Source: Trichodesmium erythraeum IMS101 (GTDB taxonomy: Bacteria > Cyanobacteriota > Cyanobacteriia > Cyanobacteriales > Microcoleaceae). Taken from it: a stretch of 32,000 nucleotides of DNA. Both the position numbers and the translations under genes were made by a program. Below are positions 1 through 32,000 of the stretch, piece by piece. Where the stretch lies: assembly GCF_000014265.1 (NCBI RefSeq), contig NC_008312.1, positions 4,050,001 through 4,082,000 of the forward strand. The letters are read 5' to 3'. The notes below the pieces were generated by a model that saw only the letters and a list, made by a program, of their open reading frames with translations, searched no databases and was not told the origin of the DNA. Every line of letters starts with the position of its first letter. Within the stretch, counting starts at the first letter, position 1.

Positions 1-3000
1 TCAAATATTTTTTTGTGTTTGAGCGATCGCTAAATTTAGCCATCAGCCAGGAGCTGGAAAAATTGAGGAAAAAATTTATCTCAAATAATAAAGTCGTTTC
101 TCAGCCGTCAGCTTTTTGACCGAAAATTATCAGATGAAAAATTAGGCAAAAAATTAGATAAAAAATTAGACAAAAAATTAGAAGTACTCAGCCAGATATT
201 ACGGAAAATTCTCAGATGAAAAATTAGATAAAAAATTAGGCAAAAAATCAGAAATACTCAGACAGATATTTCGGTTCAAATATTTTTTTGTGTTTGAGCG
301 ATCGCTAATTTTAGCCATCAGCTAAGAGCTGGAAAAATTGAGGAAAAAATTTATCTCAAATAATAAAGTTGTTTCTCAAGCATCAGCTTTTTGACCGAAA
401 ATTCTCAGATGAAAAATTAGATGAAAAATTAGATGAAAAATTAGATGAAAAATTAGACAAAAAAATAAAAAGTACTCAGCCAGATATTACGGAAAATTCT
501 CAGATGAAAAATTAGATAAAAATTAGGCAAAAAATCAGAAATACTCAGACAGATATTTCCGTTCAAATATTTTTTCGTGTTTGAGCGATCGCTAATTTTA
601 GCCATTAGCTAAGAGCTGGAAAAATTGAGGAAAAAATTTATCTCAAATAATAAAGCCATTTCTCAGGCATCAGCTTTTTGACCGAAAATTATCAGATGAA
701 AAATTAGGCAAAAAATTAGATAAAAAATTAGGCAAAAAACCAGAAGTACTCAGCCAGATATTACGGAAAATTCTCAGATGAAAAATTAGATAAAAAATTA
801 GATAAAAATTAGAAGTACTCAGACAGATATTTCGGTTCAAATATTTTTTTGTGTTTGAGCGATCGCTAATTTTAGCCATCAGCTAAGAGCTGGAAAAATT
901 GAGGAAAAAATTTATCTCAAATAATAAAGTTGTTTCTCAAGCATCAGCTTTTTGACCGAAAATTCTCAGATGAAAAATTAGATGAAAAATTAGATGAAAA
1001 ATTAGATGAAAAATTAGACAAAAAAATAAAAAGTACTCAGCCAGATATTACGGAAAATTCTCAGATGAAAAATTAGATAAAAATTAGGCAAAAAATCAGA
1101 AATACTCAGACAGATATTTCCGTTCAAATATTTTTTCGTGTTTGAGCGATCGCTAATTTTAGCCATTAGCTAAGAGCTGGAAAAATTGAGGAAAAAATTT
1201 ATCTCAAATAATAAAGCCATTTCTCAGGCATCAGCTTTTTGACCGAAAATTATCAGATGAAAAATTAGGCAAAAAATTAGATAAAAAATTAGGCAAAAAA
1301 CCAGAAGTACTCAGCCAGATATTACGGAAAATTCTCAGATGAAAAATTAGATAAAAAATTAGATAAAAATTAGAAGTACTCAGACAGATATTTCGGTTCA
1401 AATATTTTTTTGTGTTTGAGCGATCGCTAATTTTAGCCATCAGCCAGGAGCTGGAAAAATTAAGGAAAAAATTTATCTCAAATAATAAAGCCATTTCTCA
1501 GGCATCAGCTTTTTGACCGAAAATTATCAGATGAAAAATTAGGCAAAAAATTAGAAGTACTCAGCCAGATATTACGGAAAATTCTCAGATGAAAAATTAG
1601 ATAAAAAATTAGATAAAAATTAGAAGTACTCAGACAGATATTTCCGTTCAAATATTTTTTTGTGTTTGAGCGATCGCTAAATTTAGCCATTAGCTAAGAG
1701 CTGGAAAAATTGAGGAAAAAATTTATCTCAAATATATTAATAAGTCATTTCTCAGCCGCCAGCTTTTTGACCGAAAATTCTCAGATGAAAAATTAGGCAA
1801 AAAATTAGATAAAAAATTAGGCAAAAAACCAGAAGTACTCAGCCAGATATTACGGAAAATTCTCAGATGAAAAATTAGATAAAAATTAGAAGTACTCAGA
1901 CAGATATTTCGGTTCAAATATTTTTTTGTGTTTGAGCGATCGCTAATTTTAGCCATCAGCTAAGAGCTGGAAAAATTGAGGAAAAAATTTATCTCAAATA
2001 ATAAAGTCATTTCTCAGCCGTCAGCTTTTTGACCGAAAATTCTCAGATGAAAAATTAGGCAAAAAACCAGAAGTACTCAGACAGATATTACGGAAAATTC
2101 TCAGATGAAAAATTAGATAAAAAATTAGGCAAAAAACCAGAAATACTCAGACAGATATTTCCGTTCAAATATTTTTTTGTGTTTGAGCGATCGCTAATTT
2201 TAGCCATCAGCTAAGAGGTGGAAAAATTGAGGAAAAAATTTATCTCAAATAATAAAGTCGTTTCTCAAGCATCAGCTTTTTGACGGAAAATTCTCAGATG
2301 AAAAATTAGGCAAAAAATTAGATAAAAAATTAGGCAAAAAACCAGAAGTACTCAGCCAGATATTACGGAAAATTCTCAGATGAAAAATTAGATAAAAATT
2401 AGAAGTACTCAGACAGATATTTCGGTTCAAATATTTTTTTGTGTTTGAGCGATCGCTAATTTTAGCCATCAGCTAAGAGCTGGAAAAATTGAGGAAAAAA
2501 TTTATCTCAAATAATAAAGTCATTTCTCAGCCGTCAGCTTTTTGACCGAAAATTCTCAGATGAAAAATTAGGCAAAAAACCAGAAGTACTCAGACAGATA
2601 TTACGGAAAATTCTCAGATGAAAAATTAGATAAAAAATTAGGCAAAAAACCAGAAATACTCAGACAGATATTTCCGTTCAAATATTTTTTTGTGTTTGAG
2701 CGATCGCTAATTTTAGCCATCAGCTAAGAGGTGGAAAAATTGAGGAAAAAATTTATCTCAAATAATAAAGTCGTTTCTCAAGCATCAGCTTTTTGACGGA
2801 AAATTCTCAGATGAAAAATTAGGCAAAAAATTAGATAAAAAATTAGGCAAAAAACCAGAAGTACTCAGCCAGATATTACGGAAAATTCTCAGATGAAAAA
2901 TTAGATAAAAAATTAGGCAAAAAATCAGAAATACTCAGACAGATATTTCCGTTCAAATGTTTTTTTCGTGTTTGAGCGATCGCTAAATTTAGCCATTAGC

Positions 3001-3341
3001 TAAGAGCTGGAAAAATTGAGGAAAAAATTTATCTCAAATATATTAATAAGTCATTTCTCAGCCGCCAGCTTTTTGACGGAAAATTATCAGATAAAAAATT
3101 AGGCAAAAAATTAGATAAAAAATTAGACAAAAAAATCAAAAGTACTCAGCCAGATATTACGGAAAATTCTCAGATGAAAAATTAGATAAAAAATTAGGCA
3201 AAAAACCAGAAGTACTCAGACAGATATTTCGGTTCAAATATTTTTTCGTGTTTGAGCGATCGCTAATTTTAGCCATCAGCTAAGAGCTGGAAAAATTGAG
3301 GAAAAAATTTATCTCAAATAATAAAGTCGTTTCTCAGCCGT
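1..3341. repeat. Satellite-like nested tandem array, 13 HIP1-anchored units of 250-287 bp, truncated by the window start
   Basis: The context GTTTGAGCGATCGCTAA recurs with the HIP1 core starting at 23, 298, 585, 859, 1146, 1420, 1670, 1936, 2187, 2449, 2700, 2976 and 3256 (spacings 275/287/274/287/274/250/266/251/262/251/276/280). Each unit has a conserved head of about 105 bp plus two paralogous half-units (GAAAATTCTCAGATGAAAAATTAG...TACTCAG[A/C]CAGATATT[A/T]C[G/C]G). Half-unit length varies through 1-5 copies of a 12-13-nt microrepeat (AAAAATTAG + 3 nt). By eye 298-858 is identical to 859-1419, and 1936 to about 2400 is identical to 2449 to about 2913 (dimer-level higher-order repeats). The array ends near 3341. 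Confidence 0.95.
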
Positions 3342-3440
3342 GAAGAAATTTCATTTGGGTTGTGCTTTTTCCAGGAATTTCCTTAACTCTACAGATATTA
3401 CCTTACCACCTCAAACCATTTTTATCTGCCAAAATAAGAT

Positions 3441-3569
3441 AGTAATCAGTTTTTGATAAATGATTTACCTTTCCAAAAACCAGCAGATAATAATCAGTTT
3501 TTGATAAATGATTTTTCAATTTACCCCCCAACAGCCAGCAAATAGTAATCAGTTTTTGATAAATGATTT
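3441..3569 (+). repeat. Three iteron-like direct repeats A[G/A]TAATCAGTTTTTGATAAATGATTT
   Basis: 26-nt copies at 3441-3466, 3489-3514 and 3544-3569 (spacing 48 and 55 bp). Each is preceded by a related CCAGCA-type motif. They lie 100 bp past the end of the large array. Confidence 0.85.
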
Positions 3570-3798
3570 TTCCCATTCAGTTATTAGCTCTCAGGGCAAT
3601 AAAGGTAGGTAAGCTCAGATAAGGCAACCAAACAACTATAAGTTGCCAGTAGAGTTTGTCTGACCATTCGCCCTTATTAGGTTTTGCTGATAAGAATGTG
3701 GTTGCTCCTGAAAAATCCTATAACCCCCACCCTTAGGTTTTCCCTGCTCCTACAAAAGCCTAGATTTTTCAAAATTTTAACTGAAACCGGTCGCCCCC

Positions 3799-3827
3799 TT
3801 GACAACCCAAAAAACTTGTTGTACATT
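3799..3827 (+). promoter_or_regulatory. Near-consensus sigma70-type promoter with no credible ORF downstream
   Basis: TTGACA (3799-3804), a 17-nt spacer, then TACATT (3822-3827). The roughly 900 bp downstream on the plus strand has no convincing ORF. Confidence 0.35.
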
Positions 3828-4446
3828 AATAATACGATAACTATCTCGGGCTACTACTACATCATGATTTTTGTTTGTTTGTACATTTTTTATTGATTTA
3901 TTGCAGTTTTTTTGATTAGTGAATAAATTCTGAAAATTGCAAGTAAGATGAGATGAAAAAAAATCAGATGAACTTATATATATAGAAAATTAAAATCAGA
4001 ATGTTGCTCGAAATTAATAAAAACAGAAAGAAACTCATAAGCCTCAGCCACATTCTTAACCATAAGCCTCTGCTTTAGAAGCCAGAGTCAAACGCAAAAG
4101 AAAAAAATAGTCAGCTTTATTTATCTTTTTGCTTAGCATGAATACAAAAAGCTCTCAGGCTAACCGCTAAAGTACTTGTTAGTTCCGAGTTTTGATAGAT
4201 AAACCAATATAAAATACATTAATTATTTATTCATTTATCAGCTTTTCACCTCAAAACTATCATATTAAACATCAAAATTACTTACCCAGATATTTCGACT
4301 CAAATACAGTATATTTTAGGTAAATGATGTACAGAATAAACAGTAAAAATACCTAGTATAGGTATATTACCCGGGTAACTGTACCATTAAATAATACAAA
4401 GGGCTGTATTTTTCCATGTTCAAGCGATCGCTTCATTTCAGTCATC

Positions 4447-4495
4447 AGTTATTAGTTATTAGTTATTAGTTATTAGTTATTAGTTATTAGTTAAA
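4447..4495. repeat. Heptanucleotide STRR-like microsatellite (AGTTATT)x6 plus a partial copy
   Basis: Perfect 7-nt units from 4447 to 4488, then AGTTAAA. HIP1 sites flank it at 4424-4431 and 4503-4510 in roughly inverted contexts. Confidence 0.95.
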
Positions 4496-4787
4496 CTAGT
4501 GAGCGATCGCTCAAGATCCAATATATAAATATTGTGAGCTAAGACTTACCCATCAAACTTTAATAACCAATTTATTAAAGTAAACGAAGGGCAAGTTCAA
4601 ACTTTCCTAAAAAATAAGTCAAGCAATAGTTATATTTTTGCCTATAGACACTTATCAGACAGAATTTTTCTAGCATTAGACCATCTGACAAACCCTCCTG
4701 GGAGGAGTTAGAAAAATTAGGAGTAGGTTGCTCCGGGCTAGAAATTTGTTAGTCACGCTTAGGGATGGGCTCCTTTAGTACCACCTT

Positions 4788-5324
4788 CTAATTTCTTGCC
4801 AAGCGATCTTCCTTAGCCAAAAAAGGCTCTAAATAGACCACAGGCAACTCCCTAGAAAAATTAGAGTTTGCCAACCTTGCCTCACTATTCTGTTCAAATG
4901 TCTCATCACTGAACAAAGCATTAGTCATATCTACCAAGGCCTGATAACCATCCACACCCTGATCCAAAGTCAATAATAATGGACAATTATTACCACTTTT
5001 AAGAGTTTTCGCACAAATAACTTCCTGCAGTGGAGTATTAGGGTCTTTGCGATATTCTAGAGTATATAAACCATGCTTGCGCAAATATTCTAAGCGCCTT
5101 TCTACTTCTTCACATCGTCTAGCGGTCGTCCAACCTCCCCCCATTTTTTTGACAATACCTAACCATGGTTTTTTACCTTGATCACCGTCATACATTACAG
5201 TCCAAACTTTTGTATTATCCTGTAACTCACAAGAAAAGCGGTCTGTTTTTTTGATCAATAGAGAAGGCGACCAAACTTGCGCAAGATCAATACCAAAACC
5301 CACAATATCCATGAACAACCCCAT
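4788..5324 (-). CDS. COP23-like (circadian oscillating protein 23 family) protein
   Basis: 178-aa ORF. The pattern F-x-C ... W ... RCEEVERRLEYLRKHGL ... VICA ... NCPLLLTL matches my memory of the COP23 family signature (conserved Cys pairs, RC-x-xVS/E-x-R motif, C-x-LLxTL). The start codon is uncertain. Confidence 0.6.
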   Translation of the reverse strand: MGLFMDIVGFGIDLAQVWSPSLLIKKTDRFSCELQDNTKVWTVMYDGDQGKKPWLGIVKKMGGGWTTARRCEEVERRLEYLRKHGLYTLEYRKDPNTPLQEVICAKTLKSGNNCPLLLTLDQGVDGYQALVDMTNALFSDETFEQNSEARLANSNFSRELPVVYLEPFLAKEDRLARN

Positions 5325-5620
5325 TATAGGAATTACTACAGCTACTATTACTGCTCATATCCCTAAGATTTTTCCATTCTCTTCCATAAGTTCCTCCTTA
5401 TTTATATATAGGTATCAAGATTTTTTGAGGGAGGTGAATAGATATGGTTAATAACCCCTAATATTTTCTCCAATTTTCTATAAGGAGTTTTCGGAAAAAA
5501 GGAAAACCAGAGAAGGAGAAAGGAATATTGTTAATTATTAAATTATTAAATTATTAAAGTTATAAATTAGGTCTTGAGAGTCAGATAAGGAGATATAGGG
5601 TACTAGAGAATAAGTAGAAT

Positions 5621-5704
5621 AGTATATATGAGCACATCTTTCCTACTATATAAATAGTAGCACAAATAAATTCAAAATGGCTTGGCTTTGCAGAAATTTT
5701 TGAC
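5621..5704. repeat. Dispersed ~85-bp repeat, copy A (contains a small hairpin)
   Basis: AGTATATATGAGCACATCTTTCC-TACTAT-ATAA-ATAGTA-GCACAAATAAATTCAAAAT... aligns with 6211-6294. The hairpin arms are 5644-5649 and 5654-5659. Confidence 0.8.
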
Positions 5705-6210
5705 TAGGTGATCAGTTATTAATTACTATTAATTACAGCCCATTTAGTAGTTGATAAAATATAGTTCTTGGAAAGAGCCGACTTGAGACCTGGTTTTTAG
5801 TCAAAAGTAGCGATCGCCTATTTATCCAGAGCAAAAATAATAAAGTTTCTAACTTATACTTTAAAAGCTAGCTATTAGCAGTCAGCTCAAGTGCTTTTCC
5901 TAAGTCATGGTGAGCCAAAAGCTAATCATCTTTTTGGTGTCGGACTTTTACAGGATATTTCGGGTATGGAGGTAGAGGGTAAACAGTAAAAATTATGTAG
6001 CGACTGGGAACATTTTACTCCCGTGGGCATACCTCATAATAATGGAAAGTTTTGTAATTTTTCTTGGAAGCTAATTCCTTTTCTTAGCTGACAGATCAAT
6101 GCTTAAAGTTCTTAAACTGTAACTCAGTTATTAAACTGTAACTATTGAGTAAATATTATTACTTGAGGGGTTAATTCATGGATGCTTTGATAATTAATTA
6201 ACTTTGAAAT

Positions 6211-6294
6211 AAGTATATATGAGCGCATCTTTCCCATTATTTATATAATAGCACAAATAAATTTAAAATCAAGACTTTGGGAAAAATTTGTTTT
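6211..6294. repeat. Dispersed ~85-bp repeat, copy B
   Basis: AAGTATATATGAGCGCATCTTTCC-CATTAT-TTAT-ATAATA-GCACAAATAAATTTAAAAT... is in the same orientation as copy A. The hairpin is retained with one C:G to T:A paired change. Confidence 0.8.
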
Positions 6295-6387
6295 GGGTAT
6301 TTTGAAGATATAAATTGTATCTAACTGAAGTGCGAAAGGGAAAGATAATTAGACTAGAAAAATATGCCCAGATATCCTTAAAAGCTG

Positions 6388-7014
6388 CTAATTTGAAGTA
6401 AGAAAATTTTTAATTAATTTAATTCCACCTTTAACAACCTCATAACCAAATATCAGAATTAGACCGCTTAAAATTGCACCCATTAAACAGAGTACCAAAC
6501 CAACCAGACTAATAAAACCATCATCATCTAACAAACCAAAGCCAGTAACAAAAATCCCGATCGCTGGTAAAGTATTAGTACCAGGAATAGGTATCATCAT
6601 TGAGATAGCCATAAGAGCGATCGCGCAACCAACCACAATTCTACCAATAATACTCGTACAAATATAACTCAAACGAGGACGAGATATCAACTCAATTTTC
6701 CGTAACCAAGGAATACCAGAGTTCAAAATTCCTTGTACTTTCTGAAGAGAAATTGTATTATTTAACCAACTCTGAGGTAACCAGGGAGTTGTAGAACCAA
6801 TTATTAGTTGAACTGCCAATAAAAACAATAAAATTCCAAATGGAATAGAATAACCAGGAGCAGGTATAGGCAAAGCTGAAGGTAGAGACAAAATTACGAA
6901 TAAAAAGCCAAAAATTCTCTCTCCTGCTAAATCAATAATATCTCTCAAAGTAACTTGAGGAGTTCGTTTTTCATCAAAAAAATATTGTTGTAATTCTACA
7001 GATAATTTAGCCAC
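6388..7014 (-). CDS. exoD: ExoD-family exopolysaccharide synthesis membrane protein
   Basis: 208-aa ORF with a GTG start. The segment GERIFGFLFVILSLPSALPIPAPGYSIPFGILLFLLAVQLIIG...PWLP is typical of the ExoD family. Several TM helices are present. Confidence 0.75.
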   Translation of the reverse strand: MAKLSVELQQYFFDEKRTPQVTLRDIIDLAGERIFGFLFVILSLPSALPIPAPGYSIPFGILLFLLAVQLIIGSTTPWLPQSWLNNTISLQKVQGILNSGIPWLRKIELISRPRLSYICTSIIGRIVVGCAIALMAISMMIPIPGTNTLPAIGIFVTGFGLLDDDGFISLVGLVLCLMGAILSGLILIFGYEVVKGGIKLIKNFLTSN

Positions 7015-7295
7015 TGATTTATAACTTTAAAAATTAAGATATATCCGGTTAAAACTCCATTATAAACCAGATGCTTTTTGATATTTTTACTTAAAATAAA
7101 TAATAATTGTTATTTTTGCGAGACTATAAGCCAGATAATTTTTCGGTCTTATTACTTGAAATAAATAATAAACATTGCTCTTACCCTAATACAAACAACA
7201 TTTTTTTTCTCTTAATATTGGTTATTTATTGAAATCAATAAAACAAGAGACTATTCCCCTAATAAAAATAAAGCAAATGAATAATAATTAATATT

Positions 7296-7323
7296 AATGG
7301 GGGAATTAAATAAAACCCCCATT
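7296..7323 (-). terminator. Candidate intrinsic terminator downstream of ahcY
   Basis: Inverted repeat AATGGGGG (7296-7303) / CCCCCATT (7316-7323) with a 12-nt loop, about 90 bp after the ahcY stop. On the minus strand it is followed by an AT-rich, T-containing tract rather than a clean U-run. Confidence 0.4.
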
Positions 7324-7413
7324 ATATATCCTAAGTAACCTTCAGAAGCTAATAGTTCGTCAGCAAATACTAAGTACTAGTTCAAGCCAATTATTACTTC
7401 TGAAAAGAAACAA

Positions 7414-8691
<1,278 letters not shown>

Positions 8692-9339
8692 TTAGCTACT
8701 TCCTTATAGATCATGATTTTACTTAGCTTAACTAATTTTTTATAATTTTGCAAATCTTTATCAGGAGTGTTAATACGACAAAATTTATTTTGACATTCAT
8801 ACCAATATGTGTTATGTGTATATTTTTTAAATAATTAGGATTAATTAGGAATAAACCCACAAACTTTGTTTTTTTTTCTATATATCTAAAAAAATATAGA
8901 ATTTATTGTAAAAAGCTGGTTCACGGGTGCTTTCGGTGAAAATATAGGATTTAAATATAGAATTGGTGATGAAAGCTAGGAGCTTCTCACGCCTTTGAAA
9001 TTTAGTCAGAGTAAAATTTAACTTCAAAGTTAAGACTTCGTACCTTATGACTGGAATTATGTACACATTTCAGGTTTATGAGGCATGCCCAGGGGGAGAA
9101 GATGCCTATACTAGATGGTTTTCCCAAAATTAACTGTAGAAAGGGATCGAAGTTGTTCAGATTTGACTTGTAACCAAACTAGCATTAGAAAATATTTCTT
9201 TTTTTATGCATAACAATTGAGTCAAATAAACGAAACACAAAAATTTTTCGGCTTTTTTTTTAATAGATCCTAAATGATATCAAGTGTAATTATAGGGGTT
9301 TTCAGAAAGATGGAATGCACTTTTTTCAACAAAAACCCT

Positions 9340-9366
9340 TGTAGGGAGTTTCAGACAACGTCCCTA
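9340..9366 (-). terminator. Candidate intrinsic terminator downstream of the orthocaspase-like gene
   Basis: GTAGGGA (9340-9346) / TCCCTAC (9360-9366) with a 13-nt loop. On the minus strand the stem is followed by AAGGGTTTTTGTTG. It lies about 145 bp after the stop at 9509. Confidence 0.4.
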
Positions 9367-9508
9367 CTGTGGTATACTTAAGTAAAAACTGCTATACAAT
9401 ACTTTTCTCATAGCAATTGCTTTCAAATCCCAGTTTTCTAAGAAAAAGCCAGGAAAATTTATAAATATTTGCAGTCTAAATAGGTAGTGCTATATTAATA
9501 TTTTCTAG

Positions 9509-11926
9509 TCAAAGTGTTTTTTTAACAACTCGATAAACGAAACTCAGAGTTGCCCAACTATTAATATCGAGAGCATAATTATCCGTTGATAACTCTAAAG
9601 ATTGAGTAGCTAATTGACTAGCACTCTGTAAATCTTGTAAAGTTGCTTGTGCGACTGCTAAAGGATTCAATATTTCTTTAATTAGCTGATCATCTCTAAT
9701 TTGAAACACCTTTCCATCAACAAGAGTTGCAATTGTTTTCTTAAATGGTTGATGGCTACAAATAATTAGGCTTTCTTCTAATCCTTCAGAACCTATTACC
9801 CTCCATCCCAAAGATTTTGTATTTTTAGAAGAATTATTAATAACTGGAGGTATATTTACACTATCTCCCGGAGAAACAATTAACTCTGTTAGTGAAAGTT
9901 GAGGATCATTCTCAAGTTGATTAGATATAGTTGGATCGACAACAAAAAAGCGCCCACTACTGTCTAAAATGACTAACATAAAATAGACTGGGCGATCGCC
10001 ATAATTATATAATTGATATTGAATTCGACTACCAATGGGTAAAGTTCCTAATGAATTACTAATTTCAGATTTGTCTATATCTTCATTGATATCAGTTAAA
10101 AATTTTGTGGTTCCATCCCTAACCCCCAAAGTTTCTCGCTTAAGAATTAACCTTGCATTTGGAGTAACAGTAGCCAAGTTAGCTCTAAGTTTGATTTGAG
10201 TAGATCCTTCATTCTTAGTTAAGCGTAGCATCTTAGCTGCCAGTAAGGTTTCCAATGGGGAACGTAACCTTTCTATTGCTCCCTTGACTGCTTCTCCTTT
10301 TTCTCCTATAGTCTTAGGTATAAGTACCTTGCCCAGAGAAAATAGAGCATAATGACCCTGAGAAGTAGAGGGTAAAATAGCAGAAGAACTTTGAGCGATA
10401 GTTGTTTCTTCTACTCGACTAAATATATAATCAGCGGCTTGTGTATCTGCTACTACGGTAACTTTAGGTATTGCTGAAAAACCACTGGTAGCATCTACCC
10501 GCTCTATTCTTGACATATTATGGTCTAGAGCTATCATCAAATTCAGAGATTGAGGTAAAACTCTAATCTTTTCTTGTACCAGAGATCCTGTCAAAAGTTG
10601 AAGATTAGGAAGAAGATTTTGAGAAGTTTTTTGTGTTTGGTCGTTGATATTTTCCTGGTTTATATCTGATAATTGTTGTGAATTATTAGTGTCAATGATA
10701 ACGGAAGCTTTTGCTTTTAAGCCATTTCGATTCTGAATTTGTAATTCAAAGCTTAAGTCTAAATCAAAATCAGGAAAAGTTTTGAATAGAGAATAAGATG
10801 TAACCGTATCAAGAATACTAACTGGTAATCCTCCTAACCATAGGTTTGCTGTTTTGCCGTTATCTTCTACTGAAGTGATTACACCCGTAGCAGAGGGTAA
10901 TAAAGGATTAAAGATATTTTGATTACTGATAGCTACTGGAATTATAGTAGGTACTTTTGTAGATTGAGCAATGTTCTGTTGTTTTGCTTGTTTAAACTCT
11001 GGTTGCTGATTAACTCCAGTTATTTGTTCTACCTCGCCAGCAGCTTGTGAAAAACTAATTTGTAGTCTGGTGGCGGGGGCTGTAGACCATAAATTTTGGG
11101 TAAGAGCATAAGTAAATAAACCAGAGCTAAAACCATTCCAGTCAGCTTCAGTAGCAAATTGGTTTTGTTGGCTAGCCTTAAGAACTAAGCCTTTGAGTTG
11201 ACTTTCATAAATTTCCTGTTCTCCTAAAATATTTTGTTGATGTCGCAGTTGCATTTGCATTGCTTTCTCTTTCATATTGATTTGCTCTGTAGTCAAACTA
11301 GGTCGAGAGCGAATTCTGAGATTACCTTGCAAATTTTTACCAGGATATACATAGCTAGTATCTAATATAGTTACTACTTTTTTCGTAGGGAGCGATCGCA
11401 ATAATAACCAGAGAGTCTCTTCTAAAACATCATTTATTTCTGCGCCCTCATTATTCGAAGCTATACCATCTATTGGAACTAGACTATTTTGAAAAATTAA
11501 ATTTGAGGTACTTAATTCATTCTGTTTATTTTGATCAATCATCTTAGTCACACGACTACCATAGCCACTAAAATGAAACACAACCAAGTCATCTGGTTTA
11601 GCTTGATCAGTTAAATGACTAATAAAAGCTGTTTCTATATTTTCCCTAGTAGCTTGTTCATTTGTGAGAGTCAGAATATCAGCAGGTAAAAAACCAAACC
11701 GATGAATTAGCAATTCCCGTTGCATCTCCACATCTGTAACACACCCAGACAGAGATGCATTTAGATATTCATTAATACCTACTAAGAATGCTAATTTACC
11801 TCCTGTAGTTTGAGCTAAGGCTTCTGAATAATAATTTTGGAGGCGCCACCACCCTGCTTGATTGATTCCCAATACTCCTAGGGCCAAACTAGCCCTTTGC
11901 AGAAATTCCCGCCGCTTTAATCCCAT
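9509..11926 (-). CDS. Tat-signal peptidase C14 (orthocaspase) homologue with Tyr/Ser in place of the catalytic His/Cys, plus a ~550-aa C-terminal region of unknown function
   Basis: 805-aa ORF. The N-terminus MGLKRREFLQRASLALGVLG is a twin-arginine signal. The p20-like block is LAFLVGINEY...GCVTDVEMQRELLIHRFGF...ATRENI...VVFHFSGYGSRV. The usual SGHG His is Tyr122 (codon 11561-11563). The usual D-x-C-H-S-G motif is ILDTSYVYPG, with Ser191 (codon 11354-11356). Confidence 0.85.
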   Translation of the reverse strand: MGLKRREFLQRASLALGVLGINQAGWWRLQNYYSEALAQTTGGKLAFLVGINEYLNASLSGCVTDVEMQRELLIHRFGFLPADILTLTNEQATRENIETAFISHLTDQAKPDDLVVFHFSGYGSRVTKMIDQNKQNELSTSNLIFQNSLVPIDGIASNNEGAEINDVLEETLWLLLRSLPTKKVVTILDTSYVYPGKNLQGNLRIRSRPSLTTEQINMKEKAMQMQLRHQQNILGEQEIYESQLKGLVLKASQQNQFATEADWNGFSSGLFTYALTQNLWSTAPATRLQISFSQAAGEVEQITGVNQQPEFKQAKQQNIAQSTKVPTIIPVAISNQNIFNPLLPSATGVITSVEDNGKTANLWLGGLPVSILDTVTSYSLFKTFPDFDLDLSFELQIQNRNGLKAKASVIIDTNNSQQLSDINQENINDQTQKTSQNLLPNLQLLTGSLVQEKIRVLPQSLNLMIALDHNMSRIERVDATSGFSAIPKVTVVADTQAADYIFSRVEETTIAQSSSAILPSTSQGHYALFSLGKVLIPKTIGEKGEAVKGAIERLRSPLETLLAAKMLRLTKNEGSTQIKLRANLATVTPNARLILKRETLGVRDGTTKFLTDINEDIDKSEISNSLGTLPIGSRIQYQLYNYGDRPVYFMLVILDSSGRFFVVDPTISNQLENDPQLSLTELIVSPGDSVNIPPVINNSSKNTKSLGWRVIGSEGLEESLIICSHQPFKKTIATLVDGKVFQIRDDQLIKEILNPLAVAQATLQDLQSASQLATQSLELSTDNYALDINSWATLSFVYRVVKKTL

Positions 11927-12548
11927 GCTTTTTCCTTAATGTCTTACCTTAAACTAAGTCAAGTCAGAACTTTACATAACAACACTATGATTAATTTTCT
12001 ATATAATTGACCCAAAAATCAGGTCAATAGCCTTCCCTTGGATAGGGGATGAAAAGAATATTCGATCAAGTATTTAGGGGCACTTGATGCTGGTGCCCAA
12101 ATTTCTATTTCAATTTTTCATCCGGGTCAGTGTCCACCTTAAGAGTTATAATATATACTAATTGAGACAATAGTATAAAACAATTATAATTATATTCAAC
12201 AGTTAATTTATTACTTTAAATTAACTTGATTTTGGCAGTTGAACTACTGACAAAGCCAGAGTTTCTTTAACTAACATCAGTGAGGTGACGGGTTAAAAGC
12301 TTTCCTTTAAATAAAGTCTAGCTCTTGTAACCCGCCTCTGGTTTATAGTTATTTACTATCTAGTGGAGGTTTCACCGGAAAAGAAATTTTATCAGTTTCT
12401 CAGATAAGTTCTTTAATCAACTTTTTTCTTGATATATCTGAGTTTGAGCCATTATTACCAATATTTGCGTATTTCCCTTGCCCGAACAGAGCAATGATAA
12501 ACACTTTGGCACCTGAAAAATTTCTCAGTAGGGTTAGCTTAACTTCCT

Positions 12549-13715
12549 TTAGATTTTCATAGCCTTAGCTAACTCGGCTGCTACTTCTGGTCGTGAAAAT
12601 TCTGGTGGTGGCAACTCACCCCGACGTAACATTTCTCGCACTTTTGTCCCTGATAGATGAATTCTTTCTTCTCCTGTACTTGGACTTGTTTTACTTGTGG
12701 CCATACCTTGGGTACGAGTACAGTAAAAAGCGTGTTCAAACTTCATTGGGACAATATCTAACTCTCTAGGTTCAAACTCATCAAAAATATATTGAGCATC
12801 ATAGGTTCCATAATAATCTCCAACTCCAGCATGATCTCGTCCAACAATGAAGTGAGTACAACCATAGTTTTTCCGCACCAAAGCATGAAAAATTGCCTCC
12901 CGCGGGCCAGCATAACGCATTGCTGAGGGATTAATGGCCATCATGACACGATTTTCAGGAAAGTATTTTTCTAACATAATCTCGTAGCAACGCATCCTGA
13001 CATCAGCAGGAATATCATCTGATTTAGTAGCACCAACCAAAGGATGTAAAAATAAACCGTCTACTACTTCTAAAGCACATTTTTGAATATATTCGTGGGC
13101 ACGATGGATAGGGTTACGGGTTTGGAAACCAACTATTGTCTTCCAATTTTTTTCCTGAAATAGTTTTCTGGACTCAGCTGGATCTATTTGATATTTGGGA
13201 AATAATGGGTGAGGATGACGTTCTAATAACCAAACTGGGCCTGCTAAGTTGACTGGGCCAGCATCATACAGGACTTTCACTCCTGGGTGTTTGATTTCTT
13301 GTGTACTATAAACATTGATTGCCTCATGAGCTTTGTTGTAGTGGAACTTTTGAGTTAATTCTAAAACTCCAGCAAATTCTCCTTCTGGAGAAGACAGACC
13401 TACCCAGCTTCCTTCTTTTATTGAATCTGCTACTTCTTCTGATACTGATAATGTTACAGGTATACTCCAAGGCAGACCATTTTTAAGACGCATATCAACA
13501 ACTACACTTTCATAGTCATCTTTGTCCATAAAGCCATTGAGGGGACTAAAACCTCCTATAGCTATCATTTCTAAGTCTGAAAGAGCCCGTTTGTCTAGTT
13601 GTATCTTTGGCAAGCTTTCAGCTTTTTCGATAAATTCTTGTCGTTCTGCTGGTGTGGCAATTCGATTAATTAGATGGCCACCGTGTGCTGGTATACCATT
13701 GAGATGCTGATTCAA
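12549..13715 (-). CDS. sat: Sulfate adenylyltransferase (ATP sulfurylase)
   Basis: 388-aa ORF with the family motifs [13 protein letters not shown] and [11 protein letters not shown]. The length is typical of the homo-oligomeric Sat type. Confidence 0.95.
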
Positions 13716-13943
13716 GGTGATTCCTCTCTATATATTGACGACTATAGTTGAGAAAGATTAAGTTTTCCAATGTTGATCCTACATCTTTAGAGGTACATCT
13801 ATCTTGAAGTTTGATAAATTTACTTTTGACATTCTACTAACTAAAGTCTTGTAAATTATTAAGGGTCATAAACTTGACGGACTGAAGTCATGTGAAATTT
13901 TACCTTGAATGGTATAGCCAAAGATGCTTAAGGGTCTGTCTGT

Positions 13944-13966
13944 GGTAACCATTCAGGTTACTTTTT
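13944..13966 (+). terminator. Orphan intrinsic-terminator-like hairpin on the plus strand
   Basis: GGTAACC (13944-13950), loop ATTCA, then GGTTACT (13956-13962), giving 6 Watson-Crick pairs and one G:U. A TTTTT run at 13962-13966 overlaps the last stem position. There is no plus-strand ORF upstream. It lies in the sat upstream region. Confidence 0.35.
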
Positions 13967-14707
13967 GCTCTAATATTTGCAGTAGCGTTACAGTCTGCAT
14001 CTATCAATTTTTCTTACTTAGTTTGGTATAAGCCTGGTTTAATTCGTTGACCACTAAAACTATACTCAGTTCTATTCTCAGGATGGTAAATAAGTATTTT
14101 ATCTTTTAGGGGAAATTGTGAGGAATGTCAAACTAACTAGTGGTTAAAACCGGGAGCTGTTGTTTTCATCCAGCAGTTTAAGCTGACTGCTTTACAACCA
14201 AGGGAATTTTGACGATGATTTTTTTATTTAGAGCAGGGTAAATATATCTAAATGATGAAAGCCTTTCCCGGTAATGGTTTGAGAATTTAATTATCAAAAA
14301 TACTTTGAGTCATAAAACCTTTGCCCACTTCCCATCTCAAAAATAATAGGACTTACCCAGAGCTACTGTATCTGTATCTATATCTGTATCTAGTAGGGAT
14401 GTTTATCCTGGAGAATACTACCCAAATATGTTGTAGAGTCTGCAAGGCTTTTTTGCTCTGGATCTTCAATATGAAACACTCCCTAAAAATACTCTATGGT
14501 TTGATCTCTGTGGCTAACTCCTGAATAAGATAGGTTCGCCCTGGTGTTTAGAGGGTAGGGAATATTCATAAGGTGAAGTTTTTTACTTTCTAGTTTTGAC
14601 TAAACTTGGGATATAAGCAGGCATAGAATTTCTTAATACATATAAAAAAAAAATTTTTCCTATTTGTAAAGTTTTGTAAAAAAAGCACTGTTTTCAATGT
14701 AAATAAT

Positions 14708-14737
14708 TTGACAAAGACGGGTGAACTAAATTAGTAT
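14708..14737 (+). promoter_or_regulatory. Candidate sigma70-type promoter upstream of the CIRCE pair
   Basis: TTGACA (14708-14713), an 18-nt spacer, then TAGTAT (14732-14737). This would place CIRCE-1 about 45-50 nt into the transcript. Confidence 0.35.
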
Positions 14738-14790
14738 TATTTAAGTAATATATTAATCTCTTAAACCGCAAAATTTGATTCAGTAAACTA

Positions 14791-14817
14791 TTAGCACTCA
14801 TGACTGAAGATTGCTAA
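14791..14817 (+). promoter_or_regulatory. CIRCE-like inverted repeat 1 (HrcA operator consensus TTAGCACTC-N9-GAGTGCTAA)
   Basis: TTAGCACTC-ATGACTGAA-GATTGCTAA matches 17 of 18 arm positions with exact N9 spacing. Confidence 0.8.
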
Positions 14818-14894
14818 AAATAAGTCATTAAGTTGTGACTATTACTTCAAGGAATAAATAAAAGTTTTGCATCTGGTTTATAGAGTTAAATAAA

Positions 14895-14921
14895 TTAGCA
14901 CTCACCTGAAAAGACTGCTAA
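14895..14921 (+). promoter_or_regulatory. CIRCE-like inverted repeat 2
   Basis: TTAGCACTC-ACCTGAAAA-GACTGCTAA matches 17 of 18 arm positions with exact N9 spacing. It starts 104 bp after copy 1. A TATAAT hexamer follows at 14933-14938. Confidence 0.8.
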
Positions 14922-15175
14922 TTTTAAGGGGCTATAATAATCTTAAATCAGTTATAAGAGTTGGAGTTGTTCCTATTTATTTAAAGGATACAATATCTAT
15001 ATTTGATAACTACGGCACTCTTGAGGAGAGTGAGGTATATTTTAATACTAATCTCTATTTCCTATCCCCATATTTCTTAAAGTTGTAAAACTTTGTACCT
15101 CATTAACTCCAAAACTGCTGTCAAAGGGATTGCTATACACCATAATTTGAGAAACTTTTAGGAGGAAAAGGGTAA

Positions 15176-15517
15176 ATGCAATATACTTTTGAACTTTTAG
15201 GCATTTCTCCAGTACTACATTTTTTTAATCAGCAACAAAAACTACAAGGAGAAGATAACTTAAATGTGGAATATTTAGGAAACCGTAAGTGTTCCCTAGA
15301 TCTGTTTCTCAAGTCTGTAGAAACTATTTCTTCTCAGCGCAGTTGGAGGGCAGATAAAGTTGTAGAAACGGTGATCAATTTTTGGATGAATAATCCTGAT
15401 AGCGTTCAGTATTGGAATTCTCGCTTAAAAGATGCTGGAAAAGATAATCTTCTAGTGGCAAGGGTGGGAGATATTAAGTCTTTACGGAAATCTTTTGAAT
15501 TATTACTGAATAATTGA
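15176..15517 (+). CDS. Hypothetical 113-aa protein (no family recognised)
   Basis: The ATG is preceded by a strong RBS (TAGGAGGAAAAGGGTAAATG). Amino-acid composition is balanced. It is the only plus-strand ORF in this 2-kb intergenic area and lies downstream of the CIRCE pair. Confidence 0.6.
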   Translation: MQYTFELLGISPVLHFFNQQQKLQGEDNLNVEYLGNRKCSLDLFLKSVETISSQRSWRADKVVETVINFWMNNPDSVQYWNSRLKDAGKDNLLVARVGDIKSLRKSFELLLNN

Positions 15518-15782
15518 ATAATAAGTTATAACGCTACGGACAACTCAAAAGTTACAAGTAACCACTGAAGTGAGTTTTCTGTGGCTAAATATGGTATTGA
15601 AAAATATTTTTCCCCCTAAATGCTGACTGCTATGGTAAGAAGGGGCTGATTTGAGTGAGGTTGATGCTAGTTAGTTGGGGTATTTAATACTAACCTGGTT
15701 TCTATCTTTTTTTATACTGAGTACTACTAAATTTGGTACTCACAGGATTTTATTGAGTATGAGGCAAAATTGTCCCTGGCAA

Positions 15783-15838
15783 GATGTGGGTGCAACAAAG
15801 ATTTGATCATGATGTGGGTGCAGCAAAGGTTTGATCAT
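15783..15838. repeat. 28-bp tandem duplication GATGTGGGTGCA[A/G]CAAAG[A/G]TTTGATCAT
   Basis: Units at 15783-15810 and 15811-15838 differ at 2 positions. The duplication lies 24 bp beyond the nagB-like stop codon. Confidence 0.9.
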
Positions 15839-15861
15839 GATCGAAAGTTTTTTTTCTTCCT

Positions 15862-16671
15862 TTATTTAGAAATGAGGCTAGCGGAATTAGTATCTAAAAA
15901 TAATGTTGCCTGAGATTTTTGTCGCAAAATAGAAGCAGGATATATTGTACTTATAGGATTATACAAAATATTTCTGATGACTTCTGCTTTTCGTTTTTCT
16001 GGTGCGAGGCAGAAGATTTTTTTTGCGGAACAAATTGCTGGAATGGTTACTGTAAATGCGTATTGGGGAACTGCATCAAGATGAGGAAAATGGCCTTGAT
16101 TTACTTGTTGTTGACGGGAGGTTAAGTCAAGTTTGACTAATTTAATTGTTTGAGGATCGTTAAAATTTGCTACGGAGGGGTCGTTAAAGGCTAAGTGTCC
16201 ATTGTCTCCTATGCCTAGAAGAACTAGATCGATGGGTTGAGCGGATAATAGTTGAGTGTAGCGATCGCATTCTTCTAAGGGTTCATTTGTATCCCCTTGG
16301 ATATAATGAAATTGACGAGGAGTAATAAATTTTTCTACTTTTTCCTGGAGATAGTAACGAAAACTGGCAGGATGATCTGCGGAAATTCCTAGATATTCAT
16401 CTAAATGAAATAAAGTTACTTGAGACCAGTCTATACCACCTAAAGTAGTTAAGGCTCTAAGAAACATAATTTGTGAATTTCCGGTTGCTAGAATAACATT
16501 TGCTTTTCGGTGTCTAGTAATCAAGTTTTGCAAATATTCAAGGACGCTTAAGGCAGCGTCTTTAGCCATTTCTAGTTCTTGGTGATATATTCTAACAGAT
16601 AGAGCGTCAACTGAGAAAGTTTTTATTGGTCTATATAGTTTGGGTGTATTATTCCTGAAGTTAGAAGTCAT
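15862..16671 (-). CDS. nagB: Glucosamine-6-phosphate deaminase / 6-phosphogluconolactonase family protein (NagB-like)
   Basis: 269-aa ORF with ATGNSQ, FHLDEYLGI and GIGDNGHLAFNDP, all characteristic of the NagB/Pgl sugar-phosphate isomerase family. Confidence 0.8.
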   Translation of the reverse strand: MTSNFRNNTPKLYRPIKTFSVDALSVRIYHQELEMAKDAALSVLEYLQNLITRHRKANVILATGNSQIMFLRALTTLGGIDWSQVTLFHLDEYLGISADHPASFRYYLQEKVEKFITPRQFHYIQGDTNEPLEECDRYTQLLSAQPIDLVLLGIGDNGHLAFNDPSVANFNDPQTIKLVKLDLTSRQQQVNQGHFPHLDAVPQYAFTVTIPAICSAKKIFCLAPEKRKAEVIRNILYNPISTIYPASILRQKSQATLFLDTNSASLISK

Positions 16672-18047
16672 AAGTTAGTAGGACCGAAAGGCCATTTTTT
16701 TAAGTTATTGCTTTGGATAAGTTTGAGTTTAGGGTTTGAGAATATCTTCATGGTAATGGTTAACTATAAGGATGTTTGTTGTATGATGATCAATTTTTAT
16801 ACCTAGTATGAAAACAAGAATGCACTGTTATGGTGAAGTGCATCTTGATCAGGGTAGCTTAAGTCTAATTTGGGTTTGGTCTTTTTTGTCTTTTTCAGAA
16901 GTAGGAGACTTACTACAAACTCCTCTTAATCTTTTTCTCTTAACTTTCACTTATCCCAGAAGGGGAAGAGGATGGAGTGGGAGAGGGATGTTCGGATAAC
17001 GGACTTAGGTCTTTGAGGACTGGGAGAGTGAAAAGTTTTTAATGAATGGCATAATTTGACTAAGGTAATGATGGTGCTTTGGATCGGAGAATAATTACAT
17101 GTTTTCCGCGATCGCTTTGCTGAATGACTAGGACTGGAGGGCTAGCATTTGATGGGGCTTCTGGTGGCAGGGATGGGAAAATATAATATTGGCCGTCTGT
17201 CTCAAATTGTAGTCGCCAGATAATTTTGGGAAAGCTGGGGGTCGCTTTTGTTATTGTAATCTTGTAGGAGTAATTCTTCGTATAATTTTATGTTTCCGAT
17301 AATACGAAATTTGTTAATCTTAGGGTCGTCTATTAATTTATTTTTGTTGATTTTTCTACCTAATGGTAATTAGTTTTCTGCGGCTATTAAGGTGACTACT
17401 GGTAAGCGTGATGTTTTTCTACGGGAGTCTCGTATGGCATCCAGATTTATTTGAGTTTTACCGAGGAAAAATAGGGTTGTTAATAAACAGAAGGTGATGA
17501 TGATTTATTTAATTAATTATTTTTTGTATTTTGGTAGTTAATTTTTTAAAAATAAAGAGATTATTGTAGGTAATTGGTTGTTTTATAGGTTTGATTTTTT
17601 AGAGTTAATTTTAATTATTTTAAATGCCATTATTTTAGAATTTTGTGTGTTTTTGCCTGAAAATTTTTATGTTTTTTTTCTATGTTTTTCAGGAAAAGGA
17701 GGCGATCGCTATCCATATTATTCTGAAAAAGGCGATTTTTTTTTACTTCCTAAGTTTCCAAAAAATACTTGTTTTGGTACTATTGAAAATGATTCTACGA
17801 GCAAATATAGGGTAGTTACTTCTAGTTTAAAATAACTGAATTAAGCCCAATAATAAATCTAACATATAAAATATAAGCCGACTCCTAATACGGTTAATAA
17901 ATTAGTAATTCTGCTAAAATTTTCTATTTGTTTTGATTTTTTATGATTTTATTTTACTTATATTTTGTTTTTTTAAACCATAATATAAGCATTTAGTTAT
18001 TAGCAGTTAGCTCTCGGCTTTTCTTAGTTAATGATGGGTAAAAATTT

Positions 18048-18288
18048 TATAAAGGTAATAAATTACTAAGTTGAGCTGATTATCTTTTTCCTGTTGTACT
18101 TTTTTTTAATATTTTTTTTGATGGTAGTTCCTTTTTATAGCTGAATACTGAATGCTTACAAAATATCTATAAAGTTGATCAATTACTCGGTTGAGTTAAT
18201 TGTATTTTTTCTGGAGAAATTTTAATTATTTTTGGAGGTTAATTTCTTTTTCTAGCTGATAGCTAAATACTGAATTTTGAATGCTTAT
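18048..18288 (+). repeat. Tandem pair of a ~115-120-bp dispersed element
   Basis: Copy 1 at 18048-18159 (TATAAAGGTAATAAATTACTAAGTTGAGCTGATTATC...TAGCTGAATACTGAATGCTTAC). Copy 2 at 18168-18288 (TATAAAGTTGATCAATTACTCGGTTGAGTTAATTGTA...TAGCTGATAGCTAAATACTGAATTTTGAATGCTTAT). Confidence 0.75.
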
Positions 18289-18440
18289 ATCATAATGTGA
18301 TTGCACATATTGAAGTATTCCTAAATAGATGGTAATATTTTCTTGTGGGGTTTGGTGTTTAAATCTCAGTTTTTGCCCTGGGTTGGGATACTAAACTTGT
18401 TTGTTTTCAGAATTTATTTAGCTTGGGTTTGGTGGTTAAA

Positions 18441-18480
18441 TTTCTACTGTTTTTTTCAGATTTCTACTGTTTTTTTCAGA
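18441..18480. repeat. Perfect 20-bp tandem duplication TTTCTACTGTTTTTTTCAGA
   Basis: Identical copies at 18441-18460 and 18461-18480. Confidence 0.95.
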
Positions 18481-18934
18481 AATAATTTAAGGTTTTTCTC
18501 GCAATAATTCATATTTATATCTGATGCATTCTGAAGATAACTCAAATTACAATTATTTTTCTGGTTGCTTGTCTGACTATAGTAGTAGAATAATAGTAGT
18601 AAAATATATGACATCAGCGATCGCTAACCCTAGTCTATTGGGGACAAATAAAATTAAAAAATAAAAATTAATTTTAAAACCGATTCCAGTATCTTTGCTG
18701 ATTTGGGCCAAGGTGATACTAAAAAATGGCGATCGCTAAACTGGTGCATTAGTAAGTATTAATTCTCGATGTATAATGATCAAAAGAGATAAAAGTAGTA
18801 AAAAATAAAATATTACTAATATTAACCCCATATAGTCTAACCATAGGAGTGATTTTTAGTATCCAACCTCTGATGGGATAATAGTTATTCCTGGAACAGG
18901 GGATAAAGACATAGGGGAGAGCTGACGTTTTGAA

Positions 18935-19144
18935 GTGCGAGTGGATGGGTTGGTCTGGGAAAATGCAGAGGAGAATGCTATTGAGATTAAACCTGAAAGT
19001 GTCATTCGGGTAGATGGCCGAGAGGCTATTCTGAGAGATTTGTGGAATGTTACTAGGAGTCGTTATGTTTTGAGTGAGATGGAGTTTGAACCGTCCCGGC
19101 AAATTTGGATTATTACTGCTAGGTTAAAATCAAAAAAGAAATAA
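18935..19144 (+). CDS. Possible small hypothetical protein (69 aa, GTG start), or a gene remnant
   Basis: The translation (VDGLVWENAEENAIEIKPESVIRVDGREAILRDLWNV...) looks more protein-like than the overlapping minus-strand ORF 18749-19102. The RBS is weak and no family was recognised. Confidence 0.3.
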   Translation: MRVDGLVWENAEENAIEIKPESVIRVDGREAILRDLWNVTRSRYVLSEMEFEPSRQIWIITARLKSKKK

Positions 19145-19854
19145 TATATGATAGCTGATGGTTAAATTCATAAAAGCATAACTCATCCCTATCTCCTCGG
19201 TGGGAGGGGATCAATAGGTTCTGGGCTAAGTCTGTGATAGTTTCATTGGAAATAAGTGAGGTAAGGTTTTTGATTAACTGTATTCTATTTTGAGCTATTT
19301 TTGGATCGCCTTTAGCTGTTTCATTGAAAGCTACTTGAGAAATATATATTTCAAAATTATTTCGGGGAGTATTCCATTATTCTCTGGTTATTGCTATGTT
19401 AGCAGCAACAATTAGATTTTGTCTGGGTCTGGCGGTTGAATAGCTGATAACACTTTTTTCTAAATATAAGGTTTCATTTATGTTGAAAATATTTTCTATT
19501 CCTGACTTCCTATTCCTTTTTATTTAAATGTTGGCAGAAGACCCGCGCTGTTTTATCAGAGCAGCGTCGGGAGGATATCAACCTATTTGGTTACAGCAGT
19601 TTTCCTGTTGGTAAACTACAGTGGGTATGTTTTGCTACGGGACATGAAACGCATTTTTGTTATGCAAAATTCCTATATACAAGGTCTCTACAAGGTTTTG
19701 GTTATGGCGATGTAGTTCATCAATTTGAAAAGCGCTATAAAAAATAGGGCTTACCTAAACTCGTCGATAATACGGTATTTGTAGAAGGTGAATGCCAGCA
19801 AGCTACTAAACATGGTGTTTCTGGGTAAGTCCTGAAAAAAAATTGAATGGGAGT

Positions 19855-20823
19855 TTAAATTTGAGGTGATGCTAGCTTTCCCCATAGTAATAAAAACCAA
19901 GGAACTTTGATGTTTGGTATTAACCATGCATATTTTCTGAGGGCAGGAACAGTAATAGGAAGCAAAAAACGAAGAGAACGTATAGATATCGGACAGTTAC
20001 CATTCTCATCTATTATATTATATTTTTTAGCAACTTCAGCAACAATGCAGACTTTTCCTGTCTGGTCCATAATATTTGCTTTGGTTGCAAGGGTTGCAAT
20101 GACTCTGCCTATAAAGAAAGGGGTTTCCCAATTTTTTGTATCACCAAATGTATCTAAAATATTGCTATTATCTGACTGATGGGTTAAGTTAATTATACGC
20201 TCGGTGCTGACAATTCCTGGCCAAATAGATATGGAAGCAATATTATCTGGTTTTAATTCTACTGCCATGTCTGCAGCTAAACGATCCTTTGCTGCTTTCC
20301 CGGCACCATAGGTGGCACCAAATAGATAGGACATTCCGCCCCAGGAGGAGATAGTAAAAATGATTCCGCCCCCACGAGGAGCCATCATTCTGGCAGCAAA
20401 TACGCTGCTAATATAGTGACTGCGAAGACCTACGTTGTTCACACTATCCCAAAGATGAGGTTCAGATTTCCAGAATGGCTGACTGTAGGCATCTTTGAGG
20501 GCTCCTGCTCCTGAAAAGGCGTTGTTAATTAATATATCTAGTTGTCCCTGTTGTTCGTTTTTGATGCGCTCAAATAGTAAACGGACTTGTTCGTCATCGG
20601 TATGATCTACTTGAATGGCAATACACTTACCGCCGGCTTTTTCAACGGCTACTTGGGTTTCTTCAAGGGTACCGGAAATGCTATCGTTGATATAAGGTTT
20701 TTTGAGGCTACGTCCTGTAATATATACAGTGGCGCTGGCTTCACCTAGAGCTATTGCGATGCCTTTGCCTATGCCTCTGGTTGCTCCTGTAACTAATGCT
20801 ACTTTATTTTTTAGGTTTGTCAT
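19855..20823 (-). CDS. Short-chain dehydrogenase/reductase (SDR) family oxidoreductase
   Basis: 322-aa ORF with the cofactor motif VTGATRGIGKG, NNAF, and the catalytic YGAGKAA (YxxxK). Confidence 0.9.
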   Translation of the reverse strand: MTNLKNKVALVTGATRGIGKGIAIALGEASATVYITGRSLKKPYINDSISGTLEETQVAVEKAGGKCIAIQVDHTDDEQVRLLFERIKNEQQGQLDILINNAFSGAGALKDAYSQPFWKSEPHLWDSVNNVGLRSHYISSVFAARMMAPRGGGIIFTISSWGGMSYLFGATYGAGKAAKDRLAADMAVELKPDNIASISIWPGIVSTERIINLTHQSDNSNILDTFGDTKNWETPFFIGRVIATLATKANIMDQTGKVCIVAEVAKKYNIIDENGNCPISIRSLRFLLPITVPALRKYAWLIPNIKVPWFLLLWGKLASPQI

Positions 20824-21387
20824 AGTTGCTTGTTTAATAGTTGGCTAAGTATAGTTTAGCGAAAAACAATGCTTTGATTAAATTTATCAGGTATTTTAGG
20901 TGAATCTAAATTTGGCAAAATATAAGGTGTTTTTTCGGTTACAGCGGTTTTTATTTCAGGAGACTACTGTAGTGATGTTCCATGGAGGGTGTCTAGAAGG
21001 TTTGGGTTGTGATGATGTGGTTTATTAGCTGTAATAGGCGATCGCTATTAAGGTACAGTATTAAAGTACAGTCATAGTTAAGGTCACTTGAATAAGTTTT
21101 AGCTATTTCCAGAAAAGTTCAAGACCGAAAATATGAGGCAGATGCTAACTTTGGTCTTGGTTCTGTTTACAATAATATAGGTCAACTGTTTTACTAAAAT
21201 TATCACATTTATATGATGGCTGATGTTTAAACTTATAAAAACTACATTCTGCTATTGCACTGGCGAGTTTATGATTTTTGAGCATTCTACTGACGTTTAA
21301 GTTTTCAATTACAATGGTGCTGTGGTTTTTAGGTAACGATGTTGTCTCATATCAGCTATTTTTTTTTGTGCTTTTTCTATGTTTTCA

Positions 21388-21417
21388 CGGAACGGAACGG
21401 AACGGAACGGAACGGAA
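21388..21417. repeat. Pentanucleotide microsatellite (CGGAA)x6
   Basis: Six perfect units followed by GGGAAGG. It lies inside the tnpB remnant. Confidence 0.95.
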
Positions 21418-21595
21418 GGGAAGGTTGGTAAAAGGTTGCTAATGAGCTTGTCGTTTTTTTGCTTGTTTGTGGGCTTTGACGTTTGCAAGTTTGCTTCCAT
21501 CACTACAAGTCCCTAGAACGTTTATGTCAATATCTACGCCTATAACTGCTCGTTTTTTAGGGGTAGACTTGGGCTGATATTCGTATTTATTTTTT

Positions 21596-22001
21596 GCGTT
21601 GATTAAAAAGTCATGAGTATAAGCGAGTTAACGCAACCTTACTTTTATAATATCAAAAAAAATCTCGTTTGCCAAGGGAATTTCTTTGGGAATTTCGTTT
21701 TTCTCAAGGTTAACTAAGGTTAATTGATTCTTGGGATAATTGGGGTCGTTTTTTTTTGCGTTGATTAAAAAGTCATGAGTATAAGCGAGTTAACCCCACC
21801 TTGCTTTTATAATATCAAAAAAAATCTCGTTTGCCAAGGGAATTTCTTTGGGAATTTCGTTTTTCTCAAGGTTAACTAAGGTTAATTGATTCTTGGGATA
21901 ATCGGGGTCGTTTTTTTTGCGTTGATTAAAAAGTCATAAGTATATGCGAGTTCACCCCACCATACTTTTATAATATCAAAAAAAATCTCGTTTGCCAAGA
22001 T
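21596..22001. repeat. Tandem repeat of ~162 bp, about 2.5 copies
   Basis: GCGTTGATTAAAAAGTCAT[G/A]AGTAT starts at 21596, 21758 and 21919 (periods 162 and 161). The third copy diverges after TTTGCCAAG near 22000. Confidence 0.9.
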
Positions 22002-22083
22002 AACTTCCTTTTTCCGGCTATTTTTTTTTGCTCAATAATTACAGCAATTTTTTTAGGAGTCAGAAAATTTAGGGGGTTAAGAG

Positions 22084-22185
22084 ATAAGCATTTAGCTGTT
22101 AGCTATCAGGAGGAATTAGCTTTTCAGAAGAGTTAAAGGTTTGAAAGAAAAAAGATAATTACCTCAATTTAGTAATTTATTTTTT
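22084..22185 (-). repeat. Inverted, diverged copy of the 18048-18288 element family
   Basis: ATAAGCATTTAGCTGTTAGCTATCAGG...AAAAGATAATTACCTCAATTTAGTAATTTATT matches the reverse complement of the ends of the 18.0-18.3 kb copies. Confidence 0.6.
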
Positions 22186-22394
22186 TTTGTAGGCATTAGG
22201 GCGCTTTTGAAATTGATAAATTACATCCCTATAACTAAAATCTTGTAGTGACTTTATATGCAACTTCCCTACTTCGGTCTACTAAGATAAAAATTGCTGT
22301 AAATTTTGAATCTTCAGCTATTAGCTAAAGGCAGTAATTGATCTGCAAAATTATTTTTTCTCGCTTCCTCTCCTGACTGAGCTTCCTTGATAAG

Positions 22395-24116
22395 TTAATT
22401 ACTAGAAGTTACTCCTAAAATACATTTTGCTTCTAGTAAAACTAAGTTATGAATATCTAGAACTCGACATTTTTCTGGCACATTTAATAAGGTGGGAGTT
22501 ATGCCATTTTCCATCTGACTTTTAACTAGGTTGGCGGCGGTATAATTTAATTGTTGAAGACGATGGTTTTTTCTGACATATTCTAAGGTTAATGCTTGAG
22601 AATCTAATAACCAAAAGTCAATTTTATATTTGTGGATAATTTTTTTGACTTCTTCTAGGTTCGGACTATATTGGGCTTGGATTAAATCTTTGGCTCGTTG
22701 TTTGATTTGATTATAATATCCTTGGTGATAAGGTAAAGCATATTCGGAACTTACTAATATTGAACGTTTGGCAAATGTGGGAATATTATTAGCTTCTAAT
22801 GCTAAGGAGGCGATGCGAATATCTGAGGGTTGTTGGGCTAAATATTCATAAAGTTGGGGTGCTTTTCCGACTACATAATTGGTTACGGGAAAGTTGTTGG
22901 TTAGGGCTGGATATATAATAATTAAGGTTAATACTATATATATAGATGTAGATATGGAGATAGCTCTTATTTTTTGGAGTGGTTGGTTTTTGGATGAATT
23001 GTTGAGGAGATGGAGCTTTTTTCTGATTAATTCTATGATTAATGTGAAGGCTATTCCTCCTGCTAAAGCCATGATTATTCTGAGGCTATGTTGACTGTAA
23101 CGACTGGGATGATGTAGTCGAAATAATAATAGGTGGGCGGCTATAAATATTCCGGTTGATGCTAAGGCTAATTCTGGTAAAAGGATTATTTTGTTGGTGA
23201 TTTTTTGGGTTATATTTTTTTTGTTGAAGCTTAAGAAAATGAATAATAATAATCCTGCCCAAACTTGGGGGGGAAGAAAAGATTGGGATAGCCATTCTGG
23301 AGGAATAATGCCGGAGCGATCGCCTGTTAACCAAAAGTCAAAGTTGTTGTTTGAAAAGAAGGATGCTCTACCACCGGGGAAAAATTCTGGTAGTTTTTTG
23401 GCTTGGGTTAATGTAATGATTGGGCTATATTCGGAGGTGTTTAAAGCGTAGGGTAAAAGTATGAGGAATGCTGTGGTTAAACCTATGGTTAATATGGTGA
23501 GTTTTTGTTGGTTTGGGAGGTGGAGAAAGTCTAAGGTTAGGAGGGCGGCACTGAGGAAAACTCCTTGGGGATAAAATAATCCTAGAAGGGTAATTGTTAT
23601 GATTATTCCTAGGGAGGATTTTTTGAGGAAGTAATGGAGAAATCCTAGGAATAAGGGATAGAAAAATGCTCTGGGGGTGCCGGAGATGAGGTCGTCTTTT
23701 AGCCAAAGATTTTGATTTAAAAATAATGTACTGAGAAATCCTGCGAGTGGGATGGGTAATATTTGTATTGCTACTTTGAAACAGTAGGCGGTTGTGATTA
23801 ATCCTAATATTATTGGCAGGATTTTATTTAGTAATAAGGGTGGAATTTTGATGAGGGAAAATAGTTTATAAAGGTGGGTATATCCTTGGGGGGCTACTGA
23901 TTGAAAATAGTCGGCAATAATGTCGTTGGGAAAAAGTTCGGGGTTGAGAAATTTTGCCATCCAAAAGATGTGGGACCGGGCGTCGTCTTGGACTATATAT
24001 TGATGACTAAGGGCGGGAATTATTCCTAAAATTCCACAGGTTATGGCTAGGGTGAGGCTGAGATAAAACCAGAGTTTGACTGGGGTTAATGTGGTTAAAG
24101 TTTTGGCTGGGTTCAT
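22395..24116 (-). CDS. Polytopic integral membrane protein, possibly a GT-C-type glycosyltransferase
   Basis: 573-aa ORF with about 12 hydrophobic helices. An acidic motif (VQDDARSH) follows TM1, as in GT-C enzymes. The ~170-aa soluble C-terminal domain is unassigned, and the function is not established. Confidence 0.8.
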   Translation of the reverse strand: MNPAKTLTTLTPVKLWFYLSLTLAITCGILGIIPALSHQYIVQDDARSHIFWMAKFLNPELFPNDIIADYFQSVAPQGYTHLYKLFSLIKIPPLLLNKILPIILGLITTAYCFKVAIQILPIPLAGFLSTLFLNQNLWLKDDLISGTPRAFFYPLFLGFLHYFLKKSSLGIIITITLLGLFYPQGVFLSAALLTLDFLHLPNQQKLTILTIGLTTAFLILLPYALNTSEYSPIITLTQAKKLPEFFPGGRASFFSNNNFDFWLTGDRSGIIPPEWLSQSFLPPQVWAGLLLFIFLSFNKKNITQKITNKIILLPELALASTGIFIAAHLLLFRLHHPSRYSQHSLRIIMALAGGIAFTLIIELIRKKLHLLNNSSKNQPLQKIRAISISTSIYIVLTLIIIYPALTNNFPVTNYVVGKAPQLYEYLAQQPSDIRIASLALEANNIPTFAKRSILVSSEYALPYHQGYYNQIKQRAKDLIQAQYSPNLEEVKKIIHKYKIDFWLLDSQALTLEYVRKNHRLQQLNYTAANLVKSQMENGITPTLLNVPEKCRVLDIHNLVLLEAKCILGVTSSN

Positions 24117-24307
24117 TTTGGTAAATGGGGAGGTGGGCGGCTGGAGGTATGGGGTTGGGGCTGTTTTTTGAGTAGTTATGGTTTTACATGATCTTTTAGG
24201 TTGGATATTAAGACTGGTTGCTTGGGTTTGGGCCCTCTGGTATGGTCTTGTCTATTTTATTGGGTGTTGGGGGCGATCGTAAATGTGTGTCAGAACTGTG
24301 GGAATGG

Positions 24308-27300
24308 CTATGTTGCATATTGCTGTAATATCTTTTTTGCCCAGATCTGTAGTTGTTCGTCTGAGTCGTTTTCGGCTCTGTCTTGTAATAGTGGGATGGT
24401 TTGGGGATGGTCTGGGTATTGTTTGACTATTGCTTCTAGTGCTGTTTGTCGAGGGTTGTCTTGAATTTCATGTATACGTTCAAAGGGATCGTTGAGGGCG
24501 TTGTCATAAAATATTTCAAAAGTTCCGGGCTCGTGTTTCCAACCAGTTGCTATTTGTCCGACGGCTTCAGTTCGCACCCGCCAACTTTCATCAGACAGAA
24601 CCCTTTGTTTGAGTAATTCTAAAATTCCGGGCTCGTGTTTCCAAACAGTTGCTATTTGTTCGACGGCTTCAGTTCGCACAAACTCACTTTCATCAGACAC
24701 AACCCTTGGTTTGAGTAATTCTAAAATTCCGGGCTCGTGTTTCCAACCAGTTACTATTTGTCGGAGGGCTTCAGTTCGCACCTGCCAACTTTCATCAGAC
24801 ACAACCCTTTGTTTGAGTAGTTCTAAAATTCCGGGCTCGTGTTTCCAACCAGTTGCTATTTGTCGGAGGGCTTCAGTTCGCACCCACCAACTTTCATCAG
24901 ACACAACCCTTTCTTTGAGTAATTCTAAAATTCCGGGCTCGTGTTTCCAAGCAGTTGCTATTTGTCGGAGGGCTTCACGTCGCACATCCGAATTTTCATC
25001 AGACACAACCCATTGTTTGAGTAGTTCTAAAATTCCGGGCTCGTGTTTCCAACCAGTTGCTATTTGTCGGACGGCTTCAGTTCGCACCCACCAACTTTCA
25101 TCAGACACAACCCTTTGTTTGAGTAATTCTAAAATTCCGGGCTCGTGTTTCCAAGCAGTTGCTATTTGTCGGAGGGCTTCAGTTCGCACAGACTCACTAT
25201 CATCAGACACAACCCATTGTTTGAGTAGTTCTAAAATTCCGGGCTCGTGTTTCCAACTAGTTGCTATTTGTCGGAGGGCTTCAGTTCGCACATCCAAGTT
25301 TTCATCAGACACAACCCATTGTTTGAGTAATTCTAAAATTCCGGGCTCGTGTTTCCAACTAGTTGCTATTTGTTCGAGTACTTCACGTCGCACATCCGAA
25401 TTTTCATTAGACACAACCCATTGTTTGAGTAATTCTAAAATTCTGGGCTCGTGTTTCCAACCAGTTGCTATTTGTTCGAGTGCTTCACGTCGCACATCCA
25501 AATTTTCATCAGACACAACCCATTGTTTGAGTAATTCTAAAATTCCGGGCTCGTGTTTCCAACCAGTTGCTATTTGTCGGACGGCTTCAGTTCGCACATC
25601 CGAATTTTCATTAGACACAACCCATTGTTTGAGTAATTCTAAAATTCCGGGCTCGTGTTTCCAACCAGTTGCTATTTGTTCGAGTGCTTCACGTCGCACA
25701 TACTCACTTTCATCAGACACAACCCTTTCTTTGAGTAATTCTAAAATTCCGGGCTCGTGTTTCCAAGCAGTTGCTATTTGTCGGAGGGCTACACCTCGTA
25801 CATTCAAGTCATCATCAGACACAACTCTTTCTTTGAGTAATTCTAAAATTCCGGGCTCGTGTTTCCAACCAGTTGCTATTTGTCCGACGGCTTCAGTTCG
25901 CACAAACCAACTTTCATCAGACACAACCCATTGTTTGAGTAATTCTAAAATTCCGGGCTCGTGTTTCCAACCAGTTGCTATTTGTCCGACGGCTTCAGTT
26001 CGCACAAACCAACTTTCATCAGACACAACCCATTGTTTGAGTAATTCTAAAATTCCGGGCTCGTGTTTCCAACCAGTTGCTATTTGTCGGACGGCTTCAG
26101 TTCGCACATCCGAGTCGTCATCAGACACAGCCCTTTGTTTGAGTAATTCTAAAATTCCGGGCTCGTGTTTCCAACCAGTTGCTATTTGTCGGAGGGCTTC
26201 AGTTCGCACCTGCCAACTATCATCAGACACAACCCTTTGTTTGAGTAATTCTAAAATTCCGGGCTCGTGTTTCCAACCAGTTGCTATTTGTTCGAGTGCT
26301 TCACGTCGCACAGACTCACTATCATCAGACACAACCCATTGTTTGAGTAATTCTAAAATTCCGGGCTCGTGTTTCCAACCAGTTGCTATTTGTCGGAGGG
26401 CTTCAGTTCGCACTTGCCAACTATCATCAGACACAACCCATTGTTTGAGTAATTCTAAAATTCCGGGCTCGTGTTTCCAACCAGTTGCTATTTGTCGGAC
26501 GGCTTCAGTTCGCACTTGCCAACTATCATCAGACACAACCCTTTGTTTGAGTAATTCTAAAATTCCGGGCTCGTGTTTCCAACCAGTTGCTATTTGTCGG
26601 ACGGCTTCAGTTCGCACAGACTCACTATCATCAGACACAACCCATTGTTTGAGTAATTCTAAAATTCCGGGCTCGTGTTTCCAACCAGTTGCTATTTGTC
26701 GGACGGCTTCAGTTCGCACAGACTCACTATCATCAGACACAACCCATTGTTTGAGTAATTCTAAAATTCCGGGCTCGTGTTTCCAAACAGTTGCTATTTG
26801 TTCGACGGCTTCACGTCGCACAGACTCACTATCATCAGACACAGCCCATTGTTTGAGTAATTCTAAAATTCCCGGCTCATGTTTCCAACCAGTTGCTATT
26901 TGTCGGAGGGCTTCAGTTCGCACATGCCAACTTTCATTAGACACAACCCATTGTTTGAGTAATTCTAAAATTCCCGGCTCATGTTTCCAACCAGTTGCTA
27001 TTTGTCGGAGGGCTTCAGTTCGCACATCCAAATTTTCATCAGACACAACCCATTGTTTGAGTAATTCTAAAATTCCGGGCTCGTGTTTCCAACCAGTTGC
27101 TATTTGTCGGACGGCTTCAGTTCGCACAGACTCACTATCATCAGACACAACCCATTGTTTGAGTAATTCTAAAATTCCGGGCTCGTGTTTCCAACCGGTA
27201 GCTATTTGTCGGACGGCTTCAGTTCGCACAAACCAACTTTCATCAGACACAACCCTTTCTTTAAGCCAAGCATAAGTTGAAGAGTCATCCCTCCAGGATG

Positions 27301-29536
27301 TAGCCACTATTTCCACAGCTTGAGTACGAATTTCACGAACTAACTCTGCATCTTCATCATAAGATTCATAAAAATAACCAAGGTCATGCCCAGTCAAACC
27401 TTTTAACCTATTTAATAACCGAGAACTCACATCACCAATACCCTGAAGACTCCTAACTTCAAACAAACACTTGCCCGCCAAAAATAAATTCTGAAACTTT
27501 TCCTCTTCCCCATCTTTTTCCATCAAATAACTAATAATATCTCCCACAAACTTAGCATCTATCATCCCAGCAATTAACCGCAATACTTCATGCCATTTTT
27601 CATCCCGCCAATGGTTACCGAAAACATCATTTATTAACCCATCTTTTCCCAAAGTTTGTGTTTCTTTAAACTGCCAAACAAAACTCCAAGCACAGAAATA
27701 TTCCAAAAAGGTTCGATGCACAAAAGCATAATATCCACCCCCAACAAAACACAAAATAAAATTACGAACCCGCAACTGTTCTATCAACGCCCTAGCCACA
27801 GTTGTCACATCATTAATATCTACACTTTCTAGATAATCTTTAATGATCTTTTTTAAACTATTTTCATCAATCAAATTACCAGCCAAACCTTCTTTATTCT
27901 GTTGCATAAAATCAGCTACTCGGCGCAAAATTTCTTGCTTATCTTTATAGTCAATAGTTATCGGGTCAATCTTAGCATCAACTAATGTTCTTTCCATATC
28001 CCATTGCTGTAATAAAATCAGAGAAGCTTGATTATAAAGTTCCGCCCTATCTCTGGGCAATTCTTGATGACGATTTAAAATAGCCATCATAGTTAATAAA
28101 AAAGGATTTTCCGACAATTGCTTAATAGCTGAATAATCATTAATTGCTCGTTTCAATTTTTCTCTTTTCCGCTCTTTTTCTCGCTCATCTTGATAAGTTA
28201 AATCATGCCAAGTTTGAATAAAATTATCAATTTGTTCTGACTCTAAATTTTGCAACATAAAATGATAAAATTCAGCATCCCGGAGTTGTTGTGGCTGATA
28301 ACCAATTACTCTAGAAGTAACAATAACTCGGACATTTTTATAGTCATTTGTAAATCGATGAATATCAGTAATTATTTCCTTTCTTTTAGCAGGTTCAAAA
28401 ACTTCATCCAACCCATCAAACATCACAATAGCATCACCATTTTGTAGTTTTGCATAAAGTTCTTGTTGAGGTAAATGGCAAGTTACACCGCTACCTTTTT
28501 CCAGAAAATCTAGAAAATTTTGGCATTTATTAGTCTCATAATTTCTCACATAAGTCTGTAGTTCAATTAATAGAGGAATTGGTTTTGAAGGCAAATCTAT
28601 TAGAGGTAATTCTGCCCATTCTAAAGCGATATATTGTAATAAAGTAGATTTGCCAGAACCAGGGTCTCCCAGAATAACTAAATATTTATATTCGGTATTT
28701 TCTATTAGTTCTAAAACCGAGCGAACTGGCTGTTCTAAATATCTGCGTCGGTCAGCTTCCAATTGTTCTGGAGAAAATTCTATTTCTAACTGCCCAGTCT
28801 CTTTTAATTGTTGGAGATATTCTTTAGGAACTTCATACAATTGAGGCATAAATTCTTGAGATTCCCGAACATTTTGAGGAATAAACATCTGCCAGAGTTT
28901 CAGTTCATTATAGGTATAACCACTAGTATCTAAACTTTCTAATTTGAGATTTCCATATCGTTCTTGGATTCCTTCTTGGTATTTTTCGAGGTCAAATTCT
29001 GGTGTAATTTTATAATTTTGATTTGCTATTTTATCGAGGTTTTGTGAATCTAATATTTTCCGTAATTCATCAGAATTTATCCGAATTGCTTGAACTTTTT
29101 TCCCATATCTTTTTGCCACTCTTAACCAGTCAAAATCAGGTGGCAAAGTTGGAATAATTTCCTTGGCAACATCAGCTAATATCTTAATATCTACAATTTT
29201 TATATTATTATCAAAAGCACTACCCAAAGTTTCTCGAACTGACTTCTTTTTGAGAAATTGTTTGAAAGGTGGAATATATTTCTTTAGCTGGTTTTCCTCT
29301 AAATCTGCATCTTCCAATTCTTGCTGTGCTAATTCTAAAAATTCTTTAGTTGCTTTTCCTATAGCTTCTTGCAAAGGTTTTTTATTTGTTAAATCTTTAA
29401 TAACATTACCTAAGCTAGTTTTAAAGAAGTCTTTAATACAATCTTTAGCAGCATCTTTAGCTAAATCTTCCAGAATAGGTTTAAATACAAACCCAACCCC
29501 TTGAGTCACTCCCCAAACAATTAACCAGTCAATCAT
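24308..29536 (-). CDS. NLR-like STAND NTPase: unknown N-terminal domain + NACHT + 27 HEAT-type repeats
   Basis: 1742-aa ORF with RBS AAAGGATGAAATAATTATG. Walker A is LGDPGSGKST (aa 289-298, Lys codon 28649-28651). Walker B is IVMFDGLDEV (aa 370-379). The repeats carry the SD-x3-VR-xEA-xxQIA signature typical of PBS-lyase/HEAT-like repeats. Confidence 0.95.
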   Translation of the reverse strand: MIDWLIVWGVTQGVGFVFKPILEDLAKDAAKDCIKDFFKTSLGNVIKDLTNKKPLQEAIGKATKEFLELAQQELEDADLEENQLKKYIPPFKQFLKKKSVRETLGSAFDNNIKIVDIKILADVAKEIIPTLPPDFDWLRVAKRYGKKVQAIRINSDELRKILDSQNLDKIANQNYKITPEFDLEKYQEGIQERYGNLKLESLDTSGYTYNELKLWQMFIPQNVRESQEFMPQLYEVPKEYLQQLKETGQLEIEFSPEQLEADRRRYLEQPVRSVLELIENTEYKYLVILGDPGSGKSTLLQYIALEWAELPLIDLPSKPIPLLIELQTYVRNYETNKCQNFLDFLEKGSGVTCHLPQQELYAKLQNGDAIVMFDGLDEVFEPAKRKEIITDIHRFTNDYKNVRVIVTSRVIGYQPQQLRDAEFYHFMLQNLESEQIDNFIQTWHDLTYQDEREKERKREKLKRAINDYSAIKQLSENPFLLTMMAILNRHQELPRDRAELYNQASLILLQQWDMERTLVDAKIDPITIDYKDKQEILRRVADFMQQNKEGLAGNLIDENSLKKIIKDYLESVDINDVTTVARALIEQLRVRNFILCFVGGGYYAFVHRTFLEYFCAWSFVWQFKETQTLGKDGLINDVFGNHWRDEKWHEVLRLIAGMIDAKFVGDIISYLMEKDGEEEKFQNLFLAGKCLFEVRSLQGIGDVSSRLLNRLKGLTGHDLGYFYESYDEDAELVREIRTQAVEIVATSWRDDSSTYAWLKERVVSDESWFVRTEAVRQIATGWKHEPGILELLKQWVVSDDSESVRTEAVRQIATGWKHEPGILELLKQWVVSDENLDVRTEALRQIATGWKHEPGILELLKQWVVSNESWHVRTEALRQIATGWKHEPGILELLKQWAVSDDSESVRREAVEQIATVWKHEPGILELLKQWVVSDDSESVRTEAVRQIATGWKHEPGILELLKQWVVSDDSESVRTEAVRQIATGWKHEPGILELLKQRVVSDDSWQVRTEAVRQIATGWKHEPGILELLKQWVVSDDSWQVRTEALRQIATGWKHEPGILELLKQWVVSDDSESVRREALEQIATGWKHEPGILELLKQRVVSDDSWQVRTEALRQIATGWKHEPGILELLKQRAVSDDDSDVRTEAVRQIATGWKHEPGILELLKQWVVSDESWFVRTEAVGQIATGWKHEPGILELLKQWVVSDESWFVRTEAVGQIATGWKHEPGILELLKERVVSDDDLNVRGVALRQIATAWKHEPGILELLKERVVSDESEYVRREALEQIATGWKHEPGILELLKQWVVSNENSDVRTEAVRQIATGWKHEPGILELLKQWVVSDENLDVRREALEQIATGWKHEPRILELLKQWVVSNENSDVRREVLEQIATSWKHEPGILELLKQWVVSDENLDVRTEALRQIATSWKHEPGILELLKQWVVSDDSESVRTEALRQIATAWKHEPGILELLKQRVVSDESWWVRTEAVRQIATGWKHEPGILELLKQWVVSDENSDVRREALRQIATAWKHEPGILELLKERVVSDESWWVRTEALRQIATGWKHEPGILELLKQRVVSDESWQVRTEALRQIVTGWKHEPGILELLKPRVVSDESEFVRTEAVEQIATVWKHEPGILELLKQRVLSDESWRVRTEAVGQIATGWKHEPGTFEIFYDNALNDPFERIHEIQDNPRQTALEAIVKQYPDHPQTIPLLQDRAENDSDEQLQIWAKKILQQYAT
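24524..27262 (-). repeat. 27 tandem 102-bp (34-aa) intragenic repeats
   Basis: The unit is WKHEPGILELLKQWVVSDxxxxVRTEAxRQIATG. WKHEP occurs 27 times, and I counted the 102-bp period directly (CCGGGCTCGTG at 24627, 24729, ...). Most of each unit is nucleotide-identical between copies. Confidence 0.95.
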
Positions 29537-30154
29537 AATTATTTCATCCTTTATATGTTAGTTATTTGTTATTATATATGAATATTTTATTTGGTCAATA
29601 TCTGGAATTATATCCATGTTTGTTAAGTACTAATTTTATCTTCTTACCTCCTGCTGAGAGTCAGCTATTTTTCTCGTGGCGATCGCGTCAACAATAAACC
29701 ATAAAAAAAATCAAAAAATTAACTGAGATAACCTGATATTTTAGTGTGTTATATTAGGATATTTTAATTAACTTTAAAATACATTTATAGCGTTGAGTAA
29801 ATTACCTATTAAAGAAAGAGCCAGCGCAAAAAAATAATTGCACTAGCTCCTAGGGTTCAGCTAATTATGATAAACCCCAAGGGATAGGAAATGGAGAAAA
29901 AGCAGAAAATCTGTTTCTCAATTTAAAGCTTCCAACAAATCCACATTAACCCAAGGGTTGGAGGTTTTTATGTGTTTCTAAATTATATAATAACATATTT
30001 TTTGAATTTTTTAACCAATCCATATTAACTTCAGGGATGGGGAGACATTCTTAGAGACAGCCACCTAAAATCTATCTCCCATAAATCCGATTTCTAACAG
30101 CTTTGAAGCAATGAAAAAATTATTAACAAGTGAGTATTTAAAATATCAAGTATT

Positions 30155-30253
30155 TTAGTTATAAAACATGGTTTAAAATGCAGTTATAAATGTAGTTTAA
30201 AATGCAGTTATAAATCTAGTTATAAATCTAGTTATAAAACATAGTTTAAAATA
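30155..30253. repeat. Tandem 11-13-nt repeats (TAGTTATAAA / TAGTTTAAAATGC types), 8 units
   Basis: TAGTTATAAAACA TGGTTTAAAATGC AGTTATAAATG TAGTTTAAAATGC AGTTATAAATC TAGTTATAAATC TAGTTATAAAACA TAGTTTAAAATAT. The repeats lie in the intergenic region upstream of the NLR-like gene. Confidence 0.9.
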
Positions 30254-30431
30254 TTAACTTGCAGGGTAAAAAGAAGATACTTAATAATATTATGTTATGC
30301 CCGCTGAATTCTGTGAAAAAAATGTTTCATCTTGAGCAACGAGCAAACTTTCTAAATTCTCTTTCCTCCTAATTTATAACCCCTAATTAACTATCTAATT
30401 ATACGAATGCTAACGGGTGCATCAGAAAACC

Positions 30432-31985
30432 CTAAATTCCAAGAGCACAACCATCTTTCCTGGGATCTGAAGCCCCTATTAAGACTCCCGATGGGTCACA
30501 AATGACCAACTGAGCCCCTCCTATTGGTGCGATGGGTCTTACTATCTTGTGACCTATGCTTGTCAAAGCTTCCGCTACGTTTTCGTCATAGCCCTCTTCT
30601 AGTTTTAAAACCCCGTTAAAGAAAAAACTTCTGGGAAAATTTATTGCTGACTGCGGGTCCATACTGTAGTCAAAAAGATTACTAAGAATGCGAGCATGAC
30701 CATAAGGTTGGTAGTCTCCACCCATAACCCCAAAAGCCATGATCATGTCATTTTTACCTTTAAAAATAGCAGGTATGATAGTATGCAAGGGTCTTTTATT
30801 TCCTTCAAGTTCATTAGGATGGTTTTTCTCAAGAACAAAACTAGCTCCGCGGTTATGAAAAATGAGACCGTATTTTTCAGAGCATTTTCCAGTACCAAAC
30901 GAATCAAAATTTGAAAAAATTAAAGAGATAGCGTTTCCGTCTTTATCTGCAGCAGATATTAAAACGGTATCTTTTGGTTTTTCATCAAAATATTGGATGC
31001 CGCTTCCATCTATTAGTTTGTTGAGAGATATTTGTTGAGCAATTTTTTCCAGAAAAGCTGAGTCTAAAAAGAAGTGTTCTTTAATTTGGGAAAACTTAGG
31101 ATCTCCAATAAAAGCATTTCTGGCAGTATATGCAAGCTTTGCGATCTCTGCCTCTAAGTGTACCCTGTTAGCAGAATATGGAGAATGTTCTTGAATGTTG
31201 CAAATTTCCATGAGTTTCCGGATCATGATAGCAGTTATACCTTGCCCATTAGGAGGCAGCTCAAATAATTTACTTCCATCTTGAAAATTGGAGAAAATTG
31301 GCTCTACATATTCAAATGTCACGTTAGCAAAATCATCTAAAGTGTGAACTCCCCCCAAGTTTTGTAAAGACTTAACAAGATCTTCTGTAACCTCAGACTG
31401 ATAAAACCCTTTTGAGCCATTTTTTTGGATTTTTCTCAAAACTTCCGCTTGCTTTGGAGCTCTAAAAATTGACCCAGTTTCAGGCACTTTACCATCAACC
31501 AAGTAGAATTTTTTGGTGGTTTGAGAAAATTTCAAATTATTTAAGCGCCAGTCAAAAGCCACTCTAGGACTGACTACTACTCCTTCTTCGGCGTATTTAA
31601 TAGATGCTTTACATAATTCTGCTAACCCTAAATTACTGAATTTAAGAGCTAATTCCTCAAATAAGGCTACAGCTCCTGGAAGTGTAATTGAATGCACGCT
31701 GTTAATGGGAATTTTATTCAAGCCTTTTTGGAGGAGCAGATCACTAGATATTGCCTTGGGGGAGTTCCCGGAGCCGTTTATTCCAATGAGTTTATCACTT
31801 TTTTGGGATTTTAAAATGACAAAGGCATCGCCGTAGAGCCCGGTACTTTGTGGTTCACATAAGGTGAGCATCAAAGCGGCGCTGATGGCAGCATCTATGG
31901 CGTTCCCTCCATGGGACATGGTATCAAGACCAATTTTGGCAGCTAGAGGATGAGAAGTTGCTATCATTCCATTCTGTGAAAACAC
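30432..31985 (-). CDS. ggt: Gamma-glutamyltransferase family protein
   Basis: 517-aa ORF with family-typical blocks: GGNAIDAA near the N-terminus, DT...DKDGNAISL around the autoprocessing/nucleophile region, and GVMGGDYQP. The frame stays open to the window edge, so the true start may lie beyond 32000. Confidence 0.85.
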   Translation of the reverse strand: MFSQNGMIATSHPLAAKIGLDTMSHGGNAIDAAISAALMLTLCEPQSTGLYGDAFVILKSQKSDKLIGINGSGNSPKAISSDLLLQKGLNKIPINSVHSITLPGAVALFEELALKFSNLGLAELCKASIKYAEEGVVVSPRVAFDWRLNNLKFSQTTKKFYLVDGKVPETGSIFRAPKQAEVLRKIQKNGSKGFYQSEVTEDLVKSLQNLGGVHTLDDFANVTFEYVEPIFSNFQDGSKLFELPPNGQGITAIMIRKLMEICNIQEHSPYSANRVHLEAEIAKLAYTARNAFIGDPKFSQIKEHFFLDSAFLEKIAQQISLNKLIDGSGIQYFDEKPKDTVLISAADKDGNAISLIFSNFDSFGTGKCSEKYGLIFHNRGASFVLEKNHPNELEGNKRPLHTIIPAIFKGKNDMIMAFGVMGGDYQPYGHARILSNLFDYSMDPQSAINFPRSFFFNGVLKLEEGYDENVAEALTSIGHKIVRPIAPIGGAQLVICDPSGVLIGASDPRKDGCALGI

Positions 31986-32000
31986 TTCTGATCTTTCGGG

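Follow-up and report, generated by a model that had tools for sequence, protein, structure and literature searches.

The tandem array that opens the window (the whole 32,000-nt stretch of the Trichodesmium erythraeum IMS101 chromosome analysed here) is probably a young, copy-number-variable tandem duplication of the bacterial VNTR or minisatellite type, situated between Tery_2621 and a domesticated RAYT-like Y1 transposase gene. Ancestrally the site held one B + A′ segment of ~200 bp, with four 12-nt microrepeats already in place, and the expanded allele is built of A–B1–B2 units. The newest events are duplications of two-unit blocks, of 561 and 513 bp, which have undergone no later changes, and copy number varies between near-identical populations. 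The array probably lacks a dedicated function: because related wild populations carry just one or two copies, it looks as if it expanded recently, and does not resemble a conserved device for RNA production or protein binding. The most plausible side effect is that expansion may alter the upstream region of the RAYT-like gene, as a candidate promoter-like motif directed at this gene recurs in 10 of the 13 A parts.

Tandem Repeats Finder, a check proposed in the preliminary description of this DNA, returns a single array for the window at 1–3337 (period 274, 12.4 copies, 86 % matches, score 4878), within which many 12- and 24-nt arrays are nested. Unit starts, set by the anchor TCAAAT[AG]TTTTT, fall at positions 1, 276, 563, 837, 1124, 1398, 1648, 1914, 2165, 2427, 2678, 2953 and 3234, giving full units of 275, 287, 274, 287, 274, 250, 266, 251, 262, 251, 275 and 281 bp, respectively, followed by a 108-bp partial copy that ends at 3341 (Table 1). 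When aligned, the units display a mean column identity of 84 %, indel columns included, and share an architecture in which an A part (120–125 nt) is followed by B1 (57–94 nt) and then B2 (61–74 nt). The existence of a 3.3-kb non-coding array with three levels of repetition, as originally described from the letters alone, is thereby borne out by Tandem Repeats Finder, unit anchors, alignment and stop counts. Its truncation was also correctly recognised, as the array runs off the left window edge, such that the copy count within the window is a lower bound (at least 12 full units). Short identical repeats separated by unique spacers, as in a CRISPR locus, are not what the alignment reveals, since the whole 250–287-bp period repeats and unique spacers are absent.

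Table 1. Positions of the array, its component parts and neighbouring features within the window
Feature	Position	Strand	Basis or detail
Tandem array: 12 full units of 250–287 bp and a terminal 108-bp partial unit	1–3341		Tandem Repeats Finder, unit anchors, alignment
A part, example of unit 2	276–395		Alignment; 120–125 nt in every unit
Candidate promoter-like motif TTTCCA-16-TAAAAT (example)	308–335	−	Consensus scan, 9/12 positions
B1 half-unit, example of unit 2	396–489		CGAAAATTCTCAGATG + (AAAAATTAGRYR)n + AGTACTCAGCCAGATATTA
B2 half-unit, example of unit 2, paralogue of B1	490–562		Alignment
Higher-order duplication 1	255–1444		255–883 = 816–1444, exact, 629 bp, offset 561 = two units
Higher-order duplication 2	1773–2911		1773–2398 = 2286–2911, exact, 626 bp, offset 513 = two units
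Incomplete last A part (A′), marking the right end of the array	3234–3341		Contig comparison
Three copies of a ~55-bp repeat, core CAGTTTTTGATAAATGATTT; neighbour outside the array	3437–3569		Tandem Repeats Finder; core unique to this site within the window
Old degenerate paralogue of the B-end/A-start junction and the A-part HIP1 region, split by ~100 nt	4264–4452		nhmmer, unit profile
COP23-domain protein gene (Tery_2621), right flank, 3′ end facing the array	4788–5324	−	Pfam PF14218, E = 7e-18

A coding reading of the array was rejected, as there is no consistent frame and the ORFs vary in both length and end. Each frame of the array contains 68–91 stop codons, with a longest open stretch of 88 codons, and the unit lengths are not multiples of three. 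Every A part opens a minus-strand ORF starting MAKISDRSNTKKYL; these span 23–77 aa in differing frames, and indels of 12, 13, 24, 25 or 37 nt give them at least four different C-termini. A search with the ORFs of 5.8 billion protein clusters retrieved a single identical sequence, P0164 (a UniParc/MetaClust entry), which may come from the same genome.

The A part is the most conserved third of each unit and is nearly invariant between units, which recent homogenisation would explain, as, equally, would constraint. In unit 2 it contains the AAATATTT palindrome, a HIP1 site (GCGATCGC at 298), CAGCTAAGAGCTG and TTGAGG-N-CTCAA, and its 3′ end reads CAGCTTTTTGAC. The single HIP1 site reported for each unit is indeed present throughout, with 13 in the 3.3-kb array versus 15 in the remaining 28.7 kb, and an expectation from base composition of ~0.1 in the whole window. 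The palindrome, previously ascribed to every unit, occurs in 12 of the 13, with unit 12 reading AAATGTTT instead. Similarly, the CAGCT-AAG-AGCTG hairpin described for each unit has 13 matches in the window, every one of which lies within the array, but its canonical form is restricted to 6 of the 13 copies; four copies carry a C>T change that generates a T·G pair, and four contain an unpaired change.

The lowest level of repetition, described at the outset as microrepeats of 12–13 nt in variable number, is seen as 30 copies of the AAAAATTAGATAAAAAATTAG type (≤2 mismatches), with 30/30 occurrences in the window located within the array against a chance expectation of 0.01. It is also visible in length variants of the half-units, where B1 measures 57, 81, 82 or 94 nt between units, through gain or loss of 12–13-nt microrepeats, and B2 measures 61, 73 or 74 nt. 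The two paralogous half-units attributed to each unit correspond to B1 and B2, the consensus sequences of which are ~94 % identical, with four substitutions, two indels of 1 nt and one of 12 nt between them. At the highest level, both of the duplicated dimers reported earlier are real, with exact matches that enclose the ranges originally given, save that the second match ends 2 nt short of the approximate limits of 2400 and 2913. Three pairs of units are identical, leaving nine distinct sequences amongst the 12 full units, arranged in an orderly pattern.

A plausible route to this arrangement is a head-to-tail duplication of the B + A′ segment, probably at short TTTCT(C/G)A homology at both edges, followed by duplication of the B part within the unit. 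Replication slippage would keep altering the number of 12–13-nt microrepeats, whilst blocks could be both expanded and homogenised when sister chromosome copies, in a genus that is reportedly highly polyploid, undergo unequal recombination or gene conversion.

Comparison with related assemblies reveals how widely copy number differs at this site. A single copy is found in six contigs (L004, L006, L007, L008, L020 and L021) from different samples and two assemblers, in which A′ ends 285–286 bp from the RAYT ATG; L020 and L021 are 22–23 kb long, with 52–61× coverage. Two copies are present in L003, and array-type B1–B2 units, at which the contig breaks, occur in L001 (the GBRTRLIN201 MAG), L005, L022 (a Tara contig) and L023. 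The flanks of the compared contigs are 99.3–100 % identical to the window. A′ is found in all alleles, one-copy alleles included, and the right breakpoint (...TTTCTCAGCCGT followed directly by GAAGAAATTT) is identical in 13 of the 14 compared contigs, the other, L025, ending before the array. This distribution of one, two or array-type copies amongst closely related populations, whose flanks match at 99.3–99.6 %, agrees with the earlier proposal that identical higher-order copies signify very recent or ongoing expansion. As the comparison draws on short-read assemblies, repeat collapse is possible in the one-copy contigs, but is unlikely, because pruning would not remove an array branch of higher coverage, and because two assemblers agree.

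The opposite error, in which a one- or two-copy locus has been inflated by mis-assembly, would account for exact 0.6-kb blocks that resemble a mis-resolved repeat, as well as for the several assemblies with one copy. It is nevertheless extremely improbable, given the orderly pattern of nine distinct units and the fact that independent assemblies (L001, L022, L023 and L005) hold A–B1–B2 units that cannot be derived from a one-copy allele, and break exactly there, with the right flank of L001 being 100 % identical to the window. Confinement of the array to this one assembly, a concern raised in the preliminary description, is likewise not the case, as array-type units exist in those same four contigs.

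A sister-species contig (L014), whose RAYT-like protein is 91 % identical, keeps the adjacent 55-bp-repeat region (74 % identity over ~230 bp for region 3437–3720) and lacks the unit. A search of GTDB representative genomes and JGI metagenomes for the invariant 23-mer GAGGAAAAAATTTATCTCAAATA yielded no more than three matches, all by chance and in unrelated low-GC contigs; the two from JGI were checked by composition and unit profile, and both contigs are without a HIP1 site. A blastn search of a plasmid collection with two units produced no match. In the other 28.6 kb of the window, a unit profile search detected no further full copy, only the weak old paralogue, for which nhmmer gives E-values of 0.004 (4407–4452) and 4.2 (4267–4297), with 77 % identity over 53 nt and 81 % over 26 nt in L020.

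The array is intergenic, with the RAYT-like gene just beyond the left window edge, and its neighbours in the window and L020 encompass COP23, ExoD (identical to Tery_2622 of IMS101), AhcY, Y1_Tnp and GUN4-domain genes. The COP23 protein cluster includes entries of 174 aa (Tery_2621, IMS101) and 178 aa (WP_044136781.1, T. erythraeum). The literature searched yielded no mention of Tery_2619 to Tery_2622, and a 2025 IMS101 transcriptome paper contains nothing on repeats. The RAYT-like gene is conserved across cyanobacteria, with 75–84 % identity between cyanobacterial orders, and encodes a Y1_Tnp protein of ~254 aa. Its best NCBIfam match is the REP-associated tyrosine transposase, at a score of 60.5, under the cut-off of 80, and its NHVH, WE and YIHANP motifs are closest to subclass 2.1, an assignment that reflects motif comparison, not phylogeny.

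Such a neighbour raises the prospect that the array was made by, or is a substrate of, a Y1 (HUH) transposase-like enzyme, having arisen through repeated insertion beside the gene of a miniature element of REP/BIME-like or IS200 type. RAYT genes are typically flanked by their own REP sequences (PMC3116915, PMC6006769), and small hairpins are present in each unit. We consider this origin highly improbable. No REP has been reported for subclass 2.1 (PMC6006769), and the NCBIfam score is below the cut-off. The hairpin has a stem of just 5 bp without a GTAG or CGTC tag, and neither it nor the unit is dispersed, with all hairpin matches confined to the array and the profile search of the window finding no other full copy. 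All units in L020 are upstream of the gene, and it is not surrounded by an inverted REP-like pair. Furthermore, orthologues in Calothrix, Microcoleus and two Trichodesmium-like contigs are without such an array, there being no comparable array at the four orthologous RAYT-like loci inspected (L013, L014, L015 and L017). Finally, two-unit block duplications and microrepeat slippage are a signature of recombination, not of insertion.

Within the A parts, TTTCCA-16-TAAAAT is found in 10 of the 13, always in the same direction, i.e. leftward, towards the RAYT-like gene outside the window; units 1, 7 and 12, with AAATTT in place of AATTTT, do not reach the scan threshold. The one-copy allele of L020 has this motif 211 nt upstream of the Y1_Tnp start codon, where it is the nearest sense-strand candidate to the ATG; it is a putative promoter of the RAYT-like gene. 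One might view the array as a set of transcription units that fire on the minus strand from this motif, with each unit producing a U-rich ncRNA, or with the RAYT-like gene gaining a multiplied promoter and a long leader. Such an arrangement would be a counterpart of the expressed 7-repeat array in this genome or of the NsiR1 array of Nostocales. The recurrence and uniform direction of the motif, together with its placement in the one-copy allele, favour such a scheme, as does a precedent in the same species, in which a tandem array yields 44.7 % of primary reads (PMC4143802). Even so, we regard it as a possible but unlikely explanation. The motif matches at just 9/12 positions, and the 22 promoter-like matches in the region are at chance level, with 21.0 expected from shuffled sequence. 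The sister species is without the unit, and a single copy suffices in wild populations. No start site from the region is included amongst the top-ranked transcripts in Table 1 of PMC4143802, which is weak evidence, because reads would be divided among identical repeats. Transcription of the array would in itself be unsurprising, as most non-coding DNA of T. erythraeum is transcribed and another array gives rise to its top RNAs (PMC4143802).

Nor is there any sign of selection for an RNA product. No Rfam 15 family matches at gathering score anywhere in the window, and at E ≤ 1 the region 1–4800 contains only one unrelated sub-threshold match, at 3896–3936, outside the array. A tRNA/tmRNA scan found none, and scanning of both strands revealed no intrinsic-terminator-like sites within 1–3341. 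Folding is no more stable than that of shuffled sequence (z-scores of −0.02 and +0.34 for the plus and minus strands, respectively). No compensatory changes were detected in the hairpins (0 pairs changed on both sides, 5 cells unpaired), a test of low power because the units are so alike; the changes that do occur are pair-breaking. The suggestion in the preliminary description of one ncRNA per unit therefore goes unsupported by Rfam, terminators, folding or covariation, and by a sister species that is without the unit. A stronger variant holds that each A part is an active minus-strand promoter within a copy-number-variable regulatory module, such that one, two or at least 12 units would yield different amounts of U-rich ncRNA and/or RAYT-like gene expression; we judge this quite improbable. 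If true, the array would act as a fast-evolving dial for expression in a nitrogen fixer of ecological importance.

A protein-binding or architectural role, also put forward from the sequence alone, would have the 12–13-nt direct repeats serve as iterons, as a plasmid-type centromere (sopC), as response-regulator sites, or as A-tracts that bend DNA. The 30 closely spaced direct repeats of an A-tract 12-mer, nowhere else in the window, lend this some appeal, as do the several small palindromes and the methylatable HIP1 site in each unit. It is nonetheless very unlikely, and the original suggestion finds no support: there are no dispersed copies in the window, the A-tracts are out of helical phase, and no parA/parB or replication gene adjoins the array, in the window or L020. 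The repeats are spaced at 12–13 bp and, as A-tract power is low at 10–11 bp and peaks at sampled periods of 11.5–13 bp, they do not lie on one helical face. Microrepeat and unit copy number vary freely, and the element is missing in the sister species. Beside the RAYT-like gene, parAB is found only in L013, in an unrelated context and without any unit. A replication origin was also considered, as in most units the minus-strand sequence TTTTCCAGC departs from the cyanobacterial DnaA box, TTTTCCACA, at two positions. This reading was rejected, as the skew profile has no origin-like turn at the array. A cluster of Pho boxes (SphR/PhoB) was rejected too, since these consist of 8-bp direct repeats with 3-bp linkers and require an 11-bp period (PMC1906773), not the 12–13 bp seen here. 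Overall, no evidence for a function of the array was found.

Approximately 40 % of the Trichodesmium genome is non-coding, and the locus illustrates the growth of such DNA through a specific case that can be dated, with a 200-bp intergenic segment becoming more than 3.3 kb within the time of ~0.4–0.7 % flank divergence. It could possibly be used as a VNTR strain marker for T. erythraeum populations, and is a point of break or collapse in short-read metagenome assemblies.

With regard to known systems, plasmid centromeres with tandem repeats include sopC of F (12 × 43 bp) and parC of R1. The array resembles the sopC type in having about 12 direct repeats with a small palindrome in each; however, it is chromosomal, lacks adjacent parAB, has units six times longer, and its copy number is not fixed. 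Like the NsiR1 array upstream of hetF in Nostocales, the analogy drawn initially, it belongs to a filamentous cyanobacterium and has roughly twelve direct repeats, but it differs in having no Rfam match, no per-unit terminator, no conservation in the sister species and another genomic context. It shares with the REP/BIME clusters by RAYT genes of E. coli and Pseudomonas the presence of hairpin-capable repeats directly beside a Y1 (RAYT-like) gene. Whilst REPs are tagged palindromes of 20–40 nt, dispersed in tens to hundreds and often as inverted pairs, this is a direct array at a single locus, with 270-bp units and weak 5-bp hairpins.

Closer to hand, T. erythraeum IMS101 has an expressed array of >6 kb and 7 repeats at 103,000–110,200 of the genome, which yields its most abundant RNAs and for which a duplication origin was suggested (Pfreundt et al. 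2014, PMC4143802). The initial view that such organisation is unusual for a bacterial chromosome is thus overstated for this species. Both arrays comprise long, intergenic, near-identical direct repeats with no similarity to other genomes and a proposed origin by duplication. They are set apart, by description rather than by sequence alignment, in that the published units are of 736–973 bp, contain Tery_0080 fragments, and each have a mapped start site and a ~260-nt transcript (PMC4143802), whereas those described here are of 250–287 bp and lie beside Tery_2621/2622. Were the present units transcribed, they would form a second case in T. erythraeum, beside the 7-repeat array, of a tandemly amplified RNA-producing unit. 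The closest likeness is to bacterial VNTRs and minisatellites (MLVA loci), with which the array shares head-to-tail non-coding units, a number that differs between close strains (in short-read assemblies), nested slippage, block duplications indicative of unequal exchange, and no conserved product. Compared to typical bacterial VNTRs, its unit is long (250–287 bp) and composite (A + B1 + B2), and at 3.3 kb or more, with higher-order blocks, the array is both larger and more layered.

Tandem Repeats Finder, run across the window, describes the array as 12.4 copies of a 274-nt period at 1–3337 (score 4878), with 12- and 24-nt arrays nested inside it. When unit starts are set by the anchor motif TCAAAT[AG]TTTTT, 12 full units of 250–287 bp are obtained, as well as a last, partial unit of 108 bp (A′) ending at 3341, such that the unit alignment (A1) comprises 13 rows. 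Each unit consists of an A part followed by the half-units B1 and B2, which share the pattern CG(G)AAAATTCTCAGATG, then (AAAAATTAGRYR)n, then AGTACTCAG(C/A)CAGATATT. These half-units are paralogous: four substitutions, one 12-nt indel and two 1-nt indels separate their consensus sequences. One 21-nt microrepeat pattern is present in 30 copies, where 0.01 would be expected, and chance origin is ruled out for every one of the three levels of repetition. All three levels proposed in the preliminary description are borne out by the repeat finder, the anchors, the alignment and the exact blocks; the remainder of that account was also accurate, save that the small hairpin it assigned to each unit takes its canonical form in only 6 of 13 copies.

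Parts of the array unit, neighbouring genes and states of the site in other contigs (L numbers; other assemblies and metagenomes). Coordinates are those of the window unless a contig is named.
Feature	Location or contigs	Details
A part		120–125 nt, nearly invariant; AAATATTT, one HIP1 site, CAGCTAAGAGCTG, TTGAGG...CTCAA; 3′ end CAGCTTTTTGAC
B1		57–94 nt; half-unit
B2		61–74 nt; half-unit
Two-unit block duplication 1	255–883 = 816–1444	629 bp, zero differences
Two-unit block duplication 2	1773–2398 = 2286–2911	626 bp, zero differences
RAYT-like gene	L020 13959–14723	Just left of the window
COP23 protein	4788–5324	Clusters with Tery_2621 (174 aa annotated) and the 178-aa T. erythraeum entry WP_044136781.1
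ExoD protein	6388–7014	Exactly ABG51817.1 (Tery_2622), Trichodesmium erythraeum IMS101
One copy (B + A′)	L004, L006, L007, L008, L020, L021	RAYT ATG to A′ end, 285–286 bp
Two copies	L003	
Array-type A-B1-B2 or B1-B2 units	L022, L023, L005, L001	Contig ends there
Contig end inside A′	L009, L024	
Array not reached	L025	Contig ends in heptamer repeat near 4461

The most informative result on the array is the comparison of its site between populations, using fourteen NCBI and ENA contigs with flanks 99.3–100 % identical to the window. Amongst the single-copy contigs, L020 and L021 are SPAdes products of 22–23 kb at 52–61x coverage, and L007 and L008 derive from MEGAHIT. Contig L001, from the T. 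erythraeum MAG GCA_018457135.1, matches 5,659 bp of the right flank at 100 % identity and terminates within the array. In all 13 contigs that reach the array end, the right-hand breakpoint, between ...TTTCTCAGCCGT and GAAGAAATTT, is identical. Because one-copy, two-copy and array-type states occur across these contigs with a common breakpoint, the array is neither an artefact of one assembly nor fixed: with one-copy, two-copy and many-copy alleles, its locus behaves like a VNTR. Short-read assemblers can collapse repeats; their clean passage through a high-copy array is, however, unlikely, as the array branch would carry higher coverage.

Metagenome contigs that share the COP23 and ExoD genes with the window reveal the left flank, thereby placing the array on the 3′ side of COP23 and immediately 5′ of a RAYT-like gene. 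This gene lies on the window's minus strand, encodes 254 aa and, in these contigs, is separated at its start codon by ~95 bp from the nearest B half-unit, the first. Pfam assigns its product to Y1_Tnp (IS200-like; E=1e-17), and the best NCBIfam match is the REP-associated tyrosine transposase, at 60.5 bits and so under the curated cut-off of 80. Relatives with 74–84 % identity are found in Microcoleus, Nodularia, Calothrix, Leptolyngbya, Xenococcus and many others, with GUN4-domain genes adjoining the gene in Trichodesmium, Calothrix and Microcoleus, and ahcY nearby in Calothrix and Trichodesmium. Given these relatives, which span cyanobacterial orders, and the retained neighbours, the evidence fits a vertically inherited, domesticated gene and not an active insertion sequence, and the protein looks like a putative cyanobacteria-wide domesticated HUH enzyme. 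In a different metagenome contig (L013 1121–3725), a parA-parB pair precedes a 91 %-identical RAYT-like gene by 159 bp, and the array unit is absent. Further genes of the window (ahcY, ATP sulfurylase, metacaspase, 6-phosphogluconolactonase, short-chain dehydrogenase and gamma-glutamyl transpeptidase) are ordinary chromosomal ones.

Contig L014, from a sister species, preserves the beginning of the RAYT-like gene (protein 91 % identical to that of Trichodesmium), as well as a region of three 55-bp repeats (74 % identity over about 230 bp, L014 1489–1716). The array unit is absent there, with ~480 bp of unrelated sequence at its expected position. Since L014 retains both flanking elements without the unit, the latter is lineage-specific, even as a single copy. 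In the window, these three ~55-bp direct repeats lie within 3437–3720, and their core, CAGTTTTTGATAAATGATTT, is confined to this region. The conserved stretch comprises the repeats and ~150 bp to their right, and lies upstream of the same RAYT-like gene in L014; 3437–3720 could represent a conserved small RNA or regulatory element associated with that gene. The surrounding 3342–4787 is gene-free. It contains a near-consensus predicted sigma-70 promoter at 3799–3827 (+) (TTGACA-17-TACATT, 10/12), which is aimed at the 3′ end of COP23 with no ORF after it; a terminator-like hairpin of the other strand (3807–3789) overlaps this promoter. A heptamer, (AGTTATT) x 6.7, is present at 4447–4493 within the region 4424–4510, with HIP1 sites on both sides (4424 and 4503).

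With regard to origin, the one-copy ancestral arrangement occurs in nature, the expanded allele is built of A-B1-B2 units that differ in microrepeat number, and its newest steps are exact duplications of two-unit blocks. Comparison of the contig left flank with the A-to-B1 junction suggests that the initial tandem duplication arose at a short homology, TTTCT(C/G)A, shared by the two segment edges. The B part would then have been duplicated inside the unit, with expansion and homogenisation proceeding through gene conversion or unequal exchange between copies of the chromosome, and slipped-strand changes of the 12–13-nt repeats probably continuing. The ongoing unequal exchange envisaged in the preliminary description is supported.

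On balance, the array probably has no dedicated function. The main rival, transcription of the units to give ncRNAs or to supply the RAYT-like gene with multiplied promoters, is rather improbable, and owes its standing mostly to the fact that the most abundant RNAs of T. erythraeum arise from another tandem array in the same genome (PMC4143802). Rfam searches return zero family matches to the array (gathering scores or E≤1), and scans of both strands detect no terminators within it. The sole recurrent promoter candidate, TTTCCA-16-TAAAAT, occurs on the minus strand in 10 of 13 A parts and matches at 9 of 12 positions, with the regional total of such matches equalling the shuffled expectation. 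As this motif is the closest sense-strand candidate to the RAYT-like gene in the one-copy allele, 211 nt upstream, each of the ten units bearing it may carry a copy of that gene's putative promoter. A unit folds no more stably than shuffled sequence (z = −0.02 and +0.34 on the plus and minus strands), and the two small hairpins display no compensatory changes and five cells with pair-breaking ones. Every frame across the array contains 68–91 stop codons. Minus-strand ORFs from the A-part ATG span 23–77 aa and have four or more distinct C-termini; the one relative in databases, an entry of 77 aa, is identical and may stem from the T. erythraeum genome's own annotation. A profile search of the window finds no dispersed units beyond a weak, interrupted and degenerate paralogue of the B-end/A-start junction and HIP1 region at 4264–4452, ~0.9 kb right of the array, which points to an older duplication of part of a unit. 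The ncRNA and protein-binding or architectural roles initially proposed gain no support. A-tracts are spaced at 12–13 bp, with power peaking at sampled periods of 11.5–13 bp; as it is low at 10–11 bp, a planar bend of the array DNA is not favoured. Table 1 of the IMS101 primary-transcriptome paper contains no site from this genome region amongst its top-ranked transcripts, which is weak evidence given that reads are split among identical repeats.

A second recent tandem amplification in the window, here in a coding region, is that of ~27 near-identical 102-bp (34-aa) HEAT repeats (91 % matches) at 24515–27262, within the gene for a 1742-aa NACHT (STAND NTPase) protein with an NNH2 N-terminal domain (24308–29536, −). 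Other repeats are an intergenic 162-bp element x 2.5 (95 % matches, 21590–21999), closely preceded by an (ACGGA) x 7 microsatellite (21387–21422), and ~8 copies of an imperfect 12-nt repeat, TAGTTATAAAACG / AAATGTAGTTAT, upstream of the gamma-glutamyl transpeptidase gene (30156–30252). A 573-aa ORF at 22395–24116 (−) matches zero Pfam families at E≤0.001.

No paper on the array or the genes around it was found in the literature. Several known systems can be set aside. An NsiR1-type array, as the preliminary analogy had it, is ruled out by the lack of a family match, terminators and conservation, a CRISPR array by the absence of spacers, a plasmid-type centromere by that of par genes, and a Pho-box cluster by the period; the published 7-repeat array of the same genome is not this one, differing in unit size and locus. 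Nor is this a REP/BIME cluster, being undispersed and without a tagged palindrome or inverted flanking pair. By motif comparison only (NHVH / WE / YIHANP), the RAYT-like protein comes closest to the subclass 2.1 that Quentin et al. define, for which no REP is reported (PMC6006769). The array adds a further case in a species whose non-coding DNA was already known to be rich in repeats. In the properties tested it agrees with, and works like, a bacterial VNTR or minisatellite, from which it differs in being unusually long and layered.

Follow-up and report, generated by a model that had tools for sequence, protein, structure and literature searches.

The gene encoding a 113-aa protein in Trichodesmium erythraeum IMS101 is probably a monocistronic member of the HrcA/CIRCE regulon, repressed via two CIRCE operators placed upstream of it, and the comparative sequence data described below point to a third HrcA target in cyanobacteria, beyond the two chaperonin loci. 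The features by which membership of this regulon is recognized from sequence, namely the operator match, its placement relative to promoter and leader, and its conservation upstream of orthologs, were all found here. The locus was analyzed within a 32-kb stretch of DNA (hereafter the window), in which no chaperone gene, hrcA, tRNA or Rfam family was found. The features considered are as follows.

12549-13715, minus strand: sulfate adenylyltransferase gene, flanking and divergent
14665-14679, plus strand: distal box TGTAAAGTTTTGTAA (TGTA-N8-TAA), conserved as TGTAAAGTTATGTAA in 13 upstream regions from Trichodesmium, Dapis and Okeania
14698-14740, plus strand: promoter P1 (predicted), the best sigma-70-like site of the region, invariant in the clade
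14698-14713, plus strand: P1 box TGTAAATAATTTGACA, including the -35-like TTGACA at 14708-14713
14732-14737 or 14735-14740, plus strand: P1 -10 region TAGTATTAT, as TAGTAT or TATTAT, respectively (consensus scan and alignment)
14791-14817, no strand assigned: CIRCE copy 1, TTAGCACTC-ATGACTGAA-GATTGCTAA, 17 of 18 arm positions matching, N9 spacer
14864-14872, plus strand: block GTTTTGCAT between the CIRCE copies, its TTTTGC invariant in the clade alignment
14867-14872 and 14891-14896, plus strand: -35 (TTGCAT) and -10 (TAAATT) of the candidate internal promoter P2, from which the start would fall in the loop of CIRCE copy 2
14895-14921, no strand assigned: CIRCE copy 2, TTAGCACTC-ACCTGAAAA-GACTGCTAA, 17 of 18 arm positions matching, N9 spacer
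14933-14938, plus strand: -10-like TATAAT of the candidate promoter P3, 11 nt after CIRCE copy 2, with which its -35 would overlap
15007-15130, plus strand: Trichodesmium-specific leader insertion, present in the alignment only in the window and in L006
15160-15165, plus strand: ribosome-binding site AGGAGG, read from the sequence; GAGGA is invariant in relatives
15176-15517, plus strand: 113-aa gene with ATG start, 255 bp past CIRCE copy 2
15862-16671, minus strand: NagB/Pgl-like gene, flanking and convergent

A search of the whole window with the pattern TTAGCACTC-N9-GAGTGCTAA, in which up to three mismatches were allowed, returned exactly two matches, each having a single mismatch and lying 104 bp apart from start to start, and thus agreed with the original prediction of a pair of CIRCE elements with exact spacing. 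The accompanying claim that such a pair could not be due to chance was likewise borne out, as the mean was 0.02 matches per window in 100 dinucleotide-preserving shuffles, none of which contained two or more. As had also been pointed out, the mismatch occupies the same place in both copies, position 3 of the right arm (GATTG in copy 1 and GACTG in copy 2). Both copies are situated between P1 (14698-14740) and the ribosome-binding site (15160) without any intervening gene; no plus-strand ORF of at least 40 aa was found between the CIRCE elements and the 113-aa gene, nor was any conserved small ORF found in the leader. The strong ribosome-binding site and the distance of about 255 bp attributed to the 113-aa ORF were confirmed.

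The comparative set consisted of the best 80 genomic loci (L001-L080), each comprising a homolog with 3 kb on either side (479,786 nt altogether), and was scanned for CIRCE at a threshold of up to two mismatches. All 56 matches were located at most 500 nt upstream of the homolog, a space of 40,000 nt in total, and none in the other 440 kb, while 20 shuffles of all 80 loci gave 0-1 matches in total. The proposed search for homologs and for CIRCE upstream of them recovered homologs in many cyanobacterial lineages, with CIRCE at 34 of the 80 loci, and the confinement of the matches to this upstream space supports the proposal that the gene would be a new member of the HrcA regulon and not part of a chaperone operon. 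The CIRCE-positive loci belong to Dapis, Okeania, Trichodesmium, other Microcoleaceae, Kamptonema, Laspinema/Oscillatoria, Allocoleopsis, Calothrix, Brunnivagina and Stigonema. Single homologs illustrate the association: the element stands at -187 with one mismatch in Anabaena azotica, and perfect copies are found at -165 in Calothrix brevissima NIES-22 and at -118 in Baaleninema, the homolog of which is 38% identical. Even two homologs of 23-26% identity, both located downstream of a DAHP-synthase gene, are preceded by such an element, which reads TTGGCACTC-N9-GAGTGCCAG at -125 in L089 and TTAGCACTC-N9-GAGTGCCAG at -114 in L096, a locus of 63% GC. Since the neighboring genes differ between lineages and are shared only inside the genus-level clade, CIRCE travels with the 113-aa gene itself.

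The association is not universal. At the orthologs of Microcoleus, Planktothrix, Lyngbya/Limnoraphis, Arthrospira and Coleofasciculus, CIRCE was absent even when spacers of N8-N10 and more mismatches were admitted, and three more distant homolog loci also lacked it. As about half of the orthologs examined were without CIRCE at relaxed thresholds, as were some of the distant homologs, the predicted membership in the regulon is lineage-dependent. No substitute palindrome shared by the CIRCE-less lineages was found.

Once oriented, the arms of copy 1 are TTAGCACTC/GATTGCTAA at all two-copy loci of the Trichodesmium/Dapis/Okeania clade (L001-L014), and those of copy 2 are TTAGCACTC/GACTGCTAA at all of these loci except L006, whereas the spacers are variable. 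The orientation of copy 1 is flipped in L001, L002, L005, L007 and L009-L014, and that of copy 2 in L003, L005 and L008. Because the same oriented arms are kept throughout the clade, flipped elements included, the asymmetry of the arms is a fixed property and not decay. According to the fold prediction, the arm substitution changes the hairpin energy from -11.2 to -5.0 kcal/mol, that is, to about half the stability. The earlier suggestion that this substitution may tune repressor affinity or hairpin stability fits with both its fixation across the clade and this predicted loss. Among all loci, none of the 57 elements in tandem arrays is a perfect N9 element, in contrast to 11 of the 20 loci with a single element; tandem arrays being never perfect and single elements often so, two or three weak sites appear to be used in place of one strong site. 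The spacings of the tandem elements are 44, 45, 59, 67, 70 or 93-113 bp depending on the lineage, and the array sequences differ as well, from which it follows that tandem arrays arose more than once and with no fixed helical phasing. Fixed arms, free spacers and a lack of compensatory changes are as expected for a protein-bound DNA palindrome and not for an RNA structure.

Upstream of the operators, the consensus scan ranked TTGACA-N18-TAGTAT (14708-14737) as the top-scoring site of the region (10/12), in accordance with the promoter originally proposed, and this site is invariant in the Trichodesmium/Dapis/Okeania clade. Transcription from P1 is predicted to start at about 14744-14747. In L001-L015, the P1 boxes TGTAAATAATTTGACA and TAGTATTAT are 18-21 nt apart, with a further 49-53 nt from P1 to the first CIRCE. 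The motif is recognizable beyond the clade in other Oscillatoriales: a P1-like motif occurred in 32 of 97 loci, each time upstream of the gene and nowhere else, and its occurrence at Microcoleus loci devoid of CIRCE implies that P1 is the ancestral promoter of the gene in Oscillatoriales. CIRCE lies between P1 and the gene in the Trichodesmium clade, L019 and L030, but upstream of the P1-like motif in L037 and L046, and hence the presumed geometry of repression is not uniform. Aligning 13 upstream regions of the clade showed the promoter, both CIRCE copies and the GTTTTGCAT block to be invariant and the leader past CIRCE copy 2 to be variable. The distal box at 14665-14679 may resemble an NtcA-type site.

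The length of the leader also varies within the clade, being about 110 bp longer in Trichodesmium, whereas only 60 nt separate CIRCE copy 2 from the start codon in Okeania. The insertion specific to Trichodesmium holds a terminator-like hairpin, CACTCTTGAGGAGAGTG (15016-15032), and a perfect GTA-N8-TAC (15085-15098); it was considered as a repeated mobile element, a reading that was dropped upon finding no second copy in the window. The K-box, a light-responsive element of groESL, was likewise looked for by its consensus and was not found near the gene at any locus. The operators follow the best promoter by approximately 45-150 nt, a position that counts against repression through CIRCE when compared with Synechocystis groES, the transcript of which starts inside the CIRCE loop (PMC2662882).

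In the mechanism that we propose, HrcA dimers activated by GroEL would occupy both imperfect operators at normal temperature, at about +45 and +150 relative to the predicted P1 start, and would thereby shut off transcription, perhaps also covering weaker internal promoters near CIRCE copy 2. Under heat or other folding stress, HrcA would be inactivated, and groESL, groEL2 and the gene would be transcribed together. Each copy would be weakened by its one arm substitution, and the pair probably stands in for one perfect site.

A possible though rather unlikely variant of this scheme is that two promoters are paired with two operators, such that CIRCE copy 1 would act as a roadblock for P1 and CIRCE copy 2 would cover an internal promoter, as at groESL. 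The internal promoter could be either TTGCAT-N18-TAAATT (14867-14896) or the TATAAT at 14933-14938 with its -35 in CIRCE copy 2. The invariance of TTTTGCAT between the copies throughout the clade speaks for it, and a TTTTGCAT-like or TTTTGAC motif follows the single CIRCE of the Nostocales Anabaena azotica and Calothrix. Further points in its favor are the -10-like hexamer past CIRCE copy 2 in most relatives (TATAGT or TAAAAT in the P3 columns of the clade alignment), the Okeania gene beginning just 60 nt past the second element, and the start site of Synechocystis groES in the CIRCE loop (PMC2662882). Neither internal site was listed by the consensus scan, however, and in three Okeania loci the spacing from TTGCAT to CIRCE copy 2 is shifted by 8 bp and the -10 is degraded to AAAATT; as this spacing is not kept, the promoter function of P2 is uncertain.

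In two further readings, binding of HrcA to the pair would not be the key step. The inverted repeats might act mainly as RNA, either as 5'-UTR hairpins affecting mRNA stability or as parts of a heat-regulated leader or sRNA. Both elements are downstream of the best promoter and would thus probably be transcribed, both hairpins form in the centroid structure predicted for the leader, and a CIRCE in the 5' leader is reported to destabilize mRNA in Bacillus. Against this, exact CIRCE arms are kept across the phylum with neither co-variation nor compensation of the mismatches, the substitution leaves a hairpin of only -5 kcal/mol, the fold of the leader is no better than that of shuffles (z = -1.0), and Rfam gave no match in the window at gathering thresholds nor, up to E = 1, in 14400-15900. 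Moreover, conservation of the leader ends at CIRCE copy 2, most of the part beyond it being missing in Okeania, and in L037 and L046 the element precedes the conserved promoter motif. We therefore regard an RNA function as improbable, and the non-coding leader or sRNA offered as an option in the original prediction was not supported. That the elements are non-functional relics, arising by chance or left over from a rearranged groE promoter, with an ORF not regulated by them, could be argued from the one mismatch per copy and the lack of a chaperone gene in the window. The chance level of 0.02, the arms remaining invariant while spacers and flanks diverged, and the 56 of 56 matches upstream of the homolog in relatives, together with an association kept in different genomic contexts down to homologs of 23% identity, leave this with almost no probability; the relic reading, including the rearranged groE promoter that had been named as a possible refutation, is effectively refuted by the comparative data.

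Membership of the 113-aa gene in the HrcA regulon, as we favor, makes the locus an addition to the known HrcA/CIRCE system and not a new kind of system. In cyanobacteria, in which hrcA is widely conserved, HrcA represses the CIRCE-bearing groESL and groEL2 (PMC7760821, PMC5381637, PMC2853384), and in the literature searched the element is placed only at groESL1, with its paralog groESL1.2, and at groEL2 (PMC7760821, PMC5381637, PMC4152365, PMC8400943, PMC2853384). The present locus shares with the groESL1 and groEL2 genes of Synechocystis, Anabaena/Nostoc and Stigonematales the operator TTAGCACTC-N9-GAGTGCTAA upstream of the gene (PMC7760821, PMC5381637, PMC4152365) and, expectedly, the logic of repression at normal temperature and release on folding stress. 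It differs from them in that an uncharacterized 113-aa protein is encoded instead of a chaperonin, in that two operators, or up to three in other lineages, all imperfect, replace one consensus copy, in the lack of a K-box consensus match, and in its patchy membership among lineages. The operators also lie some 45-150 nt past a conserved promoter, unlike in Synechocystis groES. No earlier report of a CIRCE-linked 113-aa gene in cyanobacteria was found in the literature searched (outside subscription journals and RegPrecise), and the primary-transcriptome paper on T. erythraeum IMS101 does not mention the locus in its text.

The view that CIRCE is bound to chaperone genes and usually single holds for the cyanobacterial literature on groESL and groEL2, but not for other phyla, in which both tandem elements and non-chaperone targets of HrcA are known. 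Tandem CIRCE occurs at the groES1/groEL2 promoters of Streptomyces (PMC13284173) and at the hrcA operon of Lactobacillus plantarum (PMC3842655); there too the control region carries two copies, although these control chaperone operons, whereas the cyanobacterial tandems are independent in several lineages, spaced by 44-113 bp and always imperfect. In Mycobacterium tuberculosis, the heat-induced ruc (Rv0991c) is the sole non-chaperonin gene directly repressed by HrcA, and its product, a small protein whose function was at first obscure, has since been identified as a redox-regulated chaperone (PMC7448276). The 113-aa gene is likewise a small non-chaperonin candidate target, in another phylum; ruc is in addition driven by SigH, and no kinship in sequence or fold was detected between Ruc, a four-cysteine zinc ribbon, and the 113-aa family with its alpha/beta model lacking a PDB match. 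A second comparison is offered by hagF (CTL0271) of Chlamydia, a lineage-specific, HrcA-repressed and heat-induced gene whose product blocks HrcA dimerization (PMC12154930). No homology between hagF and the present gene is evident; hagF may serve as a model for the possible function of a phylum-restricted HrcA target, although a HagF-like feedback by the 113-aa protein would be pure conjecture.

The ORF had been described as an orphan, which proved incorrect. The 113-aa protein has 138 database relatives at E ≤ 0.001, all of which are cyanobacterial, about 111-120 aa long and named "hypothetical"; its homologs show 52-98% identity, the nearest match (98%) being from a Trichodesmium MAG, and the identical gene is present in assembly GCA_022448615.1 as well as on contigs from marine metagenomes. 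Relatives are encoded in 525 species genomes. The family is compact: a search of 1.8 billion proteins clustered at 50% identity yielded no more than 36 representatives, among them divergent members at 22-30% identity. A comparison of 24 diverse members showed 21 residues to be invariant, and differences from close relatives are fewest at codon position 2 and most at position 3, for instance 17/5/28 against L007. From such sequence conservation, we conclude that this is a genuine gene subject to purifying selection.

No match to the protein was found among the Pfam, NCBIfam, PHROG and PADLOC models. Its AlphaFold model had a pLDDT of 46 with a shallow alignment of close homologs and reached a pLDDT of 90.3 and a pTM of 0.79 with distant members added, the modeled topology being beta-alpha-beta-alpha-alpha-alpha-beta-alpha with three long strands. 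With this predicted model, Foldseek returned nothing at E ≤ 0.001 in the PDB (best E 0.28, TM 0.24) and nothing significant in BFVD. The sole sequence match in the PDB was YbaQ (2eby), with an E value of 0.0015 in alignment A1 and of 0.034 in the more diverse A3, and JGI names relatives "VapI antidote". An HTH antitoxin of the HigA/VapI type (COG3093) was accordingly considered and rejected as unsupported, since no Pfam HTH matched the protein even at E = 10, the match to 2eby faded, and the all-helical five-helix HTH fold differs from the one modeled with confidence. The absence of any resemblance to a chaperone or other known family is an observation that counts against the favored assignment to the regulon.

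As for the function, a role related to proteostasis can be suggested only tentatively, and a more elaborate picture is also no more than tentative: that the protein represents a cyanobacteria-specific and structurally new class of stress protein in the core HrcA regulon of many lineages, acting either as a chaperone or chaperonin cofactor like Ruc or as a feedback modulator of HrcA like HagF, with the putative NtcA-type box coupling nitrogen status to folding stress. A third HrcA target, if true, would introduce an unknown player into the heat-shock and proteostasis network of the ecologically important Trichodesmium and Nostocales, one conserved as a candidate from a GC-rich lineage to Nostocales and having a confidently predicted fold without a match. 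Earlier orphan targets of HrcA turned out to be informative, Ruc as a redox-regulated chaperone and HagF as an HrcA antagonist. Furthermore, the locus represents a natural series of operator variants, with one perfect element versus tandem imperfect ones, both orientations, and presence versus absence, for the tuning of HrcA occupancy.

The elements of the control region and the gene that it precedes are arranged in the window as follows.

14665-14679: second box, TGTA-N8-TAA
14698-14740: P1, predicted conserved promoter of the 113-aa gene
14791-14817: CIRCE copy 1, HrcA operator palindrome (two arms and a 9-nt spacer)
14895-14921: CIRCE copy 2
15007-15130: leader insertion
15015-15032: hairpin in the leader insertion, GCACTC-N7-GAGTG
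15085-15098: perfect GTA-N8-TAC in the leader insertion
15176-15517, plus strand: 113-aa gene

When both CIRCE copies were compared between the window and the homologous loci L001-L014, the inner 15 bp of each element, comprising the asymmetric arm position and the 9-nt spacer, proved to be an exact reverse complement between near-related species. For example, copy 1 of L006 is the reverse complement of copy 1 of L001, and copy 2 of L007 is that of copy 2 of L003. All four possible orientation combinations of the two copies were also found in this set. These observations indicate that CIRCE has repeatedly undergone micro-inversions, mediated by hairpins and with TTAGCA/TGCTAA as their boundaries, and, as judged from the sequence comparison, show that its function would be independent of orientation.

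The arrangement of the elements also varied among the relatives. In Okeania sp. KiyG1 (L012), the two copies are 386 bp apart versus the usual spacing of about 103-112 bp, and in L030 CIRCE 2 is separated from the gene by several hundred bp of inserted, repeat-rich sequence; the control regions of both loci are split by insertions. In Stigonema ocellatum (L075), a CIRCE with perfect arms and a 10-nt spacer, TTAGCACTC-ACCACAAGAA-GAGTGCTAA, lies at -166 and adjoins a degenerate N9 copy.

The leader insertion was found only in Trichodesmium, and no further copies of it were present elsewhere in the window. The arms of its hairpin are similar to the CIRCE core, and the hairpin, which is followed by a weak T-tract, was flagged as terminator-like by the scan. 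Just 3' of the 113-aa gene, a 28-bp unit is directly repeated 2.1 times (15783-15841).

The P1 motif, detected in 32 loci, consists of TGTA-N8-[G/A/T]ACA followed after 22 nt by TATTAT/TATTAA, and in L037 its box matches TGTA-N8-TACA perfectly. In the Trichodesmium clade (Trichodesmium/Dapis/Okeania), the second box is located 33 bp upstream of the P1 box. Compared with the NtcA consensus, this layout is that of a putative NtcA-type class II promoter with a candidate NtcA site; if such a promoter is real, the 113-aa gene would integrate folding stress and nitrogen status. In Microcoleus sp. A003_D6 (L058, 2714-2841), which belongs to a lineage without CIRCE, the P1 motif occurs in two copies that flank a perfect 13-bp inverted repeat, AGTAGGTTGGGTT-N9-AACCCAACCTACT; with its 9-nt loop, this repeat shares the N9 geometry of CIRCE but is unrelated to it in sequence.

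Elsewhere in the window, the minus-strand gene at 9509-11926 is metacaspase-like: its 805-aa product carries a caspase (Peptidase_C14) domain at the N terminus. At positions 1-3337, which are non-coding, a 274-bp unit is repeated in tandem (12.4 copies, 86% match), and 12-bp AGATGAAAAATT micro-repeats and GCGATCGC are embedded in this array. An intergenic direct repeat at 21590-21999 consists of 2.5 copies of a 162-bp unit (95% match), and a 102-bp tandem repeat at 24515-27262 (26.9 copies, 91% match, no indels) lies inside a very large minus-strand ORF (24308-29536, 1742 aa), where it corresponds to 34-aa protein repeats.

Follow-up and report, generated by a model that had tools for sequence, protein, structure and literature searches.

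The longest open reading frame of the window, by which we mean the whole stretch of 32,000 nucleotides of Trichodesmium erythraeum IMS101 DNA that was analysed, raises the question of whether it encodes an NLR-like receptor and, if so, whether this receptor represents a new kind of sensing or defence system. A preliminary description had read the frame as a protein with the three-part NLR/STAND layout. This layout was borne out by Pfam, by the NACHT signature motif and by the predicted fold, and the N-terminus deduced from the ORF list and its translation, MIDWLIVWGV, agrees with the conserved N-terminus of the family. The protein and its parts are as follows:

24308..29536, minus strand: NNH2-NACHT-HEAT(x27)-C-cap NLR-like STAND protein of T. 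erythraeum IMS101, 1742 aa plus stop, ATG start, complete ORF
28892..29536, minus strand: NNH2 domain region (aa 1-215; Pfam PF22734), including the hydrophobic, family-conserved N-terminal 18 residues
28685..28891, minus strand: conserved pre-NACHT segment (aa 216-284; FIPQNVRE... motif region), with near-invariant columns in alignments A1 and A3
28205..28684, minus strand: NACHT nucleotide-binding domain (aa 285-444; Pfam PF05729)
28646..28669, minus strand: Walker A sequence motif GDPGSGKS (aa 290-297), with the lysine K296
28400..28420, minus strand: Walker B and NACHT signature FDGLDEV (aa 373-379), in which DGLDE (aa 374-378) fits D[GAS]hDE
27278..28204, minus strand: HD1, winged helix, HD2 and degenerate HEAT N-cap (aa 445-753; AF2 model and Foldseek), containing the invariant AFVHRTFLEYFCA motif with H607
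24524..27277, minus strand: 27 HEAT units of 34 aa (102 nt), aa 754-1671, from tandem repeat, motif and Pfam evidence
24311..24523, minus strand: C-terminal cap (aa 1672-1742; NDPF...NPRQ.ALE...HPQT.PLL.DRAENDxDE), conserved in the A3 consensus of 33 family members

The central domain was checked against Pfam, as the preliminary description had proposed, and a significant NACHT match was obtained: PF05729 scored 38.3 bits over aa 285-444, well above its gathering score of 26.7. In the structural model this domain has an alpha/beta core with five strands. The Walker A pattern G..G.GK[ST] was present in 119 of 120 homologues (as GDPGSGKS in 116) and DGLDE in all 120 that were checked; the NACHT signature D[GAS]hDE was taken as defined by Kibby et al. 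(bioRxiv 10.1101/2022.07.19.500537). Whereas the P-loop had been recognised correctly, the helical linker of about 370 aa that was said to follow it turned out to be mostly HD1-WHD-HD2 together with a degenerate HEAT cap, as seen in the AF2 model and by Foldseek. The model of aa 255-800 had a pLDDT of 81 and a pTM of 0.75. When it was compared with the PDB by Foldseek, every one of the top 30 matches was a NACHT NLR from an animal (E 5e-9 to 4e-5); NLRP9, NLRP7, NOD2 and NLRP3 were among them, and the alignments extended over 500-640 columns. The order NBD-HD1-WHD-HD2 is shared with these proteins and so is the conserved histidine motif of the winged-helix domain; in the invariant motif FVHRTFLEYF the fragment columns H353, R354, F356, E358, F360 and C361 correspond to aa 607-615, and H607 is a candidate counterpart of NLRC4 H443. 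However, sequence identity to the animal proteins is only 11-16%, and the Trichodesmium protein carries a HEAT sensor rather than LRRs and an N-terminal NNH2 domain rather than PYD or CARD. When the PDB was searched by sequence, neither the NACHT-plus-linker region nor repeat blocks gave a match, the latter not even at E 10. Profile, signature motif and predicted fold together identify NBD-HD1-WHD-HD2 as a bona fide NACHT ATPase module.

The N-terminal 280 or so residues had been described as lacking a motif. This is not so: Pfam NNH2 (NACHT N-terminal helical domain 2, PF22734) scored 197.6 bits over aa 25-204, where the cut-off is 27 (E 1.8e-58). The domain therefore cannot be called unknown, and the NNH domain class is also named by Kibby et al. 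The AF2 model of NNH2 is all-helical with an overall pLDDT of 70, rising to 84-92 in the core (aa 50-165); confidence was low for the pre-NACHT segment, aa 216-284. Foldseek found no relatives of the NNH2 model with E <1 in the PDB and none with E <0.2 in the PDB or BFVD, and this null result therefore gives no support to an assignment as HeLo, CC, 4HB, death fold or enzyme. The conserved columns of the domain are mostly hydrophobic or aromatic, and the NNH2 alignments showed no invariant Cys, His or Ser. An exhaustive profile search of 1.84 billion representatives yielded 537 matches, and in nearly all of the 150 representatives listed NNH2 occupied residues 1 to ~218. Eight of nine sampled NNH2 proteins also contained NACHT, most of them with HEAT repeats, and the ninth consisted of NNH2 and HEAT only. 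The two NNH2-only proteins examined were a transposase-interrupted gene and an apparently split or decayed one. With the domain thus essentially confined to the N-terminus of NACHT proteins, in word-index searches with the domain only as well as in the profile searches, a role as shared homotypic adaptor was rejected for now. NNH2 lacks catalytic-type invariants and known fold relatives and occurs essentially only N-terminal to NACHT. For these reasons we regard it as more probably a proximity-activated, non-enzymatic effector or scaffold, and hold an enzymatic function or a role as common homotypic adaptor to be less likely.

Membrane-attacking N-terminal domains are known from the coiled-coil, HeLo and 4HB domains of plant CC-NLRs (ZAR1), fungal HET-S and MLKL. 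With these NNH2 shares, as a lead, an all-helical and predicted non-enzymatic NLR N-domain with a conserved hydrophobic extreme N-terminus. The first 18 residues of the protein are uniformly hydrophobic (<H> 0.69, muH 0.11). However, no fold or sequence similarity to NNH2 was detectable (Foldseek, PDB), the Kyte-Doolittle 19-mer maximum of the N-terminal segment, 1.38, lies under the standard transmembrane threshold, and the hydrophobic stretch is short and glycine-rich, with residues 8-18 drawn by AF2 as coil instead of helix. That NNH2 might attack membranes through its conserved hydrophobic N-terminus is a reasonable guess, though no more than that.

The combination of this N-domain with a HEAT array had been put forward as a candidate uncharacterised system, but the architecture is by no means rare. 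More than 2600 proteins matched NNH2-NACHT-HEAT, typically with a length of ~1200 aa, mostly from filamentous cyanobacteria and with several paralogues per genome. Even the number of repeats has a counterpart, in that a copy from Okeania comprises 1789 aa and 28 units, so the 27-unit gene of Trichodesmium is not unique. Apart from its very large size the gene is typical of the NNH2-NACHT-HEAT family, which is common in cyanobacteria and already catalogued. It therefore illustrates well a kind that is known and does not represent a new system.

The C-terminal half of the protein was found just as it had been described, as 918 aa of 27 nearly identical 34-aa HEAT repeats. The anchor WKHEP recurs 27 times at a spacing of exactly 34 aa (aa 754-1671), in perfect register and without indels, and Tandem Repeats Finder reported 26.9 copies of period 102 at 24515-27262 with 91% matches and 0% indels. 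High internal conservation, also claimed at the outset, is evident from a Psim of 0.868 over the 27 units, to be compared with the threshold of at least 0.70 for highly internally conserved (HIC) repeats (PMC13449251), and from a mean pairwise DNA identity of 0.90 between units. Twenty-four of the 27 units are distinct; units 2, 6 and 7 are identical, as are units 13 and 14. Each unit consists of helix A (positions 1-11), a turn (12-14), helix B (15-28) and a linker (29-34), the helix boundaries being taken from the DSSP assignment of the model (H498-510, H514-527, H534-544; offset 254). HEAT_2 (PF13646) matched 19 stretches with E 6e-106. The C-terminal cap looks like degenerate terminal HEAT units; its 71 aa are identical in three other T. 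erythraeum assemblies, in which the adjoining units differ. Opposite the array lies an antisense ORF of 888 aa (24609..27275, plus strand), which we take to be a stop-free reverse frame of the repeats.

The length of such an array has to be considered with care, for it could be argued that the 27 units are partly an artefact of assembly or expansion, or that the gene is a decaying, functionally inert repeat expansion. All short-read assemblies of the same locus either break within the array (L067-L069) or hold two units (L001). The latter, a metagenome assembly of the orthologous locus, encodes 892 aa with exactly 25 units fewer, and transposase-disrupted or split family members do exist. Against this, unit 1 is followed directly by unit 26 in the 892-aa version, just as would happen if a k-mer assembler had collapsed the repeats. 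The 5.2-kb frame is open despite a genomic G+C content of ~33%, the units keep perfect register with 0% indels, and purifying constraint acts on the 24 framework codons (pN/pS 0.26). As so many of the units differ from one another, short-read collapse is likelier than spurious expansion, and the 28-unit copy stems from an independent genome, that of Okeania. We therefore consider an artefactual or inert array very unlikely. Since short-read assemblies systematically collapse or break such arrays, their diversity is under-counted in metagenome-derived catalogues.

Per-position entropy and codon tables showed that variation between units is focused at positions 7, 8, 13-16, 19, 22, 23 and 28, that is, in the turn between helices A and B and on helix B itself. 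Across 16 homologues from other genera, too, mean variability was highest at positions 14, 15, 16 and 19. Differences between units numbered 1340, 1109 and 621 at the three codon positions, and almost none were synonymous; in the non-repeat part the differences from the orthologue were 4, 1 and 8. In the IMS101 array pN/pS was 4.0 at the ten variable codons, which were picked after the fact, versus the above-mentioned value at the other 24. For the whole array it was 1.5-1.8 (bootstrap 5-95% interval 0.76-2.97), and the overall ratio is therefore not significantly above 1. In 12 independent arrays, for which the positions had been fixed beforehand from IMS101, pN/pS at these positions exceeded 1 in eight and was below 1 in four, and at the other 24 codons it was always below 1. 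The four-gamete test was passed by 30 of 45 site pairs. Between T. erythraeum assemblies the last units differed within the repeats, mostly at variable positions. A diversity-generating retroelement was rejected as the source of this variation because the codon changes are not confined to adenines.

These features resemble those of the fungal HIC-repeat NLRs, which include HET-E/HNWD with WD40 repeats, proteins with ANK and TPR repeats and, in Podospora, a single protein with HEAT repeats (Dyrka et al. 2014; PMC13449251); HIC repeats have also been discussed for bacteria (bioRxiv 10.1101/2020.01.06.895854). In common are NACHT with superstructure-forming repeats of Psim >0.7, variation at few surface positions, signs of unit reshuffling and arrays that short reads fail to assemble. 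The Trichodesmium repeat differs in being a 34-aa PBS-type HEAT, and the cross-kingdom survey of repeats took in ANK, TPR, WD40 and LRR only (PMC13449251). NNH2, moreover, is unrelated to the fungal HeLo, HET and PNP_UDP effectors. The shared signature of internal conservation, variable positions and unit shuffling, together with the enrichment of the family in multicellular cyanobacteria, would suit a receptor by which a filamentous, colony-forming organism recognises kin or non-self. Such a receptor would be analogous to the HET-E/HNWD incompatibility NLRs and would use its own repeat repertoire to tell self from non-self filaments (allorecognition). A cytoplasmic receptor would, however, require access to foreign cytoplasm, and no polymorphic partner locus is evident. 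Cell fusion between Trichodesmium filaments is not known to occur. We accordingly give this explanation only a very small chance of being correct.

The type of repeat may point to a different ligand. Artificial binders termed alphaRep were derived from PBS-lyase/NblB-type HEAT-like repeats, and their libraries vary the second helix of the unit; variability in Trichodesmium likewise lies on the second helix. In contrast to NblB and alphaRep, the unit has 34 aa and is attached to a STAND ATPase. An E/Z-type, phycobilisome-lyase-like HEAT array of this kind could bind a component of the cyanobacterial host, for instance a phycobiliprotein or a pigment-handling protein. NACHT would then signal when stress, nutrient status or phage takeover disturbs this component, and the protein would act as a guard or physiological sensor instead of recognising a pathogen directly. 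Such a role is in keeping with the PBS-lyase/NblB-type repeats, seen in the HEAT_2 match and in a partial NblB match of 112.6 bits, with the near restriction of the family to cyanobacteria and with loci amid photosynthesis, carbon and nitrogen genes: carboxysome and NDH-1 genes are found near the locus of PCC 7120 and the nif cluster at that of Nostoc punctiforme. In addition, GUN4-NACHT proteins have been proposed as monitors of photosynthesis status by Kibby et al. However, the NblB score is far under the NCBIfam cut-off of 300 bits, so the array is not an NblB equivalog and matches because of repeat type only. Neither diversification at fixed surface positions, within the protein and between strains, nor many divergent paralogues per genome would be predicted for a conserved host ligand, and the gene neighbourhoods vary across genera. 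A guard function is thus possible but, in our view, rather improbable.

Expression signals and gene context were inspected around the IMS101 gene and its homologues. Upstream of the gene two elements were seen:

29571..29598, minus strand: promoter-like site TTGACC-16-TATAAT, with its end 35 nt before the ATG, a consensus match only
29851-29816, minus strand: terminator-like hairpin between the upstream GGT gene and the promoter-like site

The promoter-like site agrees with the consensus at 11 of 12 positions and was the top match of the scanned region. Neighbours in the window encode GGT, SDR, 6PGL, ATP sulfurylase and AdoHcy hydrolase; exact matches to IMS101 were obtained for the Tery_2631, SDR and caspase proteins, and we found no mention of Tery_2632 in the literature. 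No RNA genes or tRNA-linked islands were found in the window. At 14 homologous loci the 83 flanking ORFs encode mostly response regulators, PAS/GGDEF proteins, transporters and Uma2, and across genera the homologues do not sit in one conserved housekeeping synteny, a pattern that had been named as a possible objection to a receptor role. In agreement with the initial remark that a separate effector gene is missing, neither the window nor these loci contained a conserved partner gene. The suggestion that the adjacent membrane protein might supply effector function fared less well. This 573-aa protein, Tery_2631, has no Pfam or PADLOC match, adjoins the gene in close Trichodesmium relatives only and is absent beside other family members, and it was rejected as effector; nor does it resemble the membrane proteins of the PMT_2 and DUF6798 families that are encoded farther upstream at the orthologous metagenome locus. 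An 805-aa caspase was set aside as partner, as it lies 12 kb away behind housekeeping genes and the other loci have no adjacent caspase.

The same survey gave no backing to the proposal of a candidate defence system. No system model of PADLOC-DB 2.0 matched the 1742-aa protein, the only hits being two marginal partial ones (PDC-M02B on one repeat; mad8 on the P-loop, E 0.001). No defence-island context was seen in the window or at the 14 homologous loci, where the neighbours serve housekeeping, signalling and transport and PADLOC hits were scattered and generic. A Type ISP restriction enzyme is encoded near one homologous locus. According to Kibby et al. (bioRxiv 10.1101/2022.07.19.500537), bacterial NACHT proteins act in phage defence and require the Walker A lysine, cyanobacteria have the largest number of bNACHT paralogues, the NNH class and HEAT repeats are both among the bNACHT domain architectures, and repeat-type C-termini have been proposed as antigen-receptor-type sensors. 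The Trichodesmium protein shares with the bNACHT proteins the D[GAS]hDE Walker B, the winged-helix extension and the tripartite organisation in a single gene. It differs in that the PADLOC models of validated systems do not match it, and that NNH2 has no catalytic-type invariant residues whereas the characterised bNACHT examples have nuclease or similar effectors. The tested set, as far as the text of that paper shows, mentions NNH1, HEAT, LRR, REase and TIR, and NNH2-NACHT-HEAT is not reported in it. By analogy with these proteins, we infer that the NNH2-NACHT-HEAT protein may have a role in defence.

Given these findings, our preferred reading, to which we assign a probability of roughly 0.55, is that the protein works as a single-polypeptide NLR-type STAND switch with a HEAT sensor, oligomerisation through NACHT and output through NNH2. 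The variable stripe of the HEAT array would form the ligand-binding surface, diversified by duplication, conversion and shuffling of units and by selection, as described for the HIC repeats of fungal NLRs. The array would bind a signal of non-self or danger, most probably some component of a cyanophage, and this binding would release autoinhibition. The NACHT module would then exchange nucleotide and oligomerise and thereby cluster the NNH2 domains, which as output domains would stop the growth of the infected cell in its filament or kill it. A bolder version, which we put forward tentatively and hold to be unlikely, takes NNH2 to be a non-enzymatic domain for cell death or another output that has so far gone unrecognised and has its own fold. 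It would possibly act by inserting its conserved hydrophobic N-terminus into membranes once NACHT has clustered the proteins, and the naturally shuffled 34-aa HEAT cassettes would be a fast-evolving anti-cyanophage receptor repertoire. If true, the innate receptor set of filamentous cyanobacteria would carry fixed hypervariable positions (13-16, 19, 22 and 23) and would be a HEAT-based counterpart to fungal HIC-NLRs and plant CC-NLR resistosomes.

The gene is a clean, fully resolved example of a large family and does not define a new class of system. Its value lies in an output domain, NNH2, without known fold relatives and in defined hypervariable positions on a HEAT scaffold, which are candidate specificity determinants or may be a source for binder engineering. 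Trichodesmium is a major marine nitrogen fixer whose blooms collapse via poorly understood cell-death programmes, and NLR-like sensors are plausible triggers of the cell death that accompanies this collapse.

The NNH2-NACHT-HEAT protein, an NLR-like STAND protein of Trichodesmium erythraeum IMS101, is an unusually long member of a known family without experimental work to date. Its gene forms a very long single open reading frame in the window:

24308..29536, minus strand, NNH2-NACHT-HEAT open reading frame, 1742 aa, ATG start

The preliminary description named two motifs, GDPGSGKS (aa 290) and FDGLDEV (aa 373), and both were found; its count of 27 repeats of 34 aa proved exact, with perfect register over aa 754-1671 (918 aa). 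Run on the DNA, Tandem Repeats Finder gave the HEAT array a period of 102, 26.9 copies and 91% matches without indels. Pairwise DNA identity between the 27 units averaged 0.90, units 2, 6 and 7 were identical, as were units 13 and 14, and the similarity among repeat units (Psim) was 0.868. The array matched Pfam HEAT_2 with an E value of 6e-106, a regularity far beyond chance. According to the secondary structure of the model, each unit comprises helix A (1-11), a turn (12-14), helix B (15-28) and a linker (29-34), and a conserved 71-aa C-terminal cap adjoins the end of the array. The G+C content of the array region (24000-27000) is 0.44-0.45 versus 0.29-0.39 in the surrounding genome, and the sign of the GC skew switches across the NLR gene. 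An antisense open reading frame of 888 aa (24609-27275, plus strand) spans the array; it is the stop-free reverse frame of the 102-nt repeat and is unlikely to be a gene.

Two further repeats are present in the window. A large non-coding tandem array (1-3340; period about 274 bp with variants of 251-280, at least 12 copies, 86% match, AT skew about +0.2) runs off the left end; it contains GCGATCGC together with nested 12-nt micro-repeats AGATAAAAAATT and no open reading frame of at least 100 aa. The second, a 162-bp tandem repeat (21590-21999; 2.5 copies, 95% match), lies within the 1.5-kb intergenic space from the SDR gene to the gene for a 573-aa membrane protein (Tery_2631).

The middle part of the protein is a true NACHT module, as had been proposed from the sequence: the Pfam NACHT profile scored 38.3 bits (cut-off 26.7), and the Walker B motif DGLDE, kept in all 120 homologues examined, fits D[GAS]hDE, the signature that, according to Kibby et al. 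(bioRxiv 10.1101/2022.07.19.500537), sets NACHT apart from other STAND ATPases. With 33 family members as input, AlphaFold modelled aa 255-800 at pLDDT 81 and pTM 0.75; the model's 30 best fold matches in the PDB were all animal NACHT NLRs (NLRP9, NLRP7, NOD2, NLRP3, NLRP2, NLRP14; E 5e-9 to 4e-5), aligned over 500-640 columns. Since these matches span the region previously taken for a 370-aa helical linker, we assign it, by model and fold matches, to HD1, winged helix, HD2 and a degenerate HEAT cap. The motif FVHRTFLEYF is invariant, including H607, which by its location is a candidate counterpart of the regulatory winged-helix histidine of NLRs.

The N-terminus, in which no motif had been recognised, matched Pfam PF22734, "NACHT N-terminal helical domain 2" (NNH2), scoring 197.6 bits (cut-off 27). 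Kibby et al. (bioRxiv 10.1101/2022.07.19.500537) list the NNH class among bacterial NACHT protein domains, there without a function. The AlphaFold model of NNH2 is all-helical, with pLDDT 70 overall and 84-92 in the core (aa 50-165), and neither the PDB nor a viral structure library yielded structural relatives. An exhaustive profile search returned 537 representative proteins, and in nearly all of the 150 matches listed NNH2 sits at the extreme N-terminus; the one listed match with NNH2 far from that end, P0308 (1290 aa), carries it at aa 572-789, behind about 570 aa without a Pfam match at E <= 1e-5. Eight of nine sampled NNH2 proteins also had a NACHT match, usually alongside HEAT repeats and in one protein with TPRs as well, and the ninth consisted of NNH2 and HEAT only. 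Of two NNH2-only genes that were inspected, the one at locus L065 (6001-10591) is broken by a Tn5-type transposase, has a 468-aa HEAT protein among its downstream fragments and lies close to a ParE toxin gene; the other resembles a split or decayed gene copy.

In NNH2 the conserved positions are for the most part hydrophobic or aromatic, and none of them holds an invariant Cys, His or Ser, which argues against NNH2 being an enzyme. No stretch of the protein is more hydrophobic than residues 1-18 (MIDWLIVWGVTQGVGFVF; <H> 0.69, low moment), which are conserved throughout the family; these residues fall below the standard transmembrane score and were not modelled as a single helix. Our working guess is that NNH2 would act as a proximity-activated, non-enzymatic effector, possibly membrane-directed. 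We presume a resemblance to CC or HeLo domains in function only, a likeness for which the fold search gave no support.

With the non-repeat 821 aa of the IMS101 protein as query, more than 2600 significant proteins were returned, the best 120 of which are 52-98% identical and have the NNH2-NACHT-HEAT layout in common. Family members are usually about 1200 aa long and occur in Trichodesmium, Okeania, Dapis, Hydrocoleum, Oscillatoria, Microcoleus, Nostoc, Anabaena PCC 7120, Calothrix and Tolypothrix, with several paralogues per genome (Okeania sp. KiyG1 has at least five). Proteins that include the repeat region show the 34-aa period, high internal conservation and usually 5-15 units. A copy in Okeania sp. 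SIO2C9 (L014, 8001-13370) is larger than the IMS101 protein, with 1789 aa and 28 units, and hence the IMS101 protein is among the longest members but not unique. Synonymous divergence among the L014 repeats is much higher (pS 0.22) and their pN/pS is 0.41, which marks an older, less homogenised array. At a KiyG1 locus with tandem paralogues (L004, 7660-9972 and 10001-13615), a full 1204-aa NNH2-NACHT-HEAT gene is immediately preceded by a 770-aa NNH2-NACHT gene that has no HEAT array. Two close family members (47-54% identity) come from MAGs labelled non-cyanobacterial, namely L052 from a Desulfobacteraceae MAG and P0193 from an Isosphaeraceae MAG; horizontal transfer or contamination during binning may account for their presence there.

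Many contigs stop just inside the array. In a metagenome assembled with MEGAHIT, the syntenic gene encodes 892 aa, exactly 25 units fewer than in IMS101, and joins unit 1 directly to unit 26; a real length polymorphism is possible, and we read this version as an assembly collapse. In three other T. erythraeum assemblies the C-terminal cap is identical and the last units differ from IMS101, chiefly at the variable positions (W/R at position 8 and F/R at 16 are examples); these differences could come from short-read chimeras.

Differences between the 27 IMS101 units are almost all non-synonymous and fall at positions 7, 8, 13-16, 19, 22, 23 and 28, most remaining positions having a single codon in nearly all units. 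Positions 15/16, 19 and 22/23 probably share one face of helix B, because they sit 3-4 residues apart. In the IMS101 array, pN/pS was 4.0 at the ten variable codons, a ratio inflated because these sites were chosen after looking, versus 0.26 at the other 24; across all 34 codons it was 1.5-1.8 (bootstrap 5-95%, 0.76-2.97), not significantly above 1. Unit-versus-unit differences by codon position numbered 1340, 1109 and 621, and the non-repeat 753 codons differed from the orthologue at the metagenomic locus L001 by 4, 1 and 8. Among 16 homologues of other genera, mean within-protein variation was highest at positions 14, 15, 16 and 19, followed by 4, 8, 13 and 23. When the IMS101-defined sites were applied a priori to the DNA of 12 other arrays, pN/pS exceeded 1 in eight, and the remaining 24 codons stayed below 1 in all 12. 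All four combinations were seen in 30 of 45 variable-site pairs, consistent with shuffling inside and between units. A diversity-generating retroelement was ruled out as the source, since the changes are not adenine-specific.

The NLR gene lies between a gamma-glutamyltransferase (GGT) gene and that for the 573-aa membrane protein, beyond which follow SDR, 6-phosphogluconolactonase, ATP sulfurylase, a caspase-family protein, AdoHcy hydrolase, ExoD and COP23. Three of the proteins encoded nearby, Tery_2631, the SDR and the caspase-family protein, are identical to IMS101 proteins, which places the window in that genome. A strong promoter-like site (TTGACC-16-TATAAT) immediately precedes the ATG, and a terminator-like hairpin separates the NLR and GGT genes. 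The caspase-family (Peptidase_C14) protein (9509-11926, minus strand; 805 aa) is encoded 12 kb from the NLR gene, to which no link was found; its Pfam match is limited to aa 44-314, the C-terminal ~490 aa lying outside it.

The neighbourhoods of homologues are unrelated to one another: in PCC 7120 the gene adjoins NDH-1/ChpX and carboxysome genes, in Nostoc punctiforme (L006) it lies inside the nif region beside nifB, in Okeania it adjoins a truncated paralogue, and in Oscillatoria princeps a Type ISP restriction enzyme is encoded near it. In a 7.9-Mb Nostocales genome (L064), a family copy beside nifB and the nif cluster consists of an NNH2-only 282-aa open reading frame followed by one of 640 aa without a Pfam match, next to XisH and XisI. 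Among 83 flanking open reading frames of 14 loci, the commonest families were response regulators, PAS/GGDEF/histidine-kinase domains, transporters and Uma2, and PADLOC matches were few and generic; thus these loci show neither a defence-island signal nor a conserved partner. The latter agrees with the earlier view that there is no separate effector gene. The adjacent membrane protein, then considered as a possible effector, is not family-linked: it accompanies the NLR gene only in close Trichodesmium relatives, and family searches gave it no assignment. The proposed candidacy as a defence system gained nothing from PADLOC, whose system models did not match the IMS101 protein itself: it fits no model of a validated antiphage system, and it does not reside in a defence island.

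All defining features checked for the NACHT clade, NNH2 and HEAT_2 are present in the IMS101 protein; it is not an NblB equivalog. It fits the pattern of NLRs with highly internally conserved (HIC) repeats, described for fungal NLRs (Dyrka et al. 2014; PMC13449251; bioRxiv 10.1101/2020.01.06.895854) and, in bacterial NLRs, for WD40 and TPR repeats (PMC13449251; bioRxiv 10.1101/2020.01.06.895854). The architecture would be no surprise to a specialist. The useful outputs are a family-wide map of hypervariable HEAT positions, evidence for NNH2 as an orphan fold tied to NACHT, and the demonstration that short-read assemblies lose such arrays; the family is a good experimental target.

What the first reader, a model, noticed from the sequence alone, without database searches (positions are those of the whole stretch)
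24524..27262. Differences between repeats sit in a few codons while the rest is almost nucleotide-identical
Aligning the 27 units by eye, the stretch GILELLK and WKHEPG (nt ...TTGAGTAATTCTAAAATTCCGGGCTCGTGTTTCCAACCAGTTGCTATTTGT...) is essentially invariant. Variation is concentrated as follows.
- Unit positions 19-22: DSES, ESWF, ENLD, ESWH, DSWQ, DDSD, DDLN, ESEY, ENSD, ESWW, ESEF, ESWR.
- Positions 13-14: QW, QR, ER, PR.
- Position 25: T, R or G.
- Position 28: V or L.
- Position 29: R, E or G.
- Position 34: G, A, S or V.
Some adjacent units are identical (the two DDSES...AVRQIATG units, and the two ESWF...AVGQIATG units). The same variable cassettes recur non-adjacently. This pattern fits concerted evolution by unequal recombination or gene conversion, combined with diversification of a putative ligand-binding surface. 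It also makes this 2.7-kb stretch prone to assembly collapse or expansion.
Basis: seen in the sequence. Interest (0 to 1): 0.75.

Follow-up and report, generated by a model that had tools for sequence, protein, structure and literature searches.

The report
Hypervariable HEAT-repeat sensor of cyanobacterial NLR
The 2.7-kb repeat is the sensor end of a Trichodesmium NLR-type (NACHT) immune-like protein: 27 almost identical 34-residue HEAT units that differ mainly at about 8-10 positions, most of them predicted to be surface-exposed, which is the same evolutionary pattern already described for fungal NLR receptors.

Summary
Window 24308..29536 (-) encodes a 1742-aa NNH2-NACHT-HEAT protein. Its C-terminal half is 27 in-frame 102-nt units with no indels.

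- **Where the variation sits.** Among the 26 full units, 83% of nucleotide diversity lies in 10 codons (13, 14, 19-22, 25, 28, 29, 34). The other 24 codons are 98% identical, synonymous sites included.
- **Independent replication.** Eight of these sites (14, 19-22, 25, 28, 29) are also the only sites with pN above pS in 18 other arrays of the family. In the window they give pN/pS of about 3.5.
- **Homogenisation.** Framework synonymous divergence is 0.05 inside the array and 0.29-0.41 between arrays. Variable modules are mosaic (Rm at least 7).
- **Structure.** AlphaFold (pLDDT 96) gives a helix-turn-helix solenoid. On helix B the variable residues face away from the apolar stripe. Sites 21, 22, 25 and 29 coincide with the randomised binding positions of alphaRep, the closest solved relatives.
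- **Assembly.** A 99%-identical short-read contig lacks exactly 25 units, and 15 of 49 homologous genes run off a contig end.

The phenomenon is the known "high internal conservation" NLR repeat regime, so this is a new member of a known kind. Ligand, effector and true copy-number polymorphism remain untested.

The parts
24308..29536 (-). Whole gene: 1742-aa NLR-like STAND protein with NNH2, NACHT and HEAT-array parts.
   Evidence: ORF. Pfam NNH2 E=1.8e-58, NACHT E=1.6e-9 (38.3 bits against a cutoff of 26.7), HEAT_2 E=6e-106. More than 2600 homologues in filamentous cyanobacteria.
28925..29464 (-). NNH2 (NACHT N-terminal helical domain 2), aa 25-204. Presumed effector or adaptor; its function is unknown.
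   Evidence: Pfam PF22734, full-length match 1-181/181. The AF2 model is all-helical with pLDDT 64. No PDB fold match.
28205..28684 (-). NACHT NTPase core, aa 285-444, with Walker A GDPGSGKST and Walker B-like IVMFDGLDEV.
   Evidence: Pfam PF05729. The motifs are read from the translation.
27194..27295 (-). Unit 0 (aa 748-781), the N-terminal capping unit. Its first half is degenerate (WRDDSSTYAWLKERVV) and its second half is canonical.
24542..27193 (-). 26 full 34-aa (102-nt) HEAT-like units, aa 782-1665. Each unit is a loop at 1-6, helix A at 7-17, a turn at 18-20 and helix B at 21-34. Hypervariable codons are 13, 14, 19-22, 25, 28, 29 and 34.
24311..24541 (-). C-terminal cap (WKHEPGTFEIFYDNALNDPF...QQYAT). 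It is unique sequence and is conserved in paralogues.
29571..29598 (-). Best sigma-70-like promoter match, TTGACC-16-TATAAT, 35 nt upstream of the ATG. This is a consensus match only.

Best explanation
The repeat array is the ligand-sensing domain of a stand-alone NLR-type STAND NTPase (NNH2-NACHT-HEAT) from Trichodesmium erythraeum or a very close relative.

**Shown.**
- Twenty-seven 34-residue HEAT-like helix-turn-helix units stack into an alpha-solenoid.
- A rigid framework of 24 codons is kept about 98% nucleotide-identical across units, synonymous sites included.
- Diversity is held at about 8-10 codons: the A-B turn, the first turn and exposed face of helix B, and the end of helix A.
- Modules recombine among units.
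- The same sites are hypervariable in independent paralogous and orthologous arrays.

**Inferred.**
- Intra-array unequal crossing-over and gene conversion both homogenise the framework and reshuffle variable cassettes. They also change unit number.
- Diversifying or balancing selection retains amino-acid diversity on a long ligand-binding ridge or surface.
- Binding of a non-self protein (for example from a phage) or a modified self protein would release NACHT autoinhibition. That would drive NTP-dependent oligomerisation and activate the N-terminal NNH2 module, probably as an abortive-infection or cell-death response in the filament. This follows what is known for characterised bacterial NACHT/Avs proteins and fungal NLRs.
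For: - Architecture.
- Repeat anatomy and clustering of variation.
- Independent replication: in 18 other arrays the only sites with pN above mean pS are 14, 19, 20, 21, 22, 25, 28 and 29.
- In the window those 8 sites give pN 0.344 against pS 0.098. The remaining 26 codons give pN/pS 0.54, and the whole unit gives 1.77 (bootstrap 1.36-2.57).
- Homogenisation: framework nt identity is 0.98 within the array and 0.81-0.90 between arrays. Framework pS is 0.047 within and 0.29-0.41 between.
- Mosaicism: 144 of 276 site pairs show four gametes, and Rm is at least 7.
- Structure: AF2 pLDDT 96.1 and pTM 0.87, a regular A/B helix solenoid. Foldseek hits are karyopherin, Integrator and PP2A-type HEAT solenoids.
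- Helical wheel: the variable residues of helix B have mean direction 40 degrees, and invariant V23/A27/I31 have 240 degrees.
- The closest solved sequences are alphaRep binders (4zv6_A, E=1e-11). Their randomised positions 18, 19, 22, 23, 26 and 30 align to our 21, 22, 25, 26, 29 and 33. In alphaRep-target complexes that variegated surface is the interface (PMC3754942).
- NNH, NACHT and HEAT are among the N-terminal, central and antigen-receptor-type C-terminal modules catalogued for bacterial NACHT proteins, some of which defend against phage (10.1101/2022.07.19.500537).
- The same evolutionary regime is documented in fungal NLRs, including a NACHT/HEAT gene (PMC4986451). It has been noted for WD/TPR repeats of bacterial NLRs (10.1101/2020.01.06.895854).
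Against: - No ligand, phenotype or expression data exist.
- The protein matches no PADLOC defence family beyond P-loop level.
- It has no conserved neighbour gene.
- The NNH2 domain has no fold match, so the output activity is unknown.
- Positive selection is not rigorously shown. pN/pS here is a pairwise, frequency-weighted measure on non-independent, recombining units. My hand count of minimal mutational steps at the hypervariable codons (about 19 non-synonymous to 4 synonymous) is close to the neutral site ratio. The synonymous versus non-synonymous frequency-spectrum test gives p=0.076.
- Position 14 (W/R) lies on the apolar side of helix A, and 28 (V/L) is a conservative change. Not every variable site is clearly a ligand contact.
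- No model coordinates were available, so solvent exposure was inferred rather than measured.
Confidence: 0.75

Rival explanations
1. A young, neutrally evolving array. A recent burst of tandem duplication produced near-identical units. The variable sites are simply unconstrained surface positions accumulating neutral change, with no diversifying selection and no sensor role for the variation.
For: - A hand count of minimal mutational steps at the hypervariable codons gives a non-synonymous to synonymous ratio close to the site ratio (inference from the codon table).
- The frequency-spectrum test is only marginal (p=0.076).
- Adjacent units are only weakly more alike than distant ones (p=0.076).
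Against: - The same 8 sites are hypervariable in 18 independent arrays of differing age and internal identity.
- Pairwise pN at these sites exceeds pS 3.5-fold in the window, and whole-unit pN/pS is 1.77 with a bootstrap lower bound of 1.36.
- Four-gamete violations (Rm at least 7) are not expected from duplication plus point mutation alone.
- Non-synonymous variants reach 6-12 of 26 units, while no synonymous variant exceeds 3.
Confidence: 0.12
2. Assembly artefact. The number and order of units, and perhaps some cassette combinations, in this window are products of mis-assembly of a shorter or different real array.
For: - A 99.2-99.6% identical syntenic contig (L001, MEGAHIT k141) has exactly 25 fewer units.
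- A Trichodesmium MAG contig (L058) ends inside the array and shows a different unit order.
- 15 of 49 homologous genes run off a contig end at or in the array.
- Exact repeats up to 150 nt exist in the array.
- Short-read assemblies of such NLR repeats are shown to be unreliable in Podospora (PMC12222747).
Against: - The window array is perfectly in frame through 27 units with intact caps.
- No exact repeat of 204 nt or more exists, so reads or clones longer than about 200 nt can order it.
- Collapse makes arrays shorter, not longer.
- The L001 junction lies in a 22-nt identical tract, just above what I recall, without checking it here, to be MEGAHIT's smallest default k of 21. That points to L001 as the artefact.
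- Arrays of 22 and 29 units occur in Okeania.
- This rival concerns only unit count and order, not the hypervariability pattern, which is family-wide.
Confidence: 0.1
3. Targeted hypermutation by a diversity-generating retroelement (DGR), as described for other putative antigen sensors of multicellular bacteria.
For: DGRs diversify some NLR-like conflict proteins in multicellular bacteria (PMC10907252 abstract; Kibby supplementary discussion).
Against: - No reverse-transcriptase domain was found among the window ORFs of at least 120 aa that were scanned, and no template repeat was seen.
- Variable columns have all four bases as the major base (G 13, T 10, A 10, C 9), and substitutions are of all types, so there is no adenine-specific signature.
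- The variation is distributed over 26 tandem units rather than one C-terminal variable region. The described DGR targets carry FGS/CLec-type domains, not HEAT arrays.
Confidence: 0.01
4. A scaffold or housekeeping HEAT protein, for example related to phycobilisome lyase or NblB-type HEAT proteins. In that case the repeats serve as a structural spacer, and variation reflects tolerance rather than recognition.
For: The repeats score against the NCBIfam NblB model (112.6 bits) and against phycocyanobilin lyase in the PDB (5n3u_B, E=0.013).
Against: - The NblB score is far below the model cutoff of 300.
- The repeats are fused to NNH2-NACHT, a STAND switch architecture.
- There are multiple divergent paralogues per genome.
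- At a syntenic locus the NLR is 71% identical while its neighbouring gene is 91% identical, which fits a conflict gene.
Confidence: 0.03

Closest known systems
[quoted passage not shown]
   Same: - NACHT with C-terminal superstructure-forming repeats.
- Units about 80-90% identical to each other.
- Concerted evolution with repeat shuffling.
- A handful of hypervariable positions per unit on the predicted interaction surface.
- Repeat-number differences between genomes.
- Short-read assemblies are unreliable.
   Different: - The organism is a bacterium (cyanobacterium), not a fungus.
- The repeat is a 34-aa PBS-lyase-type HEAT unit.
- The N-terminal module is NNH2 rather than HET, HeLo or sesB.
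- There are 27 units, against about 10-11 in functional het alleles.
- No allorecognition phenotype is known, and repeat-number polymorphism is not verified by long reads here.
Bacterial NACHT (bNACHT) / Avs STAND anti-phage proteins (10.1101/2022.07.19.500537; PMC13581612)
   Same: - Tripartite architecture: N-terminal module, NACHT, C-terminal repeat sensor.
- NNH and HEAT are among the domain types listed for bacterial NACHT proteins.
- Enrichment and paralogue expansion in multicellular cyanobacteria.
   Different: - No hit to any PADLOC defence model beyond the P-loop.
- Characterised sensors are mostly divergent TPR-like repeats rather than near-identical tandem units.
- No defence phenotype or ligand is known for this family.
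alphaRep artificial binders and their natural HEAT-like parent family (PMC3754942; PDB 4zv6, 4xl5, 6gwc)
   Same: - Closest solved sequences (E=1e-11).
- Same helix-turn-helix unit with the D-x-x-VR-x-x-A motif.
- The library's randomised binding positions coincide with natural hypervariable sites 21, 22, 25 and 29.
- The principle is the same: identical framework modules with variable surface residues.
   Different: - alphaRep has a 31-aa unit; this one has 34 aa because the inter-unit loop WKHEPG is longer.
- alphaRep positions 23 and 30 (our 26 and 33) are invariant here.
- Our 13, 14, 19, 20, 28 and 34 vary instead.
- This is a natural protein fused to a NACHT switch.
Bacterial NLRs with highly conserved WD40/TPR repeats in Actinobacteria and Cyanobacteria (noted in 10.1101/2020.01.06.895854, citing Hu 2017 and Marold 2015)
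   Same: - Prokaryotic NLR architecture.
- Repeat units 80-90% identical.
- Proposed rapid diversification of binding specificity.
   Different: - That text names WD and TPR repeats, not HEAT.
- It gives no per-site analysis.

Membership tests
NACHT-clade STAND NTPase (NLR-like) | NACHT domain with Walker A and Walker B motifs | tested here: met
   Pfam PF05729 scores 38.3 bits against a cutoff of 26.7, aa 285-444. GDPGSGKST and IVMFDGLDEV are read in the translation.
NACHT-clade STAND NTPase (NLR-like) | Tripartite architecture: N-terminal effector/adaptor, central NOD, C-terminal repeat sensor | tested here: met
   NNH2 (aa 25-204), NACHT and 27 HEAT units.
Characterised anti-phage bNACHT/Avs systems | Match to a curated defence-system model | tested here: not met
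   PADLOC gives only P-loop-level hits (mad8, PtuA; E at least 1e-4).
Characterised anti-phage bNACHT/Avs systems | Protection against phage, or activation by a phage protein | not testable with these tools
   This needs genetics.
HEAT / PBS-lyase HEAT-like alpha-solenoid repeats | Sequence match to HEAT models, and a helix-turn-helix unit stacking into a solenoid | tested here: met
   Pfam HEAT_2 E=6e-106. AF2 pLDDT 96 with two helices per unit. Foldseek hits to HEAT solenoids. alphaRep E=1e-11.
NLR repeats with high internal conservation (HIC; Paoletti 2007, Dyrka 2014) | Units of one gene about 80-90% identical to each other over at least 100 aa | tested here: met
   Mean pairwise aa identity is 82.3% (87% to the consensus) and nt identity is 90.7%, over 884 aa. 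This is slightly under the strict 85% cut used in PMC4986451 and inside the 80-90% range.
NLR repeats with high internal conservation (HIC) | Concerted evolution: units are more alike within a gene than between genes, synonymous sites included | tested here: met
   Framework nt identity is 0.98 within against 0.81-0.90 between. pS is 0.047 against 0.29-0.41. 157 of 181 nearest neighbours lie within the same array.
NLR repeats with high internal conservation (HIC) | Diversifying selection at a few positions on the interaction surface | tested here: inconclusive
   pN/pS is 3.5 at independently defined sites, and the surface mapping by helical wheel and alphaRep alignment agrees. However, no recombination-aware test was run, the step-count omega is about 1, and the SFS test gives p=0.076.
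NLR repeats with high internal conservation (HIC) | Repeat-number or repeat-order polymorphism between individuals | tested here: inconclusive
   L001 has 25 fewer units, and L058 has another order plus unit types absent from the window. Both are short-read assemblies, so artefact cannot be excluded.
DGR-diversified variable region | Nearby reverse transcriptase and template repeat, with adenine-specific mutagenesis | tested here: not met
   No RT domain among the scanned window ORFs of at least 120 aa. All four bases vary, with all substitution types.

The most novel reading that the evidence does not exclude
Trichodesmium cells are reported to carry many genome copies (my own knowledge, not tested here). 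Intra-array unequal recombination and gene conversion could therefore generate different HEAT-cassette orders among genome copies or among cells of one filament or colony. That would give a somatic-like repertoire of NLR sensors in a bacterium, rather than diversity only between lineages. The different unit order and novel unit types in the about 99%-identical L058 and L001 contigs would then partly reflect real within-population heterogeneity.
Probability: 0.07. Interest if true: 0.85.

Novelty: new member of a known kind. Interest (0 to 1): 0.42.

Why it matters
This is an unusually clean prokaryotic example of the receptor-diversification regime known from fungal NLRs.

- It has 26 units with 98% framework identity.
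- It belongs to a family of more than 2600 cyanobacterial NNH2-NACHT-HEAT proteins, and the same hypervariable sites are shared across the sampled arrays.
- This extends the [quoted passage not shown] solution to HEAT repeats in bacteria.
- It independently recovers four of the six positions that protein engineers randomise in alphaRep binders.
- It points to concrete residues (19-22, 25, 29) for ligand-hunting in a keystone marine nitrogen fixer.

On the practical side, these genes are systematically truncated or collapsed in short-read genomes and MAGs. Database lengths and repeat counts for this family should therefore not be trusted.

Tried and rejected
- **PDB sequence search with a single sequence.** phmmer with the 11-unit fragment gave nothing. 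The profile search was needed.
- **Metagenome scans.** Two exact-pattern scans of JGI metagenome contigs found no contig: the unique unit-0 sequence and the invariant unit core. No further alleles could be compared.
- **Literature search for NNH2.** It returned only chemistry papers.
- **NNH2 effector domain.** The AF2 model has pLDDT 64 and Foldseek against the PDB gave no match below E=1. A HeLo/MLKL/CC-like pore-forming bundle, which I had suspected from the hydrophobic N-terminus, is neither supported nor excluded.
- **Defence-family and NCBIfam scans.** PADLOC gave no family assignment, and NCBIfam gave only a sub-threshold NblB hit.
- **Conserved partner gene.** The downstream 573-aa membrane protein, GGT, SDR and the metacaspase are not found beside homologues in other genera. 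The NLR appears to be stand-alone.
- **DGR.** Rejected.
- **Rfam.** No RNA family in the window.
- **Promoter-like sites.** The sites repeated once per unit are consensus artefacts of the repeat.
- **Solvent accessibility.** It could not be computed, because the structure tool returns no coordinates.
Full report
**What is there.** The finding lies inside one long gene on the minus strand, window 24308..29536, encoding 1742 aa.
- Pfam finds a full-length NNH2 domain (NACHT N-terminal helical domain 2, aa 25-204, E=1.8e-58).
- It also finds a NACHT NTPase (aa 285-444, 38.3 bits against a cutoff of 26.7) and a very strong HEAT_2 signal (E=6e-106) over the C-terminal half.
- Walker A (GDPGSGKST) and a Walker B-like IVMFDGLDEV are visible in the translation.
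- The protein is therefore an NLR-like STAND NTPase with a HEAT-repeat C-terminus.
- Members of its 90% cluster are annotated Trichodesmium erythraeum or Trichodesmium sp..

**Checking the observation.**
- TRF reports one array at 24515..27262: period 102, 26.9 copies, 91% matches and no indels.
- In coding phase there is a capping unit 0 (aa 748-781) with a degenerate first half. It is followed by 26 full units that each start WKHEPG and are spaced exactly 34 aa apart, and then by a unique C-terminal cap.
- Units 1=5=6 and 12=13 are identical at nucleotide level.
- Cassettes such as DDSES (x6), DENLD (x3) and DDSWQ (x3) recur non-adjacently.
- Ten codons carry 83% of nucleotide diversity.
- The top-10 positions hold 91% of non-consensus residues. 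Under a uniform null the maximum was 61% in 100,000 draws.

**Is it a property of this gene or of a family?**
- The non-repeat N-terminal 781 aa finds more than 2600 homologues at E below 1e-10. Nearly all are from filamentous cyanobacteria (Trichodesmium, Okeania, Dapis, Nostoc, Calothrix and others). Most are about 1200 aa long.
- In GTDB representative genomes there are several paralogues per genome.
- Every array examined has the 34-aa period and high internal nucleotide identity (0.64-0.87).
- The highest-entropy positions recur in almost every array: chiefly 19-22 and 25, often with 14 and 29.
- The window's array is the most homogeneous: 0.907 nt identity among the 26 full units. It is among the longest; Okeania SIO2C9 has 29 units.

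**Concerted evolution.**
- Over the 24 framework codons, units are 98% nt-identical within the window array. They are only 81-90% identical to units of other arrays.
- 157 of 181 units have their nearest neighbour in their own array.
- Each paralogue carries its own homogenised framework: WKHEPG, WKQEPG, WKNEPG, WKHQPG or WKDEPG.
- Synonymous divergence at framework codons is 0.047 inside the window array and 0.29-0.41 between arrays.
- Protein-level constraint cannot explain identity at synonymous sites. Homogenisation by conversion or unequal crossing-over, or very recent amplification, is required.
- A pure duplication history is disfavoured. 144 of 276 informative site pairs show all four gametes, and at least 7 recombination or recurrent-mutation events are needed within the 102-nt unit. 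The same 18-22 cassette is also found with different 25/28-29/34 states.

**Selection.**
- To avoid choosing sites post hoc, I defined hypervariable sites from 18 other arrays with the window excluded. The only codons whose within-array pN exceeds mean pS are 14, 19, 20, 21, 22, 25, 28 and 29.
- In the window those eight codons give pN 0.344 against pS 0.098.
- The other 26 codons give a ratio of 0.54. The whole unit gives 1.77 (bootstrap 1.36-2.57).
- Caveats apply. Units are non-independent and recombining.
- A hand count of minimal mutational steps at the hypervariable codons (about 19 non-synonymous to 4 synonymous) is near the neutral site ratio.
- Non-synonymous variants reach higher copy frequency than synonymous ones (at most 3 of 26), but this excess is only marginal (p=0.076).
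- Diversifying or balancing selection is therefore well supported but not rigorously proven.

**Structure and location of variable sites.**
- An AlphaFold2 model of unit 0 plus ten units, using an in-register alignment of 22 array segments, has pLDDT 96.1 and pTM 0.87.
- Each unit is a loop at 1-6, helix A at 7-17, a turn at 18-20 and helix B at 21-34.
- Foldseek against the PDB returns HEAT/ARM solenoids such as karyopherins, Integrator and CAND1.
- On helix B the variable residues 21, 22, 25, 28 and 29 point to 40 degrees on the helical wheel. The invariant apolar V23/A27/I31 point to 240 degrees, the opposite face.
- A profile search of PDB sequences finds the artificial alphaRep binders as the closest solved relatives (4zv6_A, E=1e-11).
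- In that alignment, alphaRep's randomised positions 18, 19, 22, 23, 26 and 30 fall on our 21, 22, 25, 26, 29 and 33. Four of the six coincide with the natural hypervariable sites.
- Those alphaRep positions were chosen because they are hypervariable in the natural family. Crystal structures of complexes show that the variegated surface is the binding interface (PMC3754942).
- Position 14 (W/R) lies on the apolar side of helix A, and 28 (V/L) is a conservative change. These two may tune packing rather than contact ligand.
- I could not compute solvent accessibility, because no coordinates are returned.

**Assembly fragility and polymorphism.**
- The exact 1742-aa protein is not in the 15-billion-protein collection.
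- Its nearest entry, P0001, comes from a MEGAHIT k141 contig (L001). That contig is syntenic and 99.1-99.6% nt-identical in the flanks, but its array is exactly 25 units shorter.
- The L001 junction lies in a 22-nt tract shared by unit 0 and unit 25. This is just above what I recall to be MEGAHIT's smallest default k of 21, which I did not verify here, so a graph collapse is the likelier explanation.
- A Trichodesmium sp. ALOHA_ZT_67 MAG contig (L058, N-terminal nt identity 99.3%) ends inside the array.
- L058 shows a different unit order. It also carries unit types absent from the window: R14 with DDSES, and W14 with DDSWQ-T-VR. Because R14 and DDSES lie within 27 nt, that combination probably exists in real reads, which hints at true allelic differences.
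- Across GTDB genomes, 15 of 49 homologous genes run off a contig end at or inside the array.
- The window array contains exact repeats up to 150 nt but none of 204 nt or more.
- In Podospora, NLR repeats of this type are recovered correctly only from long reads (PMC12222747).
- True copy-number polymorphism remains undecided.

**Context.**
- The gene has no conserved partner. Its neighbours (gamma-glutamyltranspeptidase, a 573-aa membrane protein, an SDR) accompany it only in orthologous Trichodesmium loci.
- No reverse-transcriptase domain was found among the scanned window ORFs of at least 120 aa. The variable columns show no adenine bias, which excludes a DGR.
- PADLOC gives no defence-family assignment.
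- The NNH2 domain models poorly (pLDDT 64) and has no PDB fold match, so the output activity is unknown.

**Comparison with what is known.**
- The pattern is the "high internal conservation" regime described for fungal NLRs. It combines concerted evolution by repeat shuffling, repeat-number polymorphism and diversifying selection at a few surface positions.
- It was first shown for Podospora WD40 genes. It was then shown for ANK, TPR and a NACHT/HEAT gene (PMC4986451).
- Dyrka et al. noted that bacterial NLRs also have WD and TPR repeats with 80-90% internal identity and might diversify similarly (10.1101/2020.01.06.895854).
- Kibby et al. list NNH among the N-terminal domains and HEAT among the antigen-receptor-type C-terminal repeats of bacterial NACHT proteins. 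They report paralogue expansion in cyanobacteria (10.1101/2022.07.19.500537).
- In the papers I read, I found no per-site description of this regime for HEAT arrays of cyanobacterial NLRs. Conceptually it is a new member of a known kind.

**Verdict.** The most likely mechanism is a recombination-homogenised HEAT solenoid sensor whose exposed helix-B and turn residues are kept diverse, fused to a NACHT switch. Confidence is about 0.75. Interest is moderate (0.42): it is a textbook-quality example with practical consequences for annotation and a clear path to experiments, but it is not a surprise to specialists.

Noticed in passing
window 1..3337: A large non-coding tandem array with period about 274 nt, 12.4 copies and 86% matches, containing nested 12-nt AGATAAAAAATT-type runs. 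There is no ORF of 120 aa or more and no Rfam family.
   Followed up: partly
window 21590..21999: An intergenic 162-nt tandem repeat with 2.5 copies at 95% identity, downstream of the 573-aa membrane-protein gene.
   Followed up: no
window 24609..27275 (+): An 888-aa ORF antisense to the HEAT array. It is stop-free only because the repeated unit has no stop in that frame, so it is almost certainly not a gene.
   Followed up: partly
window 9509..11926 (-): An 805-aa protein with a Peptidase_C14 (caspase/metacaspase) domain lies about 12 kb from the NLR gene. It is not found next to NLR homologues in other loci.
   Followed up: partly
L055 (Trichodesmium sp. MAG_R02), 2963..7353: The locus has the same synteny as the window, with gamma-glutamyltranspeptidase 91% identical. 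The adjacent NLR N-terminal region is only 71% identical. Either the NLR evolves much faster than its neighbour or it has been replaced at this locus.
   Followed up: no
L009 (Okeania sp. SIO2C9) and L019: Paralogous genes carry 29 and 22 HEAT units (1796 and 1630 aa), so very long arrays are not unique to the window.
   Followed up: partly
L046 (MAG labelled Desulfobacteraceae), 6001..8349: A 54%-identical homologue of this otherwise cyanobacterial family sits in a deltaproteobacterial MAG. This is either mis-binning or horizontal transfer.
   Followed up: no
window 22395..24116 (-): A 573-aa multi-pass hydrophobic protein lies directly downstream of the NLR. It has no Pfam or NCBIfam match, and it is 100% conserved in L001.
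   Followed up: partly
window 25358..25765 (units 16-19): The cassettes alternate NENSD / DENLD / NENSD / DENLD, which suggests a two-unit higher-order duplication inside the array.
   Followed up: no
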